Source: Lysobacterales bacterium
Lineage (GTDB): Bacteria > Pseudomonadota > Gammaproteobacteria > Xanthomonadales > SZUA-5
NCBI GenBank assembly: GCA_022844165.1
Contig: JALHMH010000019.1
Location: 20,740 to 84,739 of the forward strand
DNA length: 64,000 nucleotides
Direction: 5' to 3'
Shown here one piece after another: positions 1 to 64,000 of the stretch. The notes beneath the pieces are model-generated. The model did not search any database and was not told the DNA's origin. It was given only the letters and a program-made list of their open reading frames with translations. A program made the translations under genes and the position numbers. How positions within the stretch are numbered: the first letter of the stretch is position 1; the number at the start of each line of letters is the position of its first letter.

Positions 1-1142
1 CGCGCGCTTACGATGCTTTCTTTCGCAAGGTCCACGGATCGCGGCTGATCTACAACACGTGTTGGGAAGACCCGCGCGCGGATCGCGAATTGCTCGCTCT
101 GAACGCCAGCTCTCGCGTGCTGATGATCACCAGCGCCGGCTGTAATGCACTGGATTACTTGCTCGATGACCCGGCAAGAGTCGACTGCGTTGACATGAAT
201 CCGCGGCAGAACGCGCTGCTGGAACTCAAGCTGGCTGTTCTGAAAGCCGATCGTCCGGAATGGCTGTTCGCGCTGTTCGGCGAAGGACGGCACGACGATT
301 TCCCAGCGCTGTACCCAGAACTAAGACCGTGGTTGAGCGCCGTCGCACAACAAATTTGGGATGGTCAGTTGCATCTTTTCAGTCCGCGCGGGCGAGGCAG
401 TTTTTACTTCCGCGGCGCATCGGGCGATGTCGCTTATTGGGTGCGCCAGAGCATTCGCCACCTGCAGCCAAGGTTGTGGCGCGAACTCGAACTGCTGATC
501 GATGCACGCACGCTCGACGAACAACGCGAGCGATACGCGCGCATCGAAAAGCGGTTGTGGGGTCCGGTAATGCGTTGGGCCGCGCGGCAACCGGTGGTGT
601 TGACCATGTTGGGCGTGCCTCGTGCGCAACGCAACTTGATCGAAACGCAGTATCCCGGTGGCATGAATGCCTACATCGAGGACAAGCTTCGTTATCTGTT
701 GACCGAGCTGCCAATCCAGGAAAACTACTTTTGGCGCGTATACATCCACGGACGCTATACCAGAGACTGTTGTCCGAACTATTTGAAAGCCGAAAATTTT
801 GCAGTGTTGCGTGAACGCGCCAGTCGAGTGGCCACGCATACCGGCACGCTGGCGGATTTCCTGAAGCAGTCGACGCACACTTACGACCGCTTTATCTTGC
901 TCGATCATCAGGACTGGATGGCAGTGCATGCGCCACAGGCATTGGATGAGGAGTGGAATCTGGTGATTGGCGGCAGCGCGCCCGACGCGCGCGTGCTGAT
1001 GCGGTCTGCGGGTCTCGACATCGACTTCCTGCCACAATTCGCCCGTTCGCGCTTGCTGCCGTTCGATTGTGCGGACTGGCATCGGCGCGATCGCGTCGGC
1101 ACCTACGGCAGTGTGCTGTGCGCTGAGGTACGGGGCGTATGA
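1..1142 (+). CDS. btaA: Betaine lipid synthase BtaA (DUF3419; SAM:diacylglycerol 3-amino-3-carboxypropyl transferase), 5' partial
   Basis: Frame is open from the window edge (RAYDAFFRKVHGSRLIYNTCWEDPRADRELL). Motifs IYNTCWEDP, ITSAGCNALDY, VDMNP.QNALLELK, LDHQDW and DRVGTYGS are present. Followed by a methyltransferase with ATGA overlap. Confidence 0.88.
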   Translation, partial: RAYDAFFRKVHGSRLIYNTCWEDPRADRELLALNASSRVLMITSAGCNALDYLLDDPARVDCVDMNPRQNALLELKLAVLKADRPEWLFALFGEGRHDDFPALYPELRPWLSAVAQQIWDGQLHLFSPRGRGSFYFRGASGDVAYWVRQSIRHLQPRLWRELELLIDARTLDEQRERYARIEKRLWGPVMRWAARQPVVLTMLGVPRAQRNLIETQYPGGMNAYIEDKLRYLLTELPIQENYFWRVYIHGRYTRDCCPNYLKAENFAVLRERASRVATHTGTLADFLKQSTHTYDRFILLDHQDWMAVHAPQALDEEWNLVIGGSAPDARVLMRSAGLDIDFLPQFARSRLLPFDCADWHRRDRVGTYGSVLCAEVRGV

Positions 1143-1744
1143 GCACAAATACGGACGCCCTCAAACGCTACTACCGTTTCCACGCTGCGATTTACGACTC
1201 GACGCGCTGGTCTTTTTTGTTCGGCCGATCGGCGCTGATCCAACGGTTGCAAACCATGCGGCTGCAACCGCGACGCGTACTGGAGATCGGCTGTGGTACG
1301 GGGCGTAATCTGGCGATGTTGGCGCGGGCCTTCCCCAAAGCCGACATCGTCGGTGTGGATATTTCGCAAGACATGCTCGAACACGCTCGACGTCGTTGTT
1401 CGTTCGCCGAAGATCGTGTCTTCCTGGAATGCGCGCCCTACGGAACGCAGAGTCGCCTGGGCGGGTTCGACGTGATCGTTGCGTCCTACGCGCTGTCGAT
1501 GATGGGCGACGGCGTTGGCGCGGTGCTCGACGCGGTCAAACGCGATCTGCGGCACGGCGGCGTGTTTGCGGTTGTCGATTTTCGGGATTCGCGCTTCGCT
1601 TTTTTCCGCCGCTGGATGGGCTGCAATCACGTTCGCCTTGACGATGGTGTTCTGCCTCAGATCCGCGAACGATTTGGTGAGTCAGTGGTTTCAACCCACC
1701 ATGCCTACGCAGGATTGTGGCGCTGGTTCATGCTTGTCGCTTGA
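1139..1744 (+). CDS. btaB: Class I SAM methyltransferase, BtaB-like (DGHS N-methyltransferase)
   Basis: YYRFHAAIYDSTRW.FLFGR N-terminus, SAM motif LEIGCGTGRN, SYALSM, VVDF; coupled to btaA. Confidence 0.8.
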   Translation: MSTNTDALKRYYRFHAAIYDSTRWSFLFGRSALIQRLQTMRLQPRRVLEIGCGTGRNLAMLARAFPKADIVGVDISQDMLEHARRRCSFAEDRVFLECAPYGTQSRLGGFDVIVASYALSMMGDGVGAVLDAVKRDLRHGGVFAVVDFRDSRFAFFRRWMGCNHVRLDDGVLPQIRERFGESVVSTHHAYAGLWRWFMLVA

Positions 1745-1752
1745 GGCCGTCG

Positions 1753-2886
1753 TCAGGGCGCGCGATAGACAGGTTTCTGTTGCAATGTCGCGTTCAGGGT
1801 CATCGCCAGTCCCGAGCGGACCAGCTCTATGCTGACCGGCGTCTCCGGCTTCAGATTAGCCTCAAAGCTCCGAAACTGCTCCAGCGACTGCACCTCGACA
1901 CCATGCAGCCGCATCAAGGCATCGCCCGTGCGAACACCGGCCCGGTCGGCCGCTGACTGAGGTTCGATGCGGATGACCTGTAACGCCGTGCGCATTTCAC
2001 CCGTCATTGAGTTCGAAAGCTGCACCGGCACAACTTCGACACCGAGCCAGCCGCGTACCACAAAGCCCTGTCGAACGATCGCATCGAGGATCGCGCGTGC
2101 GGTCTCAATCGGAATCGCGAAGCTGATGCCCTCTGCCCCGCGGCCTCGCCCAAACATCGCCGTATTGATACCGACCAGCTCACCACGTGCATTGATCAGC
2201 GCGCCCCCCGAATTTCCGGTATTGACTGCCGCGTCGGTTTGAATCAGGTGTTCGTAGCCCATCAATCCGAGGTTGACGATTGCTTCGCCGCGCGCGCTGA
2301 CAATGCCCATCGTAACGCTTTGGCCTAACCCGAATGGATTACCAATGGCCAGTACCACATCGCCAATCGCCAGTTCGCCGTCAGCTGCAAATGCCAGTGC
2401 CGGAAGGTCCGAAACATCGATCTTGAGCACCGCCAGGTCAGTGTCCGGGTCGGTGGCAACAACCCGTGCGTCTGTGGTTCGCCCATCCCACAGAACCGCT
2501 CGCACGCGGTCCTTGTTGGCCACGACGTGGTTGTTCGTCAGCAAGTACCCGTCGCCGCGTACGATGACCGCCGAACCCAGGGATTGTTCGAGCCGCTGCG
2601 TTGGTGGACCGATGGGCGTGAAGCTCTGCCCGAGCATTCGCGATGCCTGCTCACTCAATTGGGCGACAGGCGTTTCGGTCACGATGCCCGTGGCATAGAT
2701 GTTTACAACTGAGGGACCGGCGGCCCTGACCGCGCTGGCAAAGCTCGTTACCACAGGCGCGGCCGGCGCGGGCTCGGTCAGCAGCTGCGGCCGTAACCAC
2801 ACGACAATAAAGGCCAACGCAAGTCCAATGATGGCCCAGCGCGCGAAATACGTCAGATGATCGCGCCAGAGCGCTGTCGGAAGCAT
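1753..2886 (-). CDS. HtrA-family serine protease with N-terminal TM and one PDZ domain (DegS/AlgW-like)
   Basis: LTNNHVV, DTDLAVLKI and TDAAVNTGNSGGAL catalytic motifs; C-terminal PDZ; divergent from petABC. Confidence 0.88.
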   Translation of the reverse strand: MLPTALWRDHLTYFARWAIIGLALAFIVVWLRPQLLTEPAPAAPVVTSFASAVRAAGPSVVNIYATGIVTETPVAQLSEQASRMLGQSFTPIGPPTQRLEQSLGSAVIVRGDGYLLTNNHVVANKDRVRAVLWDGRTTDARVVATDPDTDLAVLKIDVSDLPALAFAADGELAIGDVVLAIGNPFGLGQSVTMGIVSARGEAIVNLGLMGYEHLIQTDAAVNTGNSGGALINARGELVGINTAMFGRGRGAEGISFAIPIETARAILDAIVRQGFVVRGWLGVEVVPVQLSNSMTGEMRTALQVIRIEPQSAADRAGVRTGDALMRLHGVEVQSLEQFRSFEANLKPETPVSIELVRSGLAMTLNATLQQKPVYRAP

Positions 2887-3031
2887 GGACGATGGAAGGT
2901 CTGGTTCAATGAGGCATTTGCATTGTGTGCGTTCGAGGCCATCCTGTAAACTTCGGCGGATAGCCGCGCCCGGTCCCTAACCGCATCGTTCGCAGCAAAC
3001 TTTCATCCAGGTTGCAGGAGTTAGACAGAGC

Positions 3032-3631
3032 ATGGCAGCAGAGTCCGTGAACCACGGGCGCCGTCGCTTCCTGACCGCATCGACGGCGGTAGTAGGCGGT
3101 GTGGGCGGCGTCTTCGCCGCCATCCCGTTTTTGAGCGCGTGGAAACCCAGCGCGCGAGCGGTAGCCGCGGGAGCGCCGGTGATTGCGCCCATCGACAAAC
3201 TCAATCCGGGGCAACAGTTGGTTGTCGCCTGGCGCGGCAAGCCGGTGTTCGTTGTCAGACGCGATGAGGCAATGCTGGCGACGCTTGCAGGTGAGAGCGC
3301 GCGACTACGCGATCCGGATTCGGCGAACGATGACGAAACCACGCTGCCGGAGTTTGCTCGAAATCAGCATCGTTCGATGAGGCCTGAGTTGCTGGTTCTC
3401 ATTGGATCCTGCACGCATCTGGGTTGCTCGCCGAAGCTACATCCGGTGGTGCAGCCTGAGCCGTGGGACGCTCAATGGAAAGGTGGTTATTTTTGCCCTT
3501 GCCATAACTCGCGCTTCGACATGGCTGGACGCGTCTACGAAGGTTCGCCGGCGCCGACCAACCTGGCCGTGCCGCCGTATCGGTTCGATGGCGATGTTCG
3601 CGTGGTGATCGGCGAGATGGAGGCAGCGTAA
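3032..3631 (+). CDS. petA: Ubiquinol-cytochrome c reductase Rieske iron-sulfur subunit
   Basis: Tat signal RRRFL; CTHLGC and CPCHNS Rieske motifs. Confidence 0.97.
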   Translation: MAAESVNHGRRRFLTASTAVVGGVGGVFAAIPFLSAWKPSARAVAAGAPVIAPIDKLNPGQQLVVAWRGKPVFVVRRDEAMLATLAGESARLRDPDSANDDETTLPEFARNQHRSMRPELLVLIGSCTHLGCSPKLHPVVQPEPWDAQWKGGYFCPCHNSRFDMAGRVYEGSPAPTNLAVPPYRFDGDVRVVIGEMEAA

Positions 3632-4870
3632 ATGGGCGAGCGTACGAGCACCATGACGGGCGTGCTGGGCTGGTTGGATCAGCGCATGCCGGTTGTCGAT
3701 TTCTGGAACAAACATGTCGGCCAGTATTACGCGCCGAAGAACTTCAATGTCTGGTACTACTTCGGTTCATTGGCGCTACTGGTGTTGGTGAACCAGATCG
3801 TGACCGGCATTTTCCTGACGATGCACTACAAACCGAGTGCCGCCGAAGCCTTCGCTTCAGTCGAGTACATCATGCGCGACGTCGAATGGGGATGGCTCAT
3901 TCGATACATGCACTCTACGGGCGCGTCGTTCTTTTTCATCGTCGTGTACCTGCACATGTTCAGAGCGCTTTTGTACGGTTCGTACCAAAAGCCCCGTGAG
4001 CTGATCTGGGTGCTGGGTGTGGTGATCCTTTTGTTGATGATGGCTGAGGCCTTTTTGGGCTATGTCCTGCCATGGGGACAAATGTCGTTCTGGGGTGCGC
4101 AGGTCATTGTGTCGCTGTTCGGTGCGATACCGATCATCGGTCCGGATCTGGTGATCTTCATTCAGGGCGACTATTTGCCGTCAGACGCCACAATCAATCG
4201 TTTCTTTGCATTGCACGTTGTCGCACTGCCGATCGCGTTGTTGTTGCTGGTGGTGCTGCATTTGGGCGCGTTGCACGAAGTCGGTTCGAACAACCCGGAC
4301 GGTATCGATATCAAGAAGAAAAAGGACGCGTCCGGCAAACCGCTGGATGGCATACCGTTCCATCCGTATTACACGGTCAAGGATTTGTTTGGCGCAGGCG
4401 TGTTTTTGTCGCTGTTCGCTTTCGTGATCTTCTTCGAACCGACTTTCGGCGATCTGTTCCTGGAGTACGACAACTTCGCGCCGGCCGACCCGCTGGTGAC
4501 GCCGGCTCAGATCAAGCCCGTCTGGTACTTTACGCCGTACTACGCGATGCTGCGCGCGATCCCGGACAAGTTTTTCGGTGTGGTGGTGATGGGTGCCGCG
4601 GTACTGATCCTGTTTTTGGTGCCATGGCTCGATCGTAGTCCAGTGCGGTCGATTCGCTATCGTGGTCCGCTGACGAAAATTGCCTTGGCCGCATTCGCCA
4701 CTGCGTTTGTGGTACTCGGGTATCTGGGCCTGCAAGCAGGCAGCGAGACGCAAACGCTGGTTGCGCGCGTTTGTACGTTTATCTACTTCGGATTCTTTGT
4801 GGCCATGCCGCTCTTTACCAAGATCGATTCGGTGAAGCCGGTGCCTGAGCGGGTGACGATGCATGACTAA
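3632..4870 (+). CDS. petB: Cytochrome b
   Basis: GWLIRYMHSTGAS, LPWGQMSFWGA, RFFALH and IKPVWYF motifs. Confidence 0.97.
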   Translation: MGERTSTMTGVLGWLDQRMPVVDFWNKHVGQYYAPKNFNVWYYFGSLALLVLVNQIVTGIFLTMHYKPSAAEAFASVEYIMRDVEWGWLIRYMHSTGASFFFIVVYLHMFRALLYGSYQKPRELIWVLGVVILLLMMAEAFLGYVLPWGQMSFWGAQVIVSLFGAIPIIGPDLVIFIQGDYLPSDATINRFFALHVVALPIALLLLVVLHLGALHEVGSNNPDGIDIKKKKDASGKPLDGIPFHPYYTVKDLFGAGVFLSLFAFVIFFEPTFGDLFLEYDNFAPADPLVTPAQIKPVWYFTPYYAMLRAIPDKFFGVVVMGAAVLILFLVPWLDRSPVRSIRYRGPLTKIALAAFATAFVVLGYLGLQAGSETQTLVARVCTFIYFGFFVAMPLFTKIDSVKPVPERVTMHD

Positions 4871-5612
4871 GCCAATTCTCACGCTGCTTCTCGCGCTCGT
4901 TGGCAGCGTCGCTGCAGCTGCAGGGCCTGGCCCGAAGCTGCTCAACGCCGGCACGAATATCTCGGACACTGCTTCCTTGCAACGAGGTGCGCAGTTGTAC
5001 TTCAACTATTGCGCGAGCTGCCATTCTTTGCAGTACATGCGGTACTCGCGGATGGCTGAAGACCTGGAGCTGACAGAAGATCAGGTCATGAAATACCTGA
5101 ATTTCACCGGCGCGAAGTTCGGCGAGACCATCACCACGAATATGCCGGTCGGTGCAGGCGAGGCGACGTTCGGTGGTGAGGACTGGTTTGGCAAGGCACC
5201 GCCTGATTTGTCGTTAGTGGCGCGTGCACGCAATGACGGTCCAAATTGGATTTACACCTACCTTTTGTCGTTCTATCCCGATCCAAGCCGCCCGGTGGGC
5301 TGGAACAATACGGTGTTCCCGAATGCCAGCATGCCGCATGTCATGTGGGATCGGCAGGGTGTGCAGGTGCTCGTCCAGCAGACCGATGACGCCGGTCAGG
5401 AAACGACAGGATTCGACTTGATCCGTGAGGGCAGCCGCTCACCTGAGCAGTACCGTCAAGATGCGCGCGATGTGGCAACGTTCCTGGAGTACGTGGGTGA
5501 GCCTGCTGCGCTTCAGAGGGAACGCTATGGATTGTGGGTTCTGCTGTACCTTCTGCTGTTCACAGGCGTTGCGTATTTGTTGAAGCACGAATACTGGAAG
5601 GACGTTCATTGA
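4863..5612 (+). CDS. petC: Cytochrome c1
   Basis: Signal peptide, CASCH heme motif, PPDLSL, C-terminal TM ending EYWKDVH. Confidence 0.96.
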   Translation: MTKPILTLLLALVGSVAAAAGPGPKLLNAGTNISDTASLQRGAQLYFNYCASCHSLQYMRYSRMAEDLELTEDQVMKYLNFTGAKFGETITTNMPVGAGEATFGGEDWFGKAPPDLSLVARARNDGPNWIYTYLLSFYPDPSRPVGWNNTVFPNASMPHVMWDRQGVQVLVQQTDDAGQETTGFDLIREGSRSPEQYRQDARDVATFLEYVGEPAALQRERYGLWVLLYLLLFTGVAYLLKHEYWKDVH

Positions 5613-5669
5613 CACTCTGGGCGCCGCGCAGCGGCGCCCAACTTCCCACCGAACCGGATCCGTTCCGCC

Positions 5670-6680
5670 ATGGTCAATATCGGGCTGTTTGGGCGCTTTG
5701 TGCCTTTACAGTCACTGACGCCCGCCGATCGAACGCAGTTGGCCAAACAATCGAGTTTGGTCAGCTATCAACCTGGGCAAGTGATTTTCAATCGCGGCGA
5801 AATGGCCAGGACGCAGGCCTTCTTGATTGAGGGCGAAATCGACCTGGTGGATGGCGCGCAACGGGCGAATCGTCTGCTCGCTGGTCAGGCCGAAGCCAAA
5901 CATGCGCTGGCACCAGGCCACCGCCGCTCGTCCACCGCTTGTTGTGTCAAGGCATCTCAGGTGCTGTTTGTCGATCGAGAGCTGCTCGACGTCATGTTGA
6001 CGTGGTCGCAAACAGGAAATGTCGATGAGGCATCGCGCGATAGCGACTGGGTGACGGCGTTGTTGCAGAGTAAGGCGTTTTTACGCATCCCGCCAGGAAA
6101 CATTGCGCAGATTTTGGCGAGTATGGAATCCTTACAGGTTGAAGCCGGCGAGATTATTCTGCGGCAGGGCGACCCAGGCGACTACTACTACGTGATCACC
6201 GACGGTCGAGCCCAGGTTGTTTTGGAAGACGGGCATTCTGAAGAGGAACTGGCCTTGTTGGGTGTTGGGCGTGGTTTCGGCGAAGAGGCACTGGTTTCGG
6301 GCGAGCCGCGCAATGCAACAGTACGGGCGCTGACGCGCTGCAAGTTGATGCGACTTGCCAGCGCCCAGTTTTCGCGCTTACTCAAAGCGCCGATGCTGCG
6401 TGAGGCCGTGCTGGCAGACTATCGAACCGGTGTGCACCTCATTGATGTGCGGCTACCCGGTGAGTTCGAGCGGGGCCATATGGTGGGTGCGGCCAATATT
6501 CCATTGGCCAGAATCCGTGACGCGGCGCGGCTCCTGGATCCGGAGCTGGAATACTGGGTCTATTGCGATACCGGCCGCCGCAGCGCCTCCGCGACCTTTC
6601 TGCTTGCAGAGCGCGGTTTTAATGCCAAACTGATCAAAGGTGGCGTAACCTCGGATCAATTGAGCGTGATGGCGGCTTAG
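5670..6680 (+). CDS. Tandem cyclic-nucleotide-binding domain protein with C-terminal rhodanese domain
   Basis: Two cNMP-like domains (second has GFGEEAL...PRNATV); rhodanese DVR.P.EFERGH and YCDTGRRS. Confidence 0.82.
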   Translation: MVNIGLFGRFVPLQSLTPADRTQLAKQSSLVSYQPGQVIFNRGEMARTQAFLIEGEIDLVDGAQRANRLLAGQAEAKHALAPGHRRSSTACCVKASQVLFVDRELLDVMLTWSQTGNVDEASRDSDWVTALLQSKAFLRIPPGNIAQILASMESLQVEAGEIILRQGDPGDYYYVITDGRAQVVLEDGHSEEELALLGVGRGFGEEALVSGEPRNATVRALTRCKLMRLASAQFSRLLKAPMLREAVLADYRTGVHLIDVRLPGEFERGHMVGAANIPLARIRDAARLLDPELEYWVYCDTGRRSASATFLLAERGFNAKLIKGGVTSDQLSVMAA

Positions 6681-6797
6681 ATGCTGCCGATATCGATTGT
6701 CCGCGAACGGGTCGTCATCTGAGCGCTATTCCCAGCTTTTCGCGCAGACACTGCATTGAGCAGAACTGATCGACCAGCATTTTTTTTCGGAGCCCAC

Positions 6798-8162
6798 ATG
6801 CAACAACGAATTAGCGCACGCATCAATCCAGAAGTCGGGATGGATGTGCTTTCGAAAGCCGAAGTCCGGCGACTTATGGAAGCGACCACCGGCAGTCTTT
6901 ATCCGCTATTTCGCCAGTGCGCGTTAGCGGTGTTAACCACTGGCAGCGAGTCCGATAGTGCGCGAGCTGTATTGGCGCGTCATCCCGATTTCGACGTGCG
7001 CGTCGTGCAACAAGATCGCGGCGTAAAGCTCGACTTGATCAACGCCCCGGCCGGCGCTTTTGTCGACGGCGAGATTGTTCGCGGCATTCGGCATCTGTTG
7101 TTTGCCGTGCTGCGTGACATCCTTTATGTCGAGAACGAAATCAAGACCCGCGCCAACTTCAACGAACCCGAGGGCATTACCAATGCCGTCTTCGACATCC
7201 TGAGAAACGCGGGAATTTTGCGGGCTGCCCGCGAGCCCAATCTGATCGTGTGCTGGGGCGGACATTCGATCGGGCGCACAGAGTACGAGTACACAAAGAA
7301 AGTCGGTTACGAACTCGGTTTGCGCGGCCTGGATATCTGCACCGGATGCGGACCAGGCGCCATGAAGGGGCCGATGAAAGGTGCGACCATCGCGCACGCC
7401 AAGCAACGATTCACCGACACGCGCTACATCGGCATCACCGAACCCGGGATTATTGCAGCTGAGTCGCCCAATCCGATTGTCAATCATCTGGTGATCATGC
7501 CGGACATCGAGAAGCGCCTTGAAGCCTTCGTGCGAGTTGGGCACGCGATCATCGTGTTCCCCGGTGGCGTCGGTACAGCCGAGGAAATCCTTTATCTGCT
7601 TGGCATCCTGCTGCACCCGGACAATGCCAGTTCGCCATTCCCGGTGGTATTCACGGGGCCCAAACAGAGCGCGGCATACTTCGAGCAAATCGACGCATTT
7701 TTGCGCCTCGTGCTTGGCGATGAGGCCGCATCCCGGTACAAGATCATTGTGGATCATCCACGCGAAGTGGCGCAGTACCTGCGTGAGCAAATGAGCCTTG
7801 TCACTGAGCATCGTATCGAGGCGAAAGACGCCTTTTTCTACAATTGGACGCTCCGGATTCCCGAGGCTTTTCAGCATCGTTTTGCGCCGACTCACGAAGC
7901 GATGGCAAAACTCGAATTGCATCGCGGGCGTCCCGTGCATGATCTCGCAGCCGACTTACGCCGAGCATTTAGCGGCATCGTGGCGGGCAACGTGAAAGAG
8001 GAGGGGATTCGCGCCATTGAGGCGCATGGTCCCTACGAAATCAGCGGTGAACCCGCCATCATGAGCGCGATGGATGCGCTGTTGCGCGCGTTCGTCGAAC
8101 AACATCGCATGAAACTGCCCGGCGGCGAAGCTTACAAGCCGTGCTATCAAATCAAGTTGTGA
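6798..8162 (+). CDS. ppnN: Nucleotide 5'-monophosphate nucleosidase PpnN (YgdH, LOG family)
   Basis: VCWGGHSI, CTGCGPGAMKGPMKGA, PDIEKRLEAF and FPGGVGTAEE; start set at ATG 6798 after GGAG. Confidence 0.93.
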   Translation: MQQRISARINPEVGMDVLSKAEVRRLMEATTGSLYPLFRQCALAVLTTGSESDSARAVLARHPDFDVRVVQQDRGVKLDLINAPAGAFVDGEIVRGIRHLLFAVLRDILYVENEIKTRANFNEPEGITNAVFDILRNAGILRAAREPNLIVCWGGHSIGRTEYEYTKKVGYELGLRGLDICTGCGPGAMKGPMKGATIAHAKQRFTDTRYIGITEPGIIAAESPNPIVNHLVIMPDIEKRLEAFVRVGHAIIVFPGGVGTAEEILYLLGILLHPDNASSPFPVVFTGPKQSAAYFEQIDAFLRLVLGDEAASRYKIIVDHPREVAQYLREQMSLVTEHRIEAKDAFFYNWTLRIPEAFQHRFAPTHEAMAKLELHRGRPVHDLAADLRRAFSGIVAGNVKEEGIRAIEAHGPYEISGEPAIMSAMDALLRAFVEQHRMKLPGGEAYKPCYQIKL

Positions 8163-8295
8163 GATTCGACCACAGGGGGCGCACGGGCGATTGATCAACC
8201 CTCAACCCGAATCGCCAGCTCCGGCCTGGCCGGAGCTGGCTTTATTGCCAACGGGCAGGGCGCTCGTGGCTTATCGAAGCGCATTGGTTTAGCGA

Positions 8296-8928
8296 TCAGA
8301 ATCGATAGATCGCGAAGATGCCGAAAGCCAATGGATCGACGTTGACCGTGCCGAGGTTTGCGCCATTCAGTGACGCGTCGGCGTCGATGTCGAACCAACG
8401 CACGTCGCCGGCGATCGACCAGTTTTGGTTCAGCGCAAAGGCCAGGCCGATCTGCGCCGCCAATCCGAACGAATCATCCAGGCTCAAACGCGTGCCAGCC
8501 AACGGCCCGACTTCTTCTTCGTCGTAGACAAAGGTGTAGTTCAGACCGATACCGACGAAGGGGTCGACGCTGCCTTCGGGGTTGAAGTGGTATTGCAAGG
8601 TGAAAGTAGGCGGCAGATGTTTGAACGATGCCGCACGTCCGCCGTTGAGCTCCACATCGTGCTCAAACGGCAGCGATGCGAGTATATCGAGCTGCCAGTT
8701 GTCGCTGAACCAGTAACCAACGTTGAATGTTGGTCGCACATCGTTGCCGACATCGACGTTAAAGCTGGTCGTGCCGGCACGCAGCACGCCGTTGCCAGAC
8801 TTGGGATTGACAGTGTGGGCGCCAAACTTCAGCTCCCAGCTGCCGGCGTTGCCGGCGGCCGCTGGAGTGGCGTAACCGATTGCGGCCATGATGGCGAAGG
8901 CCACACCGCACTGGATTAACTTCTGCAT
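8296..8928 (-). CDS. ompW: Outer membrane protein OmpW family
   Basis: Signal peptide, LPPTFTLQYHF, GIGLNYT, terminal aromatic YRF. Confidence 0.92.
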   Translation of the reverse strand: MQKLIQCGVAFAIMAAIGYATPAAAGNAGSWELKFGAHTVNPKSGNGVLRAGTTSFNVDVGNDVRPTFNVGYWFSDNWQLDILASLPFEHDVELNGGRAASFKHLPPTFTLQYHFNPEGSVDPFVGIGLNYTFVYDEEEVGPLAGTRLSLDDSFGLAAQIGLAFALNQNWSIAGDVRWFDIDADASLNGANLGTVNVDPLAFGIFAIYRF

Positions 8929-8965
8929 GACTTTGTCCTCCTGGTTTGGTCAATTGAGGACTCGT

Positions 8966-9007
8966 AAGCTAATCGCAGGCGATAAGTGCGCACTTGATTT
9001 TGGTCAA
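8966..9007 (-). promoter_or_regulatory. FNR/Anr-type class II promoter of ompW
   Basis: TTGAT-TTTG-GTCAA at 8994-9007 (one mismatch to TTGAT-N4-ATCAA). A minus-strand -10 TAGCTT at 8971-8966 places the box near -41.5. Confidence 0.65.
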
Positions 9008-9111
9008 TTTTGCGTTAACCCGCACATTTCATGAGGGAACGCGGCGCGCCGCCGAATGCCCGCGCATGGACGCGCTGGCAGGAGGAGCTGAGCAGGAAGC
9101 GCAGCCGCGTT

Positions 9112-9140
9112 AAACAAACGGGGCCGGTAAACCGGCCCCG
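9112..9140 (-). terminator. Rho-independent terminator of the M3 peptidase gene
   Basis: CGGGGCCGG-TTTA-CCGGCCCCG hairpin followed by TTTGTTT on the minus strand, 28 nt after the stop. Confidence 0.8.
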
Positions 9141-9167
9141 ATGTAGCGCGTTGTGTTGCCTGTCGAC

Positions 9168-11318
9168 TCAGTCGTCGATCAAACCGCGATTACGTAACAG
9201 CGGGTCGACGCTCGGATCCTTGCCGCGAAAGCCGCGGTAACCTTCCGACCAGTCGATGGTATTGCCGCGTGTGTACACCCAGTCTTTGAGACGGCTGGCG
9301 ACTGTGGTATCGAAGATGTCGCCCGTTTCCTCCATCGCTGCGAATCCGTCGGAATCCAGTACCTCGCTCCACAAATAGGCGTAGTAGGCGGCTGAATAGC
9401 CGCCACCAAAAACGTGGGAGAAATGCGAAGTGCGGTGACGCATCGGGATCTCTGGCATTGCACCGAGGGCTGCCAGGGCCTCGCGTTCAAACGTCTGTGG
9501 ATCGATATTTGCTGCGTCTGCAGCGCCCAGACGGTGGAAGCGATGGTCAACCAATGCCGAGGCGACAAACTCTACGGTCGCGAAACCCTGGTTGAAGGTC
9601 TCCGCATTGCGCAATTTTTCGATGAGTTCATCGCTGATGACTTCACCCGTGTCGACGTGTTTGGCGAACTCACGCAGCACCTGCGGTTGCAGCACATAGT
9701 GCTCCATGAACTGGGCCGGGAACTCGACGTAATCGCGCGGAACGGACGTGCCGGAAAGGCTTGGGTACTTCACATTGGATAGCAGGCCGTGCAGCCCGTG
9801 GCCCAATTCATGGAACAACGTCGTCGCCTCGGTCAACGAAATCAGCGCCGGTTTGCCTGCCGGTGGCTTGGGCACATTGAGGTTATTGACCACCTGCGGA
9901 CGGACATCGCCATCCAGGTTGTTCTGCGGTCGGTAATTTGCCATCCATGCGCCGCTGCGTTTGCCCTGGCGCGCGAAGGCGTCGAAATAGAACAGACCAA
10001 CATGGCTGTTTGCAGCATCGAATACTTCAAACACGCGAACGTCGGGGTGGTAAACGGGAATGTTGTTGCGTTCCTCGAAACGCACGCCGAACAGACGATT
10101 ACTCACAGAAAAGGATGCCTGCAACATGTTGTCCAGACTGAAGTACGGCGCAACAATCGCTGGGTCCAGCGCAAACCGTTCGGTACGAATTCGCTCGGCG
10201 TAATACCGCCAATCCCAGCCTTGCAGCGCGCCTTCCACGCCATCGGCATTCATCAGCTTCTGCAGGTCCTCGCGATCGCGCTTCGCTTGCGTCAGAGCGG
10301 GCGTCCAAACGCGTTCCATGAGTTGCAACGCGGCATCGGCAGTCTTGGCCATGCTGTCGGCGGTGACCAAATCGGCGTGGTTGGCAAAGCCCAAGAGTTC
10401 CGCGCGCTCCGCTCTGAGCTTCAACAGGTCACGCACGATGGCGTTATTGTCGAGCTCATTGCCGTTGTTGCCGCGACTGATAAACGCATTGTAGAAGCGT
10501 TCGCGAAGGTCGCGGCGCTTCGAATAGGTCATGAACGCTTCGTAGTCCGGGCGCTGCAGGGTGAAGACAAATTTCCCGGGTTTGTTGCGATCGCTGGCCG
10601 TTTGTCCTGCGCTCAGACGCAAGTTCTCTGGAATGCCGTCGAGATCAGCTTCGTCGAGTTCCAGGACAAAGGCTTCGGTATCTTTGAGCAGGTTCTGATT
10701 GAATTTCGTTTGCAGACTGGCTTCTTGTTCGGTCAACGCTGCGACTTTTGCGCGCGTAGCTTCATCGAGTGCTGCGCCAGCGCGTGTCATGCGTGCCAAG
10801 GTTTGATCGACCAAACGGGCGCTTTCTGCGTCCAGCGAGTCCTTTTGCATGTCCAGCGCCTTCACGCGCGCGAGCAGCTTTGCGTCCAGCAGCACGGCGT
10901 TCTGATGCGCTGCCAGCTTCGGCGCATACTCCGATTCGATTTTGCGGACATTGTCGTCGCTCAAGTTGCCCGCGTACACGCTAAAAACGGACATGACGCG
11001 GCGCAGAGGCTCAGTCGAACGTTCCAATGGCACCATCGTATTTTCGATGGTCGGTGCGTCCGCATTTGCGGTGATTGCGGCGATCGCCTGCAGTTGTCCG
11101 GACATCGCATTATCGAGGGCCGCCGGTATCTGCTCAACTTCGATGGCATCGAAAGGAATTGCGCCGAACGGTGTGCTCCAGGTCGAGTCAAAAATGCTGA
11201 CAGTGGCCTTCTGTTCCGTGGCGGCCGCTTGGTTCGCTGCGGGTGGTGTTGGCGGTGAAGATTCCGTGCAAGCAGTCAGCGCGAGTGCAATAGCGATAGG
11301 CAATAAGAGTTGGCGCAT
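9168..11318 (-). CDS. dcp: M3 family metallopeptidase (peptidyl-dipeptidase Dcp-like), lipoprotein
   Basis: Lipobox LTAC after MRQLLLPIAIALA; FHELGHGLH zinc motif; DYVEFPAQ; GYSAAYYAYLWSEVLD. Confidence 0.88.
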   Translation of the reverse strand: MRQLLLPIAIALALTACTESSPPTPPAANQAAATEQKATVSIFDSTWSTPFGAIPFDAIEVEQIPAALDNAMSGQLQAIAAITANADAPTIENTMVPLERSTEPLRRVMSVFSVYAGNLSDDNVRKIESEYAPKLAAHQNAVLLDAKLLARVKALDMQKDSLDAESARLVDQTLARMTRAGAALDEATRAKVAALTEQEASLQTKFNQNLLKDTEAFVLELDEADLDGIPENLRLSAGQTASDRNKPGKFVFTLQRPDYEAFMTYSKRRDLRERFYNAFISRGNNGNELDNNAIVRDLLKLRAERAELLGFANHADLVTADSMAKTADAALQLMERVWTPALTQAKRDREDLQKLMNADGVEGALQGWDWRYYAERIRTERFALDPAIVAPYFSLDNMLQASFSVSNRLFGVRFEERNNIPVYHPDVRVFEVFDAANSHVGLFYFDAFARQGKRSGAWMANYRPQNNLDGDVRPQVVNNLNVPKPPAGKPALISLTEATTLFHELGHGLHGLLSNVKYPSLSGTSVPRDYVEFPAQFMEHYVLQPQVLREFAKHVDTGEVISDELIEKLRNAETFNQGFATVEFVASALVDHRFHRLGAADAANIDPQTFEREALAALGAMPEIPMRHRTSHFSHVFGGGYSAAYYAYLWSEVLDSDGFAAMEETGDIFDTTVASRLKDWVYTRGNTIDWSEGYRGFRGKDPSVDPLLRNRGLIDD

Positions 11319-11390
11319 GGCATTCCAAAATGGAAGAAGGGGTGGGCGGTCATACCACTGCAATAGCCTGTATGTCTTGTGTCGGAAGGC

Positions 11391-12032
11391 CTATTGGGAT
11401 GAGGCCTGGCTCAATGCGTCAATTCGTGCACGCAACTGCGCGACTTCGTCTTCAAGTGCGCTGACGCGCGAAGCCAGGTCGTTCGTGGCAGGGTGATCGT
11501 CGCTGCGAACCGCACTCGCTGCTTTTTCTGCATAAGCCGCGCCGCACAGCAAATGCATGAAGCGCTCTTCGCGTTGCCCCGGTTGTTTGCCCAGGCGCAA
11601 GACCAGCGCCGGCGTTCGTCTGCCGAGGCGGTCCAGGGTGTCCTTGACTTGCTCGATATCGGTGAAGCGACCAATACGATCGCTACGCGCGAAGATCTCA
11701 CCGGCAGTTTGCGCGCCGCGCAACACCAAAACGCACAATACGGCGCGTTGCGGCGGGGTGATCTGGTAGACCTCGTCCATCCGATACTCGTATCGGTAGG
11801 CGCGCGATGCGTGTTGTACGCGAACCAGCTTTTTGTCCTCGAGCGTCCGCAATGCGTGGCCGACCTCGCCCAGCTCCAGGTCCATAATGGGTTCGCGACT
11901 GGTTTTCTGGTTGGCGCCAACCATGGCTGCATTTGCGGTCAGCGGGTATTGGTCAGGTGTTGTCGCCGCTTTTTCGATCAGTACACCGAGCACACGGGCT
12001 TCGGCTGGTGTGAGCAGCAGGTCTTCGGTCAT
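11391..12032 (-). CDS. YceH/DUF480 family protein
   Basis: EARVLGVLIEK..TTPDQYPLT.NA...GANQKTSREP; LRGAQTAGE; PGQREERFMHLL. Confidence 0.9.
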   Translation of the reverse strand: MTEDLLLTPAEARVLGVLIEKAATTPDQYPLTANAAMVGANQKTSREPIMDLELGEVGHALRTLEDKKLVRVQHASRAYRYEYRMDEVYQITPPQRAVLCVLVLRGAQTAGEIFARSDRIGRFTDIEQVKDTLDRLGRRTPALVLRLGKQPGQREERFMHLLCGAAYAEKAASAVRSDDHPATNDLASRVSALEDEVAQLRARIDALSQASSQ

Positions 12033-12145
12033 CGTGGAAAGGTCGCTTGAAATCGGATACTCAAGGTTAACCTATCGTGCCGTTCAGTGGTTGCTGATCA
12101 GCGATCGCGCACATGTGCAGGCTGTGGCGCGAACGGATCGGAAAT

Positions 12146-12222
12146 GCGAAGCGCGGGGTTGAGGCCGAGACGCGGTCGAACGAAGCTGGCAATGCTCGGC
12201 GGTCTGAGGCGAAACCTCGCTA
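12146..12222 (+). repeat. Dispersed intergenic repeat, copy A
   Basis: Shares GCGAAGCGCGGG...CAATGCTCGGCGGTCTGAGGCGAAnCCTCGCTA with the copy at 57491-57566. Confidence 0.85.
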
Positions 12223-12256
12223 GTATCCGTGATCGGCCCAGCGACCGGCAGACTCC

Positions 12257-13771
12257 ATGACCACGATCCGCCAAGACGACTTGATCCAGAGCATCGCCGA
12301 CGCTCTGCAATACATCAGCTACTATCATCCAGAAGATTACATCAGCAATCTGGCGGCAGCTTACGAGCGCGAAGAGTCGCCGGCTGCGCGCGACGCAATT
12401 GCGCAGATACTGATCAACTCGCGAATGTGCGCCGAAGGCCATCGGCCGATCTGTCAGGACACCGGCATCGTCACCGTGTTCCTGAAAGTCGGCATGGCCG
12501 TGCGTTGGGACGCAACCCTGTCGCTCGACGATATGGTCAATGAGGGTGTGCGTCGAGCTTATAATCATCCAGACAATAAGCTGCGCGCGAGCGTTCTGGC
12601 CGATCCGGCTGGCAAGCGCAGCAATACCAAGGACAATACGCCGGCCGTGATCAACGTATCGCTGGTCCCTGGCAACACGGTGGACGTAACGGTCGCGGCC
12701 AAGGGCGGTGGATCAGAGGCCAAGAGCAAATTCGCGATGCTCAACCCTTCCGATTCGATCGTCGACTGGGTGTTGAAAACGGTGCCAACCATGGGCGCCG
12801 GATGGTGTCCACCTGGCATGCTCGGAATCGGCATTGGTGGAACTGCCGAGAAGGCGATGCTGCTGGCGAAAGAATCGCTGATGGAGCCAATCGACATTCA
12901 AGATCTCAAAGCGCGAGGTCCGGCCAACAGGGCGGAGGAACTTCGCCTGGAGCTATACGACAAAGTCAATGCGCTTGGTATCGGTGCGCAGGGCCTGGGT
13001 GGGTTGACCACGGTGCTCGACATCAAAGTTAAGGACTATCCAACGCACGCTGCGAACTTGCCCGTGGCCATCATTCCCAATTGCGCTGCAACTCGGCACG
13101 CGCACTTTGTACTCGATGGCTCCGGGCCGGTGATGTTGGAGCCACCATCGCTCGATGCGTGGCCCAGGTTGACCTATGACACCAGCAAGGGTCGCCGCGT
13201 GAATCTTGACACGGTGACGCGTGAGGATGTGGCGAGTTTTCAGCCAGGTGAAGTGATTTTGCTTTCTGGGAAACTGCTGACTGGCCGCGATGCGGCTCAC
13301 AAGCGGATGATTGACATGCTCAATCGCGATGAGCCGTTGCCGGTGGATTTCAACGGGCGATTCATTTACTACGTCGGGCCGGTCGATCCGGTGCGCGACG
13401 AAGTGGTTGGGCCGGCGGGGCCAACAACCGCAACGCGCATGGACAAGTTCACGCGCACGCTTTTGGAAAAAACCGGATTGCTCGGAATGGTTGGCAAAGC
13501 CGAACGCGGGCCTGCGGCGATTGCCGCAATTGCTGAATTCGGCGCCGTGTATCTGATGGCCGTTGGCGGTGCGGCGTATCTGGTATCCAAGGCGATCAAA
13601 GGCGCGCGCGTTGTGGCATTCGAGGATCTTGGAATGGAAGCGATCTACGAGTTCGATGTACGCGACATGCCAGTGACAGTTGCTGTGGACAGTCGTGGTA
13701 TGTCGGTTCACGAAACTGGCCCGAAACTATGGCAGGCCCGGATCGGCAAAATCCCCGTGGTTGTGGCCTGA
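12257..13771 (+). CDS. fumA: Fumarate hydratase class I (Fe-S)
   Basis: [38 protein letters not shown] and GPTTATRMD. Confidence 0.93.
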
Positions 13772-13784
13772 GCCGCGCCGCGAT

Positions 13785-14321
13785 ATGCCTGGGACTCGAT
13801 ACCGTCCGCCCGGTTCGCCGTCCACGGCAATTATTACGCCTGAGGGACAGCGCGCCCTGAAGGTCGAACTCGACGAACTCTGGCGAGTGAGACGCCCTGA
13901 GGTCGTTATCGCATTGGCTGCGGCTGCCGCAGAGGGTGATCGTTCAGAGAACGCGGAGTACACCTACCGCAAGCGGCAACTGGGTGAAATCGATCGGCGC
14001 GTGCGGTATCTGACGAGGCGCCTCGAATCGCTGCGGGTCGTGAGTGACCCACCCAGCGACATCCGTCGCGTCTATTTTGGCGCCTTTGTCGAAATCGAAT
14101 ATGTCGATACCGGCGATATCAGCCGGTTGCGTATTGTGGGTCCCGATGAGACCAGTGCTGCCAAAGGCTGGATCAGTGTCGATGCCCCATTGGCGCGGGC
14201 GCTCCTGAAGCGCGGCGTGGATGATGAGATCGAAGTTGAATTGCCCGCAGGCTTACGCCGTGTGTGCGTGTTGAGCGTTCGGTATGATCGCGCGCCGGAC
14301 GTTCTGATCGACAAGGATTGA
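13785..14321 (+). CDS. greB: Transcription elongation factor GreB
   Basis: ITPEG...[46 protein letters not shown]; start ATG 13785. Confidence 0.93.
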
Positions 14322-14322
14322 T

Positions 14323-14970
14323 GTGTTCGAAATATTAAAGACCGGCGGGTTCATCATGATCCCGCTGGTGCTGGCATCGGTATTGATGATCGGCATCATT
14401 CTGGAGCGCTTCTGGAGCTTGCGCGTATCGAGTGTGCTGCCGCCGAAGCTCGGCGCAGAAGTACGCCAATGGGCGCGAACCGCAAAAATCGAGAAAGAAC
14501 ATCTCGACAAACTGCGCGATAACTCGCCGTTGGGCGCCGTGCTGGCCACGGTGGTCGCTAACCGTCAGCGCTCCCGCGACATCATCAGCGACAAGGCACA
14601 AGCCACCGGGCGACAAGTGGTGCATCGGTTGTCGCGATATCTGAACACATTGGGCACCATCGCCATCATCTCGCCGCTGCTGGGGTTGCTCGGTACAGTG
14701 AGCGGCTTGATTCGCATGTTTCTGGTGATCACCACCGCTGGTATCGGAGATGCGAACGCACTCGCGGGCGGTATCGGCGAAGCGCTGGTTGCAACGGCAG
14801 CGGGGCTTTGTGTTGCCTGCGTTGGTTACTTTTTCCATCGCTACTTTAAGGGCCATGTGCAGAATTTGGCGATGGCGCTCGAAGGCGAAGCAACGATGCT
14901 TATGGATAGCCTGGAAACAGCCGAGCCTACGCCGGTCGCGGCGCCGGCGCCACAGCGGGGCGCTCGATGA
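14323..14970 (+). CDS. exbB: MotA/TolQ/ExbB proton channel protein
   Basis: Three TM segments; SPLLGLLGTV.G; GIGEALVATAAGL. Confidence 0.85.
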   Translation: MFEILKTGGFIMIPLVLASVLMIGIILERFWSLRVSSVLPPKLGAEVRQWARTAKIEKEHLDKLRDNSPLGAVLATVVANRQRSRDIISDKAQATGRQVVHRLSRYLNTLGTIAIISPLLGLLGTVSGLIRMFLVITTAGIGDANALAGGIGEALVATAAGLCVACVGYFFHRYFKGHVQNLAMALEGEATMLMDSLETAEPTPVAAPAPQRGAR

Positions 14971-15386
14971 AGTTCACCAGCGACGACAATGACGACATCG
15001 AGATCAACATGATTCCGTTGATCGACGTCATCCTCGTGCTGCTGATTTTTTTTATGGCCACAGCGACATTCGACCAGAACTCGCGAATCAAAGTTGAGCT
15101 GCCTGAGGCCTCGTCGGAGCTGAAAAGCGATCAGGCGCAACCGTTGATGATCCAGATCGACGCTGAGGGTCGTTATTTCGTCAATAACAACGAAGTTCTG
15201 AATCCGAAAATTGAAACGCTGAAGGCGGCGATTGCACAAGTTGGCGCTGATCCGGCAGACAAACCTGTCGTTCTGCGCGCGGATGCGCGGGCCGAACATC
15301 AGGCTGTTGTGACGGCAATGGACGCGCTGGCGCAACTGGGTTTTCGCAATCTGTCGATCGCAACTGTGCGTGGTTCGGGAGAATGA
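14967..15386 (+). CDS. exbD: Biopolymer transporter ExbD
   Basis: INMIPLIDVILVLLIFFM and LRADARAEHQAVV. Confidence 0.88.
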   Translation: MKFTSDDNDDIEINMIPLIDVILVLLIFFMATATFDQNSRIKVELPEASSELKSDQAQPLMIQIDAEGRYFVNNNEVLNPKIETLKAAIAQVGADPADKPVVLRADARAEHQAVVTAMDALAQLGFRNLSIATVRGSGE

Positions 15387-15486
15387 TCCCGGGAGACATC
15401 GCGGTCGCGAAAGAAGTGTGCCTTGGTAGCAATCCGCTGATCAGATCGGCGATATTAGTCGCGCCCTTCTATTCGTCTGTCATGCC

Positions 15487-15774
15487 ATGGCTCGTTGGAT
15501 CGCACTCGGATTTACGCTTCTCTGCTTCGCCTCGTGCAGCTTTATGAGCACCAATCCTTTGCGTGGCATCGTAGCGCCGCTGGGCGTTGCCGTAGGCTCG
15601 TTCGTCACGCTGTTTTTGTTTTTGCAAACGCGCGTCGAGGGTATTGCCCGGTCTGGCAACGATCTGTACTTGACGGAAATCGCCAGGCGTGCGGCGGCGC
15701 AGAAGAACCAGCAGCAGGCTGCTGAGCGTTTGGATGGCCCACCAACGGATGCTGATTCGAAACAAGCGCCATGA
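15487..15774 (+). CDS. Small hypothetical membrane protein (2 TM)
   Basis: Two hydrophobic segments and a charged tail; ATGA overlap with the next gene. Confidence 0.6.
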   Translation: MARWIALGFTLLCFASCSFMSTNPLRGIVAPLGVAVGSFVTLFLFLQTRVEGIARSGNDLYLTEIARRAAAQKNQQQAAERLDGPPTDADSKQAP

Positions 15775-16958
15775 GCGGCTGGCGCTCGCCGTTTGCGAAG
15801 GCGGTGCTGGGAGTCCTGGGTCTGGGGGTGATGGCGCTTGCTTTTTTCGGCTTCCGGCCGGATCGCGTTCGAGTTGAAACAGCAGTCGCGGAGCATCGAG
15901 CGCTGACCGAGGCATTGCGCGAAGAAGGGCGACTGCGTGTTCGGCAACGCCATACGATCGCGGCACCATTGGCGGGATATATCGGCAGGGTCGAATTGCG
16001 CCCGGGCGATCGGGTTTCGGCCGGGCAAATCGTGGCGAGCATCAGCGCTGGTGCCGGTGCACTGCTCGACCCAGCGACAGCGGGTCGCCTGCAAGCCGAT
16101 TTGGCAGCGGCGCGTGCCAATATGTCGTCCGCACGCGCGCGCGTCAGTGGTGCCCGGGCTGCAGCGGAGTTGGCGGGCGCGGAGTGGCGCCGCATTGAGC
16201 CCCTGCTTGCGCGAGGCGCGCTGGCAGCGATGGATGGCGATCGAGCGCGGGTTGCCGCAAATCGTGCCAGCGACGACTACGACGCCGCTCGTTTTGCACA
16301 CGAACTGGCGCAGGCACAGGTTGCATCGATCCAAGCAGTTCTGGACCGGCAGGGCGATCGAGGAGAACAGCCGATCGATGTGACAGCGCCGGTTGCCGGC
16401 GTGGTTTTACATCGTTGGCGCGAGAGTCAGGGGCCAGTCCAGTCCGGAGAGCGCCTGATCGATATCGGCGATCCAGGGTCGTTGGAACTGGAAGTCGATT
16501 TGTTGTCTGCGGATGCTGTTCGGGTCAGTGAAGGAATGGTTGTGCGCTTACATCGCTGGGGAGGCGAGCCCTATTTGCAGGCCAGAGTGCGTCGAGTGGA
16601 GCCGGTGGCGTTTACCAAGGTTTCGGCCTTGGGTGTGGAAGAGCAGCGCGTCTGGGTCTGGTCCGACTTGACGTCGCCCGCCGAACAGCTACGCGTTGGC
16701 GATGGATATCGTGTCGAAGCAGAGTTCGTTCTTAGTGAGGCCGATGCTTTGGTGGTGCCTGATGCTGCTCTGTTCCGCAGTGAAATCGGCTGGGCAGTGT
16801 TCGTCGTTGACGAAGGCGTTGCGAAGCTGCGTGCCGTGCGTGTTGGAAGATCGAGCGGCATCGACACCGAAATCATAGACGGTCTGCGCCCTGGCGAATC
16901 CGTCATTGTGCATCCGGATGACCGCGTCGAAGACGGCAGTCGCGTCGACGCCGCATAG
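15771..16958 (+). CDS. Efflux periplasmic adaptor subunit (HlyD/MacA-like)
   Basis: N-terminal anchor, lipoyl half-motifs (APLAGY...GDRV; APVAGVV), helical hairpin, FTKVSALGVEEQRV, GDGYRVEA. Confidence 0.88.
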   Translation: MSGWRSPFAKAVLGVLGLGVMALAFFGFRPDRVRVETAVAEHRALTEALREEGRLRVRQRHTIAAPLAGYIGRVELRPGDRVSAGQIVASISAGAGALLDPATAGRLQADLAAARANMSSARARVSGARAAAELAGAEWRRIEPLLARGALAAMDGDRARVAANRASDDYDAARFAHELAQAQVASIQAVLDRQGDRGEQPIDVTAPVAGVVLHRWRESQGPVQSGERLIDIGDPGSLELEVDLLSADAVRVSEGMVVRLHRWGGEPYLQARVRRVEPVAFTKVSALGVEEQRVWVWSDLTSPAEQLRVGDGYRVEAEFVLSEADALVVPDAALFRSEIGWAVFVVDEGVAKLRAVRVGRSSGIDTEIIDGLRPGESVIVHPDDRVEDGSRVDAA

Positions 16959-17044
16959 TAGCAATGCGATCATCGGCCGAACCCTCGCGGTTTGTGCTGT
17001 AAACGCGTAAAGTTTAAGGCTCTTTCCCCTCGACGGTGATTGTT

Positions 17045-17701
17045 ATGGCTGCTGCCAAGAAGCCGGCAAAACCGGCCCCCAAGCCATCTCGAGCCAAACC
17101 TGCCCCGGTACGCCGCGCGACCGTACCGAAGCCAATTCCTGCCAAGTTGTCAGTCCGGAGTGCACCGATGAGCGAAGCCCCTCAAGACCGTAACGTCGAT
17201 CAGATCCGCGACATTTTGTTCGGTGGTCAAATGCGCGACTACGAGCGGCGTTTTGTCGAACTGGCGCAACGATTGGAAGAGGAAAATCAGCGATTGCGTC
17301 AAGACATGGACAAGCGACTTTCGATGCTCGACAAACGCCTTGAAGCCGAGTTCGACAAGCTCGGTAAGGCCTTGAAGCAGGAGACTGCCGATCGAACCCA
17401 AGGTGTCGACGATCTTGAATCGCGGACCTTACAAGCGCAAAGAACAATGCGATCTGAGTTGCAGGGCGCTGTGAAGTCGCTGGAGAGCGATCTTTGTGCA
17501 CGCGAAGCACGGATACGCGAGGAACTGGCGGAACTCAATCAGCAGTTGGCGGATCGCGCTGTCGAACTGCGCGCTGCGCAGAGCAAGTCCGATCAAGATT
17601 TGCGTGCGGACAAAGTCGGTCGGGGTGATCTGGCTGCCCTGCTCACCGAGGTCGCGTTGCGCCTGAAGGGTGAATTTGAGTTGCCCTTGCCGCGCAAGTA
17701 A
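17045..17701 (+). CDS. Hypothetical coiled-coil protein (first gene of the small-GTPase operon)
   Basis: K/P/A-rich tail, VDQIRDILFGGQMRDYE, long heptad region. Alternative start ATG 17168 has a GGAG RBS. The stop abuts the next start. Confidence 0.75.
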   Translation: MAAAKKPAKPAPKPSRAKPAPVRRATVPKPIPAKLSVRSAPMSEAPQDRNVDQIRDILFGGQMRDYERRFVELAQRLEEENQRLRQDMDKRLSMLDKRLEAEFDKLGKALKQETADRTQGVDDLESRTLQAQRTMRSELQGAVKSLESDLCAREARIREELAELNQQLADRAVELRAAQSKSDQDLRADKVGRGDLAALLTEVALRLKGEFELPLPRK

Positions 17702-19351
17702 GTGAGCGCGTATCGGCAACTGCGTGATCTGCTGCTCGGCGAAGAGCAGCGCGAACTGCAGCGCCAACAAGCGCAGATCGCCGCATTGCGCGCGACGCAG
17801 GATAATCTCGCATCGCAATTGCCGGCTTTGATCGAAACCGCGCAGAGTGGTCCACAAAAGGCAGCCTTGCAGCGTGCGCTGAGCCCGGCTGTCGCGGCAG
17901 CGTTGGACGACAGTGTACGCCGGGCCCCACAGAGCATCGTCGATGCGTTGTTCCCGATCATTGGTCCGGCGATCCGCAAGGCGATTGCCGAAGCACTCAG
18001 GAGTTTTGTGGTCGATCTCAATCGAGCCATGGAAATGAGTTTCACACCGCGTGGGCTCAAGTGGCGGATCGAATCCTGGCGAACGGGTGTTCCCTTTGCG
18101 CAGGTCGTCATGCGGCGTACGTTGAACTACAGCATCGACCACCTGTTTCTGATCGAGCAAGACGGAGGGATCTTGCTCTATCGCTATTCGGCACCAGAAT
18201 TGGCCGATCTGGACGCCGATGCGATCGCCGGGATGTTGACGGCCATCGGGGATTTTGTTCGTGATTCTGTGCAGTCCGATCACCGCGACTCATTGGGTTC
18301 TGCGACGATTGGTGAGCACGTGCTGATCGTGAAAGAAGGGCCACGCGCAAACCTCGCGGCGTTCGTGCGCGGCGTGCCGCCACAAGCGCTGCTCGATCGG
18401 CTCGCGCAGAAACTGGAAGATCTGCACCGTGCACACGGTGCGGCGAGTAGCGCTGGCGCTCCATTCGATTGGCAGATTGAAGCTGCGCGCCAGCTCGATG
18501 TTACGGCCGCCTTGTCAGCCAGCGCGGAAACTGCGCGCTCGCCTCTGCCGCGCTGGCCATTTTTCGTTTTGTTTCTGCTGCTGGCGGCAGGTGTTGCGGC
18601 ACTTGCCTGGTCAACTTTGCGGGAGCAAGAAGACCGTAGGCGTATCGAAGCGCTGGTCGGCCTGGAACCTGGTTGGCAAATGTTGTCACTAAGGCGCGAC
18701 GATGGCTGGCGGCTCAGGTTGTTGCGCGATCCAGACTCACGCTCGACCAGCGACCTGGAGCAGCGCACAGGTGCAGAGGTCAAAGTGGAGGAAAGCCCTT
18801 TTTTGAGCCTGGACGACGTGTCGGTCGCCACGCGCGCAAAACGCGCCTTAGCCCTGCCTGAGGATGTCCATTTGGCAGTCGTCGACGGTACGATGACTTT
18901 GTCCGGTCGCGTCGAGAACGCGTGGGCCGAACGCTATTTGCCGTTGGCGGCGACGCTGGCTGGCGTGCGACGGGTTGTAAATGAGCTTCAGATTGAGCTC
19001 TCCGATTTTGAGAAGCTCATGCAACTCAAACGGCAATTGGAACGGGGCGGATTAAGTTTCCCAAGGGGAGGGGTCGAGGTCGACGCCAATACCCGCGCAA
19101 AATTGAGCGCCGATGTTGCTGAGCTGCTGAGGCTGGCGGCGAAGCTGGACATCGCGCTGACTGCGACGGTCGCAGGTCGCAGCGACGAAGGTGGAAGTGT
19201 GGCGCGCAACCTCAGGCTGCGTGCCGAGCGCGCCAAAATACTGCATGATCTCCTCGTCGAGTCAGGGATGTCCGCTGATCGTATTCTGTACAACGCTGAC
19301 GATCCGCGGCCGGCGGCTCCGTTTGCCAATATGCGATGGGAGATTCAGTGA
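17702..19351 (+). CDS. Membrane protein: coiled coil + putative longin-like domain + TM + BON-like + OmpA-like C-terminal domain
   Basis: TM WPFFVLFLLLAAGVAALAW; BON-like VHLAVVDGTMTLSGRV...GVRRVVN; OmpA_C-like GRSDEGGSVARNLRLRAERA; cytoplasmic LFLIEQDGGILL...DADAIAGMLTAIGDF. Confidence 0.75.
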   Translation: MSAYRQLRDLLLGEEQRELQRQQAQIAALRATQDNLASQLPALIETAQSGPQKAALQRALSPAVAAALDDSVRRAPQSIVDALFPIIGPAIRKAIAEALRSFVVDLNRAMEMSFTPRGLKWRIESWRTGVPFAQVVMRRTLNYSIDHLFLIEQDGGILLYRYSAPELADLDADAIAGMLTAIGDFVRDSVQSDHRDSLGSATIGEHVLIVKEGPRANLAAFVRGVPPQALLDRLAQKLEDLHRAHGAASSAGAPFDWQIEAARQLDVTAALSASAETARSPLPRWPFFVLFLLLAAGVAALAWSTLREQEDRRRIEALVGLEPGWQMLSLRRDDGWRLRLLRDPDSRSTSDLEQRTGAEVKVEESPFLSLDDVSVATRAKRALALPEDVHLAVVDGTMTLSGRVENAWAERYLPLAATLAGVRRVVNELQIELSDFEKLMQLKRQLERGGLSFPRGGVEVDANTRAKLSADVAELLRLAAKLDIALTATVAGRSDEGGSVARNLRLRAERAKILHDLLVESGMSADRILYNADDPRPAAPFANMRWEIQ

Positions 19352-19851
19352 GCGAACTGGCGAGGAAAATTTGCCTGATGGGCGACTTTGGTGTCGGCAA
19401 GTCCAGCCTTGTCGCTCGCTTCGTGCGCAATACGTTCTCCGAAAAGTACCTGACAACCGTCGGCGTGAAGGTCGATAGCAAAGAAGTGACCGTCGATCGT
19501 CGAAACGTCAAGCTGGTGGTTTGGGATCTGGCGGGAAAAGCGGAACTCGATAGTTTGAACAAGTCTTATATCCGCGGCGCGCACGGCTTGATGCTGGTGG
19601 TCGATGGCACACGCGAGGCGTCGCTCCGTGCTGCGCTGTACCTATGGATGCAATCGCAGAAGCAACTGGCGCAGGTACCTGTCGTCATGCTGATCAACAA
19701 ACTCGACCTGATCGACAAGTGGGAAGTTTCGTCAGCAGATATCGTGCGGCTGTCCGAGAGTGTGCCGACTTTTCGTACCAGCGCGTTGTCGGGCGAAGGC
19801 GTCGAGGCGGCGTTCGCCGCACTCGCCAAGCGCCTGGTGGAGTCGGTATGA
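19348..19851 (+). CDS. Ras-superfamily (Rab-like) small GTPase
   Basis: G1 GDFGVGKSS, G2 YLTTVGV, G3 WDLAG, G4 NKLD, G5 TSAL; GTG start overlaps the upstream TGA. Confidence 0.92.
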   Translation: MSELARKICLMGDFGVGKSSLVARFVRNTFSEKYLTTVGVKVDSKEVTVDRRNVKLVVWDLAGKAELDSLNKSYIRGAHGLMLVVDGTREASLRAALYLWMQSQKQLAQVPVVMLINKLDLIDKWEVSSADIVRLSESVPTFRTSALSGEGVEAAFAALAKRLVESV

Positions 19852-21389
19852 GCAAGCGTGCTGAGTTGGCACAGACGGCGCTGATGCGCTTTTTGACGGA
19901 ACGGGCAAAACCCGTGATCCTGACGGTTTATCGGCAGCGCCAGGTGATTGAGGTCGAAGGCGACCCGGCGGTGTATGGTTTTCGAAATGGCGATTTCAGC
20001 GCGGTTCTGGAATTGGTCCGAAACTTGCTGGTTGGTGGCGATGCCAGCCGGCCGTCGGTTTGGCCGTTGGTTGATATTGGCAACAGACGGCATACGGGAA
20101 TTTTGTGGGTGCCGGATACGCCCAACGACTTCATCATCATCACCGATGCCGAACTGTGCGGTGAGGAATTGAGCGAGCGTCAGCAGGCGGCAAATGAACT
20201 CGCGTTGGTCAACATCGAAAAGTCGAAGACGATTCGCGAATTGAAACTCGTGCGCGACGAGTTGCAGGCAAAAACAACAGCACTGACTGAAACACATCGC
20301 TTTCAGCGCCGGCTGGTCGACACGCTATCACACGATCTGCGGACGCCCCTTACATCGATCAGCGGTTACGCCGCGCTGCTGGAGCCGCACCTGGCCGAGA
20401 ATCCGGTCACCATGCGCGCACTGAACGCAATCCAGCGAAACGCGACATATCTCAAGACGCTGGCCGAGAACTTGCTGCATCTGGCGGCCGCCGACAACAA
20501 CAATGCACCGTTGCAATCCCATCCGTTCGCGCTCGATCAATTGGCCGACGACATCGAGTCGATCATGCGACCAATGGCCGACAGCAAGCGCCTGCGTCTA
20601 AGCGTCGATTGGCAGTCCACCGCTCAGAAAATGCCGGTCTTCGACGATCTGCGCTTACGCCAGATTCTGCTGAATCTGGTGTCGAATGCTGTGCGTTACA
20701 CGCGCGAGGGCAGGGTCGATGTGGAACTGATGTACGACGGTGAACAGTTGATTGCGCGGGTTACAGACACCGGGATTGGTATCGCGCCTGAGTTCCACGA
20801 CAGTATTTTTGAGCCACTCAATCGGGGTGCCCAACAGGGTTGCGAAGGGGCCGGTCTGGGGCTCTCGATCGTGCGGCAATTGGTCGAAAAAATGGGTGGC
20901 AAGATCACTTTCCAATCGGCCGTTGGTATTGGTACGCGTTTTCAGGTGCTCGTTCCTGAGCAAACGCCAAGCGAAAACGTACCGCCTGTCACCGATCGCG
21001 CCGAGCCGCCTTTGCGTATCCGCAGTGAACGCGTCGTCATTGTCGATGACGACCCGGATGTTGCGGAGATGCTGGTCTGGTCGCTGCACGAGGTTGGTTT
21101 TGTGCCCCGACTGATGCACGATCCAGACGCCGTTTACCAACACGTCGCCGAGCAGCCGCCGGGCCTGATGATCATCGATGTTGATCTGGGTATGCGCTCG
21201 GGCCTGGCAGTCACTCAGGAACTGCGCCTGCGAGGTTACACAGGCTCGATCATTGTTTTTTCCGGCGCCAACAACACCAATACGCGGCAGGCAGCAAAAG
21301 CGGCTGGCGCAGACGCGTTTCTTGCCAAGCCGCTGGATATGCCCAAGTTTCTCTCCTGGATGAAACGGCTCTTGCCGTCGTCGGATTAG
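19848..21389 (+). CDS. Soluble hybrid sensor histidine kinase/response regulator
   Basis: H-box SHDLRTPL, N-box NLVSNAVRYT, DTGIGI, GAGLGLSIV, C-terminal REC (VDDD...IDVD...LAKP); no TM; ATGA overlap with the GTPase. Confidence 0.92.
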   Translation: MSKRAELAQTALMRFLTERAKPVILTVYRQRQVIEVEGDPAVYGFRNGDFSAVLELVRNLLVGGDASRPSVWPLVDIGNRRHTGILWVPDTPNDFIIITDAELCGEELSERQQAANELALVNIEKSKTIRELKLVRDELQAKTTALTETHRFQRRLVDTLSHDLRTPLTSISGYAALLEPHLAENPVTMRALNAIQRNATYLKTLAENLLHLAAADNNNAPLQSHPFALDQLADDIESIMRPMADSKRLRLSVDWQSTAQKMPVFDDLRLRQILLNLVSNAVRYTREGRVDVELMYDGEQLIARVTDTGIGIAPEFHDSIFEPLNRGAQQGCEGAGLGLSIVRQLVEKMGGKITFQSAVGIGTRFQVLVPEQTPSENVPPVTDRAEPPLRIRSERVVIVDDDPDVAEMLVWSLHEVGFVPRLMHDPDAVYQHVAEQPPGLMIIDVDLGMRSGLAVTQELRLRGYTGSIIVFSGANNTNTRQAAKAAGADAFLAKPLDMPKFLSWMKRLLPSSD

Positions 21390-23407
21390 AAGAGGACGCG
21401 AACGCCGGCCGTGACATTGCGGCCCGGCAGTGGCGCGCGATCCTTGAGGAAGGACGTGTGCAAGCGCGCGTCTTCATCGCTGAGGTTGTCGCCTTTCAGG
21501 TACAGATCGAAACTCGCTTGCTGTGCGTCAATCCGGTAACTGAGCGCGGCGTTCCATAGCGTGAAAGCGTCCGTTTCGCTTTCGAACTGAGCAGTCCGAT
21601 CCTGTTCGAAGTAGTGCACTGGTCCAGCGCTGGCGCGCCACGGACCTAGGTGCCAACGCACTTCAGCGCCGAATCGCGATTGGGGGATGCGTGGTAAGTC
21701 GTCGCCATCATCGATTCGCGCGCGGACCGTATCGGCGAATGCGCGAAGATCGAAGTGGCCGTTGTCCGTCTCGCTCAAGTGCCACACACCTTCTGCCTCA
21801 AAACCGGTAAAACGCGCATCGTCTTGTGACCACTCGCGCACCGGCAATTCATCTTCTTCCTCGCTTGTATCGGCCAAGAAAATGAAGTCGTCGAAACGGG
21901 CATGGAACGCGCTGACGCTGCCGTTGAAACGCTCGCCGCGGTACTTGAGACCAATCTCGAATTGGTTTGCGATTTCTTCGTCGAGATCTGCATCGCCAAT
22001 TTCGAAACTTCCGGTGGCGATGTGCGGGCCATCGGAAAACAACTCTTCGCTGTTCGGCAAACGCACGGCACGGTCTACGCCGACGTTCAGTGTCAGTCCG
22101 TCCATCAGATCGAACGATGCGCCCACTGCGGCGCTAAATCCGGAATGATCGGCGCTGGCGCCTTCGATATCGATAGCTTGAGTGTCGTAGCGCGCCCCAA
22201 GCTCCAGTCGCCACGTGCCGTAGTCTTTGCCTTCCAGCAAAAACAAACCGAACTGCTCGGTATCGCTGGGCGGAACAAAAGCCTCTTCGCCGGTGGCCGA
22301 AAAGTCCCGTTGCGTGAAGGTCAAGCCATAGGCGCCGCGCCAGCCGCCGATCTCGCCATGCACAATGTCCAGGCGGCCGGTCAGTTCCTGGTTGTCGAAC
22401 TCGGTACCGATTTCGTCACCTTCCAGTTCTACGTGGCCGTAATCGTTGTGGCTCAAGCGCACGCGCAGGCTCTCGGCGCTGGCGAAGGGGTTGTCGATAC
22501 CGCCTTTCAGATCGATGCGCGTTTGCTCAAGATCCAGGCGAACAACTTCTTCTTCGTCCTCTTCGCCTTTGGCGAAGGCATCGCTGTACTCCTCTTCGTG
22601 GCCATGACCTGGGATGCCGTAGTTGCTGTCATAGCGCGAAATCGACACGCCCAGGAATCCGCCCTCGCCAATCAAACTGGCGCCAATCGCGCCACCCTTG
22701 GCTTCTTGCGATGAGTTCTCCAGCACGCCTTCCGGTTCGTCTTCATCGGCATCCATTTCCGCTCGGCCCCGAATGTCGTAGTCCTCCGTATCACGATAGA
22801 AAGCATCGGCATGCAATACGAAACCTTCGGAACCGACATCGATTCGCGCCATGCCAAAAACGCTGTCGGCAACCGTGTCGGTGCCAAGTTGCGCGCGACC
22901 GGAGAACCCGTCTTCAATCGCCTGCTCGGCGATTCGACCGTCGAGCACGTTGACCACGCCGCCGACCGAACCTGGCCCGTACAACAACGTGGTCGGGCCG
23001 CGAAGCACTTCGATCTGGTCGGCCAGGAAAGGCTCTATGGTCACAGCATGATCGACACTGACGGTCGATACGTCCATCGACGAAGTGCCGTCGCTCAGCA
23101 CCTGTACGCGCGCACCGTCCTGGCCACGAATGATCGGTCGCCCGGCACCGGGGCCGAAGTAGCTGTTGTGCACACCAGGCTCGCGCATCAAAGTTTCGCC
23201 GAGGGTGGCGGCCTTACGTTCATCCAGAACCGCTCCCGTCAGTACGGTGGCCGGTTGAATCAGATCGCCAAACGTACCCTGACGCGGATCGGCTTTGACG
23301 ACGACCGCATCCAGTGCTTTGGCGTGTTCGTCGCTGTGGTTTTCTGCTGCGATTGTGGCGCCAGCAAGAGATTGTGCGATAAAGATGACCAGAAGACGCT
23401 TGCGCAT
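21386..23407 (-). CDS. TonB-dependent receptor, ZnuD-like (probable zinc uptake)
   Basis: Signal peptide, TonB box, plug GRPIIRGQDGARV...DHAV, His/Glu-rich loop YGIPGHGHEEE, GPHIAT, terminal Phe; Zur-like site upstream. Confidence 0.85.
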   Translation of the reverse strand: MRKRLLVIFIAQSLAGATIAAENHSDEHAKALDAVVVKADPRQGTFGDLIQPATVLTGAVLDERKAATLGETLMREPGVHNSYFGPGAGRPIIRGQDGARVQVLSDGTSSMDVSTVSVDHAVTIEPFLADQIEVLRGPTTLLYGPGSVGGVVNVLDGRIAEQAIEDGFSGRAQLGTDTVADSVFGMARIDVGSEGFVLHADAFYRDTEDYDIRGRAEMDADEDEPEGVLENSSQEAKGGAIGASLIGEGGFLGVSISRYDSNYGIPGHGHEEEYSDAFAKGEEDEEEVVRLDLEQTRIDLKGGIDNPFASAESLRVRLSHNDYGHVELEGDEIGTEFDNQELTGRLDIVHGEIGGWRGAYGLTFTQRDFSATGEEAFVPPSDTEQFGLFLLEGKDYGTWRLELGARYDTQAIDIEGASADHSGFSAAVGASFDLMDGLTLNVGVDRAVRLPNSEELFSDGPHIATGSFEIGDADLDEEIANQFEIGLKYRGERFNGSVSAFHARFDDFIFLADTSEEEDELPVREWSQDDARFTGFEAEGVWHLSETDNGHFDLRAFADTVRARIDDGDDLPRIPQSRFGAEVRWHLGPWRASAGPVHYFEQDRTAQFESETDAFTLWNAALSYRIDAQQASFDLYLKGDNLSDEDARLHTSFLKDRAPLPGRNVTAGVRVLF

Positions 23408-23410
23408 AGT

Positions 23411-23437
23411 GTTACCTCATAACAGTTATAAGGTAAC
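23411..23437 (-). promoter_or_regulatory. Tandem Zur-box-like operator overlapping the RBS
   Basis: Minus strand GTTACCTTATAAC-T-GTTATGAGGTAAC: two GTTAY-N3-RTAAC cores forming a 27-bp near-perfect inverted repeat 3 nt before the ATG. Confidence 0.7.
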
Positions 23438-23489
23438 GATAGCGCCTTTTTTCGTCCGTGGGTATGAAGATGCGCCGGGTGCGCGACGA

Positions 23490-24674
23490 TCAGCCGTTCA
23501 GGAAACAGCTGACGGTATCGTTGAGATATCGATATCCAAGAGCGGTCGCTCGAATGGTGTTGCCGTTCTGCTCGATTAGCCCCCGCGCCAGCGCGTTCGC
23601 ATGACCTCTCCCGGCGAGCGCGCGCCCAGTGCGCTGTTCGAAGGTCTCGATGTCGAAACCGTTGGTGAGTCGTAACGCATTCAGGACGAACTCAAAGGGC
23701 AATTGTTCCGAGGCGATAATCCGGTCTTCAGCAATGCGCGACGCAGTGGCAAGATAGTCGTTCGGGTTGCGCACGCGCGTGCGGCGCCGAACCTGGAAGC
23801 CGCATTGATTTTCGTCGAACGTAGCCCGCTCGGTGCGAAGCGCAGGCGCGCTGGTCGTCTTGCTATGTGCACCGGCACCGATCGCGAGATAGTCGCCGAA
23901 GTTCCAGTAGTTCAGATTGTGTATCGAGCGCCGACCCTCCTTGGCGTAGGCGGAGACTTCGTATTGTCGCCATCCGGCAGCCGCGATGGCCGCCTGCGTG
24001 GCGTCCTGCATATCAGCCAATGCGTCGTCGTCTGGCAATTCGCGAGGCGGAAAACGTGCGAACACGGTTCCCGGTTCGAGCGTCAGCTGATAGTGCGACA
24101 AATGCTCTGGTGCCAGATCGCGCGCAGATTCAATATCGGCAAGCGCCAAGGCAATCGACTGAGCGGGCAGTGCGTACATCAGGTCGACGTTGATGTTATC
24201 GAATCCGGCAGCTCGCGCCATCCCAAACGCGCGTCGCGCTTCGGCGCCGCCGTGAATCCGGCCCAGGCGCTTCAGCGCCGCATCATCGAAACTCTGTACG
24301 CCAAACGAAAGTCGATTGACGCCGGCCTCCAGGTAGGCCTCGAAACGATCGAACTCCGCGGTACCCGGGTTGGTTTCCAGTGTGACTTCCGCACCCGGTG
24401 CTAAGCCGACGCGCTCGCGTACGCCTTCAAGAATGGCGCGCAGCGCCCCGCCGCTGAACAAACTTGGCGTACCGCCACCGAAAAACACCGAGATCAGTTT
24501 TCGTCCTTCGGCAAGCGGCGCCTCCTCCTCGAGATCGGCCAACAACGCGGCCACGTATCGTTCCTCCGGAATCTGCGCAGGCCGTTGATGCGAGTTGAAA
24601 TCGCAGTAGGGGCATTTGCGCACGCACCACGGGATGTGGATGTAAAGCGATAGCGGCGGCGGGAAAAATCTCAC
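23490..24674 (-). CDS. hemW: Radical SAM heme chaperone HemW
   Basis: LYIHIPWCVRKCPYCDFNSH, FFGGGTPS, YEVSAYA...HNLNYW; follows rdgB. Confidence 0.93.
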   Translation of the reverse strand: MRFFPPPLSLYIHIPWCVRKCPYCDFNSHQRPAQIPEERYVAALLADLEEEAPLAEGRKLISVFFGGGTPSLFSGGALRAILEGVRERVGLAPGAEVTLETNPGTAEFDRFEAYLEAGVNRLSFGVQSFDDAALKRLGRIHGGAEARRAFGMARAAGFDNINVDLMYALPAQSIALALADIESARDLAPEHLSHYQLTLEPGTVFARFPPRELPDDDALADMQDATQAAIAAAGWRQYEVSAYAKEGRRSIHNLNYWNFGDYLAIGAGAHSKTTSAPALRTERATFDENQCGFQVRRRTRVRNPNDYLATASRIAEDRIIASEQLPFEFVLNALRLTNGFDIETFEQRTGRALAGRGHANALARGLIEQNGNTIRATALGYRYLNDTVSCFLNG

Positions 24675-25282
24675 AGCAAGCGTTTCAGTTCCGCCAGAGC
24701 GCGTCCACGGTGGCTACGAAAGGCCTTGTCCGCGTGCAGCATTTGTGCGGCGCCCTTGCCCGTCTCTGGGTCAAAAAACACCGGATCGTAGCCGAAGCCG
24801 CCACTGCCCTGCGGCGCACGCAACAATTCGCCGCGCCAGATGCCCTGAGCGATCAATGGCAGTGGATCGTCGTGGCGTTGAATGAGTACCAGCACACACA
24901 CGAATTTGCAGCCACGCGCACCATCGGGAACATGCGCGGTGGCGCGCAGCAGTTTATCGATATGGGCCGCGTCGGGTTGTTGCTCGCCTGCGTAAACCGC
25001 GCTCTGCACACCGGGCGCGCCGAACAGGGCGTCGACCATCAATCCGCTGTCGTCAGCAAGCGTCGGCAGGCCAGTAGCTTGGGACACATGGCGGGCCTTG
25101 ATCAGGGCGTTTTCAACAAAACTGTTCGCCGGCTCGGCTGGCGCTGTCAGGCCAAATTCGCTCGCGAGTTTGAGGTCCACATCGCCCAACATCGTTCTGA
25201 ACTCGGCCAGTTTGCCAGGGTTGTGGGAGGCGAGAACCCAGGTTGGCGGCGATACACGTTGGGCGGACACATCCGGGTTCAT
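24671..25282 (-). CDS. rdgB: dITP/XTP pyrophosphatase RdgB
   Basis: [43 protein letters not shown]. Confidence 0.95.
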
Positions 25283-26436
25283 TGTTTGCCGGCGAACAAC
25301 TCGCGCCCGATCAGCATGCGGCGGATTTCCTGGGTGCCTGCGCCGATCTCGTAGAGTTTCGCGTCGCGCAAGAATCGCCCGGCGGGATAGTCATTGATGT
25401 AGCCGTTGCCGCCCAGCGCCTGGATCGCCTCCAGGCTCACCTCGACAGCGGCCTTCGAGGCGTACAACAAACAACTTGCAGGGTCGACACGCGAGTACTT
25501 TCCGGCATCGTAGTCTTGCGCGACGCGATAGGCATAAGCACTGGCCGATTGCCAGGCCGTGTACATGTCCGCGAGCTTGGCTTGCATGATGCCGAAGGTA
25601 CCGATTGGCTGATCGAACTGCTTACGTTCGCGCACATATCCCAGCGTCAGCTCGAGCGCGGCTTGCATCAGTCCGAGAGGCCCACCGCTGAGCACTAGTC
25701 GCTCCGTGTTCAAGCCGCTCATTAATACTTTGACCCCGTGATCGACGTCTCCGAGGACGTTCTCATCAGGGATTTCGCAGTCCTCGAAGACCAGCTCGCA
25801 GGTGTTCGAGCCGCGCATGCCGAATTTGTCGAGTTTTTGCGCGGTGCGGAAACCCGCCATGCCTTTTTCAACAATGAACGCGGTCATGCAGCGCGAGCCT
25901 TGCGCCTTCGGCGCCGTGCGCAAGTACACAACCAGCACTTCGGCGTCCGGGCCGTTGGTAATCCACATTTTCGACCCGTTTGCGATCCAACGATCGCCGC
26001 GCTTTTCGGCACGCGCACTCATCGAACCGACGACATCCGAGCCGGCACCGGGTTCGCTCATTGCCAGCGCGCCGACGTGCTCACCGCTGCACAGTTTCGG
26101 TAAGTACTTTTCGCGCTGCGCGCGGTTGCCGTTGTTGTACAGGTTCTGGACGCACAGGTTCGAATGTGCGCCGTAGGACAAACCCACCGAACCTGATCCG
26201 CGCGAGATTTCTTCAAGCGCGATCAGGTGCGCCAAGTAACCCATGCCGCTACCACCGAACTCCGGATCGACCGTGATGCCCAACAGGCCGAGATCACCGA
26301 GTTTTGGCCATAGATCGCGAGGGAAGCTGTTGCTGCGGTCGATCTCGTCGGCGCGAGGCGCCACCTCGCTGTCGACAAATCGGCGCACAGTCTCGCGCAA
26401 CATATCGATATCGTCGCCCAGGGACAGTGGCGTCAT
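25279..26436 (-). CDS. ivd: Isovaleryl-CoA dehydrogenase
   Basis: [46 protein letters not shown]. Confidence 0.92.
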
Positions 26437-26774
26437 CACAGCGCTCCGTACTTACTTGGACCGCGAAGGCTACATCGCAAATGGCCGCAACGCTAAGGTC
26501 GGCTTCAAAACGCGGCTCATCTTGCCGCAAATCGAGGTGCTTGTCTTCACGATGAAAGCACGTTCGGGCAATGACGACGCAGCAAGTCGGTTGGCTGCTC
26601 GGTGCGGGATCTTGCAACCAGCGTCAGATTTCCCACGAGCAAGTGTGGCCGGTCAAAGCCCCATGCCGCTGCCATGGCTTCGCCTCAAGCGGATCCGTTG
26701 CTGTCTGGATCCTGCCCGTGATCGGTCAGGCTTGCCGATCAAGATTCAGCCTCCTGAGCAATGAGTGCGAACGC

Positions 26775-28121
26775 ATGGCAGGTCGCTTGATGTTGTCCAC
26801 GACGGCAAAGATGTTCCTCATCGGTCTGTTGTCTCTGCTGTTGATGATTCCGTTGGCTTTGGTCTATGACCTGGTGCGCGAACGGCAAGGATTGGCCATT
26901 GAGGCCGAGGCGACCATTGCGCGCGGGTGGGGCGGCGAGCAGCGGGTGTTGCTGCCGATGGTGCATCTGGCATTCGTTCGCGAACGGCTCGAAGGCAAAC
27001 AGCGCATTGTCGATCGCGAGGACCGCTGGTTGTCTGCGCGCGAGGCGAGCGCAAGCGCGACGCTTGGCGTTGAGTCGCGCACGCTCGGCATGTACTCGCT
27101 GCCGATTTATCGGGCCGATCTGAAGCTGCGGATGAATTTCGCGCCGGGCGCCGTCGCGGCACAGTTCGGCGGCGACGGTTGGCGACCGGTGGCCGCGCGA
27201 TTGGTGTTCGCGCCGGGCGATTTAACCGGGCTTCGCCAGGTGAGCACGCTGCGCGCGGGCGGCGCGGAAATGCAATTCAGTCCCGCCAGTGATCGCTTGC
27301 CGATCTCGCTGGGCGAAAGCCTGTACAGCGATGGCGATCGGGCGCTGTTGGAGGCGCCGTTGGGATCGCTGCTCGATGCGGCGTCCTTCGATCTCCAGCT
27401 CGACATCGAACTGGCTGGTGCCCGGCGCTTCGAGCTGATTCCCAATGCCAGCTCTTTCCGCTTCGAAGTCACGGGCGATTGGCCGCATCCTGGTTTTGCA
27501 GGCGGCGCATTGCCGCGTGAGCGAGACGTGCGAGGCGATGGATTCTCCGCCAACTGGCAGTTGTTGGACTTGTCGACCGGCCTGCCGCCGGTCACCTACA
27601 GCGCCGAAGTGCTGCGCAACTGGGGCGCCAAGGCCGTCGGCGTGCAGCTGGTGGAACCGGGTGGCTTGTACCAACAGAACGAACGCAGCGCCAAGTATGG
27701 TGTGCTGGTGCTGGCGCTCACGATGGCCGCGCTGTTTCTGACCGAAGTGTTGCTCGGTGTTCGTCTGCACGCGTTTCACTACGGGTTGGTGGGACTCGCT
27801 CTTGCGATGTTCTACTTGCTGCTGTTGGCGATCAGCGAACATGCGGGATTTGTTGCTGCCTATACCATTGCAGCCGCGGCGGTCGTCGCGATGGTCAGCG
27901 GCTATTGCGCAGCCGTGATGCGCTCATGGGCGCGTGGGTTGTTGGCCGGTTTTGTGCTCGCTCTGCTCAAGGGTTTCCTGTTTGTTTTGATTTCTGCAGA
28001 ACAACTATCGTTGCTGATCGGCGCATTGGGACTGACCTCGCTACTGGCGATTGCGATGTATCTGACACGCCGCATCGACTGGTACAGTTCGAGCAATCAC
28101 GAAACACCGGAGACCACGTGA
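26775..28121 (+). CDS. creD: Cell envelope integrity inner membrane protein CreD
   Basis: LLLMIPL...LVRERQ, WPHPGF.G..LP, YQQNERSAKYG, FYLLLLAISEH.GF, MYLTRRIDWY; start uncertain (26775 or 26790). Confidence 0.88.
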   Translation: MAGRLMLSTTAKMFLIGLLSLLLMIPLALVYDLVRERQGLAIEAEATIARGWGGEQRVLLPMVHLAFVRERLEGKQRIVDREDRWLSAREASASATLGVESRTLGMYSLPIYRADLKLRMNFAPGAVAAQFGGDGWRPVAARLVFAPGDLTGLRQVSTLRAGGAEMQFSPASDRLPISLGESLYSDGDRALLEAPLGSLLDAASFDLQLDIELAGARRFELIPNASSFRFEVTGDWPHPGFAGGALPRERDVRGDGFSANWQLLDLSTGLPPVTYSAEVLRNWGAKAVGVQLVEPGGLYQQNERSAKYGVLVLALTMAALFLTEVLLGVRLHAFHYGLVGLALAMFYLLLLAISEHAGFVAAYTIAAAAVVAMVSGYCAAVMRSWARGLLAGFVLALLKGFLFVLISAEQLSLLIGALGLTSLLAIAMYLTRRIDWYSSSNHETPETT

Positions 28122-28813
28122 TGATGATTCTCGCGATCGAGTGTTCGACTGAAGTTCTGTCGCTGGCTGTTTATGCGCATGGCGAAATTCACGAGCGCGT
28201 GGAACATTCTGGCCGGCGCCACGGCGACGTTCTGCTGCCTTTGATCGACGCCGTGCTCGATGCGGCGCGCATCGACAAGCTCAGTCTCCAGGCTGTCGCA
28301 TTCGGCCGCGGCCCAGGTGCGTTCACAGGCGTGCGCATGGCAGTGGCCGCGGCACAGGGCATTGCTTACGGCCTGGATATTCCCGCGATTCCAGTGTCTT
28401 CGTTGGCTGCACTGGCACAAGAGGGCTTCGATCGCGGCGCTGCGCCGCCGCTCCTGGCATTGGCCGACGCTCGAATGGGCGAGGTGTATGCCGGCTTCTT
28501 TGATGTTGGCGCCGATGGACTGGTGTATGCCATTGGCGACGAACGTCTCGCGGCGCCGGAGGCCATCAGCTTACCTGGCGATGACGTCTGGTGTGTGCTG
28601 GGTCCTGGCTTTCAGGCCTATCGGCAAGCGGTCGATAAGGCACTGGGCTACCGCGGCGATGGCATCAGCCGCAGCTGTTATCCGCAAGCCAGCACCATCG
28701 CCCGTCTCGCCGCGCGCGAGTTGCGCGAGGGCAGGGCGGTGCCAGCGCGTCTGGCATTGCCCGTTTATCTGCGCGACAAAGTTGCCCAAACCTCGGCCGA
28801 GCGTCGCCACTGA
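28118..28813 (+). CDS. tsaB: tRNA threonylcarbamoyltransferase subunit TsaB
   Basis: ILAIECST, GRGPGAFTGVR, DARMGEVY, PVYLRDKVA. Confidence 0.94.
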   Translation: MMMILAIECSTEVLSLAVYAHGEIHERVEHSGRRHGDVLLPLIDAVLDAARIDKLSLQAVAFGRGPGAFTGVRMAVAAAQGIAYGLDIPAIPVSSLAALAQEGFDRGAAPPLLALADARMGEVYAGFFDVGADGLVYAIGDERLAAPEAISLPGDDVWCVLGPGFQAYRQAVDKALGYRGDGISRSCYPQASTIARLAARELREGRAVPARLALPVYLRDKVAQTSAERRH

Positions 28814-28816
28814 GTG

Positions 28817-29923
28817 TCAGCCCAGCCAGCGCCGCAATTGCGTTCGACGGACAAGGACCTCGTAGCTGAAAAAACAAATCGCCAGCGTGGCGGCCACGCT
28901 GATGGCCAGTTTGGTCAACCAGCCGAACGCTTGATCCATCAGCCCGTACTGGATCACGAACAGCACGGGCAGATGCACCAGATACGTCCAGTACGAACCG
29001 GCCGCGAGATAGCGCAGCCATGGATGCTGGACATTGAGGAATCGCTGCCCGGCAATCCACAAGTGAAGCGTCATCCATAAGCTGATGAATGCGCCCAGGA
29101 CCGCAAGTTGCCAGGGCGCTGCCAGATCGCCCGGATCTGGCGGGAGCCGCCGCAATCCATAAAGCCAGGCGATGTACAACAACATGCTGCTGATGGCTAA
29201 CCCTGGCGACCATCGGCGAAGCGCATCCAGCAGCTGTGGCTGCCGCCGCAACGTGGTTCCCAATGCGAAAAAGAAACCGAAGAACCCGATCGCCCAGAAT
29301 TGCGGCAAGAAACTCTCAGGTGCGGGATGAGGCGCTGTCACCGATAGCAGCGACGGGACCAGTAGCAGCGGCGCTATCAGCCACGTCCACAACGGCAACT
29401 GCGATTGCAGACGTTTTCTGGTGGCAAAAACGCTGCCCAGCGCCCACTGCAGAATGTAAAACCACATCAGGTAGTACAAAAACCACAAATGGCTGGTGCC
29501 CGGAGGCAACTGCGGCGGATCTGCCATCGTCGACCACTCGCGAACGATTTTCAGAACCGCCGAAGGATGTTCCACATTTGCCGCCGCCCACTCGGTGCTC
29601 CAGGTCAGACTCAGGATCACTGGCAGCCAGAGCACGACGAACGGCAGCAGCACGCGTTGCACGCGATTGGCAAACATCCCACCCATACCGCGCTGCTCGA
29701 TCAACATTGCACTGAAGTAGCCGGCGATCATGAAAAACAGCGGCATGCGAAAAAAATGCAGGAACCACGCAAAGACGTCGGCGACGGCGGATGTCGACCG
29801 ATCGGCCAGTGGCCAGAACGGTTGCATCAGAGGGCTGTAAGCCAATGCGGCATGGAACAGCACACCTGCCAGCATCGCCAGCGCGCGCAGGTTGTCGAGG
29901 TAGTGCAGGCGTTCGATGGCCAT
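28817..29923 (-). CDS. Acyltransferase family 3 protein (MdoC/OpgC-like)
   Basis: RLHYLDNLRA, HFFRMPLFFMIAGYF, HLWFLYYL, SYWTYLVHLP; multiple TMs. Confidence 0.88.
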   Translation of the reverse strand: MAIERLHYLDNLRALAMLAGVLFHAALAYSPLMQPFWPLADRSTSAVADVFAWFLHFFRMPLFFMIAGYFSAMLIEQRGMGGMFANRVQRVLLPFVVLWLPVILSLTWSTEWAAANVEHPSAVLKIVREWSTMADPPQLPPGTSHLWFLYYLMWFYILQWALGSVFATRKRLQSQLPLWTWLIAPLLLVPSLLSVTAPHPAPESFLPQFWAIGFFGFFFALGTTLRRQPQLLDALRRWSPGLAISSMLLYIAWLYGLRRLPPDPGDLAAPWQLAVLGAFISLWMTLHLWIAGQRFLNVQHPWLRYLAAGSYWTYLVHLPVLFVIQYGLMDQAFGWLTKLAISVAATLAICFFSYEVLVRRTQLRRWLG

Positions 29924-29999
29924 AGGTCAATCGCCCGATGCGTCGTCAGGTCGTAGAGATTGATTCGAATTCGCCGGGCCCACGCACGCCGGGCGCCGC

Positions 30000-30680
30000 T
30001 CAATAGAAGGCAACTTTTCGGCAGTGTACCCAACCCGTCCCAACAAGCAGCAACAGGCTCACGACAACTTGTGTTGTCAGAATGACGATTGCCGCCGAAC
30101 TGAAGATAATCGCTTCGCCCCGGATCACGCCGTGAATGGACTCGATCTGGGATAGACCCATCATGAACGGATTGATCATGACCATGCTGGCGATCATCAC
30201 AAAGATGTTCCAACCTTCGGATTCCACGGCCATCGCTACGCTGAGCGCTACACAGTAAGCGAGCAAAATATGGCCAAAGATCAGCAACGAATAGACCACC
30301 AGACCATCGGGCAATGGCGTGAGCAAAATGGCCGCGAGCGTGCCGATCAAAATGACTAAAAACGGCACTGCGAAGGTCACCAGATTGCCGATCAGTTTAG
30401 CGAGGTAGTAGTCGAGCGGCGCTATGGGCAGGCTCATGACGAATGCCAGGTTGTGCTCCTTGCGTTCGTTGATCAATGAGGTCGATATCGCGAAGCAGGA
30501 CGTTGCGACGAGCACGATGATCAGCAACAGCGAGCCGATGTAAAACGACCAGGGTCTGGCCATGCCAAGTAAACACAAAGACAAGATGCCCGTGAGCACA
30601 TACGCGGCCATTTGCTTCTGGAACAACAACCAGTCCTTGGCGATCAGTCGTTTGATGACAGGAACATTGAGCGAATTCAT
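30000..30680 (-). CDS. ABC-2 type transporter permease
   Basis: LIAKDW, ERKEHNLAFVMSLPI...YYLAK, six hydrophobic segments; ATGA overlap with the ATPase. Confidence 0.82.
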   Translation of the reverse strand: MNSLNVPVIKRLIAKDWLLFQKQMAAYVLTGILSLCLLGMARPWSFYIGSLLLIIVLVATSCFAISTSLINERKEHNLAFVMSLPIAPLDYYLAKLIGNLVTFAVPFLVILIGTLAAILLTPLPDGLVVYSLLIFGHILLAYCVALSVAMAVESEGWNIFVMIASMVMINPFMMGLSQIESIHGVIRGEAIIFSSAAIVILTTQVVVSLLLLVGTGWVHCRKVAFY

Positions 30681-31552
30681 GCGGGTGCTCCAGCGCGTAC
30701 GGTGGTGACGAAAATGTCTTCCAGGCGCATCGGGTCGACGCTCTGCACCGTCAGTCCGTGCGCCGCCAGTCGCGCCGGCAACTCGCCACAAAAATCGCGC
30801 ACTTTGAGCTCGAGCACAGAACCATTACGTCGTGCCGCGGCGATCTCCGGCCACTCCGGTGTGTAGTCGCCGAAACAAACGATGCGCCGCCAGTCGTCGA
30901 GGAAACGCTCCTTGTCCTGTGAGGCGATCAGTCGGCCCTGGTGCAAAAAGCTGATCGAATCGGCGAGTTGTTCCACATCGTGCGTGTTGTGCGACGAAAA
31001 CAGTACGCTGCGCGTTTCATCGCGCAGTACATCGGAGAGCACTTCGAGCACCTCGCTGCGTGCGACGGGATCCAATCCGGTGGTTGGCTCATCCAGCAGC
31101 AACAAACGGGGTCGACGCGCAAAACACAACAGCAGCAGCGCTTTGACCCGTTGGCCATGCGAAAAGCCGCCGATCGACTGGTCGCTTTTCAAATCGAAGC
31201 GGCGCAACAGATCGCGCGCATAGTTTTCGTCCCAGCCTGGATAAATCGCCGCGATCAAATCCATGTGCCAGCGCAAAGTCTGGCTCTTGTAAAGGCGCAT
31301 GTCTTCGGAGGCGAATCCAGTATCGGCTTTGACCGCGACCTGATCCTCGGGCATGCGCAGTCCCAGAACCCGAACGTCTCCCCGATCGGCACGTACCAGG
31401 CCGGTCAGAATGCGTAGCAGCGTGGTTTTGCCAGCGCCATTCACTCCAACCAGTCCCATGATCTGGCCGTGTGGCAAGCTCAAACTGATGTCGCTTAGCG
31501 TGAACTGCGGGTACTGTTTGTGAATGCCTGTCAGGGCGAATGCCACAGTCAT
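30677..31552 (-). CDS. ABC transporter ATP-binding protein (YtrB-like)
   Basis: Walker A GVNGAGKTT, signature FSHGQ, LLLLDEPTTGLDP, SSH. Confidence 0.92.
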   Translation of the reverse strand: MTVAFALTGIHKQYPQFTLSDISLSLPHGQIMGLVGVNGAGKTTLLRILTGLVRADRGDVRVLGLRMPEDQVAVKADTGFASEDMRLYKSQTLRWHMDLIAAIYPGWDENYARDLLRRFDLKSDQSIGGFSHGQRVKALLLLCFARRPRLLLLDEPTTGLDPVARSEVLEVLSDVLRDETRSVLFSSHNTHDVEQLADSISFLHQGRLIASQDKERFLDDWRRIVCFGDYTPEWPEIAAARRNGSVLELKVRDFCGELPARLAAHGLTVQSVDPMRLEDIFVTTVRAGAPA

Positions 31553-31935
31553 GGCATGACTCCTTTGTCCGGGCCCGCGTCGAGCAGGCGTTGAATTTCG
31601 TGTGTATCGAGGCCCAGCTGGGCCGCGCAACCCAGGAATGCTTGCAAGTGCCGGTGCATCTCGGCGCGCAACAGCGCGCGGGGCAAGTCGTGCGAGGCAG
31701 CCACGAACGAGCCCTTGCCGTGGCGCGTGACGATGACGCCGGCATGCTCCAATTCGAGATAGGCGCGTTTGACTGTGATGACGCTGACATGACTGCTCGA
31801 CGCCAGTTCGCGGATCGATGGCAGTGGGTAACCCGCAGGCCAATCGCCCAGCATGACTTTGGTCGAAATCTGATCGACGATTTGCCGATACATCGGCCGG
31901 TTATCGTTTTCAGACAGGAAGAGGGCGTCGCTCAC
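31549..31935 (-). CDS. GntR family regulator, YtrA subfamily
   Basis: PMYRQIVDQI, LPSIRELA...VSVITVKRAYLELE, GKGSFV, short C-terminus; GTG start. Confidence 0.88.
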   Translation of the reverse strand: MSDALFLSENDNRPMYRQIVDQISTKVMLGDWPAGYPLPSIRELASSSHVSVITVKRAYLELEHAGVIVTRHGKGSFVAASHDLPRALLRAEMHRHLQAFLGCAAQLGLDTHEIQRLLDAGPDKGVMP

Positions 31936-31976
31936 TGTGCATTCTTTGTATATCTCATATGCACAGTATGCACAGT
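31934..31976. promoter_or_regulatory. Putative YtrA-type autoregulatory operator
   Basis: ACTGTGCAT (31934-31942) is inverted relative to tandem ATGCACAGT x2 (31959-31976); internal TGTATAT-CTC-ATATGCA. Confidence 0.55.
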
Positions 31977-32012
31977 CTACTTCCTGGCCGTCAAGCGGGT
32001 CCCTGGAAACCG

Positions 32013-32705
32013 TCAAACCAGCCGCAGGTGGCCGGCCGACACAGTCAATGTGTCTTCGTGGTTCTTGACGAGCAGGCGTCCCAGGCCGTCCACACCTTGC
32101 GCCGTTCCTTGAAAACGATCGTCCACTCGCACCGTGCGACCAAAGAGCGCATCGCGTGCAGGCCAAAGGTTGGCAAAAGGCGCAAAGCCGCCAAGATCGA
32201 ACAGCGGCAGGGCAGCTTCCAGGGCACGCAACACGTCGGTCAATGCGGCGTCGCGGTCTGTTGAGGCGACAACGTCTAATCCGCTGGCTGGTTGATCGAT
32301 GCCGGTTGGCGTCTTGAGATTAATCCCGAAACCGATCAGTGCGGTCGCAGGGCTGCCGATCAGTTCGATCAGAACGCCACCGAGTTTCTGATCATGGATG
32401 ACGAGATCGTTTGGCCACTTGACCAATACGCTCGGGTGCAAAGCCGTCGCTAACGTCATTCCAACGACGAGCGAAAGACCGCTCATTTGTCCGGCCGTGC
32501 GCGTGAACGGCCAGATCAACGTGCAGGCGATTGACCCGGCAGGAATCGTGTGCCATGTGCGGCCATGCGTGCCGCGCCCCGCGGTCTGGCGATCGGTCAC
32601 GATGGCGCGAGGTTCTCTGCCGTGCGTTTGCAAACGTGCATGGGCTAAGGTCTGTGTGGAATCCACTTCATCGAATCGCTCGATGATCACAGGAATGTGC
32701 TCCAT
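32013..32705 (-). CDS. birA: Biotin--[acetyl-CoA carboxylase] ligase without HTH
   Basis: VDSTQ, QTAGRGTHGRTW, KWPNDL, KLGGVLIE, GFGIN. Confidence 0.9.
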   Translation of the reverse strand: MEHIPVIIERFDEVDSTQTLAHARLQTHGREPRAIVTDRQTAGRGTHGRTWHTIPAGSIACTLIWPFTRTAGQMSGLSLVVGMTLATALHPSVLVKWPNDLVIHDQKLGGVLIELIGSPATALIGFGINLKTPTGIDQPASGLDVVASTDRDAALTDVLRALEAALPLFDLGGFAPFANLWPARDALFGRTVRVDDRFQGTAQGVDGLGRLLVKNHEDTLTVSAGHLRLV

Positions 32706-32806
32706 CTTGAACACGCAAAAGACGCAAGGTGGCCATCCAGGCCGTGTCGTACTCGCGAAAGTAATTCTTGGATCGACTTAGCGAACGCGGCTCTCGGTCG
32801 CCTGGA

Positions 32807-33439
32807 TCATCGCCAAAACAAGCGACCGATGACGCGTACGCGCTCAAAGCGATTCTCGTTGCCGTTGACAACTCGTACGATATTGCTGCGGTGTGTGTAG
32901 GTCAGAAGCAGGGCGGCGCTGATCGCAAGTGCCAGCAGCGTCGCGCTGTCGCCGGCAAGAAAAACCAATAGCGGAAAACAGAGCCCGGCAATGACGGTCG
33001 CCAATCCAACATAGCCAGAACTCATCAAGACCAAAACCCATATGGCCAACATGGCGAGAGCCAGCCAGGGCATGATCAGCGTAATGCCACCGATCAAAGT
33101 GCCGGCACCTTTGCCGCCGCGAAAGCCGTGGAAAACCGGATAACAGTGGCCGACCGCGGCCATGAATGCGCAAGCCAGCGCAATCTCTGCGGGCGCCATC
33201 ATTGGGGTGCCCAGCGGAAGTTGCGCGATCAGGCCTGCGGCAATCAGTCCTTTGCCCACATCGATCGCCATCGTGCCCAGCGCAAATGCCTTGCCTTGTG
33301 TTCGCAGGGCGTTGGTGGCCCCAGCATTACCACTGCCAGCAGTGCGGATATCAACCCCTCTGAGTTTGCCGATCACCAGACTGCCGACGATGCTGCCGAG
33401 CAGGTACGACAGCAACAATTTTGCGAGCAAATCGATCAC
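32807..33439 (-). CDS. plsY: Glycerol-3-phosphate acyltransferase PlsY
   Basis: SYLLGSI, DIRTAGSGNAGATNALR, DVGKG, GHCYPVF.GFRGGKG, HRSNI.R; GTG start overlaps the upstream stop. Confidence 0.94.
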   Translation of the reverse strand: MIDLLAKLLLSYLLGSIVGSLVIGKLRGVDIRTAGSGNAGATNALRTQGKAFALGTMAIDVGKGLIAAGLIAQLPLGTPMMAPAEIALACAFMAAVGHCYPVFHGFRGGKGAGTLIGGITLIMPWLALAMLAIWVLVLMSSGYVGLATVIAGLCFPLLVFLAGDSATLLALAISAALLLTYTHRSNIVRVVNGNENRFERVRVIGRLFWR

Positions 33440-35256
33440 ATTCGTTGTAATCCGACCACCAGCGATCCTGGGCCAGCGTGCACGCCAATCGCTGGCCCAG
33501 TTTCGACGACCCATAATTTTGTCAGGCCTGGCAAGCGTTCACGCAGCGCGCCGGCGAGCGCCGCGGCATCATTGCTGGCGTCGCAATGGCCAACGGTGGC
33601 GCGACAGGCGCAGCCCGGCGGGTTTTGGCGCGCAACAATGTCGGCAAAGCGTTCCACCAGATTCTTGGTTCCCATCAGCGCACGAAAGGGCTTGACGAAA
33701 CCGTTTTTGTTGGCGATCAGCACGGTCAATCCGAACCAGTCGGCAATACGTTTGGCCAGGGGCGGTAACCTGCCGCCGCGGACGCCGAAACTCAGATCAC
33801 GGATCAGTGCGAAAGTTCGCGTATCGGCCATCGCGCGCTCGACGACGCGTCGGACGCCGCTTTCGTCGGCGCCGATCAATGCAGCTTCCGCCGCGGCGAT
33901 TGCGATCAGCCCTTGGCCTGCAGATGCGTTGCGTGTGTCGATGACGTGGATGCGCGCCTTGGAAGTTTCGCGCGCGGCCGCGAGCGCCGCTTGGAATGTC
34001 CCAGAAAGTCGACTCGATAGCGATACCGAGACAATGTGTTCGGCGTGCGCCAGTACCAGATCATAGCTACGGCGAAAATCGCCCGGCGGCGGCTGAGATG
34101 TCCGAACCTTGTCTGCGCTTTGGCGCAGGCGCTGATACAACTCGCGAGGGCTCATCGTAACGCGATCGAGGAAATCGTCGTTACCGATGTTGATGCGCAC
34201 GGGCACCACCGTGATGCCCAGGCGCTCGGCTTCCGAGGAGGGCACGTCACCGGCAGAGTCCACGACGATTCGCACCTTCTGCGTGGGTGCGGCTCGGAGT
34301 CTCGATTGGGCTTGCATGTCGTCAGCTTTGCGTTGCGTGACTTCGCCGAGTTCCCCGAGCGCGGCGAACAGCGCGTTGGGCTGATCAATATGCGCATGCA
34401 CGCGAACGCGATCGCGACCACCGGCGACGACCATTGAATCCAGGGGTAGCGATGCCAGTGTGGCGCGAACTCGCTCCGGCGTGAGGGATGTTCCCCCAAC
34501 CATGCACTCGGTGCAGTATCGATACTGGCTGGCCGCTTCTACCGATTCGAGGTGAACAGAGGCATGCCCCTCTGCGAAGTCGCGCAAATCATCGTCCAGG
34601 CGCAGGGCACTTCGTCCGTGCTGGATGAAGTCCTCGACGCCCTCGAGAAAATCGACGAAACCGGCCGCACCGGCGTCGACCACGCCTGCAGCGCGCAGAA
34701 CCGGCAGCTGATTGGGCGTATTGGCCAAAGATTGGCGGGCGCGACCAAGGCTGGATCGAAACATGGCGGTGATATCGCGCACGCCGGCTTCGGATTGCGA
34801 CCGAAGTTCCGCTGCAAAATCGGTCATCACACTGAGCATCGTTCCTTCGCGAGGATCGGCGATGCAGCGCCGAGCCGATGCGGCCGCTTCGTTCGCAGCG
34901 CGCGCAATTTGCGTCGCACTCACATGAGTGCTGGCTACGCTCTCTGACAGACCTTGAAAAAACTGCGCCAAGATGGCGCCGGAGTTGCCGCGTGCGCCGT
35001 CAACAGCTTCTCTGGCAACGTGTTTCAAAACGGTCTCGACATTACCGCCACGTAATCTTTTCACAACCGAGAGAACCGATTGCATCGTGAACGCAAGGTT
35101 GGTGCCGGTATCGCCATCGGGAACCGGGAAGACATTGATGCGGTTCAGATGTTCTCGACGCTTCAACACGCGAGCTGCGCCAGCAATCAAGGCGCCTTTG
35201 AGCCGCGCACCGTTGAGCTGATCAAGATTGGCAGGAGAGAGGACTAAACTGGACAT
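33436..35256 (-). CDS. DAK2 (FakA-like)-DegV (FakB-like) fusion, putative fatty acid kinase
   Basis: N-terminal LNRINVFPVPDGDTGTN, GARGNSG, EGTMLSV, GVVDAG, YCTE, HAH; C-terminal DegV VDSAGD, TSQPPPGDF, LSGTFQ, GGRL, GVHAGPG. Confidence 0.88.
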   Translation of the reverse strand: MSSLVLSPANLDQLNGARLKGALIAGAARVLKRREHLNRINVFPVPDGDTGTNLAFTMQSVLSVVKRLRGGNVETVLKHVAREAVDGARGNSGAILAQFFQGLSESVASTHVSATQIARAANEAAASARRCIADPREGTMLSVMTDFAAELRSQSEAGVRDITAMFRSSLGRARQSLANTPNQLPVLRAAGVVDAGAAGFVDFLEGVEDFIQHGRSALRLDDDLRDFAEGHASVHLESVEAASQYRYCTECMVGGTSLTPERVRATLASLPLDSMVVAGGRDRVRVHAHIDQPNALFAALGELGEVTQRKADDMQAQSRLRAAPTQKVRIVVDSAGDVPSSEAERLGITVVPVRINIGNDDFLDRVTMSPRELYQRLRQSADKVRTSQPPPGDFRRSYDLVLAHAEHIVSVSLSSRLSGTFQAALAAARETSKARIHVIDTRNASAGQGLIAIAAAEAALIGADESGVRRVVERAMADTRTFALIRDLSFGVRGGRLPPLAKRIADWFGLTVLIANKNGFVKPFRALMGTKNLVERFADIVARQNPPGCACRATVGHCDASNDAAALAGALRERLPGLTKLWVVETGPAIGVHAGPGSLVVGLQRM

Positions 35257-35570
35257 GCGAACGGAGCATAGTCAACAGCGGCGCCGTTTGGTTGTTGCGC
35301 TGCAGCGAAATGCCAGGCGTGGCGTTGTCTGGCGTACGTTGAGGCGGGAATGCATGTCGCCATGTTTGTCATGCGCCCGGTGGCGAAACCTCAATTGAGT
35401 GTCCGTCTGCGGACAGGGCCGGACACAAGCGGACGATGCCTGGCTCGCAATAGCGCGTCTTCACGTCGGCTGGCAGTGCGATCGCTAGTCTCTGGACGTC
35501 GGGTGTGCGATCGTGTTGATGGCATGGAACATGCGTATCGTCAGTCAGGACTTGCCGGATGAATAGGGTC

Positions 35571-35759
35571 ATGAGAACGAAAAAGCGAGTGGCTTGGGCC
35601 TGCCTCGGCCTGTTAGCGGGTTTCGGGATTCTGGGATTGGCGCAACCAGAATCGTCGGAAGTCTCGATTGTGCCGTCCGTCGAGTTTGAGTTGCACGCTG
35701 GCGACGGCGAACCATTCGTATCGGGTTGGGATGGGTTGCTGCCGGGTTCACTCAAGTGA
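35571..35759 (+). CDS. Possible small secreted protein
   Basis: Signal-peptide-like start MRTKKRVAWACLGLLAGFGILGLAQ followed by a short acidic segment; no other ORF occupies this space. Confidence 0.35.
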   Translation: MRTKKRVAWACLGLLAGFGILGLAQPESSEVSIVPSVEFELHAGDGEPFVSGWDGLLPGSLK

Positions 35760-36008
35760 TTCGATGAGGTCGGCTTTCTGCAGGTCTGCCATCAGGCGGT
35801 TGAAGTCTTCGCTCACCACGGATGGTTCGGCTTCGTATCGATCCAGCACGGCGGCGATAGCCGCTTGTGCGCTGCCACCGGCCAGCAAAGATTGCAGCAT
35901 CAATGTGCCTGTGGCATTGAGATCGAAGTAGGTCCCTTTGCCCACGTCCAGCAGTACGGTCTCTCCCGAGATCACTTGGCAAACGACACCCGATTTGAGT
36001 TTGATCAT
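35748..36008 (-). CDS. PqqD-family RiPP recognition element (lasso B1/E protein)
   Basis: 86 aa; GETVLLD...GTYFDLNATG...RYEAEP.VV.ED...LMADL.KADLI. Confidence 0.9.
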   Translation of the reverse strand: MIKLKSGVVCQVISGETVLLDVGKGTYFDLNATGTLMLQSLLAGGSAQAAIAAVLDRYEAEPSVVSEDFNRLMADLQKADLIESLE

Positions 36009-36385
36009 TGCGAACTCGTGGCGAAGGGAACTTTTGTCAGTATCGCCAATCGCGCCAGGCGTTCGCCAGATTCATCCAACGCTTCACCACTGGCGACAAC
36101 CCAGGCGTGGGCCATCAATTGGCCAGAATCGCGTTCCGCCCCAAGGACCAGTTCACACGCAACACCACTTTCGCGAAGCAGAGATGCCAGTACCAATGAC
36201 TGGTGCAAGCAACGGCTGCCCGGCCAGAATCGGCCGATTCGATGCACCCGTCGCGCCAATCGTACCGGATCGAGCCGAGAATGTCGGCGTGGTCTTTCTT
36301 TCAGCGCAATGCAAGCCGCATCGAAACCCTTGGATCGCAACAGGCGATCGACAGCAAACATGCACCAGAGCACTTTGGCGTTCAT
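36005..36385 (-). CDS. Lasso peptide leader peptidase B2 (transglutaminase-like)
   Basis: SRCLHQSL (Cys) and LMAHAWV (His) motifs, 126 aa; ATGA overlaps on both sides. Confidence 0.88.
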   Translation of the reverse strand: MNAKVLWCMFAVDRLLRSKGFDAACIALKERPRRHSRLDPVRLARRVHRIGRFWPGSRCLHQSLVLASLLRESGVACELVLGAERDSGQLMAHAWVVASGEALDESGERLARLAILTKVPFATSSQ

Positions 36386-37125
36386 GCCAAAGCCGAGAGA
36401 ACCGATGCCGCAGCAGCCGTAGGGTCGTCGGGCATGTGCGGCGCAACGATGTTCAGGGCAGCAATCGAATTGGACTCGACCGCAGCGGCAACACCTGCGG
36501 CCAACGCCAGATGCGCCGCTAACGCCCGTGGCGAATACAGTCGCGAGGCAAGCGAATGTTGCAGTATCCAGCGACATACTTGACTCGGTGCGGCTGGTTC
36601 ACAACTCAAAGCACTGCCGCGGGTCAGGAGCGCCAGGCGTCTGATCGGCAAGCTCGGGCCACGGTACTGCTCCTCTTCCGACAACTTGAGCTGCCGAAAC
36701 TGAGGGTGGGCCTCGATCAGCTCAGCGCGCATTGCGACCGGCAGAACGTCATCGGCGATTCGCGCGCCCTCATTGGCCGCAAGGCGCGCGACTGTGGACT
36801 TACCAGCCCCGGATTCGCCGAGAATGGCACAGACGCCAAAATCGCAGGCAATCGCCGAGGCATGCAGGGCGAATACGGAGCGTTCTGCAAGCCACATCAT
36901 GCTCGCCGGTCCAAGCAGCACCTCGTCCCAACGATCGTCGTCATCGCAGCGTCGAGCGACTTCGATGCCCAAAGGTGTCACCGACAAAGCGCCGAATGCG
37001 CCGAGATCCAGGAATGCCGTCTCGCCATCCCACCGAAGTCGCCCGCTGACGGGTGTGTCGCGCAAAAGGCCTTCGACGCGCTGACAGGGGGAAACGTCGA
37101 ATGCCTCGCGCGTGGACAGCTGCAA
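36382..37125 (-). CDS. HPr-kinase-like P-loop kinase (putative lasso precursor kinase)
   Basis: LLGP...ALHASA, Walker A GESGAGKST, IADD. Start uncertain (TTG); the frame is open only to 37197. Confidence 0.8.
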   Translation of the reverse strand: MQLSTREAFDVSPCQRVEGLLRDTPVSGRLRWDGETAFLDLGAFGALSVTPLGIEVARRCDDDDRWDEVLLGPASMMWLAERSVFALHASAIACDFGVCAILGESGAGKSTVARLAANEGARIADDVLPVAMRAELIEAHPQFRQLKLSEEEQYRGPSLPIRRLALLTRGSALSCEPAAPSQVCRWILQHSLASRLYSPRALAAHLALAAGVAAAVESNSIAALNIVAPHMPDDPTAAAASVLSALA

Positions 37126-37264
37126 TTGAAACGAACAGGCGGGGAGGTAGCTCAGCGTGACCAGAGTCCTTGACGGAGTGGAATCGGGACAGATGACTCA
37201 AATTTCGACGAAGCAGCTTCGGCTCTTCAAGCTCTCTTGCATCAAGAGAGGGCGCCGCGTTCGG

Positions 37265-37332
37265 CGGGGCTTCGGCATGTACACTGCCGAGCGAAGCCAA
37301 CCGTGTTTGTCAGTCCGAGGCGAAGCCTCGCT
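37265..37332 (+). repeat. Dispersed intergenic repeat, copy B (diverged)
   Basis: GGCATGTAC...GCGAAGCCAAC...GTCCGAGGCGAAGCCTCGCT aligns to copy D; preceded by the hairpin CTCTCTTG-CAT-CAAGAGAG. Confidence 0.7.
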
Positions 37333-37338
37333 GGAGTT

Positions 37339-37509
37339 CTACCGACGTTGCGTCCGTGGGCTGCCCGAATCACCGGTTCCCAAAGAGCCGCCGAGTGTTA
37401 AGTCGCGAATGTCGCCCAGCACGCGCAGTTCTGGCGCGACGTAAGCAGCGCGATGCACCGGCACTTGCTGCGCGGAGCCTTGCGATTGACAAAAGTCGTT
37501 GAGGGTCAT
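37339..37509 (-). CDS. Lasso peptide precursor (56 aa; predicted core GGSLGTGDSGSPRTQRR)
   Basis: Leader motif YVAPELRVLG (YxxPxLxxxG), Thr at -2 (DLTL|G), core Gly1 with Asp8; AAGG RBS before ATG 37509; lies between cyclase and kinase. Confidence 0.88.
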   Translation of the reverse strand: MTLNDFCQSQGSAQQVPVHRAAYVAPELRVLGDIRDLTLGGSLGTGDSGSPRTQRR

Positions 37510-37543
37510 GCTGCGCCTTCGAATAACCGGATTCCCAATCTTC

Positions 37544-37572
37544 ATGTTAGTGATAGTCGGTTGACGATGCAA
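37544..37572 (-). promoter_or_regulatory. Sigma70-like promoter for the precursor gene
   Basis: TTGCAT (37572-37567), 17-nt spacer, TAACAT (37549-37544). Confidence 0.5.
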
Positions 37573-37615
37573 GCGCGGTACTTCTCGATATTCACTTGAA
37601 AAGCAACGATTTGCG

Positions 37616-39289
37616 CTATTTGATTCGTGTCGCCTGCCAAAGGCCGAAAGCGCTCAACAACCAAATCAGCAGCAATCCGTCGTCTTCGTCCAGTGAAAAT
37701 GCTCCATCCACGGTCTCCGGGTCGATGAAAGCCTCCCATTGCTGGCGACCGCAGTTGACCAGTTCGCGCACCGAGGGCATGGACTTTTGCAGGGCGTCGC
37801 GCAGATAAGGTGTCAGGTCCGCTGACTTTGGACGAACCCGCCATGTGTCCGGCAACGCATTTCGGCACGCTTCGCGCTGCAGCCATTTGTCTACACCGTA
37901 ACGCCAGGTTTTATCCGTCGGCAAGCTCAGCATAAGCTGCACCAATGGCCAGTGACGGTAGGGTTGTCTGACTTCGATCCCGAATCGATCGGCGAAATAG
38001 CACTCGGCGGCATCGCCTGCGGCGTAGGCTCCGAGCGCCTGTGCGGCCTGGTCAGGGCGTGGCCAGCCGGCGAATTGTTCGAGTATTGCCGATCGAGCCT
38101 TTTCGCGTTCTTGCCGCAATTCTGGGCGCAGCCAGTCGATACGGTGGTGAGCCTTCCAGTTGAGCTGTCGGCGCACGAATCCACGCCAGCCGCGATCGCG
38201 CCACAGCATCCCAGGTCCTTGCGCAATAAAGTACCGGATGGTTGCGCCAATTTCTCGCCAGCGGCGTCCGCGCAGCGCATCGTCGAGCCAGTAATAGTGG
38301 CCCGCATTGAGGTGGTCCGCAAAATTGCCGTTCAAAACGACATCGACGCCCTGTTCGCGCCAAAGCGCGTAGGCCTGCGTCTTGATTTCGCGATAAGGCG
38401 TGGCGCTGGGTTCGTCAGGGTGCGCCTCGCGCGCAGAACCGCCGAGCGGCGAGAATGCGTTGGCGTCGATCTGGATGCTCTGAAGGTTGAACTGCGATGC
38501 CAACGCGCTCGCCCATGGCCGTTCGTCGCTGTCTGGAAACCGCGAAGAACCGTAGGTGAGTGCACAGACATCGACATCTCTCAGCAAGGGCACCAGCGCA
38601 CTCGAATCCAGGCCACCACTGAGACTTAACCCGACGCGTTTTGTCCCCTGACATGCCTCATTGATCGCCGCACGAAACGCCGCGCGATAGCGCTCGATCG
38701 TTTCGGCATCGCTCCAGCGGAAAGCGCCGTCGATCGCTGTAGATGTCGCCCATGTGGTCGATTCGCCATGCGCCGTCAGTGCGAGGCTCGATCCCGCCGG
38801 AACCAGGCGCACGCCACAAAACACGCTGGCATGCGCTTCAGGGATCTGCGCCGAAAAGAAGTCGGCCAGATATGCTGGGCTCAAGCTGCTGTCGACGTCG
38901 GGGTGTTCGGCGAGGATGGCGTCGCCCGAGGCGACCAGCATGCCACCGGACAGTCGCGCGAAACATAGTGGCCTTTGACCCAGGCGATCGCGACTGAGTT
39001 GAATCGAATTGGGTTCGATCAGCGCCAGTGCAGCCGCGCGATCGGGCGAGCGATCGAAGACTTGGAAGGGCTGCTCGCAATCCTGAAGCAGCCAGCGGTC
39101 GGCATCCAGCCGCACCAGCGGCGGATGCGAGTTCAATCGAGTTTGGATCGCCAGTATGTATCGACCTGGCGCTGTCAGCTCAAAAGTCTTGCCAGCGGCA
39201 CGCGCCAATGCCTGCGACCTGAGCCTGCCAAGAATCGCCGGGTCGATTTCGCGGCCCGCGAAATCGACCCAGGCGAAAAGTACCGCCAT
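37616..39289 (-). CDS. Asparagine-synthetase-like lasso cyclase (C protein)
   Basis: SRDRLGQRPL, ATP motif LSGGLDSS, EVRQPY, DKWLQREA...LP...RPK; lacks the N-terminal glutaminase Cys (starts MAVLF). Confidence 0.85.
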   Translation of the reverse strand: MAVLFAWVDFAGREIDPAILGRLRSQALARAAGKTFELTAPGRYILAIQTRLNSHPPLVRLDADRWLLQDCEQPFQVFDRSPDRAAALALIEPNSIQLSRDRLGQRPLCFARLSGGMLVASGDAILAEHPDVDSSLSPAYLADFFSAQIPEAHASVFCGVRLVPAGSSLALTAHGESTTWATSTAIDGAFRWSDAETIERYRAAFRAAINEACQGTKRVGLSLSGGLDSSALVPLLRDVDVCALTYGSSRFPDSDERPWASALASQFNLQSIQIDANAFSPLGGSAREAHPDEPSATPYREIKTQAYALWREQGVDVVLNGNFADHLNAGHYYWLDDALRGRRWREIGATIRYFIAQGPGMLWRDRGWRGFVRRQLNWKAHHRIDWLRPELRQEREKARSAILEQFAGWPRPDQAAQALGAYAAGDAAECYFADRFGIEVRQPYRHWPLVQLMLSLPTDKTWRYGVDKWLQREACRNALPDTWRVRPKSADLTPYLRDALQKSMPSVRELVNCGRQQWEAFIDPETVDGAFSLDEDDGLLLIWLLSAFGLWQATRIK

Positions 39290-39290
39290 A

Positions 39291-41768
39291 TCAGAACCGG
39301 TAGTTCACGGTCAGCCCATATTGGCGCTTGCGCGGTGGCGTGATGACGAAATCGCGCGGGTTGACGAGCGTCGTCGGTGCAGCTGGCGCTGGCAGTACAT
39401 TCGGCACCGCGATAAACAGCGCCGGATTCACATAGCGCAGAATATCTTCGGGCGTGTCGTCGTCGGTAGCATTGCGGACGAACACCGAAACTTCCCAATT
39501 GTCGCCAATCGACAGGCCGCCGCGCAGGTTCACGAGCGTGGAGTCGCCCGTCTCCAGGAGATTGTCCACCTGGGCGAATCGGGAGCTCTCGTAGTTGGCG
39601 TCGCCGCCGATGTACCAGTCCCAGCCGTTGTCCAGTGTGGCGGAGTAGGTCAACCCCAAACCGGCTTGGTGCTTGGGCACGCGCGGGAGTTCGGCGCCGC
39701 GTGCATTGGCGCAGGCTTGAGTTAAGTTGACTGCATTTGCGCCGCAGAACAGATCTGCCTGGTCCTGGCTGGCGAAATTCTTGATCTCGCTGTCCTGCAG
39801 CGCATAGGTCGCGCGCAGATTCCAGTTCTCGTCGATCAACCAGTCTGCCTCAAGCTCCAGGCCCGTGACTTCAGATTGGCCAAGATTCGAGGTAAACGAG
39901 GTAATGAATATGCCGCCATCGACTCGTGGGGTTGGGCGCGTCTCCGTCAGCTGCTGGTTGTCCCAGTCGATGCGGTAAAGCGCCGCGTTGAGCGTCAGGC
40001 GATTGTCGAGCCACTGCGATTTGACACCCAACTCGTAGGTCCATGCTTCCTCTTCATCGAACACATCAAGGCCTTCAGCCAACAGCGCAGCGCGGCCGGT
40101 TTCGGTCAAGATCGAGGATTCGACCGCGGTGTTGAATCCGCCCGGTTTGTTGCCTTTTGCGGCAAGCCCATAAATGCTCACATCATCAGAGATCTCATAC
40201 CGCAGCGTGCCGCGAGGCAGGAAGTTATCGAAGGTCGCCGACTTGTTGAAATCGCGCACAAAGGTCGTCGGGCGACCCGCGACAGTGAGCGTGTTCGTTG
40301 AGCGCCCGACAATGTCGATCTCGTCCTCGGCGTAACGCGCTTCGAGCGTTCCTGTCAAACGGTCGGTGAAGTCGAATTCGACCAGAGCGAACAGCGCCTG
40401 ATTGGTGATTTCGAGCCCTGGGCGCGTCGGGTTCTGGACGGGCCGCGTTCGACTGAAGGCCGGTGGCAGATTGAAGCCGCCGAGGTTTGCACTCCAGCCG
40501 TCCAACGCTTTTTCGTTGTAGTGGTAATAGCCGAACTGTCCCCGCAGACGCGCATCTTGATCGGTCGCGACGCGGAATTCCTGGCTCCAGTCGCGCTGGC
40601 GACCGAAGTCGATGGTCTCGAAGGCGCCGTTGAAACCGCGTACGCTGGAGAAATCCTGGTCGATCGCGCTATAGGATTCGGTGGCGTTGTAGGCACTCGT
40701 CGAGGTAAACGACCAGCCGTTGTCGAAGGCGTAGTTGCCTTGCAAACTGGTGCGGATGTTCTCGCGCTCCAGGCCCGGTTCGAAACCGGCGAGGCGAAAC
40801 TGATCGGTGTTGATCGCATAGATATCCGGTTGCGAAGCGGTGCCGCACAAATAACCACGGGTGCGGGTTTGCATGCGCACGGCGCCGGCGAACGTGCCGC
40901 CGGCTGGGACCGGCAAGAAGCAATTGTTGAAGCCGTTCACGTCGCTCGCGGGTAAGCCATTGGCTACGCGATTGAGCGGATCGCCGAGCCGGCCGATCGC
41001 ATAGTGCTCGTCTTGATCTTCGGCGTAGTTAAAGCGCAATGTGAAGTCGAGCTTGTCGGTGGGCGTCAGGAAAAATGCGCCACCCGCGCTTGCAGTTTTT
41101 TGTCCGCCGAGGTCGCGGATGCCGGTGACCGCATTGCGATATTGGCCGCCGAATTCGTAAAAGCGGACATTGCCCTGGAAGGACAGCAAATCGTCGACGA
41201 TCGGACCCGCGTAGTTGCCGGCAAATTCGCGCTCGGAATCGCTGGCAATCGTCATCGACAACTTGCCCTCAGGTGTGCTGGCTGGTTTGCGCGTGATGAA
41301 ATTGATGGCGCCGGAAAATGTGCGGCGACCGAATAGCGCAGACTGCGGGCCGCGAATGACTTCGACCTGTTCGAGGTTGTCCAGGCCGTAGCCGGAAATA
41401 TTGCCATTGACGAACACGCCATCAATGAAGAACGCGGCATTCGCTTCGCCCTGGATATTCGATTGGCCTCGAATGACGGGTCGGTCACCCTCGCGGCCGA
41501 AGCCTGAACGGAACGAGAAACCTGGCGTATAGCGCGCGATGTCGTTGATGCGCTCAAGACCGCGGCGTTCGATGGTCTGCTCGTCGATCACCGATATCGA
41601 TAGCGGGACCTCTTGCAGCGATTCTTCGACTCGGCGCGCCGTGACCTTGATCGCGTCGAGTTCGACGGCCTCTTCCTGCGGATCGTTTTGCGCAACGGCG
41701 CCGAACGGCAACGCCGCGCCCAATAGCGCGCCAATGGCCAGCGACAAACGGGACGGTTTGAATTTCAT
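39291..41768 (-). CDS. TonB-dependent receptor
   Basis: Signal peptide, TonB box IKVTARR.EESLQEVP, plug IRGPQSALFGR, GNKPGGFN, terminal YRF; stop lies 1 nt before the cyclase ATG. Confidence 0.93.
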   Translation of the reverse strand: MKFKPSRLSLAIGALLGAALPFGAVAQNDPQEEAVELDAIKVTARRVEESLQEVPLSISVIDEQTIERRGLERINDIARYTPGFSFRSGFGREGDRPVIRGQSNIQGEANAAFFIDGVFVNGNISGYGLDNLEQVEVIRGPQSALFGRRTFSGAINFITRKPASTPEGKLSMTIASDSEREFAGNYAGPIVDDLLSFQGNVRFYEFGGQYRNAVTGIRDLGGQKTASAGGAFFLTPTDKLDFTLRFNYAEDQDEHYAIGRLGDPLNRVANGLPASDVNGFNNCFLPVPAGGTFAGAVRMQTRTRGYLCGTASQPDIYAINTDQFRLAGFEPGLERENIRTSLQGNYAFDNGWSFTSTSAYNATESYSAIDQDFSSVRGFNGAFETIDFGRQRDWSQEFRVATDQDARLRGQFGYYHYNEKALDGWSANLGGFNLPPAFSRTRPVQNPTRPGLEITNQALFALVEFDFTDRLTGTLEARYAEDEIDIVGRSTNTLTVAGRPTTFVRDFNKSATFDNFLPRGTLRYEISDDVSIYGLAAKGNKPGGFNTAVESSILTETGRAALLAEGLDVFDEEEAWTYELGVKSQWLDNRLTLNAALYRIDWDNQQLTETRPTPRVDGGIFITSFTSNLGQSEVTGLELEADWLIDENWNLRATYALQDSEIKNFASQDQADLFCGANAVNLTQACANARGAELPRVPKHQAGLGLTYSATLDNGWDWYIGGDANYESSRFAQVDNLLETGDSTLVNLRGGLSIGDNWEVSVFVRNATDDDTPEDILRYVNPALFIAVPNVLPAPAAPTTLVNPRDFVITPPRKRQYGLTVNYRF

Positions 41769-41888
41769 GGCAAATCCTCTCGTTGGGTGAGCCGCGTTGC
41801 GCGCGCATACGCGGGGTAAAAACACTATAACATCTGTCATTTGTGTCGCTTGTTGTGCCGATTGGCACCGCGCAGCGATCTGTTTCGA

Positions 41889-43301
41889 CTACAGAATTCC
41901 TGCGATGTTGACCGCAGCACGTTCGCCGCTCGATAGCGCGGCTTCGATGCCTGGCGCATCGAAAACCATATGTTCGCCGGCGAAGGCCAGCCGCGGATTG
42001 CGTTTGGCGAAACCGGGTAATTCCGATAACGCAGCCTTCACCGCCTGCGCCTGACCCGCCGTCACTTCGGCGTAGGCGCCACCAATCGTCGGCATCTGCG
42101 CCCAGTGCACGGTATGCAACACTTCGACTTTTCCTTTCGATGCCGGACGAATCCTCGCCAGCTCCAGGTGCACGAACGTGCCGAGTTCGTTGCCCAGGCG
42201 CGACGCCCGAATCGCGCCCTGGCCATTCAGCCAGACGATTAGTCGCTCGACATCGCCGTTCGCGTTGCGTATGGCGAAGACCCGCTCCAAAGCCCCATCG
42301 CACCACATCGTCGCCGGCAACCCATCGTCCTGCCAGAAGGGTGCCAGCGGCCGCAGATGAACTTGCGTAATCGCGGTCATCGGTCGTGCTCGCCAGAGCG
42401 CGGCAACCGAATCGATCCCCGTGACATCGACGAAGCCGATAGCATCGGTGCGCGAACACGGTACAGCAACAATGACCGCGCGTGCATTCACCCGACCGCC
42501 GTCGGCGAGCTTGATCAGACACCCGCGCCGTCGTTGTTCGATGGCGATTACCGCGGCGCCAAGACGCACTCGATCGCCCAGCTGACGCGCCATCGCGTCC
42601 GGTAGCTGCGAGCTGCCGCCGTCGAGCGTCTTGACGCCGCCCGCGGCGCCCGCGTCCTTGCGCATCGCATCGCGCCGCAGCGCATCCAGTGCCGACGTGC
42701 TGTGCAGCGCGTTGTAGTTGGCACCAACATCCGCCAACGCCAGTACGTCTGCAGGCGCCCCATGGTCGCGCAAGAATGCGTGCAGCGACACATCCAGGTG
42801 ATTGTGCTGGTCCAGTTGCCAATCCGCAGATTGTGTCAGAAGGTTATGTTGCTGCATCAGGCCGCCGAGCAGCGTGGGTGGCAATTGCATGCGCCACGGC
42901 TCGATCAGCGTATTGGCGCCAGCTGTGGGCCAGGCGGCTGCGTCGATCAGTTCATCGCCGATGCACAACGTCAGCTCGCGCGAAGGCGGAGCGCCGGGGG
43001 TACTGAGTTTCAAACCCAACGCTGCGATACGCGCCTGGCATCGCGCATACGAATCTGCGAATTCAACAGCGCCTGTTTCAAATCGCAGACCGCCGCTGCT
43101 GATCGTCCGCAAACGCCCGCCAACGCGCTCGCTCGCCTCAAAAACGCGTACGCTGGCGCCTTGCTCTGATAACCTCAGCGCCGCTTCCAGCCCGGCCAAT
43201 CCTGCGCCGACGATGGCCACATCGATCCGCCCGGTGCTGGCGTGCGTCGCGCCAGCCAGAGTGGCCAGCGCGATTCCGCTCAGACACTCGCGGCGACGCA
43301 T
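41889..43301 (-). CDS. Tat-exported flavin monoamine/L-amino acid oxidase family protein
   Basis: MRRRECL Tat-like signal, VAIVGAGLAGL, EASERVGGR, FAGEH...GIEAALSSGERAA. Confidence 0.82.
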   Translation of the reverse strand: MRRRECLSGIALATLAGATHASTGRIDVAIVGAGLAGLEAALRLSEQGASVRVFEASERVGGRLRTISSGGLRFETGAVEFADSYARCQARIAALGLKLSTPGAPPSRELTLCIGDELIDAAAWPTAGANTLIEPWRMQLPPTLLGGLMQQHNLLTQSADWQLDQHNHLDVSLHAFLRDHGAPADVLALADVGANYNALHSTSALDALRRDAMRKDAGAAGGVKTLDGGSSQLPDAMARQLGDRVRLGAAVIAIEQRRRGCLIKLADGGRVNARAVIVAVPCSRTDAIGFVDVTGIDSVAALWRARPMTAITQVHLRPLAPFWQDDGLPATMWCDGALERVFAIRNANGDVERLIVWLNGQGAIRASRLGNELGTFVHLELARIRPASKGKVEVLHTVHWAQMPTIGGAYAEVTAGQAQAVKAALSELPGFAKRNPRLAFAGEHMVFDAPGIEAALSSGERAAVNIAGIL

Positions 43302-44179
43302 CAGGGCGCCTCGTTCGACTTCTGATCAAGTACCCTGGCCTTGTAAACCGTCCAGCTGGTGGCGTTGGGCTGTGTCCACTCTTTGGGCGCCGTTAAGTAC
43401 TCAGGCGCATTCTTCTCAATATAGGCCTTGAAGGTTTCGGGTAACTCAGCCACGCCGCCCATCAGCTTCTTGCCATAACCCGAGTAGATGAGAAGGCCAG
43501 GGCGGTCGCCCATTTCCATCCAGGGTAGCCAGGGCGCTTCGCGGAACCACGCGATCGAGATCGGTGCACTCGTGGTCTTCGGATTCGCGAGTTCGTCCAT
43601 ACGAGCATAAAAGCCGAAGTGTTCGGATCCGACGTACGTCGCGCCGGTCGAATGCAGCGGGAATTGCTCTGGCGAAATTGGGTTCGGATAAGCCAACGGC
43701 ACGTCCAGGCCCAGGATGACGTCGTTGCCATGTCGCTTCAGCGGCAACAGGCGAACAGGCGCGCCGTCTTTCGCCGGCGCGCCGCCGAAATTGTTGTTGA
43801 CCGGATCGTTTTGCACATGGAAGACCTTGACGTCCGACTGCGTCCACGGATTGGCCCAGGTCTCGAGAATCTCTCCACTCCGTGGATCTTTATAGACGGC
43901 GTATTCGCGAGACAACATCCGCCAGTTGCCATCTTCGGTCTTTTCAATACGAGCGACATTCATGCCTTCGAAACCGAACAACAATTTCGGACGTTCGTCC
44001 GGCACGGCGGCAAACACCTGACCGGTCCACCAGGTGACCGTGTCGGAGCCGTCGAGACTGGCCCGCATCTTCAGAAAGGCCGTGAGATTGTCGTCGGGAT
44101 TCGACAGGTCCAGATCCTTGGCAGTGGCGACCGATGCCACGGCCAGGGTTAACGCGAAAAAGACACCTCGCAAACGCAT
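43301..44179 (-). CDS. Secreted DUF1838-like protein
   Basis: Signal peptide; WWTGQVFA, LFGFEGMNV, YKDP.SGEILETWANPWT, V.HVQNDPVN, PWLPWMEMGDRPG, P.YL.AP, TSW..Y. Confidence 0.72.
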   Translation of the reverse strand: MRLRGVFFALTLAVASVATAKDLDLSNPDDNLTAFLKMRASLDGSDTVTWWTGQVFAAVPDERPKLLFGFEGMNVARIEKTEDGNWRMLSREYAVYKDPRSGEILETWANPWTQSDVKVFHVQNDPVNNNFGGAPAKDGAPVRLLPLKRHGNDVILGLDVPLAYPNPISPEQFPLHSTGATYVGSEHFGFYARMDELANPKTTSAPISIAWFREAPWLPWMEMGDRPGLLIYSGYGKKLMGGVAELPETFKAYIEKNAPEYLTAPKEWTQPNATSWTVYKARVLDQKSNEAP

Positions 44180-44226
44180 CGTCCGATCACTCCGCTCAGG
44201 TCGAAGCACACATCATAACCAGCGAG

Positions 44227-44252
44227 CGAAAATTTGTCCGGACAAATTTTCG
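44227..44252. promoter_or_regulatory. Perfect 26-bp palindrome, probable repressor operator
   Basis: CGAAAATTTGTCCGGACAAATTTTCG is its own reverse complement; 47 nt upstream of the DUF1838-like start; core TTGTCCGGACAA is GntR-like. Confidence 0.7.
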
Positions 44253-44442
44253 AGGACAAGTCCATGCTCTGGCCATTTGGCGTGGCGCGCTTTCGGTCAT
44301 TTGCAGAGAACGATCAAGACGAGCAAAAAATGGGAGTATGACGCGGGGGGGTGAGGATCGGCGCTTACACGCCGCAAGGCGTGTAAGCGCCGAACGACCG
44401 GCGGCTGTGCCGCCTGGCCGGAAATGTGCGCAGCGCTCAATG

Positions 44443-44509
44443 GGGGGTGTGGCAAGTACGGTGTCGGGCGAAACCAGAATCGCTCGGCGGTCTGAGGCGA
44501 AGCTTGGCT
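44443..44509 (+). repeat. Dispersed intergenic repeat, copy C
   Basis: TGTGGCAAGTACGGTGTC and GCTCGGCGGTCTGAGGCGAAGC are identical to copy D. Confidence 0.85.
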
Positions 44510-44621
44510 CGTGTTTTTCGGGCTCGCCGAGTCGATCTCGCACGCACAGACTCTTCGATACGGCCCTGGCCGACTGCGGTCGAACGATCCAACGCGCCTG
44601 CGCAATCAAATTCGATCCATC

Positions 44622-44656
44622 AAAAAGAAAACCCGCAGTCATGTGCGACTGCGGGT
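44622..44656 (-). terminator. Rho-independent terminator
   Basis: ACCCGCAGTC-GCACAT-GACTGCGGGT 10-bp stem followed by TTTCTTTTT on the minus strand. Confidence 0.8.
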
Positions 44657-44804
44657 CCGCTCCTCCCCGGCCGGCGTACCGACGCGCGGATCATTCAAGA
44701 CTTCGGGCGTCCAGGACAAGCTGCGATGCAGCAAATGCGGTTGTGGCGTTTGTTGCCTGCGGTTTCCGTCGTCGCGACCAGGAAAAGTCCGAAAGGGTCG
44801 AAAC
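44657..44804 (-). ncRNA. Candidate small RNA (resembles Xanthomonadales sX9 from memory)
   Basis: Non-coding ~150 nt ending in a strong terminator; contains GGCAACAAACGCCACAACCGCATTTGCTGCATCGCAGCTTGTCCTGGACGCCCGAAGTCTTGAATGATCC. Family assignment and strand are unverified. Confidence 0.45.
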
Positions 44805-44815
44805 GATCACGCGGA

Positions 44816-45271
44816 TCACAGAACTTGCTCCATCACTCGATAGCCAGAATCGGACATGCCGAGTCGTTGATAGGTTGTTTGCGCTGTCGTATTCAGAACT
44901 TCAACGTACAAACGCAGGCTGCGCGCGCCAGCGGCGCCTGCGGCGGTGGCAACGTGGCGATAGAGCGCGGAAAACACACCGCAGCGGCGTTTCGCAGGGC
45001 GCACGTACACGCTTTGGATCCACCAATAATCGCGGCAGTGCCAGTCGCTCCATTCTCGGGTCACTAACAGTGCACCAATCGTCCCGGTGCTATCCGCAGC
45101 CACGAAGTACTCACCGCGAGCTGGTTCGGCCAGCACAGCGGCGACGCCCGCCGTTGCCGTTGTGGCATCCAAGGTTCTGGTTTCGGTTTCCAATGCCATC
45201 GCAATATTGAATGCCGCGAGCGTGTCGATGTCGATGGCCTTGGCTGGACGGATGATGAATTGGTCTTCCAT
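44816..45271 (-). CDS. GNAT family N-acetyltransferase
   Basis: FNIAMALETE, EWSDW...YWWIQSVYV.P..RR.GVF.ALY, LRLYVE..N..AQ.TYQRLGM; alternative start 45313. Confidence 0.88.
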   Translation of the reverse strand: MEDQFIIRPAKAIDIDTLAAFNIAMALETETRTLDATTATAGVAAVLAEPARGEYFVAADSTGTIGALLVTREWSDWHCRDYWWIQSVYVRPAKRRCGVFSALYRHVATAAGAAGARSLRLYVEVLNTTAQTTYQRLGMSDSGYRVMEQVL

Positions 45272-45381
45272 AGCGCGGAGCGTTTCTTGCTGGTCGTGGT
45301 CGGAGGCCTGCATGTTTTATGCTTGATTTGAATTCACTGCGCGCCGTCCCCAATTCGCGCAACGATTCACTGGAGAACACT

Positions 45382-46725
45382 ATGCGCTTGTTTTGTTCAA
45401 TCGGGCTGTTGCTCGCCGCCTCAATCGCTTCCGCTGCTCTCCCCGCGCAGATCGATGGACAACCGCTTCCATCCTTGGCGCCGATGGTCGAGCGCGTCAC
45501 GCCAGCGGTGGTGAACGTGTCGAGCAAGACACGTGTTCAAGTGCGCAACCCGTTCTTTGACGATCCCTTTTTTCGGCGTTTTTTCGACATGCCGAACGTG
45601 CCGCAGGAGCGTGTGCAGTCGTCCCTGGGTTCTGGCGTAATCGTCGATGCGGCGAGGGGCCTGGTGATCACCAATAACCACGTGATCGAACGGGCCGACG
45701 AAGTGAGCGTCACTCTGCACGATGGCCGTACGCTCCCTGCGGAGATCGTCGGGCGCGATCCGGATACGGATGTGGCGGTTGTTCGGGTCAAGCCTGAAAA
45801 CCTCACGGCTATCCCGTTGGCGCCGTCAGACAAACTGCGGGTGGGTGACTTTGTGGTGGCTATCGGCAATCCGTTCGGTTTGGGGCAAACGGTCACCAGC
45901 GGCATTGTCAGCGCACTGGGCCGCAGCGGGTTGCGCGGTTTGGGTTACCAGAATTTCATCCAGACCGATGCTTCGATTAATCCCGGCAATTCCGGTGGCG
46001 CGCTGGTCAACTTGCGCGGGGAACTGATCGGTATCAACACCGCGATCTTCAGTCCATCGGGCGGCAATGTGGGAATCGGCTTTGCGATTCCATCCGACCT
46101 GGCGCGAAACGTGATGAACCAGCTGATCGCGTTCGGCGAAGTCAAGCGCGGCTCGCTGGGCGTCGAAACACAGGACCTGGATGAGCGTCTTGCCCGTGCA
46201 CTGGGACTCAAACAAGGACGCGGTGCGGTGGTGACGCGTGTCGTCCCGGACTCGCCGGCAGAGACCGCGGGCCTGAAAACGGGCGATGTGATCACCGATA
46301 TCGACGGCAAGGCTATTGTTGGTGCCGATGCGTTGGCCAACACCGAGGGGTTATTGCCGATCGGGCGGCCATTGCCGATCCGACTGACGCGCAGCGGCAC
46401 GGAGCAAACGGTCAGTCTGACCCTGGTGGCTTCAAGTTCGCAGCAGCTCGGTGGCGATAAACTCGACCCACGGCTCACCGGCGCGCGCTTTGGCGAGTTG
46501 AGCCAGCGTGAAAAGCAAGCCGGCATCGTTGGCGTCAAGGTGTTGGAGGTGGCTGGCGCCAGTGCGGCGGCGCGTCGTGGGCTGGAAGCGGGCGACATTG
46601 TGTTCGGAGTCGATCGCTTCACCGTGGGCAGTCTGGCCGATCTGAGTAAGCGCATTGCCGGGCAGACGGCATTTACGTTCTCGTTGTACCGCGGTCGTCG
46701 CGCTTACTACCTGCCCATCGAATGA
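45382..46725 (+). CDS. degQ: DegQ/Do family serine endoprotease (2 PDZ)
   Basis: Signal peptide, LPSLAPM...PAVV, TNNHV, IQTDASINPGNSGGAL, two PDZ domains; GGAG RBS before ATG 45382. Confidence 0.9.
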   Translation: MRLFCSIGLLLAASIASAALPAQIDGQPLPSLAPMVERVTPAVVNVSSKTRVQVRNPFFDDPFFRRFFDMPNVPQERVQSSLGSGVIVDAARGLVITNNHVIERADEVSVTLHDGRTLPAEIVGRDPDTDVAVVRVKPENLTAIPLAPSDKLRVGDFVVAIGNPFGLGQTVTSGIVSALGRSGLRGLGYQNFIQTDASINPGNSGGALVNLRGELIGINTAIFSPSGGNVGIGFAIPSDLARNVMNQLIAFGEVKRGSLGVETQDLDERLARALGLKQGRGAVVTRVVPDSPAETAGLKTGDVITDIDGKAIVGADALANTEGLLPIGRPLPIRLTRSGTEQTVSLTLVASSSQQLGGDKLDPRLTGARFGELSQREKQAGIVGVKVLEVAGASAAARRGLEAGDIVFGVDRFTVGSLADLSKRIAGQTAFTFSLYRGRRAYYLPIE

Positions 46726-47510
46726 GCACGCGGCTGGCAGTATTTGGTCATCCGATCGCGCATTCGCGATCGCCGCTCATTCACCGGACGTTCGCGGCAC
46801 AAACGGGAATCGATCTGCGTTACGAGCCGATCGATTCGCCGCCCGAACGATTTGTCGAAGACCTGGGCGATTTCGATGGACTCGGCGCCAATGTCACTTT
46901 GCCGTTGAAGGGTTTGGCAGCGATGCAATGCGCACGGTTGAGCGAACGAGCACAGCGTGCCGGTGCGGTGAATACGCTCAAGCGCGAAACCAGCGGGTGG
47001 TACGGCGATAACACCGACGGGGACGGGTTGTGCGACGATCTGCGGCGGCTTGGCATTGAACTACCTGGGGCACTCGTGCTCGTGCTCGGTGCTGGTGGTG
47101 CGACGCGGGGCATTCTTGCCCCGCTGCTGGCGCAGGGCCCGAAGCAGCTGTCAATCGCCAATCGCACGCCGGAAGCCGCGCAACATCTGGCGGCGCAGTT
47201 TGCGGCGCTTGGGCCAGTCGCTGCCGTCGACCTGTGTTGCAGCAACGGCCCCTTTGACGTTGTCATCCATACGAGCGCGGCTTTTCATGCGGCGGGTGAA
47301 TTTGCGTTTCCGCATTCGGTCTTCGAAGACGCGATCGTGGTCGATTTGTCGTACGGAGCAGCGCATGCACCATTGCGCACGTTGGCATTCGCCAACAGGG
47401 CTCGCGCCGTGCACGATGGCCTGGGCATGCTCGTGGCGCAGGCCGCTCGTTCCTTCGAATGCTGGTTCGGCATCCGCCCCGATCCCTGGTCGGTTTACGA
47501 GACTCTGTAG
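46722..47510 (+). CDS. aroE: Shikimate dehydrogenase
   Basis: GHPIAHSRSPLIH, GANVTLPLK, GAVNTL, NTDG, GAGGA, DGLGMLV.QAA. Confidence 0.95.
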   Translation: MSTRLAVFGHPIAHSRSPLIHRTFAAQTGIDLRYEPIDSPPERFVEDLGDFDGLGANVTLPLKGLAAMQCARLSERAQRAGAVNTLKRETSGWYGDNTDGDGLCDDLRRLGIELPGALVLVLGAGGATRGILAPLLAQGPKQLSIANRTPEAAQHLAAQFAALGPVAAVDLCCSNGPFDVVIHTSAAFHAAGEFAFPHSVFEDAIVVDLSYGAAHAPLRTLAFANRARAVHDGLGMLVAQAARSFECWFGIRPDPWSVYETL

Positions 47511-47565
47511 CTCGATCAACTAACCAGCGTATCCTCCGCGCCCTCGAACTTTCGGATGAACATCG

Positions 47566-48333
47566 ATGGTCTTGAACGCGGTGTGCGCTGCGATCACGGG
47601 TGGTGCGTCAGGTTTAGGTTTTGCCGTCGCCGAACGGCTGATCGCCGAAGGCGCGCAGGTCGCGCTGTTAGACGTGCAGGATGACAAGGGTCAGATTGCC
47701 GTCGCGCAACTCGGCGCCCGAGCACGGTTCTTTCGCGCGGATGTGACGAGCGAAGAAGGAATCGTCGAAACGCTGACGGGCGCCCAATCCGCGATGGGCG
47801 GATTGAACGCAGTGATCAACTGCGCTGGCATTTTGGGCGCAGGTCGCGTCATCGGCAAATCCGGGCCGATGGCACTGAGCAACTTCGAAACGACGATTCG
47901 CGTTAACTTGGTCGGCAGCTTCAACGTTGCCAAAGCGGGCGCTCATTTGATGCAGCACAATGCCGCTGGCGTCGATGGCGAACGCGGTATCGTGGTCAAT
48001 ACCGCATCGGTGGCCGCTTTCGAGGGGCAAATTGGTCAGGCGGCGTATTCGGCGAGTAAGGGCGGGGTGGTCGGCATGACGTTGCCGATGGCGCGGGAAC
48101 TGGCACGGTTTGGCGTGCGTGTTGTCACTATCGCACCAGGCATTTTTATGACGCCGATGGCCGGCGGCATGCCGCCAGATGTCAAGGCGTCGCTGGAAGC
48201 GATGGTGCCTTTCCCATCGCGTTTGGGCGAGCCGGCGGAATTCGCCGACGCGGTATGTTTTGCGCTGACCAACCGTTACCTCAACGGCACCACACTGCGC
48301 CTAGATGGCGCAGTCAGGCTACAGCCAAAATGA
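47566..48333 (+). CDS. SDR, 3-hydroxyacyl-CoA dehydrogenase type II-like
   Basis: TGGASGLG, NCAGI, NTASVAAFEGQIGQAAYSASKGGV, RLDGAVR. Confidence 0.9.
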   Translation: MVLNAVCAAITGGASGLGFAVAERLIAEGAQVALLDVQDDKGQIAVAQLGARARFFRADVTSEEGIVETLTGAQSAMGGLNAVINCAGILGAGRVIGKSGPMALSNFETTIRVNLVGSFNVAKAGAHLMQHNAAGVDGERGIVVNTASVAAFEGQIGQAAYSASKGGVVGMTLPMARELARFGVRVVTIAPGIFMTPMAGGMPPDVKASLEAMVPFPSRLGEPAEFADAVCFALTNRYLNGTTLRLDGAVRLQPK

Positions 48334-48427
48334 TCCTGGCCCGTTGGCTAAGGCAGACCAATTGCCGAAAAAGTAAGCAGTATCAATTGTTTGAAAATTC
48401 GAATCAGCGGTTAACTGAGGTTTTTCG

Positions 48428-48994
48428 ATGAAAGCCACCGAAATCAAGCGCGGTACCGTCGTCGAGCATTTGGGCAAGTTCTGGATGGTGCGCGATGTCG
48501 AACGCAGCGCCCCCACCGGGCGCGGCGGCAACACCACATTCCGTTTCTGGCTGTACCAGGTCGGTGCCGAGATCAAACTCGATTTGAGCCTGCGTGCCGA
48601 CGATGAAATGACGGAAGCTGAGCTCAGCAAACGCGATGCGGCGTTTTCGTACATGGACGGCGACAACTATGTCTTCATGGACAACGAGGATTACACCCAG
48701 TACACGCTGTCACCCGCCCTGGTCGGCGAACTGCCACAGTATTCGGTGGATGGCAATTTACCGGATTTGAAGCTGCTCCTGATCGATGGCGAGCCGGTGG
48801 GGCTGCAACTGCCGCAGTCGGTGGAGTTGGAGGTTGTCGACACGGCCCCCTACGTCAAAGGCGCCAGCGCCACCGGTCGCGCCAAACCGGCGAAGTTATC
48901 GACTGGCCTTGAAGTCTCCGTGCCGGAGTACGTCGAAAACGGCACGCGAATTCGCGTCAACACGGAAACCGGCGAATACACGGGCAGAGCGTGA
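48428..48994 (+). CDS. yeiP: Elongation factor P-like protein EfpL (YeiP)
   Basis: EF-P fold with tip loop SAPTGRGG (Arg), KGASATGR.KPA.L.TGL...VPEY. Confidence 0.9.
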   Translation: MKATEIKRGTVVEHLGKFWMVRDVERSAPTGRGGNTTFRFWLYQVGAEIKLDLSLRADDEMTEAELSKRDAAFSYMDGDNYVFMDNEDYTQYTLSPALVGELPQYSVDGNLPDLKLLLIDGEPVGLQLPQSVELEVVDTAPYVKGASATGRAKPAKLSTGLEVSVPEYVENGTRIRVNTETGEYTGRA

Positions 48995-49044
48995 GTGATC
49001 TCGGCGCCGATGGCCATCAGCGCTGTTGCTTTCGCGCGAGCGCT

Positions 49045-49557
49045 TTAAGAACCCGCCAGCCATGCGCGTGCGCGTAGCCAGTCGCGCTGCACAGTTCGGA
49101 CATCGACGTCGAGTGCGGCAGCGGTTGTTGCTGTGTCGAGGCCGGCATATACCCGCAGCTCGAGCATTTTGGCCAATCTGGGATCCGCACGTTCCAGCGC
49201 CTGTAGCCGCTGTTCGAAGTCCAGCCAGGCGTCTGGATCCACGCTGATGGCCTGATCGCCAGCGTCAAGTTCAACTTTTTGCCCGTAGCGCTTCCCGGCA
49301 CTACGAGCGCGGCAATCGTCGATCAACACGTGGCGCATGGTGCGGGCCCACAATGACACCAGGTGCTCGTCGTCTGCAGGTCCACAATCAGCGCCGGCCA
49401 GGCGCAGGTAGGCCTCATTGACCAGAGCCGTGGGCGTCAGCGTTCGCTCCTGGTTGCCTAGTTGCCGTGCGGCGATCCGTTTGATGCGCGCATAGAGCGC
49501 ATCCAGACCCGTCAGCCGGGTTGACCCTTTGTGCGTTGACACTGCGTTTTGCTGCAT
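49045..49557 (-). CDS. ECF sigma factor, STK-associated type
   Basis: LYARIKRIA, TLTPTALVNEAYLRL, MRHVLID..R...A.KR, RTVQRDWLRARAWL; GGAGG RBS. Confidence 0.85.
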   Translation of the reverse strand: MQQNAVSTHKGSTRLTGLDALYARIKRIAARQLGNQERTLTPTALVNEAYLRLAGADCGPADDEHLVSLWARTMRHVLIDDCRARSAGKRYGQKVELDAGDQAISVDPDAWLDFEQRLQALERADPRLAKMLELRVYAGLDTATTAAALDVDVRTVQRDWLRARAWLAGS

Positions 49558-49735
49558 GGCGACTCCTCCAGTCCTCGGGTTCTTAAGAAGTCGTCGTCGA
49601 GTTCGCCAGACCGCCACACAGCTGAAGACGAGGCACGAAAGTGCCAGCTGGTTGGCAATCGTTGCGATCGAGTGGCGGGTTACTGCGCGCAATGGCGACT
49701 TAGTGATGACGCGCAATCTCATCCAGGAGTTCAAA

Positions 49736-50644
49736 GTGAAACGTCTGAAAGAAGTGCTGCTATCGATATTCGTGGGTTCGCTTTGGGTCGTCACCGCGGC
49801 GCAAGCGCAAAGTGCGCAGCCCAACCTGAGCGTCACGGAGTTCCACTACACGCAGAGCAGCGCCAGTGCGCTCGATCTTCGTCCCGGGCCATACCTGCTC
49901 GAACTTCGGCGGCAATCCGATGGTAGCCACCTCGGCCGTCTGCGCGGTCCGCGCAACGAATGGGTGGCAGAATCGCTGCAATTCGTCGGTTCGGTGTGTC
50001 CCGGCAGCACGCTCAGTATCGCCCCCCTGGCTGGAGTGCCCTCCAGCAATGGCGTTCGACTGGTACTAAATGCAGGCAATGCGTGCCGTGCAGAAGCTAT
50101 GTTGCCGATTCTGGGTTTGACGTCTATCAACGTGACCCACGGCGAGCCCCAATGTGATCCGATTGAAGAGGTCGCTGGCTTGTTCTCTTCCAACGACGGT
50201 CCGGCGTGCTCGGTAGAGGAAGAACCAGAATTGCCGATTGCAATTGCCAAGCCGGATCTAAAACCCGGGCCGCGCATCACCATCGGCTCGCGTACTTTTT
50301 TATGGCCCGATCGTGTGGTCCTGGATGCCAGCCGCGCAGTTGCCAAGGTCAACGGTCGCTGCATTTTTGATTATGGTTATGAGATCGAGAATCGCGGCCG
50401 CGTGACGTCGACTCCGACCGACGCTAGCCTGCTGCTGGATCAACGACTTGGATTGCAGTTGGATCGGCGTGCCCTGGCTTCCATCAGCCCTGGCGCTATA
50501 CAACGCGTGTCGGGTCAATTCGCTTTGCCGACCGGGCGTTGGTTGATATTGGCGCACGCCGATGCCGACGATCGAGTTGGCGAATGGGCTGGCCGCAACA
50601 ATGTCCGCGCTTTGCGTATCCAGGTAACCGGGGACTGCGGTTAG
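49736..50644 (+). CDS. Secreted protein with C-terminal CARDB/Ig-like domain
   Basis: AGGAG RBS plus GTG, signal peptide ending AQA; C-terminal KPDL...IENRG...ADADDRVGE...NN. Confidence 0.7.
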   Translation: MKRLKEVLLSIFVGSLWVVTAAQAQSAQPNLSVTEFHYTQSSASALDLRPGPYLLELRRQSDGSHLGRLRGPRNEWVAESLQFVGSVCPGSTLSIAPLAGVPSSNGVRLVLNAGNACRAEAMLPILGLTSINVTHGEPQCDPIEEVAGLFSSNDGPACSVEEEPELPIAIAKPDLKPGPRITIGSRTFLWPDRVVLDASRAVAKVNGRCIFDYGYEIENRGRVTSTPTDASLLLDQRLGLQLDRRALASISPGAIQRVSGQFALPTGRWLILAHADADDRVGEWAGRNNVRALRIQVTGDCG

Positions 50645-53361
50645 TCCGTCAACGTCCGGGAGCGGGCGCGCGCTAGCTTTTCGCGCGCCATGCTCGCTTC
50701 CGGACCCAGTGTTTCGAGCAACGCTGCGGCGCGCGCGAAGGCCTCGCGAGCAGCGTCCGGCGACGCCCGGCGCAACCAAATCTCGCCGAGGACACGTTCG
50801 GCTTCGGCGTGCTCAAGTTGCGCATTCGGCAGAAGCGTAAAGCCGGCCAAGGCGGCAGTAATCGATTCTAACGCAGCCGCCTGATCGCCTGATTTTAACA
50901 AGCACTCGGCTTGCCAGCGTAGCGCTTCCGCGCGCCGCCCGTCGCGTTCCTCACTCACCAGTTCTCGCCAATGGTCGAGCGCCTCGCGACAACCACCGAG
51001 AGTGAACTCGGCTCTTGTGAGGTTCTTGAGAATAGGAAACCGCCAATAGCGACTCGATTCGGGCAACGCCGCGATCCCTGCGGCAAAGCTTCGTGCAGCA
51101 TCCTGTGTCAGCCCCTGTGCAAGTTGCGAACGGCCCAGGGCGTTCCAAACCGTGGCCACCCGCTGGTGTACTTCGCCATGGGTTTTCTGCTGAATCGCCA
51201 ATGCTCGCTGCTGTGCAGCCTGAGCATCCACGGCGCGGCCCATCTCAAGCAGCAGGTTGCCGTAATTGCTGAGCACTATGCCAACGTAGGGATGATGGCT
51301 GCCGCGGCTTTGTGTCAGACCTGCGATAGCCACCTCGAACAGGTCTTTCGCAGCGTCTAAACGTCCCTGGGCGCGCAACAAACTGGCCAGGTCGGCGCGC
51401 ACCTCCGCCAGTCGCGGGTGACTCGGTGGCAGATCGGTTTCCATCAGAGCCAGTGCTTCGCGGAGTAGCTCTTCGGCGCCCGGCAGATCGTCCTCGCCGC
51501 GTACGATCGACGCCAGCTGAATCAGGCTTTCGGCCACGTCGGGATGGCGCGCTGGCAATGATTGGCGCCGCAGATCGAGCGCATTTTGCGCCAGCGACAA
51601 CGCCTCTGGCCATTGATCCTGTCGCGTTTTCAATCCCGACAGCAGATACATCGTGGACGCCTGGTCCACTGCACTGCTATGGACGGCAAAGATATCGAGG
51701 GCACGACGCAGGTGGTCCTCGGCAGTGGTCAGTTGCCCATTGAGCGACAGCACGCGGCCGAGGCTGCGATCGATTCTTGCAGCTAACAATGATCGATTCA
51801 TGTTCTCGTGCAGCAACGTCTGAGCGCGTTCCAGCAGTTCGCGCGCTTGTTTGTAGTCGCCCAGCGCGAAGTACACGTCGGCCACCGTCAACAGCAGTTC
51901 AGCGCGCACGTCCGGCTGCGAGGTGAGTTCGCGGTCGATGTCGCCAAAGCTGCGTTCCAGCAGTTGACTGACACTCAACGGCTTGCCGCCGCTGACATCG
52001 GGGTCGATGCCGGAGAACAGGCGTTGCACCAGGCTCTGAACCTGACGCGCCTTGTCAGCCTCGGCGCGCGCCCGATCACGCTCGCGCTCTAATGCGGCCG
52101 ATTGCGTCAGCAGGGTGGCGACATAGCCGATAACGAACAGCGTCGTCGTCAACGCAAAGCCGATACCCACTGGATGGCGGCGGAGGAAACGTCGGCTGCG
52201 ATAGGCCAGCGAGTCCGGTTTGGCCAACAACGGCAGCCCGGCGCGTGAGCGCTCAAGATCGGCGATCAGCGCATCGACACTCGGGTAGCGCCGGTCGATA
52301 TTCTTTTCGATGGCCTTGGCGACTATCAGCTCCAGATCGCCGCGCAACAATCGACGCAGCGCGGTCGGCGATGAACTGCGTTGTGCGGCCAGTTGCCCCA
52401 TGCCGATTTCCGCGCGTTGCGACATCGGCGCCGGATGTGAATCGACAATGGCCCGCTCAATCTCCGCGGGGCTGCCGGCCTTGACCGGTTGGGCGCGACA
52501 ACCGCACAACAGCTCGTACAACAAGATCCCCAGCTGATACACATCGCTTGCGGTGCCGACAGACTCGCCGCGCGCTTGTTCCGGAGATGCGTATTCCGGC
52601 GTGAACATACGTTGCTCAAGGCGCGTGGCCATCGGATCGCCGCCATCGTCGTCGAGCACTTTGGCGATACCAAAATCGAGCAGTTTCACGCACCCGTCGT
52701 TGCGCACCAGGATGTTCGCCGGTTTCAGGTCGCGATGAACGATCAGCACACGATGGGCATGCGCGACGGCACGGGCGACTTCGATGAAGGTATCGATGCG
52801 CGAAGACAGGTTCAGGCACTGCCGATCGCAGTAACGATCGATGCGTTCACCTTCTACGTACTCCATCACGAGGTAATGGCGAATGCCGTCGAAACCACCG
52901 TCAAGCAGGCCGGCAATGCTGGGATGGTTGAGCCGCGCCAGAATCTGGCGTTCCTGCACGAAACGTCGCGCAAAGTCGCCGTCGCCATATCCAACGCGGA
53001 TCATCTTCAGCGCGCCGACTTGAGCGAACCCGGCATCGTCTCGCACAACTCTGTAGACCTCGCCCATGCCGCCGGTGCCAAGCGGTTCGAGCACGCGCCA
53101 TGCGCCGATGCGGTCAGGTGGCGTACCGCCCGGCGCATCGATCCACGCGTCCAACATCGCGGCTGCGGCGGCCGCGTTGAGTTCCAAAGGATCGGTGGCA
53201 GCGTCGGCATAGCGCAGTAGTTCTGCTACCTCGGCGCGCAGTTCCACTTCAGCAATGCCGTCGAGAAAGTTCCTGCGCTCGGCAGGCTTCAGGTCGAGCG
53301 CTGCATCCAACAGTGCATCCACCTCAGCGCGACGATCGATGGGCACGGTCACGCTCGGCAT
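50641..53361 (-). CDS. Membrane Hanks-type Ser/Thr kinase with C-terminal TPR repeats
   Basis: GTGGMGEVY, ALK, HRDLKPAN, DFGIAK, TPEYASPEQ; TM; repeated HPxVA TPRs. Confidence 0.93.
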   Translation of the reverse strand: MPSVTVPIDRRAEVDALLDAALDLKPAERRNFLDGIAEVELRAEVAELLRYADAATDPLELNAAAAAAMLDAWIDAPGGTPPDRIGAWRVLEPLGTGGMGEVYRVVRDDAGFAQVGALKMIRVGYGDGDFARRFVQERQILARLNHPSIAGLLDGGFDGIRHYLVMEYVEGERIDRYCDRQCLNLSSRIDTFIEVARAVAHAHRVLIVHRDLKPANILVRNDGCVKLLDFGIAKVLDDDGGDPMATRLEQRMFTPEYASPEQARGESVGTASDVYQLGILLYELLCGCRAQPVKAGSPAEIERAIVDSHPAPMSQRAEIGMGQLAAQRSSSPTALRRLLRGDLELIVAKAIEKNIDRRYPSVDALIADLERSRAGLPLLAKPDSLAYRSRRFLRRHPVGIGFALTTTLFVIGYVATLLTQSAALERERDRARAEADKARQVQSLVQRLFSGIDPDVSGGKPLSVSQLLERSFGDIDRELTSQPDVRAELLLTVADVYFALGDYKQARELLERAQTLLHENMNRSLLAARIDRSLGRVLSLNGQLTTAEDHLRRALDIFAVHSSAVDQASTMYLLSGLKTRQDQWPEALSLAQNALDLRRQSLPARHPDVAESLIQLASIVRGEDDLPGAEELLREALALMETDLPPSHPRLAEVRADLASLLRAQGRLDAAKDLFEVAIAGLTQSRGSHHPYVGIVLSNYGNLLLEMGRAVDAQAAQQRALAIQQKTHGEVHQRVATVWNALGRSQLAQGLTQDAARSFAAGIAALPESSRYWRFPILKNLTRAEFTLGGCREALDHWRELVSEERDGRRAEALRWQAECLLKSGDQAAALESITAALAGFTLLPNAQLEHAEAERVLGEIWLRRASPDAAREAFARAAALLETLGPEASMAREKLARARSRTLTD

Positions 53362-53419
53362 GCTGCGGTTGTTGCCATTCGGCGGCGCGCGCAGCGACAG
53401 GCAATATCCGCAGATACGC

Positions 53420-53998
53420 TCATGGCCCGGGCGCGCTGAATGCCTTCGCCAACCACGCGCGCGCGCGCAACCAGTCGCGCTGTACGGTGCGCAGTGATGT
53501 GTTCAGTGCCGCGGCCGTTTCTTCTTCGCTTAAGCCGCCGAAATAGCGGCATTCGACGACTTGCGCCAGGCGTTCGTTGAATTCGCGAAGCCGATCGAGC
53601 GCCAGATCGACCGCAAGCACGTCCTCGGTACTACTGGACACGGCGACCTCAGGCGTCAATTCAATCTGGACCTCACCGCCGCCGCGTTTGAGGCGCGAAC
53701 GATCGCGCGCGGCGTCCACCAGAATTCGCCGCATCGCGCGCGCGCAGATCGCGAAGAAGTGCGCTCTATTTTGCCACTCGACGCCCGTCTCTTCGACCAG
53801 TTGCATATACGCTTCCTGCAACAGTGCCGTGGTCGACATGGTCTCGCTCAAGGCGCCATCGCGCCGACGTTGGCGACGCGCGATTTCGCGCAGGCGCGCA
53901 TAAACGATGGGAACCAGCGCGTCGAATGCCGCTCGTTCGCCTTCGCCATGGCGCTTAAGCAGTTGCGTGATTTCGTTGTCCCTGGACGTTGCGCTCAT
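53420..53998 (-). CDS. ECF sigma factor, STK-associated type
   Basis: EITQLL, TMSTTALLQEAY, RAHFFAICARAMRRILVD.AR...KRGG, VECRYFGGL, RTVQRDW..ARAWL. Confidence 0.9.
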   Translation of the reverse strand: MSATSRDNEITQLLKRHGEGERAAFDALVPIVYARLREIARRQRRRDGALSETMSTTALLQEAYMQLVEETGVEWQNRAHFFAICARAMRRILVDAARDRSRLKRGGGEVQIELTPEVAVSSSTEDVLAVDLALDRLREFNERLAQVVECRYFGGLSEEETAAALNTSLRTVQRDWLRARAWLAKAFSAPGP

Positions 53999-54098
53999 CA
54001 GCACATGATACGTCGCCGTCGTTTCCTTGGCGGGATCGCTTAACCCAGCCCGGCGATGACTGCGGCCCATGCACTCACATCGGCAACCAGGATTGGGT

Positions 54099-54554
54099 TC
54101 ACGGGTCTGGCAGTGCAATCGCAGTTGCAAACTTCACGGTCCGGTACACGACGTTCGCGGTCGAGCGTCCGACGGCGGGGTCGCTCAGCAATTCGTCCGC
54201 AACCCACTGCTCGTAGGCAGCCAAATCCACGAAGTGCCCGATCAATATGATGTCGACGTCGCCGGTCACCGTATAACACTGAGCGATCTCTGGAGCGGCT
54301 TTCATGCGGCGCTTGAAAGCGTCGTAAGTTGCTGTGCTCTCTTTCTCGAAGCGTATCGATGTGATGACGGTGATGCCAAGTTGCGATGCGTCGAGCAGCG
54401 ATACATCGGCTCTGATGACGCCGATCTCACGCAGTCGCTGCAGGCGCCGTCTCACCGCCGTCGCAGAGAGTCCGACGTGCTCTCCCAGGGTGTCATAGCT
54501 CTGCCGGTTATCTTGCTGCAGCAGCCGAAGAAGTTGACGGTCGAAGCGATCCAT
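54099..54554 (-). CDS. Lrp/AsnC family transcriptional regulator
   Basis: MDRFDRQLL..LQ.D, VGLSATAVRRRL, CYTVTGDVD. Confidence 0.92.
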   Translation of the reverse strand: MDRFDRQLLRLLQQDNRQSYDTLGEHVGLSATAVRRRLQRLREIGVIRADVSLLDASQLGITVITSIRFEKESTATYDAFKRRMKAAPEIAQCYTVTGDVDIILIGHFVDLAAYEQWVADELLSDPAVGRSTANVVYRTVKFATAIALPDP

Positions 54555-54687
54555 GGGCGAAGTAAGCGGATTGCGGCGTCAACGGCGCGTGTAGCGCCGC
54601 AAATCGCACTTGCGACGGCGAATTCCGCCGTCATCGGGCGGCGGTTGCGCCCTAGCCTTACTTGCAGGGTCTTCGACTGGAGTTCGT

Positions 54688-55689
54688 ATGTGCACACACA
54701 GGGTTCCATTGGCTTTCGTCGCGATTTCTATCATCGGTTGGCCGGCACAGGCAGCCGAGCCGCAGCGGTTTGCGCCCGCCGAACTTGAGCAAGACGGTCG
54801 GGTCACGCTGACGCCAGCATTCTCACCAGACGGCAAGGTGATCTTCTTTGCACAATCTGAGTGCACCCCGATTTGGGAATGCCCGCAACGTCTGAAGCGG
54901 TCGCGGCGCACGCCTGATGGGTGGTCGACGCCTCAGTTGGTGGACTTGCCCGCTGAGGGTCGTGTCGACTATCCGAGTGTCTCGCCAGATGGGAAAACAC
55001 TGCTCTTTTCCTGGGCCGCGGCAAGGGACCGGCTGCCCGGCGCCAAAATCGATTCGGATTTCGACATCTATACCCTCGATCTGACCGAGCCAGGCGCGTT
55101 GCCCAGGCCTATCGACGAACCCGATATCAACCGCATTCGCGGCGGAGCCGTTCGGACGCTGCGCTTTGTGCACAACGAGACGGCCCCGCAGCTGACGCGA
55201 AACGGCGACCTCTACTTCTGGACCGAACGCCTTGACGGGCCCGGCGAGCGCGACATTTACGTCGCGCGCGCCGAAGGAGGCGGTTTCGCGACGCCGCAGC
55301 CCTTGCCACCACCAATTAACAGCGCGCAACGCGACACGCTGGGGTGGATTAGTCCCGACGGCGACATCATGCTGCTGACCTACAACACGCGCGCCGGCTT
55401 GGGCGGCGACGACCTGTTTGTGTCTTGGAAACGCAACGGGGTATGGACGGCGCCTGTCAACCTCGGCGCGGAGGTCAACTCGAAGCATGACGACTTTTCG
55501 GCCCGGCTCAGCGCGGATGGCGATACCCTGTTGTTTTCGTCGACACGACCGTTCGAGGGCCAGAGCGCGGGTCTGATTCAGGTGTGGGCCATGCCAGTCG
55601 CCGAAGTGCCGACGCTTCGCAACGTCATTGTCCACGCACCGATCACGCCGGCCGGATCTGAAGTCAGTTCCGCGCAACCCAGGCAATAG
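54688..55689 (+). CDS. Secreted PD40 (TolB-like) beta-propeller protein
   Basis: Signal peptide ending AQA; repeats PAFSPDGK, PSVSPDGK, ISPDG, LSADG; divergent from the Lrp gene. Confidence 0.82.
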   Translation: MCTHRVPLAFVAISIIGWPAQAAEPQRFAPAELEQDGRVTLTPAFSPDGKVIFFAQSECTPIWECPQRLKRSRRTPDGWSTPQLVDLPAEGRVDYPSVSPDGKTLLFSWAAARDRLPGAKIDSDFDIYTLDLTEPGALPRPIDEPDINRIRGGAVRTLRFVHNETAPQLTRNGDLYFWTERLDGPGERDIYVARAEGGGFATPQPLPPPINSAQRDTLGWISPDGDIMLLTYNTRAGLGGDDLFVSWKRNGVWTAPVNLGAEVNSKHDDFSARLSADGDTLLFSSTRPFEGQSAGLIQVWAMPVAEVPTLRNVIVHAPITPAGSEVSSAQPRQ

Positions 55690-55778
55690 CGAGCACGCGC
55701 TCGTTGCCCCATTGCTGATGCGCGGGCACGTGCCCTGCGACAGCGCCGGCCGGTGCTCGGATGCGAGAGCGCGCGGTT

Positions 55779-57227
<1,449 letters not shown>

Positions 57228-57490
57228 CTAAAGCGCGACGCTGTGAGCTTTTCCCCGAGCAGCGCGAGATTTGTCTCACTCGAGGTTTGTTGTTCTGGTT
57301 TCACACGAAGTCACGAAGAAGGAAACCTGCCTCTCTCGATTTCACAAATCCACAACTTGGTGTCTCCGTGCCGATGTGCGAGACGCGGTTGTCTTGGCCT
57401 AGAGTCCTTGACTGAGCTGGATCTTGTCATTTGAGTCAAATTTTCTTAGTAGCGGCTTTGGCTTTTGCAGCCCCTTAAGTGAAGGGGCGC

Positions 57491-57566
57491 GCGAAGCGCG
57501 GGTTGTGGCAAGTACGGTGTCTGGCGAAGCCAACAATGCTCGGCGGTCTGAGGCGAAGCCTCGCTA
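57491..57566 (+). repeat. Dispersed intergenic repeat, copy D
   Basis: Reference copy; preceded by the hairpin CCCCTT-AAGTG-AAGGGG; its terminal CTA is the sucB stop codon. Confidence 0.85.
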
Positions 57567-58769
57567 AAGGTTCAACATCAACCGCACCGGATCTTCCAGG
57601 AAGTTCTTCACCGCGACCAGGAACAACACGGCATCTTTGCCATCGATGATGCGGTGGTCATAGCTCAGCGCGACATACATCATCGGTTTGGCAACCACGA
57701 CGCCATCTTCCACGATGGCGCGCTCTTTGATCGCATGCATACCCAGAATTGCGCTTTGCGGCGGGTTCACGATCGGCGTGGAAAAGAGCGACCCGAATAC
57801 GCCGCCGTTGGTAATCGTAAAGGTGCCGCCCTGCAAATCTTCAAGCTGCAGGCCACCTTCGCGTGCCTGTTTGGCAAAACCGGCAATCGCGCGTTCGATG
57901 TCGGCAAGGGACTGCGAATCGGTGTTGCGCAATACCGGCACCACCAGGCCCTTCTCGGTCGAGACCGCGACGCCAATATCGTGATAGCCGTGATAGACGA
58001 TATCGTTGCCTTCAACGCTGGCGTTGACGATCGGATGAAGCTTGAGCGCTTCGGTGCAGGCTTTGGCAAAAAAGCTCATGAAACCGAGCTTGATGCCGTG
58101 TGCCTTTTCGAAGCTCTCGGCGTATTTCTTGCGGATGTCCATCACCGGTTTCATATTGATCTCGTTGAACGAGGTCAACATCGCGATGGAGTTCTTGCTT
58201 TGCATCATGCGCTCGGCGATGCGTGCGCGCAGGCGCGTCATCGGCACGCGTTGTTCGGCGCGTTGGCCGGGCGCGATACTGATGGCAGTGGATGCGACCG
58301 GCGTCATCGCTGTCGATGTTGCAGCCGGTGCGCTCGGGCCGCGCAACATGTCTTCTTTCGTGACGCGACCTCCGCGACCGGTGCCTTCGACGCTCGCCGG
58401 ATCGAGCCCGGTTTCGGCTGCGATGCGACGCACGCTTGGGGCGTGATCGCCGGACGCGGGCCTGGCAGCAGCAATCGGCGCCGTGGCGGCGGCGGGCGCA
58501 GCGGCAGCAGGCGTTGCGGAGGAGACCGAGGCGCTTTCGTCGATCGTCGCGATCAACTCCTGGCTCTGGACCGATTCGCCGGTTTTCCGGACGATCGAGA
58601 CCAGCACGCCGTCGACGGGTGCCGGCACTTCGAGCACTACTTTGTCGGTTTCCAAGTCAACGAGGTTCTCTTCGCGCTTGACGTGATCGCCGGGGTTTTT
58701 GTGCCAGGTAGCAATCACGGCGTCGGCAACCGACTCGGGCAGCACAGGAACTTTGACTTCAACGGCCAT
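57564..58769 (-). CDS. sucB: 2-oxoglutarate dehydrogenase E2 (dihydrolipoyl succinyltransferase)
   Basis: [14 protein letters not shown], lipoyl [30 protein letters not shown]. Confidence 0.96.
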
Positions 58770-58783
58770 GGGTCGTCCTTGAG

Positions 58784-61615
58784 TTAAGAATTCGATGTCA
58801 GCGCATCGTTGACGAGCGCAGTTTGCTCTTTGACGTGCGTATTGAAATGGCCGCACGCCGGTGCTGGGGAACGCACACGACCCACATAGCGAATCGGCAC
58901 CTGCTCACCGATCGCGGCCTGCAAGTGGTGGCGGATTTGGAACCATGCGCCCTGATTCATCGGCTCTTCCTGGCACCACACGAGTTCTTTGGCGTGAGCG
59001 AAACGCTTCAACTCCGCCGCCACTTCGATGCGTGGAAACGGATAGAGCTGCTCGACTCGCGCGACGGCGACATCGCTCACGCCACGCTTTTCATACTCCT
59101 CAACCAGATCGTAGTAAACCTTGCCACTGCAGAGCACCAGGCGTGTCACCTTGGCGGAATCGATTGCGAGGGTGTCCGGGATCAGCAATTGGAAACCGCC
59201 ATCCTGTAACTCTGCCATTGTCGACGTCGACAGCTTATGGCGCAGCATGCTCTTTGGCGTCATCACGATCAGTGGTTTGCGCACACCGCGCACCATCTGC
59301 CGGCGCAGCATGTGGAACATCTGCGCCGGTGTGGTGGGCACGCACACCTGCATGTTGTCGAGTGCGCACAATTGCAGAAATCGCTCCAGGCGAGCGGAGG
59401 AGTGCTCCGGACCTTGACCTTCGTAGCCGTGCGGCAGGAACAAGGTCAGTCCGCACAAACGGCCCCATTTGGCTTCGCCAGAACTGATGAACTGATCGAT
59501 CACGACCTGCGCGCCATTACAGAAATCGCCAAATTGGCCTTCCCAGATCACCAGGGTCTTTGGATCTGCGGTCGCATAACCGTATTCGAAACCCATCACC
59601 GCTTCCTCGCTGAGCAACGAGTCGATCACGGTGACACGCTCAGGATTGTCGACCAGCGTGCGCAGTGGCATGTGCACCGCGCCGGTGTGCTGATCGTGCA
59701 GCACCGCATGGCGATGAAAGAAGGTCCCGCGGCCGCAGTCTTGTCCGGACAGGCGCAGGTTGTAACCTTCGTCCAACAACGTGGCATAGGCCATCGTCTC
59801 GGCGAAGCCCCAATCCATGCGCAACTCGTCGGCCGCCATCTTGGGGCGATCCTCATAGACTTTGGCGACGCGCGAGTGCAGTTTGAGATCGGGGGGAAGA
59901 CCGTGAATGCGAGCGCTCAGGTCGCGCAGCTTGCCGACCGGGATACCTGTATTGGCGGTGTGGCTTAAGCGCTCGTGCAAATACGGCGACCAGTCGACTG
60001 CTACATGCTTCTGGCCGGGATCGGCGCGCGTCAGCTCGGGCACCACCGGCTCGCCCTGATCGAGCGCATTGCGATAGGCATCCATCATCGCCCTGGCCTC
60101 GCCTTCGGCGATTGACTTTTCGGCTTCCAGCTTGCGCGCGTACAATTCGCGAGTCGTCAGCCGCGAGCGGATGTTCTGGTACATCAACGGTTGCGTCGCC
60201 GCCGGCTCATCGGCTTCGTTGTGACCGTGGCGGCGATAACAAACCAGGTCGATGACCACATCGCGCTTGAAGGTCTGGCGATAATCGAGCGCCAGCTGCG
60301 CGCAATAAACCACGGCCTCCGGGTCGTCGCCGTTGACGTGGAACACCGGCGCTGAAACGATCTTCGCCACATCTGTGCAGTACCGGGTCGACCGGGCGTC
60401 TTGTGGGTGGCTGGTGGTGAAGCCCACCTGATTGTTGATCACGATATGAATGGTGCCGCCGACGCCATAACCGCGCGCCTGCGACATCTGCAGCAGTTCC
60501 ATGACCACGCCTTGCCCAGCGAACGCGGCATCGCCATGGATCAAGATCGGCACGACTTGATTGCGATCGGCATTTTGCCGGCGCGTCTGCCGCGCGCGGA
60601 CGGAACCGGCGACCACCGGATCGATGATTTCCAAGTGCGAGGGATTGAAGCCCAGCGCCAGATGCACTGTGCCACCGGGTGTGGTCACATCGGACGAAAA
60701 CCCCAGGTGGTACTTCACATCGCCCGAGTGCGCCGGGTCGTCGTGGTCGTCATGTTTGCCTTCGAAGGCATCGAACAACTCGCGCGGCGGTTTGCCGAGC
60801 GTGTTGACCAGCACGTTGAGGCGGCCGCGATGCGCCATCCCAATGATCACATCTTTGGCGCCGCCGGTGCCGGCCCGTTGGATCATCTCGTCGATCAGCG
60901 GTATCAAACTGTCGCCGCCTTCCAGCGAAAAGCGCTTCTGGCCAACGTATTTGGTATGCAGATATCGTTCCAGGCCTTCGGCAGCCGTCAGGCGATCGAG
61001 AATGCGTTTGCGTTTCTCTGCGCTGAAACCGTAATGGCCGGCCGGGCCTTCCAGCCGCTCCTGCATCCAACGCCGTTGCGGGTAATCGCTGATATGCATG
61101 TATTCGGCGCCGATCGAGCCGCAGTAACTCGCGGTCAATTGCGCCAGCGCGTCGCGCAGAATGCGGCGCTGCTTGCCCATCAATGAGCCAACGTCGAATT
61201 CGGTGCCGAGGTCGGACTGCGACAGGCCGTGGAACTCGGGCGACAGGTCCGGCACCGACTCGGGTGGTGTCAGGCCCAGCGGATCCAGATTTGCTGCCAG
61301 ATGGCCGCGTGTTCGATAAGCGTTGACCAGTTTCAGCACCGCGCCCTGTTTGGCTTGGTCGGCCGAATGTTCGGCGGTCTGCATCACGACCAGGCCACGC
61401 GCACCGCGCCGCGCAACATCAGCCACCGCATTCATGATTGGTGTATGCGCTACATCGCTTCGACCCGCCGTCTGCAACGAATCGAAATACTGGCGCCATT
61501 TGGTCGGCACAGTCTCGCGATCGGCGAGATAGGCCTCGTAGAGTTCTTCCACGAACGCGGCATTGCCGCCGGAAAGCTGCGAAGTTGCGTACAACTGGTT
61601 CAGGTCAGCAGACAC
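58784..61615 (-). CDS. sucA: 2-oxoglutarate dehydrogenase E1
   Basis: [47 protein letters not shown]; GTG start 61615 inferred. Confidence 0.96.
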
Positions 61616-61728
61616 GATTGATCGCCGAAAAGTCTGGATTGGGGGCCGCAATGGCAAGCGACCAGTATAACGATGAGCACTGTAATGTCGTCGCGTTCGT
61701 TCAGCGCCGCGAAGGCGAAGAGTTGCCC

Positions 61729-63939
61729 TCAAGATCCGGCGAGTACCAGCCCTCTTGGCATTCGGTAGTCAAAGACAAAGGTCCGGCACGCATCGGCCTC
61801 CAAAGGCCTCGCAAGCCAATAGCCTTGGACTTCGTCGCAGTTTTCGCCGCGAAGGAATCGCAGCTGCTGCTCGGTTTCAACGCCCTCCGCCACAACGCTC
61901 AGGCCCAGCGAGTGGGCCATCAGCACGATCGTCGAAGTCAGCACCTCATCGTCGACATTGTGCTCGATGCCATCGACAAAGCTCTTATCGATCTTGACGG
62001 TGTCGATGGCGAGGCCGCGCAAATAGGAAAGCGAGGAATATCCGGTTCCAAAATCGTCGATCGCGACCTTAACGCCGAGCGAGCGCAAGTCCGCAATGGT
62101 TGCGCTTGCCCGCTTTGGATCGACCATCAGGGCGCTCTCCGTCAGCTCAATCTCCAACCACCCCGGCGACAGCGCCATGTTTTCGAGCACATTCTTCACC
62201 ATCTCCGCGTAACCGCCGCGGGTCAGTTGCACGCTCGATACGTTGACGGCGATGCGGATCTCAGGCAAACCTGAGTCTTTCCATGCCCGCGCCTGGCTCA
62301 AGGCTTGGCGCAGCGCCCATTCTCCAAGTTGGAGGATCAACCCTGTCTCTTCGGCCATCGGTATGAACTTCGATGGCGGTACGTGGCCAAGCTCGGCGGA
62401 GCGCCAGCGCAGCAGCGCTTCTGCCCCTGTGATCCGCCCACTACGCAAGCTGAGCTTGGGCTGATAAACCAGGCGCAATTCGTCGCGATCGAGCGACTTG
62501 CGCAGTGCCGATTCCATGCGCGTGCGATCGGACGCATCCTCAGCCAATCGCGCCGAATAAACGCGATAGGTATTTCGACCGCGCGCTTTGGCGTCATACA
62601 TCGCGGCATCGGCGTTACGAAGCAGGTCGTCGATGGAACGTCCCTGGTCGGGATAGTAGGCGATGCCGATCGATGGCGATATCGCCACCTCCTGACCATC
62701 GACCATCAGGGGGCCGGCAAAGGCGTCCAGAATTTCGGCGCACAAGTTCTCGACAACTTCGGAATTCACATCGCCCGTGATCATGACCGTGAACTCATCG
62801 CCGCCAAATCGTGCGATGTTCTCCTTGTTCCCGACGACATGCGTCAGTCGGCGTGCCGCCTGGCGAAGCAACTCGTCCCCCGCTGCATGACCCAGTGAGT
62901 CGTTAATGTGTTTGAAGCGGTCCAGGTCCAGGAAAGCCAGTGCAAAACGTGTGCTGCCGCCGCTTTCGATTCGCTGGCGTAGCCGGTGACGCAAAAATGC
63001 GCGGTTGGGCAAACCCGTGAGGGCGTCATAGTGCGCCAGATAACGCAGCCGATGCTCGGCACGCTTGCGATCCGTCACATCCGCGATGACGGCCACAAAA
63101 TTGGTCCGTTTGCCCTCTGAGTTCAGCACTTCCGCAATTTGCAGCCAGGCCAGGAAGTCATCGCCAGAACGACGCCGTTGCCACATTTCCCCTGACCAGG
63201 CGCCGCGTCCTTCCAGTTCACGCCTTACGTCTTGATAGAACTGTGCCGAATGCTGACTCGAATCGAGAATCATGGTTGGTTGAGCGAGCAACTCTTCGTT
63301 CGCATAGCCGGTCAACTTCAAAAACGCGGGATTGGCAGAGACGAAGTGATAACTGGTGTCAGTCACTGCAACGCCTTCGAGCATGTGGCGAATGACCGCT
63401 TCGCTGGTGCGCCGCCATGCCTCATCGGCTCTCTCTTGTTCGGCGATGCGATAGATCCCGGCCAATGTTCGTGGTGTCCCGTCCGGATCTCTGGTGACCA
63501 CGCGCCCACGCGCGCGAATCCACACCCAGCTGTTCTTTGCGTCTCGCAGTCGGTATTCGGCCTCGAAGTGCTCGGTTTCCCCACGCACGTGTTGATCCAG
63601 TGCGCCTCCGACCCGGTCTATATCGTCGCGGTGAACGAATCGGTCCCGCCATTCCCGGCCGCTGACGGTGATCTCACGTGCAAATCCCAGCACTGTTTCA
63701 GCGCCGGCTGATTTTAGCTCGTCGCTCTTAATGTCCCAGGTCCAAAAACCGTCGCCGCTACCCCACAATGCCCAGGAGAGGCGTTCGTCCGCGGATCCAA
63801 CGGGTTCCGACCTGGCTTGTGGTCGACGCGACCGGCCGAACGCGAAACCCGCCAGCAGCGCAGCGATCGCCAAAGCTGAAAGCTCGAATGCGGTCACTGA
63901 CGTCCAAGTAAGGTATGCATCGACGGAGTCTAATCTCAC
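61729..63939 (-). CDS. PAS-PAS-GGDEF-EAL c-di-GMP signalling protein
   Basis: N-terminal TM, two PAS domains, RFGGDEF, AEALLRW, DDFGTGYSS; start uncertain. Confidence 0.92.
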   Translation of the reverse strand: MRLDSVDAYLTWTSVTAFELSALAIAALLAGFAFGRSRRPQARSEPVGSADERLSWALWGSGDGFWTWDIKSDELKSAGAETVLGFAREITVSGREWRDRFVHRDDIDRVGGALDQHVRGETEHFEAEYRLRDAKNSWVWIRARGRVVTRDPDGTPRTLAGIYRIAEQERADEAWRRTSEAVIRHMLEGVAVTDTSYHFVSANPAFLKLTGYANEELLAQPTMILDSSQHSAQFYQDVRRELEGRGAWSGEMWQRRRSGDDFLAWLQIAEVLNSEGKRTNFVAVIADVTDRKRAEHRLRYLAHYDALTGLPNRAFLRHRLRQRIESGGSTRFALAFLDLDRFKHINDSLGHAAGDELLRQAARRLTHVVGNKENIARFGGDEFTVMITGDVNSEVVENLCAEILDAFAGPLMVDGQEVAISPSIGIAYYPDQGRSIDDLLRNADAAMYDAKARGRNTYRVYSARLAEDASDRTRMESALRKSLDRDELRLVYQPKLSLRSGRITGAEALLRWRSAELGHVPPSKFIPMAEETGLILQLGEWALRQALSQARAWKDSGLPEIRIAVNVSSVQLTRGGYAEMVKNVLENMALSPGWLEIELTESALMVDPKRASATIADLRSLGVKVAIDDFGTGYSSLSYLRGLAIDTVKIDKSFVDGIEHNVDDEVLTSTIVLMAHSLGLSVVAEGVETEQQLRFLRGENCDEVQGYWLARPLEADACRTFVFDYRMPRGLVLAGS

Positions 63940-64000
63940 CGCGGCCCGCTTGAACCTGAGAATCAGTCACTTTGTGTCGACAAACTGCGTTTCCGCTTAA

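Follow-up and report, generated by a model that had tools for sequence, protein, structure and literature searches.

The four same-strand genes g1 to g4 (Table 1) in the window, the 64-kb stretch of DNA analysed here, are a real and tightly conserved copy of a known cassette, almost certainly the Group 1 Rup small-GTPase signalling module in a gammaproteobacterial (Lysobacterales/Xanthomonadales-type) form. We assigned this identity because the gene neighbourhood and the missing glutamine in the G3 motif of the GTPase are as in the published description of Group 1 Rup proteins, which was obtained by comparative genomics (Wuichet & Søgaard-Andersen 2014, Genome Biol Evol 7:57; PMC4316618). Open reading frames, junctions and domain searches upheld the first-pass annotation of this DNA in its gene content and in its reading of the genes as an operon. 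In the sequence, the TAA stop codon of g1 is directly followed by the GTG start codon of g2, and g2/g3 and g3/g4 overlap in GTGA and ATGA, respectively, which bears out the coupling described in that annotation.

Table 1 Features of the GTPase cassette and their positions in the window.
Feature	Position	Strand	Remarks
g1, coiled-coil protein	17036 (GTG) or 17045 (ATG)..17701	+	ORF of 221 aa or 218 aa
g2, membrane protein	17702..19351	+	ORF of 549 aa
g2, Roadblock/longin-fold domain (predicted)	18125..18526	+	aa 142-275; AlphaFold2 and structure comparison
g2, TM helix (predicted)	18542..18622	+	aa 281-307; Kyte-Doolittle
g2, BON-like domain, periplasmic	18812..18994	+	aa 371-431; Pfam and family profile
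g2, OmpA-like peptidoglycan-binding domain	19058..19291	+	aa 453-530; Pfam and family profile
g3, Rab-like GTPase (Rup Group 1)	19348 (GTG)..19851	+	ORF of 167 aa
g4, soluble hybrid histidine kinase	19848..21389	+	ORF of 513 aa
g4, GTPase-facing module (predicted)	19848..20294	+	aa 1-149; structure model and complex model

Conservation and published relatives of the cassette

Conservation was assessed in a sample of 80 public loci. With HMMs, which were derived from these same loci, we found an output protein with a g4-type N-terminal domain downstream of the GTPase in all 79 assessable loci, g1 upstream of it in 59 of 64, g2 in 58 of 64, g1 and g2 both upstream in 58 of 64, and all three partners in 57 of 63 loci. 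The counts for the N-terminal domain and for g1 plus g2 bear out the co-occurrence in other genomes on which the first-pass annotation had staked its reading beforehand. A BLAST tally yielded an adjoining g2 in 57/64 loci, g1 and g2 in 54/64, the kinase in 64/74 and all partners in 44/60. Start and stop codons overlap by 4 nt between g3 and g4 in 66 of 79 loci and between g2 and g3 in 50 of 63. With dozens of genomes sharing it, the arrangement far exceeds what chance would produce. In six of 64 loci (L019, L049, L051, L059, L065 and L086) the GTPase-output pair lacks neighbouring g1 and g2 genes, and g2 is therefore not always required in cis. The genes flanking the cassette in the window are unlike those at most other loci, with the four-gene block intact, and 22 of 24 other genomes from the same family carry the cassette.

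Defence systems containing GTPases exist, and the GTPase and the membrane protein could be pictured as an abortive-infection sensor, g1 giving weak coiled-coil matches to ZorA models (E 5e-4 to 9e-3). An anti-phage or conflict system is nevertheless a very improbable reading: PADLOC yielded no match for g2 and g3 and marginal ones only for g4, the cassette is a single chromosomal copy amid housekeeping and transport genes, sequence composition is uniform throughout the window, and its frequency in the family is accompanied by stable synteny among relatives.

The published Group 1 Rup neighbourhood comprises a coiled-coil protein, a protein with an unknown domain, a TM segment and an OmpA domain, the Rup GTPase, and an output protein in which an N-terminal Gln is conserved; absence of the catalytic Gln in G3 is described as well and is a hallmark of the group, the genes are proposed to form a signalling system, and Gammaproteobacteria are among the hosts (PMC4316618). 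Five features of that description were tested and all five were found in the cassette, which shows no essential difference from the system as described there. The first-pass annotation had placed Rup GTPases beside two-component genes; the location is correct but understated, since the exact four-gene neighbourhood is already in that paper. It had also known of no functional characterisation, and our literature searches likewise found no bench study of any Group 1 Rup module member. Beyond the published description, the cassette analysed here has a predicted Roadblock/longin domain, an output N-terminal region with a PAS-like domain and a helix carrying two glutamines (QQ helix), and a GTPase-kinase complex model that passed its controls. 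The GGDEF and EAL outputs of PMC4316618 are absent from our sample, in which every output that could be recognised is a kinase.

The nearest system with bench data is the conservon and related actinobacterial G-protein systems (CvnA-D; Mfp) (PMC4316618, PMC13343842, PMC13621833, PMC13015309, PMC11343762). As portrayed in these sources, the conservon has an MglA-type GTPase, a free-standing Roadblock protein, a membrane-bound HAMP kinase and, as fourth protein, a DUF742-type putative GEF, whereas the cassette has the Rab-like g3, a Roadblock domain fused to a TM helix and a peptidoglycan-binding domain, the soluble hybrid kinase g4, and g1, a coiled coil that matches no family above cut-off.

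The GTPase, the envelope-anchored protein and the coiled-coil protein

The first-pass assignment of g3 as a Ras/Rab-type GTPase of 167 amino acids is supported by its match to Pfam Ras (PF00071, 5e-34), and its nearest solved relatives are Rab1B, Rab1A, Ypt1 and Sec4 (~1e-30). We took GTG 19348 as the start codon because homologues begin there (M1 is invariant in the alignment); an alternative in-frame ATG at 19336 would yield 171 aa. The G1 motif (GDFGVGKS), the switch-I Thr, DxxG, the G4 motif NKLD and SAL were all found, so the motif set first reported as complete stands except for the catalytic Gln of Ras/Rab proteins, which is replaced by Lys64 (19537-19539) in the G3 motif WDLAGK. Gln follows DxxG in none of the 78 recognisable G3 motifs from the 80 loci (R 26, K 23, A 8, S 8, E 4, T 4, N 3, G 2), and such a varying substitute is also compatible with a slow, GAP-independent switch. 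g3 has no C-terminal Cys, and a Cys occurs among the last five residues in 2 of 80 homologues.

The g2 protein comprises a cytoplasmic helical stalk with a predicted Roadblock/longin domain, a single inner-membrane TM helix, and a periplasmic part containing the BON and OmpA-like domains. Its TM helix is the only one predicted in the four proteins by Kyte-Doolittle scan (19-residue maximum of 2.26; windows of at least 1.6 cover aa 281-307). In Pfam, BON (3.2e-5; cut-off 27 bits) scored 24.6 bits and OmpA (1e-5; cut-off 27.2 bits) 26.2 bits, both therefore slightly below threshold; at E≤0.01 they were detected in 7 and 21 of 56 homologues, respectively. A profile of these 56 homologues matched solved OmpA-like domains, PA0833-PD best (3e-9), the BON and OmpA-like protein Rv0899 across both domains (6e-9), and OsmY (1.3e-4). 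Within the OmpA-like domain, N503 and R510 are invariant and G492, D495 and G498 near-invariant in the homologue alignment. Together, the hydropathy scan, Pfam and the family profile confirmed the single-pass topology with periplasmic BON-like and OmpA-like domains given in the first-pass annotation.

AlphaFold2 modelled aa 142-275 of g2 with a mean pLDDT of 81.9 and an alpha-beta-beta-alpha-beta-beta-beta-alpha topology. Each of the 12 PDB matches found by Foldseek at E≤1e-3 was a Roadblock/longin structure, and the best 50 rows of VIA-align, TRAPP, MglB and Ragulator among them, had Z scores of 10.2-13.0. The best structural match was the TRAPP longin-type subunit 2j3t_D (Z 13.0, rmsd 2.8, 125 aligned residues), and MglB 6hjm_E gave Z 11.9 and rmsd 2.1 over 102 residues. 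At the sequence level, no Roadblock match was found in Pfam, in PDB profile searches (E of at least 0.15) or with Robl_LC7 in the genome. From the model, the "conserved domain of unknown function" of the 2014 description is predicted to be a Roadblock/longin fold.

A bacterial small GTPase next to a Roadblock-fold regulator resembles MglA-MglB of Myxococcus and Thermus, MglB superposing on the g2 domain with Z 11.4-11.9 and rmsd 2.1-2.6 over ~102-108 residues. Unlike MglB, g2 lacks a sequence-level Robl_LC7 match; unlike MglA, g3 retains the DxxG Asp and is closest to Rab1; and the module is anchored in membrane and peptidoglycan and tied to a kinase. In a spatial or polarity module of this kind, GTPase and Roadblock domain would mark a place in the envelope, such as a pole, the septum or a peptidoglycan feature, and recruit the kinase and the coiled-coil protein there, so that localisation rather than kinase activity is switched. 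The fold similarity to MglB, the coiled-coil partner and the peptidoglycan anchor would suit a fixed landmark. We consider this improbable, however, because g3 falls into the Rab-like Rup branch, has DxxG and lacks MglA-type features, the flanking genes scanned include no motility gene, and close translational coupling to an enzymatic output whose H162 and D444 are intact points to control of activity.

Eukaryotic TRAPP-Rab1, Mon1-Ccz1-Rab7, Fuzzy-Inturned-Rab23 and Ragulator-Rag likewise combine a Rab-like GTPase with a longin/Roadblock domain, the similarity shown being one of fold. These platforms are soluble multi-subunit assemblies acting with lipidated Rabs on membranes, whereas in the cassette g3 lacks a Cys for lipidation and anchoring in the membrane falls to the platform.

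The g1 protein is helical, coiled-coil-like and cytoplasmic, with a basic, variable N-terminal tail and no hydrophobic segment by Kyte-Doolittle. In a 35-homologue alignment it contains the conserved motif NVDQIRDILFGGQMRDYERRF with invariant R58, F62, G63 and R72 (221-aa numbering), followed by an extended helical stretch and, at the C terminus, by the conserved KVGRxDLAALLTExALRL. Neither Pfam nor NCBIfam gave a family above cut-off, and the family profile matched solely amphipathic-helix proteins such as apolipoproteins. g1 may be a coiled-coil scaffold or co-regulator carrying the invariant arginines.

The kinase and its predicted complex with the GTPase

g4 consists of a PAS-like N-terminal domain (aa 1-100), a signalling helix (102-149), HisKA (153-217, with H162), HATPase_c (266-372) and a receiver domain (396-502, with D444). 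Pfam detected HisKA, HATPase_c and Response_reg and had no match for aa 1-150; no hydrophobic segment was found by Kyte-Doolittle, confirming the hybrid kinase without a TM sensor recognised in the first pass. Among 77 downstream proteins, H162 is His in 67 and D444 is Asp in 72, and HATPase_c was detected in 70, HisKA in 67 and REC in 63. Kinase domains were undetectable in 7 of these 77, some of which are mis-picked ORFs, and in ~10 of 46 output proteins in a second tally, so phosphotransfer is not the output in every case. Around the locus, no gene for an Hpt protein or a response regulator was found linked to the operon.

The model of aa 1-149 (pLDDT 83.4) shows a small alpha/beta PAS-like domain and a long helix. 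Its top structural matches were PAS/LOV/PYP domains interspersed with Roadblock/longin rows, all weak (Z≤7.7, none reaching 8), so that a PAS-like fold is weakly indicated. The helix carries Q112 and Q113 (codons at 20181-20186), which are Gln in 73 and 75 of the 77 downstream proteins, respectively.

Modelling of the GTPase with the N-terminal module of the kinase, proposed in the first-pass annotation, predicted a complex with ipSAE scores of 0.81, 0.80 and 0.81 in three runs against 0.16 for the best control, the score being the model's own confidence. Of 80 solved complexes, 58 reach the ipSAE mark, as do 2 of 110 mismatched pairs; this calibration is only approximate here because the modelling relied on our own alignments and on GTP/Mg riders. 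The runs shared at least 95% of contacts, and partner pLDDT was 89. The kinase N-terminal domain has no solved sequence relative (E of at least 0.18); it is therefore unlikely that the pair passed through a memorised similar complex. The interface, known as lists of contact residues, comprises residues 5-7, 14-15, 34-44, 55, 57, 62, 70, 74, 76-79, 89 and 91 of the GTPase and 55-64, 72-82 and 105-123 (112-113 included) of the kinase, which suggests that the switch regions and P-loop face the PAS-like domain and the QQ-bearing helix.

Direction of signalling

A wiring from the envelope protein via the GTPase to the soluble kinase, as put forward in the first-pass annotation, agrees with both the Roadblock/longin model and the complex model. 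In MglB, Ragulator, TRAPP and Mon1-Ccz1, Roadblock/longin folds make up platforms that act as GEF or GAP on small GTPases, and by analogy we infer that the Roadblock domain of g2 would bind g3. In the proposed mechanism, g2 would sit in the inner membrane, grip peptidoglycan with its periplasmic BON and OmpA-like domains and display the Roadblock/longin domain on its cytoplasmic stalk. This platform would bind the soluble, unlipidated g3, and the state of the envelope would set its nucleotide state. GTP-bound g3 could then dock via switch I, the interswitch strands, switch II and the P-loop on the PAS-like domain of g4 and on the signalling helix leading to the DHp domain. Docking would alter kinase or phosphatase output and hence a phosphorelay through Hpt proteins and response regulators encoded elsewhere. 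We regard this mechanism, by itself, as evenly poised between right and wrong; identity and mechanism taken as a whole are the best explanation and a somewhat probable one.

The reverse wiring is unlikely, although the present sequence and model results leave the direction of signalling free. The soluble kinase would then be input and GAP, its PAS-like domain sensing a cytoplasmic cue, and g2 the GTPase effector, whose grip on or organisation of peptidoglycan the GTPase would alter in a conservon-like or MotB/Pal-tether-like manner. The PAS-like module could take a ligand and the receiver domain could accept input from another kinase. Against this, the Roadblock/longin domains to which g2 was matched regulate GTPases or serve as their platforms and are not effectors, the predicted GTPase-kinase interface lies on the switch regions, as is typical for effectors and GAPs, and the six loci with a GTPase-output pair lacking g1 and g2 would be odd if g2 were the output. 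The likeness of the Group 1 Rup system to the conservon, whose GTPase was proposed as output, is drawn in PMC4316618 and speaks for the reverse wiring.

In the preferred wiring from g2 to g4, the kinase may double as a GAP that provides Gln in trans, because g3 lacks this residue and two near-invariant helix glutamines lie beside the predicted P-loop/G3 contact. Residues supplied in trans are known from GAPs, as the Gln and Arg fingers of TBC RabGAPs and the Asn thumb of Rap1GAP, and the same general point on catalytic residues is made in PMC4316618. The likeness lies in a Gln-less GTPase and a partner whose QQ pair is on the surface predicted toward the P-loop and G3; unlike the TBC or RapGAP folds, the partner is a helix running into a histidine-kinase DHp domain. 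With its Gln supplied by the kinase it signals to, the GTPase would make the signal self-timing.

Arrangement of the four genes and their recurrence in other genomes

The cassette consists of four consecutive genes, here called g1 to g4, that are coupled as the first-pass annotation had described. Read in the sequence, the TAA of g1 is directly followed by the GTG of g2, the g2/g3 junction is GTGA and the g3/g4 junction ATGA. The 167-aa reading of g3 is right, because its homologs begin at the GTG position (M1 is invariant in the alignment). An earlier start would give g4 its longest ORF, but its ATG at 19848 shares bases with the stop codon of g3. Between positions 16800 and 21700 we found no promoter-like and two intragenic terminator-like sites, which is fewer than in shuffled sequences and uninformative. 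The sequencing runs listed for the 4.35-kb stretch were DNA runs from two studies, with no RNA data among them.

Coordinates of the cassette genes and of further features in the window
Feature	Position	Strand	Description
Upstream genes	13680-16958	+	GreA/GreB-like, ExbB (MotA_ExbB), ExbD and HlyD-family adaptor genes, 5′ of the operon
g1	17036 or 17045 to 17701	+	ORF, coiled-coil protein
g1 N-terminus	17045-17200		Lys/Pro/Ala-rich basic tail
g2	17702-19351	+	ORF, 549 aa, single-pass membrane protein
g3	19348-19851	+	ORF, 167 aa, Rab-like GTPase
g3 Phe14	19387-19389		P-loop residue
g4	19848-21389	+	ORF, 513 aa, soluble hybrid histidine kinase
Downstream gene	21386-23407	-	TonB-dependent receptor, convergent, 3′ of the operon
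Further downstream genes	23490-25282	-	HemN-like radical SAM gene (Pfam), then a 203-aa ORF

The neighborhood of TonB-system genes is probably incidental, since most related loci have other flanks. The HemN-like gene and the 203-aa ORF behind it are both ordinary housekeeping genes; by eye, the latter looks like an RdgB/HAM1-type NTP pyrophosphatase.

Database relatives of g3 numbered 1124 at E≤1e-5 among 1341 candidates. They are named "Rab family GTPase" or "small GTP-binding protein" by their sources and come largely from Xanthomonadales/Lysobacterales. The genome of the window holds one copy of g3, and a relative at E≤1e-10 is present in 22 of 24 other genomes of the same family. Of 595 pattern matches in a scan of species-representative genomes, 570 were confirmed as relatives, and the best 80 of these 570 loci were compared; they belong mostly to Gammaproteobacteria, with one Acidobacteria MAG. 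The same cassette exists in cultivable relatives, namely strains of Dokdonella, Pseudoxanthomonas and Solilutibacter.

The four genes stay together from locus to locus. Searching the best 80 of the 570 loci by BLAST with the window proteins, we found g2 adjacent upstream in 57/64 cases, g1 together with g2 upstream in 54/64, a kinase downstream in 64/74 and all partners in 44 of the 60 loci with both sides assessable. Profile HMMs, which are partly circular here because they were made from the same loci, placed g2 upstream in 58/64, g1 upstream in 59/64 and a kinase-type N-terminal domain directly downstream in 79/79; all three partners were present in 57 of 63 loci. Start and stop codons overlap by 4 bases at the g3/g4 junction in 66/79 and at the g2/g3 junction in 50/63 of these loci (best 80 of 570).

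Six loci carry the pair of GTPase and output gene without adjacent g1 and g2 (L019, with a fragment only, L049, L051, L059, L065 and L086). In the Lysobacterales MAG locus L019, the expected place of g1 and g2 (4300-6800) holds nothing but short ORFs and one g1-like fragment of 74 aa (6553-6774), which suggests that the upstream half decayed or was misassembled. In one MAG, a complete set of the four genes (L079) and a GTPase-output pair (L049) coexist on separate contigs.

Across an even sampling of the class, 21 of 299 other genomes had the N-terminal region of g2; by genus, and with the window's own genome included, it was present in 20 of 271. The module thus has a wide but scattered distribution. 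Its flanking genes vary, and most loci have neighbors unlike those of the window. The true neighbors that do recur look like a shikimate kinase upstream and a pyridoxamine-phosphate oxidase downstream, judging from sequence; such recurring flank genes point to synteny, not partnership.

A Rab-like GTPase and its predicted docking to the kinase

The single-domain protein g3 matches the Ras family (PF00071) at 5e-34, and among solved proteins it comes closest to Rab1B, Rab1A, Ypt1, Sec4 and Rab35, at about 1e-30. Its G1-G5 motifs had been called complete. The motifs are indeed present (GDFGVGKS, T37, WDLAG, NKLD and SAL), with the Asp of DxxG kept and D60 of G3 invariant among homologs, but the catalytic Gln of Ras/Rab is missing: G3 reads WDLAGK, with Lys64 following DxxG. 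This is a family trait, as none of the 78 recognizable G3 motifs in the best 80 of 570 loci has Gln at this position, which is occupied by R, K, A, S, E, T, N or G instead.

The P-loop follows the pattern GDF[GA][VI]GK[ST] in 78/80 homologs (best 80 of 570). Phe14 of g3 lies in the P-loop and within the predicted kinase interface described below. The P-loop Phe corresponds in position to Gly12 of Ras, and a bulky side chain there would impede a classical arginine finger. Lipid anchoring of the family is unlikely because a Cys within the last five residues is so rare (2/80 homologs, best 80 of 570).

The kinase g4 comprises HisKA (aa 153-217), HATPase_c (266-372) and Response_reg (396-502) domains, preceded by a region of 150 aa without any Pfam match; neither a transmembrane segment nor a HAMP match was found in the protein. 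The model of this N-terminal region (pLDDT 83.4) has the order helix, two strands, helix, three strands and a long helix, aa 102-149, leading into HisKA. Its fold matches are weak and mostly to PAS, LOV or PYP domains: Foldseek gave 2e-3 to LOV/PAS as the best value, and VIA-align reached a best Z of 7.7, none ≥8, with Roadblock/longin rows interspersed. We therefore describe aa 1-100 of the predicted structure as PAS-like without filing it as PAS.

Near-invariant residues of g4 are G38, G63, D100 and the neighboring Q112 and Q113 (the QQ pair). Among the downstream proteins of the best 80 of 570 loci, Gln occurs at Q112 in 73/77 and at Q113 in 75/77, and the exceptions include mis-picked ORFs; an alignment of the downstream proteins leaves out L025, L064, L069 and L074, loci in which the HMM search did find the N-terminal domain. 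The phosphorelay positions are occupied by His at H162 in 67/77 and by Asp at D444 in 72/77, which points to a functional phosphorelay in the majority of copies, g4 included. By Pfam, 70/77 downstream proteins have HATPase_c, 67/77 HisKA and 63/77 a receiver (best 80 of 570 loci); this count omits L033, L038, L085 and L092, where the downstream ORF is shorter than 300 aa.

We modeled a complex of two copies of g4 aa 1-150 with g3, GTP and Mg. In three runs, which share ≥95% of their contacts, the GTPase-kinase interface scored ipSAE 0.81, 0.80 and 0.81 at a partner pLDDT of 89, compared with 0.16 for the best control. The ipSAE mark is reached by 58/80 solved complexes and 2/110 mismatched pairs, counts that give a rough guide only because the g3-g4 model used its own alignments and small-molecule riders. 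The predicted contacts on g3 fall on the P-loop (14-15), switch I with strand beta2 (34-44), beta3 (55/57), the G3 Ala 62 and switch II (70/74/76-79); those on g4 fall on a helix and loop (55-64), a strand (72-82) and one face of the long helix (105/108-109/112-113/116-117/119-120/123). In the model, g3 is contacted on the surface that would serve an effector or a GAP, and the QQ pair of g4 lies in the interface. Recall of a similar complex by the predictor is unlikely, because no solved protein resembles the g4 N-terminal region in sequence (E≥0.18). The earlier proposal of a link from the GTPase to the soluble kinase fits a complex model that scores above its controls and places the contacts at the switch regions; the model supports binding of g3 to g4 without demonstrating it.

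Searching with a profile of the N-terminal domain, we found 46 proteins, all of them hybrid kinases or proteins without a precomputed Pfam domain. No GGDEF/EAL output was among these 46, in a weak search limited to scoring the 7998 candidates with the most words in common. Some ten output proteins, 453-492 aa long, combine the N-terminal GTPase-facing domain with no precomputed Pfam kinase domains (P0126-P0129, P0133, P0140, P0145, P0151, P0156 and P0161 from this search; also L051:7492-8868) and may be degenerate or kinase-dead. The best NCBIfam match is HrmK, far below threshold (179 vs 725 bits), and the HrmK literature yielded no link to a GTPase. No operon-linked Hpt or response-regulator gene was found in the flanks of related loci, where the clustering was polluted by spurious high-GC ORFs. 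Hpt matches lie in 14 places of the window's genome, none near the operon; two of the frames concerned are short, at 101 and 162 aa.

The membrane protein and the coiled-coil protein

The sole hydrophobic segment among the four proteins spans aa 281-307 of g2. On its periplasmic side, the BON domain (24.6 bits, cut-off 27) and the OmpA-like domain at aa 453-530 (26.2 bits, cut-off 27.2) both score just below the Pfam thresholds. A profile of the periplasmic family matches solved OmpA-like domains, at best with 3e-9, and also the BON plus OmpA-like protein Rv0899 across both domains. In the OmpA-like domain, N503 and R510 are invariant and D495 is near-invariant among homologs; the conserved Asp, Asn and Arg of this motif act in peptidoglycan binding.

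The N-terminal region of g2 is conserved among homologs. The model of aa 1-290 (mean pLDDT 81.9) begins with long helices that span aa 2-128; an alpha-beta-beta-alpha-beta-beta-beta-alpha unit comes next. Foldseek returned 12 PDB matches at E≤1e-3, comprising TRAPP subunits of the Bet5/Trs23 type, an Asgard Roadblock protein, LAMTOR, MglB and Fuzzy-Inturned; Mon1-Ccz1 followed just above E 1e-3. VIA-align of model residues 142-275 gave Z 10.2-13.0 over about 100-130 aligned residues in the top 50 rows, for instance 2j3t_D (Z 13.0, rmsd 2.8, 125 aligned), Roadblock3 9jue_A (Z 12.2, rmsd 2.1, 102 aligned) and MglB 6hjm_E (Z 11.9, rmsd 2.1, 102 aligned). We therefore predict a Roadblock/longin fold for aa 142-275. 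At the level of sequence, no Roadblock match for g2 was found in Pfam, and PDB profiles gave only E≥0.15.

The protein g1 is helical and has no transmembrane segment. The homolog alignment divides it into a variable basic tail, a short motif with invariant R58, F62, G63 and R72, an extended helical part and a conserved C-terminal end. The tail varies in length and sequence and is missing in some homologs. No Pfam family matched g1 above the cut-off, its profile matches apolipoproteins in a composition-type manner only, and the ESM Atlas returned only unnamed "hypothetical protein" clusters.

Relation to known systems and a proposed mechanism

Wuichet and Søgaard-Andersen described, in their 2014 paper, Group 1 Rup GTPases as Ras/Rab-like proteins without the G3 glutamine and with three further conserved genes nearby (PMC4316618). 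According to the same text, the first of these encodes a cytoplasmic coiled-coil protein, the second a protein in which a conserved domain of unknown type is combined with a membrane helix and an OmpA part at the C-terminus, and the third a kinase or GGDEF/EAL output with an invariant glutamine in its N-terminal region, for which the authors suggest, as a speculation, an action in trans. They further state there that no Rup system had been characterized, propose a signaling system analogous to the conservon, place Group 1 Rup closest to eukaryotic Rab/Ras among bacterial GTPases and argue that the eukaryotic Rab/Ras lineage came from bacteria by horizontal transfer. The window cassette has all of these features, so that it is assigned by its features, and is a typical copy of the module known from 2014. 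The QQ pair very probably is the "invariant glutamine". The literature searched, in which "Rup" is swamped by plant RUP proteins, yielded no later functional work on Group 1 Rup and no paper naming the fold of the unknown domain, so the Roadblock/longin assignment of g2 and the modeled GTPase-kinase interface with the QQ helix may still be unpublished.

The fold predicted for g2 is shared with MglB, and a spatial landmark resembling MglA is a conceivable function for the cassette. However, MglA-type proteins lack the G3 Asp in the account of PMC4316618, whereas g3 keeps D60, and no Robl_LC7 match was found at E≤0.01 in g2 or anywhere in the window's genome; we consider this reading quite unlikely. 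Conservons (CvnA-D) combine a membrane HAMP kinase, a stand-alone Roadblock protein, a DUF742-type protein and an MglA-type GTPase. Here, in contrast, the kinase has neither a transmembrane segment nor HAMP, the domain with the predicted Roadblock fold is fused into g2, g1 belongs to no family and g3 is Rab-like. A role in defense is very improbable, as PADLOC lends it no support (no match for g2 and g3, only marginal ones for g1 and g4, E 5e-4 to 9e-3) and the chromosomal context is stable.

As the best reading, we propose that g2 would form a peptidoglycan-anchored Roadblock/longin platform regulating g3, that g3 would be a Gln-less Rab-like switch and g1 a coiled-coil co-factor, and that g4 would read the switch regions of g3 and may supply a Gln in trans. 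Combined into a self-timing switch whose effector is also its GAP, g2 would load g3 according to the state of the cell wall, g3 would dock to the PAS-like domain and signaling helix of g4 and activate it, and the QQ pair would replace the missing Gln; we offer this scheme tentatively and think it rather unlikely to hold. We infer a GEF or GAP activity from the fold, and likewise the direction of signaling and the trans-Gln catalysis. The wiring could run inside-out, with g2 as the effector of g3, a reading that we find doubtful.

The three-part proposal of a peptidoglycan-anchored platform, a Gln-less switch and a switch-docking kinase with a QQ helix makes the system directly testable. The window locus is itself an ordinary copy, and the interest of the module lies in its closeness to the root of the Rab/Ras question. 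Should the g2 domain be truly homologous to the longin GEF subunits of TRAPP and Mon1-Ccz1, a Rab-plus-longin pair would have existed in bacteria and may have reached eukaryotes along with the Rab/Ras lineage. If the proposed model is right, Gram-negative bacteria would have an additional G-protein layer that connects the sensing of the envelope with two-component phosphorelay, and the model would bear on the origin of the Rab-longin partnership.

Follow-up and report, generated by a model that had tools for sequence, protein, structure and literature searches.

The locus analysed here lets one ask where a lasso peptide kinase acts in the absence of a C-terminal Ser, and why the ring sequence of the peptide is so conserved although lasso cores are usually variable. 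The window, which is the whole stretch of 64,000 nucleotides under analysis, belongs to an uncultured, soil/water-type Lysobacterales bacterium. On its minus strand, positions 35748–39289 held a genuine class II lasso peptide cluster with split B, organized as C, A (the 56-aa precursor), K, B2, and B1. The initial annotation had read the same positions as a lasso cluster with this order, comprising an Asn-synthetase-like cyclase without the glutaminase Cys, a precursor of 56 aa with Thr(-2), an HPr-like kinase, a Cys/His peptidase and a stand-alone RiPP recognition element (RRE), and all of these genes were confirmed at the stated coordinates. The ATGA overlaps said to join the last three genes were read directly from the sequence at 36382–36385 (K/B2) and 36005–36008 (B2/B1). 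All five genes were intact, and their catalytic residues were conserved. A genome of the same genus (G001) was syntenic in the order amine oxidase, TonB-dependent receptor (TBDR), C, A, K, B2, B1 and FakA, with identities of 64% for C, 56% for K, 58% for B2, 61% for B1 and 100% for the core. Because the full gene set was syntenic in this genome and the core codons of the precursor differed only synonymously, the cluster is more than a chance assembly.

C (37616–39289, minus strand), a lasso macrolactam synthetase of 557 aa, matched PF00733 (Asn_synthase) over residues 201–551 with an E value of 1.3e-32 and 114 bits. It started with MAVLFAW and kept the PP-loop SGGLDS; residue 2 was Ala, and therefore the glutaminase Cys was missing. 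Its scores against the lasso cyclase family NF033535 (E 3.4e-26) and against NF033561 were both far under the cut-offs. B2 (36005–36385, minus strand), a transglutaminase-like leader peptidase of 126 aa, matched PF13471 (E 1.8e-18) and NF033537 (E 2.9e-16, 60 bits, cut-off 33), and its Cys59 and His93, numbered on the 126-aa form, did not vary across the 13 family B2 sequences compared. B1 (35748–36008, minus strand) was a stand-alone PqqD-type RRE, which matched PF05402 (PqqD; E 2.5e-14, 53.8 bits, cut-off 23.4) and, under the cut-off, NF033530 (E 3.5e-17). Neither an ABC exporter (D) nor a nucleotidyltransferase (N) was present within the cluster; the nearest ABC ATPase lay ~4 kb off at 30677–31843, beyond three housekeeping genes.

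The precursor A (37339–37509, minus strand) matched NF033521 (lasso_leader_L3; E 3.2e-5, 23.7 bits, cut-off 19). Its 39-aa leader contained YVAPELRVLG, with the motif Y(-17)xxP(-14)xL(-12), and ended in T(-2)L(-1), followed by the 17-aa core GGSLGTGDSGSPRTQRR. Y(-17), P(-14), L(-12), T(-2), and G1 occurred in all 12 aligned relatives, and Y, P, L, G, D, R, T, L, G1, S3, G5, and S9 were invariant among 12 members of the precursor family. The longest open reading frame for A comprised 77 aa from a TTG codon, but the evidence favours the 56-aa form that starts at the ATG: the database gene call (P0027) was 56 aa, and upstream of the ATG there were long stretches identical to G001 without codon periodicity, whereas conservation collapsed past the ATG. 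Between C and A, the intergenic region (37510–37615, minus strand) showed 79% mean column identity with the same-genus genome, in long runs and again without codon periodicity, and carried TTGCAT-17 nt-TAACAT and, ahead of the ATG of A, AAGG as a candidate ribosome binding site. Because a consensus promoter scan made no call at this hexamer pair, the precursor promoter is a putative one.

Between A and its counterpart in G001, the 17 core codons had 11 synonymous and no non-synonymous changes, and the 20 codons of the leader motif region had 13 synonymous and two non-synonymous ones; in the N-terminal leader, 17 of 19 codons differed non-synonymously. This pattern indicated purifying selection on the precursor between the two species, strong on the core and the recognition motif. 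Asp8 was the sole acidic residue in the core, and therefore a 17-mer with a Gly1-Asp8 macrolactam is predicted, the same product that the initial annotation had put forward.

That annotation had also not recognized the core as a described compound. The core was indeed not found in the searched literature, but the peptide is less unusual than this suggests, as its precursor family comprised 880 database proteins, some of which NCBI already names 'lasso RiPP family leader peptide-containing protein'. The family was distributed over Lysobacterales, Thermoanaerobaculia, and Myxococcota, and the ring GGSxGxGDSG was almost invariant. Cores were counted in the best 120 of the 880 precursor hits, 119 of which were parsed, and separately in 34 cores from genome loci. 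Among the 119 parsed cores, G1, G5, and S9 were found in all; position 3 was Ser in 118 and Thr in one, position 8 was Asp in 116 and Glu in three, and 90 were 17 residues long. Of the 34 genome-locus cores, 33 carried Ser or Thr as residue 3, and 33 likewise had Ser9. A C-terminal Ser was found in none of the 119 parsed cores (best 120 of 880) and none of the 34 genome-locus cores. The window cluster thus sits in a large, strongly conserved family, whose peptide ring is probably phosphorylated.

The kinase gene K (36382–37125, minus strand) had two start candidates, TTG at 37125 and TTG at 37065 with GAAGG ahead. Searched alone against Pfam and NCBIfam, K gave a Walker A match and no significant kinase family match, with nothing for PF07475 at E ≤ 0.01 and E 0.28 for TIGR00679; PF07475 was matched by 16 of its 26 homologues. 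A profile of these 26 homologues had its best matches among HPr kinase/phosphorylase (HPrK/P) chains (1jb1, 2qmh, and 1ko7; E 7e-8 to 1.4e-7). The AlphaFold model of K had a pLDDT of 91.7, and the listed Foldseek matches were all ATP-PEPCK or HprK/P chains (E 2.6e-5 to 1.3e-3) with modest TM-scores of 0.33–0.51, the 0.51 being normalized on the HprK chain. The homologue profile and the modelled fold placed K as an HPrK/P-like P-loop kinase, as the initial annotation had proposed. His88, Gly103, Lys109, Ser110, Asp125, and Asp126 were kept, in columns that were invariant or nearly so among the 26 homologues. Elsewhere, genome G000 had a separate, weaker match (C33, E 1.4e-7), perhaps a housekeeping HprK.

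K followed A directly in the window and at 20 of 33 other precursor genes (21/34 in all), which, together with the retention of every catalytic residue and the translational coupling of K to B2 by ATGA, argues against an unphosphorylated lasso peptide in which K would be a scaffold, a regulator, an immunity factor, or inactive. We consider that explanation quite improbable. It would account for the lack of a family match by K itself, for an N-terminus shorter than in most of the 26 homologues, and for the 13 of 34 family precursor genes without an adjacent K; however, several of these K-less cases were contig ends (L027, L032, L033, and L046). It would also suit the genomes of genus g8, where a lone K homologue stood away from the lasso genes, between an RNA methyltransferase and the Rrf2/SufB operon.

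If K is active, the site of its action is the next question. The paeninodin-type kinases PadeK and ThcoK, and SyanK, are reported to modify the C-terminal Ser of the precursor as the only site, and this Ser is described as conserved across all precursors of such kinases (PMC9266682, PMC8498205). Because no family core ends in Ser, neither among the 119 parsed of the best 120 of 880 nor among the 34, the window cluster is, as judged from its sequence, not paeninodin-like in chemistry. BsfK and LppK are the closer precedents. In Bradymonas sediminis FA350, according to PMC10368454, the bsf kinase BsfK targets Ser3 in the core of BsfA, a core without a C-terminal Ser, and the reaction is sped up by BsfB1; LppK, from the linear phosphorylated peptides (LPP) of Bacillota, is likewise described as acting on Ser3 of the core (PMC13381572). 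Ser9 was as invariant as Ser3 in the family, and conservation alone therefore cannot pick the phosphorylation site. In the same lasso cluster, K might act on Ser9, next to the ring-closing Asp8, on both Ser3 and Ser9, or put several phosphates on one site, as polyphosphorylation is reported for ThcoK, SyanK, LppK, and BsfA variants (PMC9266682, PMC10368454, PMC13381572). We regard this as rather unlikely: both characterized kinases that act internally choose position 3, and BsfK is described as strictly regioselective, the S10A and T11A variants still being phosphorylated (PMC10368454).

Our preferred explanation, to which we assign a probability of roughly 60%, is a functional class II lasso cluster with Ser3 as the most likely phosphorylation site. 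B1 would bind the precursor via the YxxPxL leader motif, and K, aided by B1, would phosphorylate the linear precursor. B2, with Cys59/His93, would then cleave behind Thr(-2)-Leu(-1), and C would adenylate the Asp8 side chain and join it to the Gly1 amine, closing a macrolactam of eight residues with the 9-residue tail SGSPRTQRR threaded through it. The expected product, GGSLGTGDSGSPRTQRR minus water, would have a monoisotopic mass of 1669.824 Da, which a single phosphate would raise to 1749.791 Da. We infer these chemical steps, the phosphorylation site and the threading; as the cluster had no exporter, the same applies to export. Thr(-2) counts against this pathway, since Ile or Val(-2) accompanies Bsf-type clusters (PMC10368454). 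So do the absence of D and N from the cluster and the lack of a significant kinase match for K itself, whose tie to HPrK comes from its homologues and the modelled fold.

The cluster could also be silent, or yield only a linear or branched-cyclic peptide. The bsf cluster reportedly failed to deliver the mature peptide in any of five hosts (PMC10368454), and the tail of the window core is small, with no plug residues assigned. Against this stand five intact genes with conserved catalytic residues, the strong purifying selection on core and recognition motif between two species, and the 17-mer length in 90 of 119 relatives (best 120 of 880), and we consider such an outcome quite unlikely.

Directly upstream of C, a TBDR with plug and barrel domains (39291–41840, minus strand) ended in TGA, one nucleotide before the ATG of C. 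The TBDR is probably co-transcribed with the cluster, but it probably does not belong to the lasso system as a dedicated component. There is a minor chance that it, perhaps with the upstream amine oxidase, is a working part that re-imports the peptide, in the way suggested for isopeptidase-type clusters, which are reported to come with TonB-dependent transporters (PMC9266682). Besides the 1-nt junction, the cluster has no exporter of its own, and the TBDR-C arrangement was kept in G001, where the TBDR was 91% identical, above every biosynthetic enzyme. However, a TBDR homologue occurred at only one of 32 other family loci, that one being G001, and genome G004 had orthologues with 54% identity on a contig that lacked C. 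In genome G028, which had no C match at all, the orthologue adjoined an amine oxidase, and the cluster of genome G002 retained the FakA neighbour without the TBDR.

A bolder idea, which we consider a long shot, is that the GGSxGxGDSG peptides are one functionally constrained, ring-phosphorylated class, not variable antibiotics; a single conserved target, or a metal, would be bound by the nearly invariant phospho-Ser3/Asp8/Ser9 ring, and in this genus the co-transcribed TBDR would recover the peptide. If true, no ring-phosphorylated lasso peptide before it would have had a physiological role, here signal or metallophore-like. To our knowledge, no mature lasso peptide with a phosphorylated ring residue has been isolated so far. 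With a compact five-gene operon, a 17-residue core, a single possible ring, and an 880-member family of near-identical cores, the window cluster is therefore a good candidate for heterologous production.

The resemblance to paeninodin-type clusters noted in the initial annotation ended at the C-A-K order. The Firmicute order is given as C A K B1 B2 D (PMC5067487), and the window shared its C-A-K order; however, B2 stood ahead of B1, D was absent, and the core ended in Arg-Arg. The paeninodin-type systems (PadeK, ThcoK, and PsmK) and that of Sphingobium yanoikuyae (SyanK) have in common with the window an HPr-kinase homologue and split B, and they serve as a model for a kinase acting on the linear precursor; the His-Lys-Asp-Asp motif of their kinases was present in K as H88, K109, D125, and D126. 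For Proteobacteria, the order on record is A B1 B2 C K D. The proteobacterial lasso systems characterized as of 2016 had fused B (PMC5067487). With the window cluster, lasso clusters that combine split B and a kinase now reach into Lysobacterales.

The bsf cluster, described as silent, is the only precedent of the Ser3-kinase lasso kind (PMC10368454), and like the window cluster it is known without a characterized mature product. Both have split B1/B2, an HPr-kinase-like K adjoining the precursor, and Ser3 without a C-terminal Ser; the BsfA core, as read from the gene printed in that paper, also has Gly1 and Asp8. The mutation-sensitive BsfK residues H148, G163, K169, S170, D186, and D187 (PMC10368454) correspond to His88, Gly103, Lys109, Ser110, Asp125, and Asp126 of K, and the B1-dependent kinase action is taken over as a model. 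However, bsf has Ile(-2), a 21-mer core, N and D, and a host in another phylum, whereas the window cluster has Thr(-2) and a 17-mer and lacks N and D. The LPP systems share an HprK-like kinase and a discrete RRE, but their leader peptidase is described as signal-peptidase-like, and they lack a macrolactam synthetase (PMC13381572), where the window has B2 and C. With HPr kinase/phosphorylase itself (1jb1, 1kkl, 1ko7, and 2qmh), K shared the fold of the catalytic domain together with the P-loop, the His ahead of it and the DD motif; the N-terminal domain differed, and the substrate of those enzymes is HPr, whereas that of K is presumably an RRE-bound peptide.

The lasso peptide cluster comprised five genes on the minus strand (35748–39289), in the order C-A-K-B2-B1 proposed by the initial annotation. 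The cyclase gene C (37616–39289) encoded a 557-aa protein whose residues 201–551 matched Asn_synthase (E 1.3e-32). The nucleophile of glutamine-dependent asparagine synthetases is an N-terminal Cys; C began with MAVLFAW and thus lacked it, as had been claimed, and its PP-loop motif SGGLDS was kept. The precursor gene A (37339–37509) was a 56-aa ATG form inside a 77-aa ORF (37339–37572). Its residues YVAPELRVLGDIRDLTLG matched the NCBIfam model lasso_leader_L3 with 23.7 bits (curated cut-off, 19), and a 56-aa gene call was also present in the protein database (P0027), which agreed with the proposed lasso precursor. Downstream were the HPr-kinase-like, P-loop/Walker-A gene K (36382–37125), B2 (36005–36385) with Transglut_core3 and lasso_biosyn_B2 matches, and B1 (35748–36008) with a PqqD domain; the latter two corresponded to the predicted Cys/His peptidase and stand-alone RRE. 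The leader is bound by B1 in such systems. The ATGA overlaps said to join these three genes were read at both the K/B2 and B2/B1 junctions. The domain annotation of the window contained no exporter, nucleotidyltransferase, or isopeptidase within or beside the cluster.

An alignment with 12 precursors from relatives showed that Y(-17), P(-14), L(-12), T(-2), L(-1), G1, S3, G5, and S9 were common to all, negative positions being counted back from the core. A precursor profile search retrieved 880 proteins at E ≤ 0.001, some of which were named "lasso RiPP family leader peptide-containing protein" by NCBI. Core statistics were calculated from the best 120 of these 880 matches, 119 of which were parsed. 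Among these 119 cores, G1 and G5 were found in 119, G7 in 117, G10 in 115, and G2 in 114; position 3 was Ser in 118 and Thr in one; position 8 was Asp in 116 and Glu in three; and Ser9 was found in all. Ninety of the 119 were 17-mers; 81 cores ended in Phe and 13 in Arg, but not one ended in Ser. The window variant (...SPRTQRR) occurred twice among them, including the window's own copy. The 29 motif-bearing loci in named genome records were nearly all from MAGs of Lysobacterales, Rhodanobacteraceae, and Ahniellaceae; further ones belonged to Thermoanaerobaculia, Myxococcales, and Byssovorax cruenta. Asp8 was the sole acidic residue of the window core, so the Gly1-Asp8 ring predicted earlier is the only possible macrolactam. 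The calculated mass of the lasso was 1669.824 Da, and one phosphate would bring it to 1749.791 Da. Within the ring (core, 37339–37392), the invariant GDSG is similar to the motif at the active site of chymotrypsin-like serine proteases, probably by coincidence.

Genome G001, from the same genus, had the same arrangement of amine oxidase, TonB-dependent receptor, C, A, K, B2, B1, and FakA-like gene. The enzymes were 56–64% identical between the two, and the core was identical. There were 0 non-synonymous and 11 synonymous differences in the 17 core codons, 2 and 13 in the 20 recognition-motif codons, and 17 non-synonymous differences in the 19 N-terminal leader codons, a pattern expected of a translated leader-core peptide under selection. 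The precursor, whose lack of conservation the initial annotation had named as a refutation, proved to be conserved. The DNA 5′ of the precursor ATG was 79% identical between the window and G001, in long runs with no codon periodicity, and conservation collapsed downstream of the ATG. Since the conserved runs ended at the ATG, the 56-aa start was supported, and a precursor promoter and RBS may lie just upstream of it. A consensus scan called no sigma-70 promoter within 35300–43500. A hairpin, CGAGGCTTCGCCTCG, was visible 3′ of the precursor stop; the A-K spacer did not fold better than its shuffles (z −0.36), no terminator was called in it, and no Rfam family was matched within 35000–44500. Four sequencing runs contained the stretch, all DNA and from a single study, with no RNA run among those listed.

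Searched singly against Pfam, NCBIfam, and PDB sequences, K gave Walker-A/P-loop matches only. The database contained 25 relatives (best E 2e-20). In their alignment with two orthologues, L87, H88, A89, G106, G108, K109, S110, A113, and D126 were invariant, and G103 and D125 were nearly so. The best PDB matches of the K profile were HPr kinase/phosphorylase chains 1jb1 and 2qmh (E 7e-8) and 1ko7 (1.4e-7), and Hpr_kinase_C of Pfam was matched individually by 16 of the 26 K family members. Structures of ATP-PEPCK and HprK/P ranked highest in a comparison with the AlphaFold model of K (pLDDT 91.7; E 2.6e-5 to 1e-3; TM ≤0.51 on the HprK chain). An Atlas search returned unnamed clusters together with PF07475 and PF27840 (ScmC) at low shares, which is a lead only. 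The conserved residues also agreed in spacing with H148, G163, K169, S170, D186, and D187 of BsfK, the kinase of the Bradymonas sediminis lasso system; the importance of these BsfK residues was reported from mutation (PMC10368454). The profile, the Pfam matches of homologues, the fold, and this spacing together supported the label of HPr-like kinase, although K itself fell outside formal Pfam membership.

The paeninodin-type kinases PadeK, ThcoK, SyanK, and PsmK are described as phosphorylating the hydroxyl of a C-terminal Ser conserved throughout their precursors (PMC9266682, PMC8498205, PMC5067487). No family core ended in Ser, either among the 119 from the best 120 of 880 matches or among 34 from genome loci, so paeninodin-type chemistry was ruled out. 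By contrast, BsfK is reported to phosphorylate Ser3, with strict regioselectivity, of a core ending in Asp, in a reaction accelerated by the RRE BsfB1 (PMC10368454), and the phosphate placed by LppK in a linear RiPP family is likewise described on Ser3 (PMC13381572). Ser or Thr occupied core position 3 in 119/119 of the same best matches and in 33/34 genome loci. K directly followed A in the window and at 20 of the 33 other precursor genes; at least four of the 13 without an adjacent K were near contig ends. The main alternative places the phosphate on Ser9, which is as invariant as Ser3 in the family cores. Because of the BsfK and LppK precedents, the conservation of position 3, and the K-after-A adjacency, Ser3 was put first: K would phosphorylate the linear precursor on core Ser3, a reading to which we assign a probability of about 0.5–0.6.

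The stop of the TonB-dependent receptor gene (39291–41840) was 1 nt ahead of the C start, and the receptor, 91% identical in G001, is probably co-transcribed with the cluster. Its orthologues were away from lasso genes in G004 (54% identity) and adjoined an amine oxidase in G028, which lacked any C match. Only one of 32 other family loci, that of G001, had a receptor homologue, and the cluster of G002 kept the FakA neighbor with the receptor absent. These distributions argue for local juxtaposition of the receptor rather than a component of the lasso system. The receptor belonged to a minus-strand run (39291–44209) with a flavin amine oxidase (41889–43301) and a DUF1838 protein (43301–44209), and the receptor-oxidase pair recurred in the distant 2.4-Mb genome G028. 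On the other side, a 606-aa protein (33436–35256) combined Dak2, FakA-like middle, and full DegV domains, i.e., a fatty-acid kinase A-type N-terminus fused to a B-type lipid-binding module; it was kept beside the cluster in G001 and G002. A GntR-like ORF (31549–32166; HTH by eye only) was upstream of an ABC ATPase (30677–31843), together spanning 30677–32166; the ATPase was ~4 kb from B1, beyond BPL, PlsY, and FakA-like genes, and was no obvious lasso exporter. The gene at 50641–53361 encoded a Ser/Thr protein kinase of 906 aa that contained a long array of TPRs.

In the related genus g8, a family precursor was found beside a cyclase but without K, B2, or B1 at L015:4653–11663, L017:2358–11421, and L020:4992–16288 (genomes G016, G020, and G024). 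In G008, G020, and G024, the top matches to K, Transglut_core3 (B2), and PqqD (B1) were off the C-A contig and mostly on different contigs from each other, so that the lasso genes appear to be dispersed in these genomes. K was near PqqD on one contig each of G016 (C2, which had a B2 match as well) and G020 (C8). A solitary K homologue (L067:6091–6945, G020:C4; profile E 2.4e-45) had no lasso gene nearby; its neighbors were an RsmE-type RNA methyltransferase on one side and an Rrf2/SufB operon on the other. Giant proteins (1338–2076 aa) ending in Peptidase_C25 (gingipain-like) flanked the precursors in three of the four g8 loci (L015, L017, and L020), lying between C and A in L015; the fourth, L019, had an FG-GAP protein instead. 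Second, more divergent precursors of the same leader type (L020:14253–14450, L017:8204–8440, and L069:10331–10513), with cores GGSPGFGDSS..., GGSSGVGDSG..., and GRSVGVDESG..., each adjoined a second cyclase gene.

The core GGSLGTGDSG..., which the initial annotation could not assign to a described compound, had no match in the full text of open-access PMC and bioRxiv papers, and it may already be in RODEO or antiSMASH tables. The cluster is chiefly of value as a tractable example of a very large family whose ring is unusually conserved. Of the likeness to paeninodin-type clusters suggested earlier, the C-A-K order held and was the sole feature in common. Compared with bsf, the cluster had Thr(-2) and another core length and was without the nucleotidyltransferase N and exporter D. 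It is an uncharacterized lasso system of a kind already known which would work like the Bsf-type phosphorylated lasso system.
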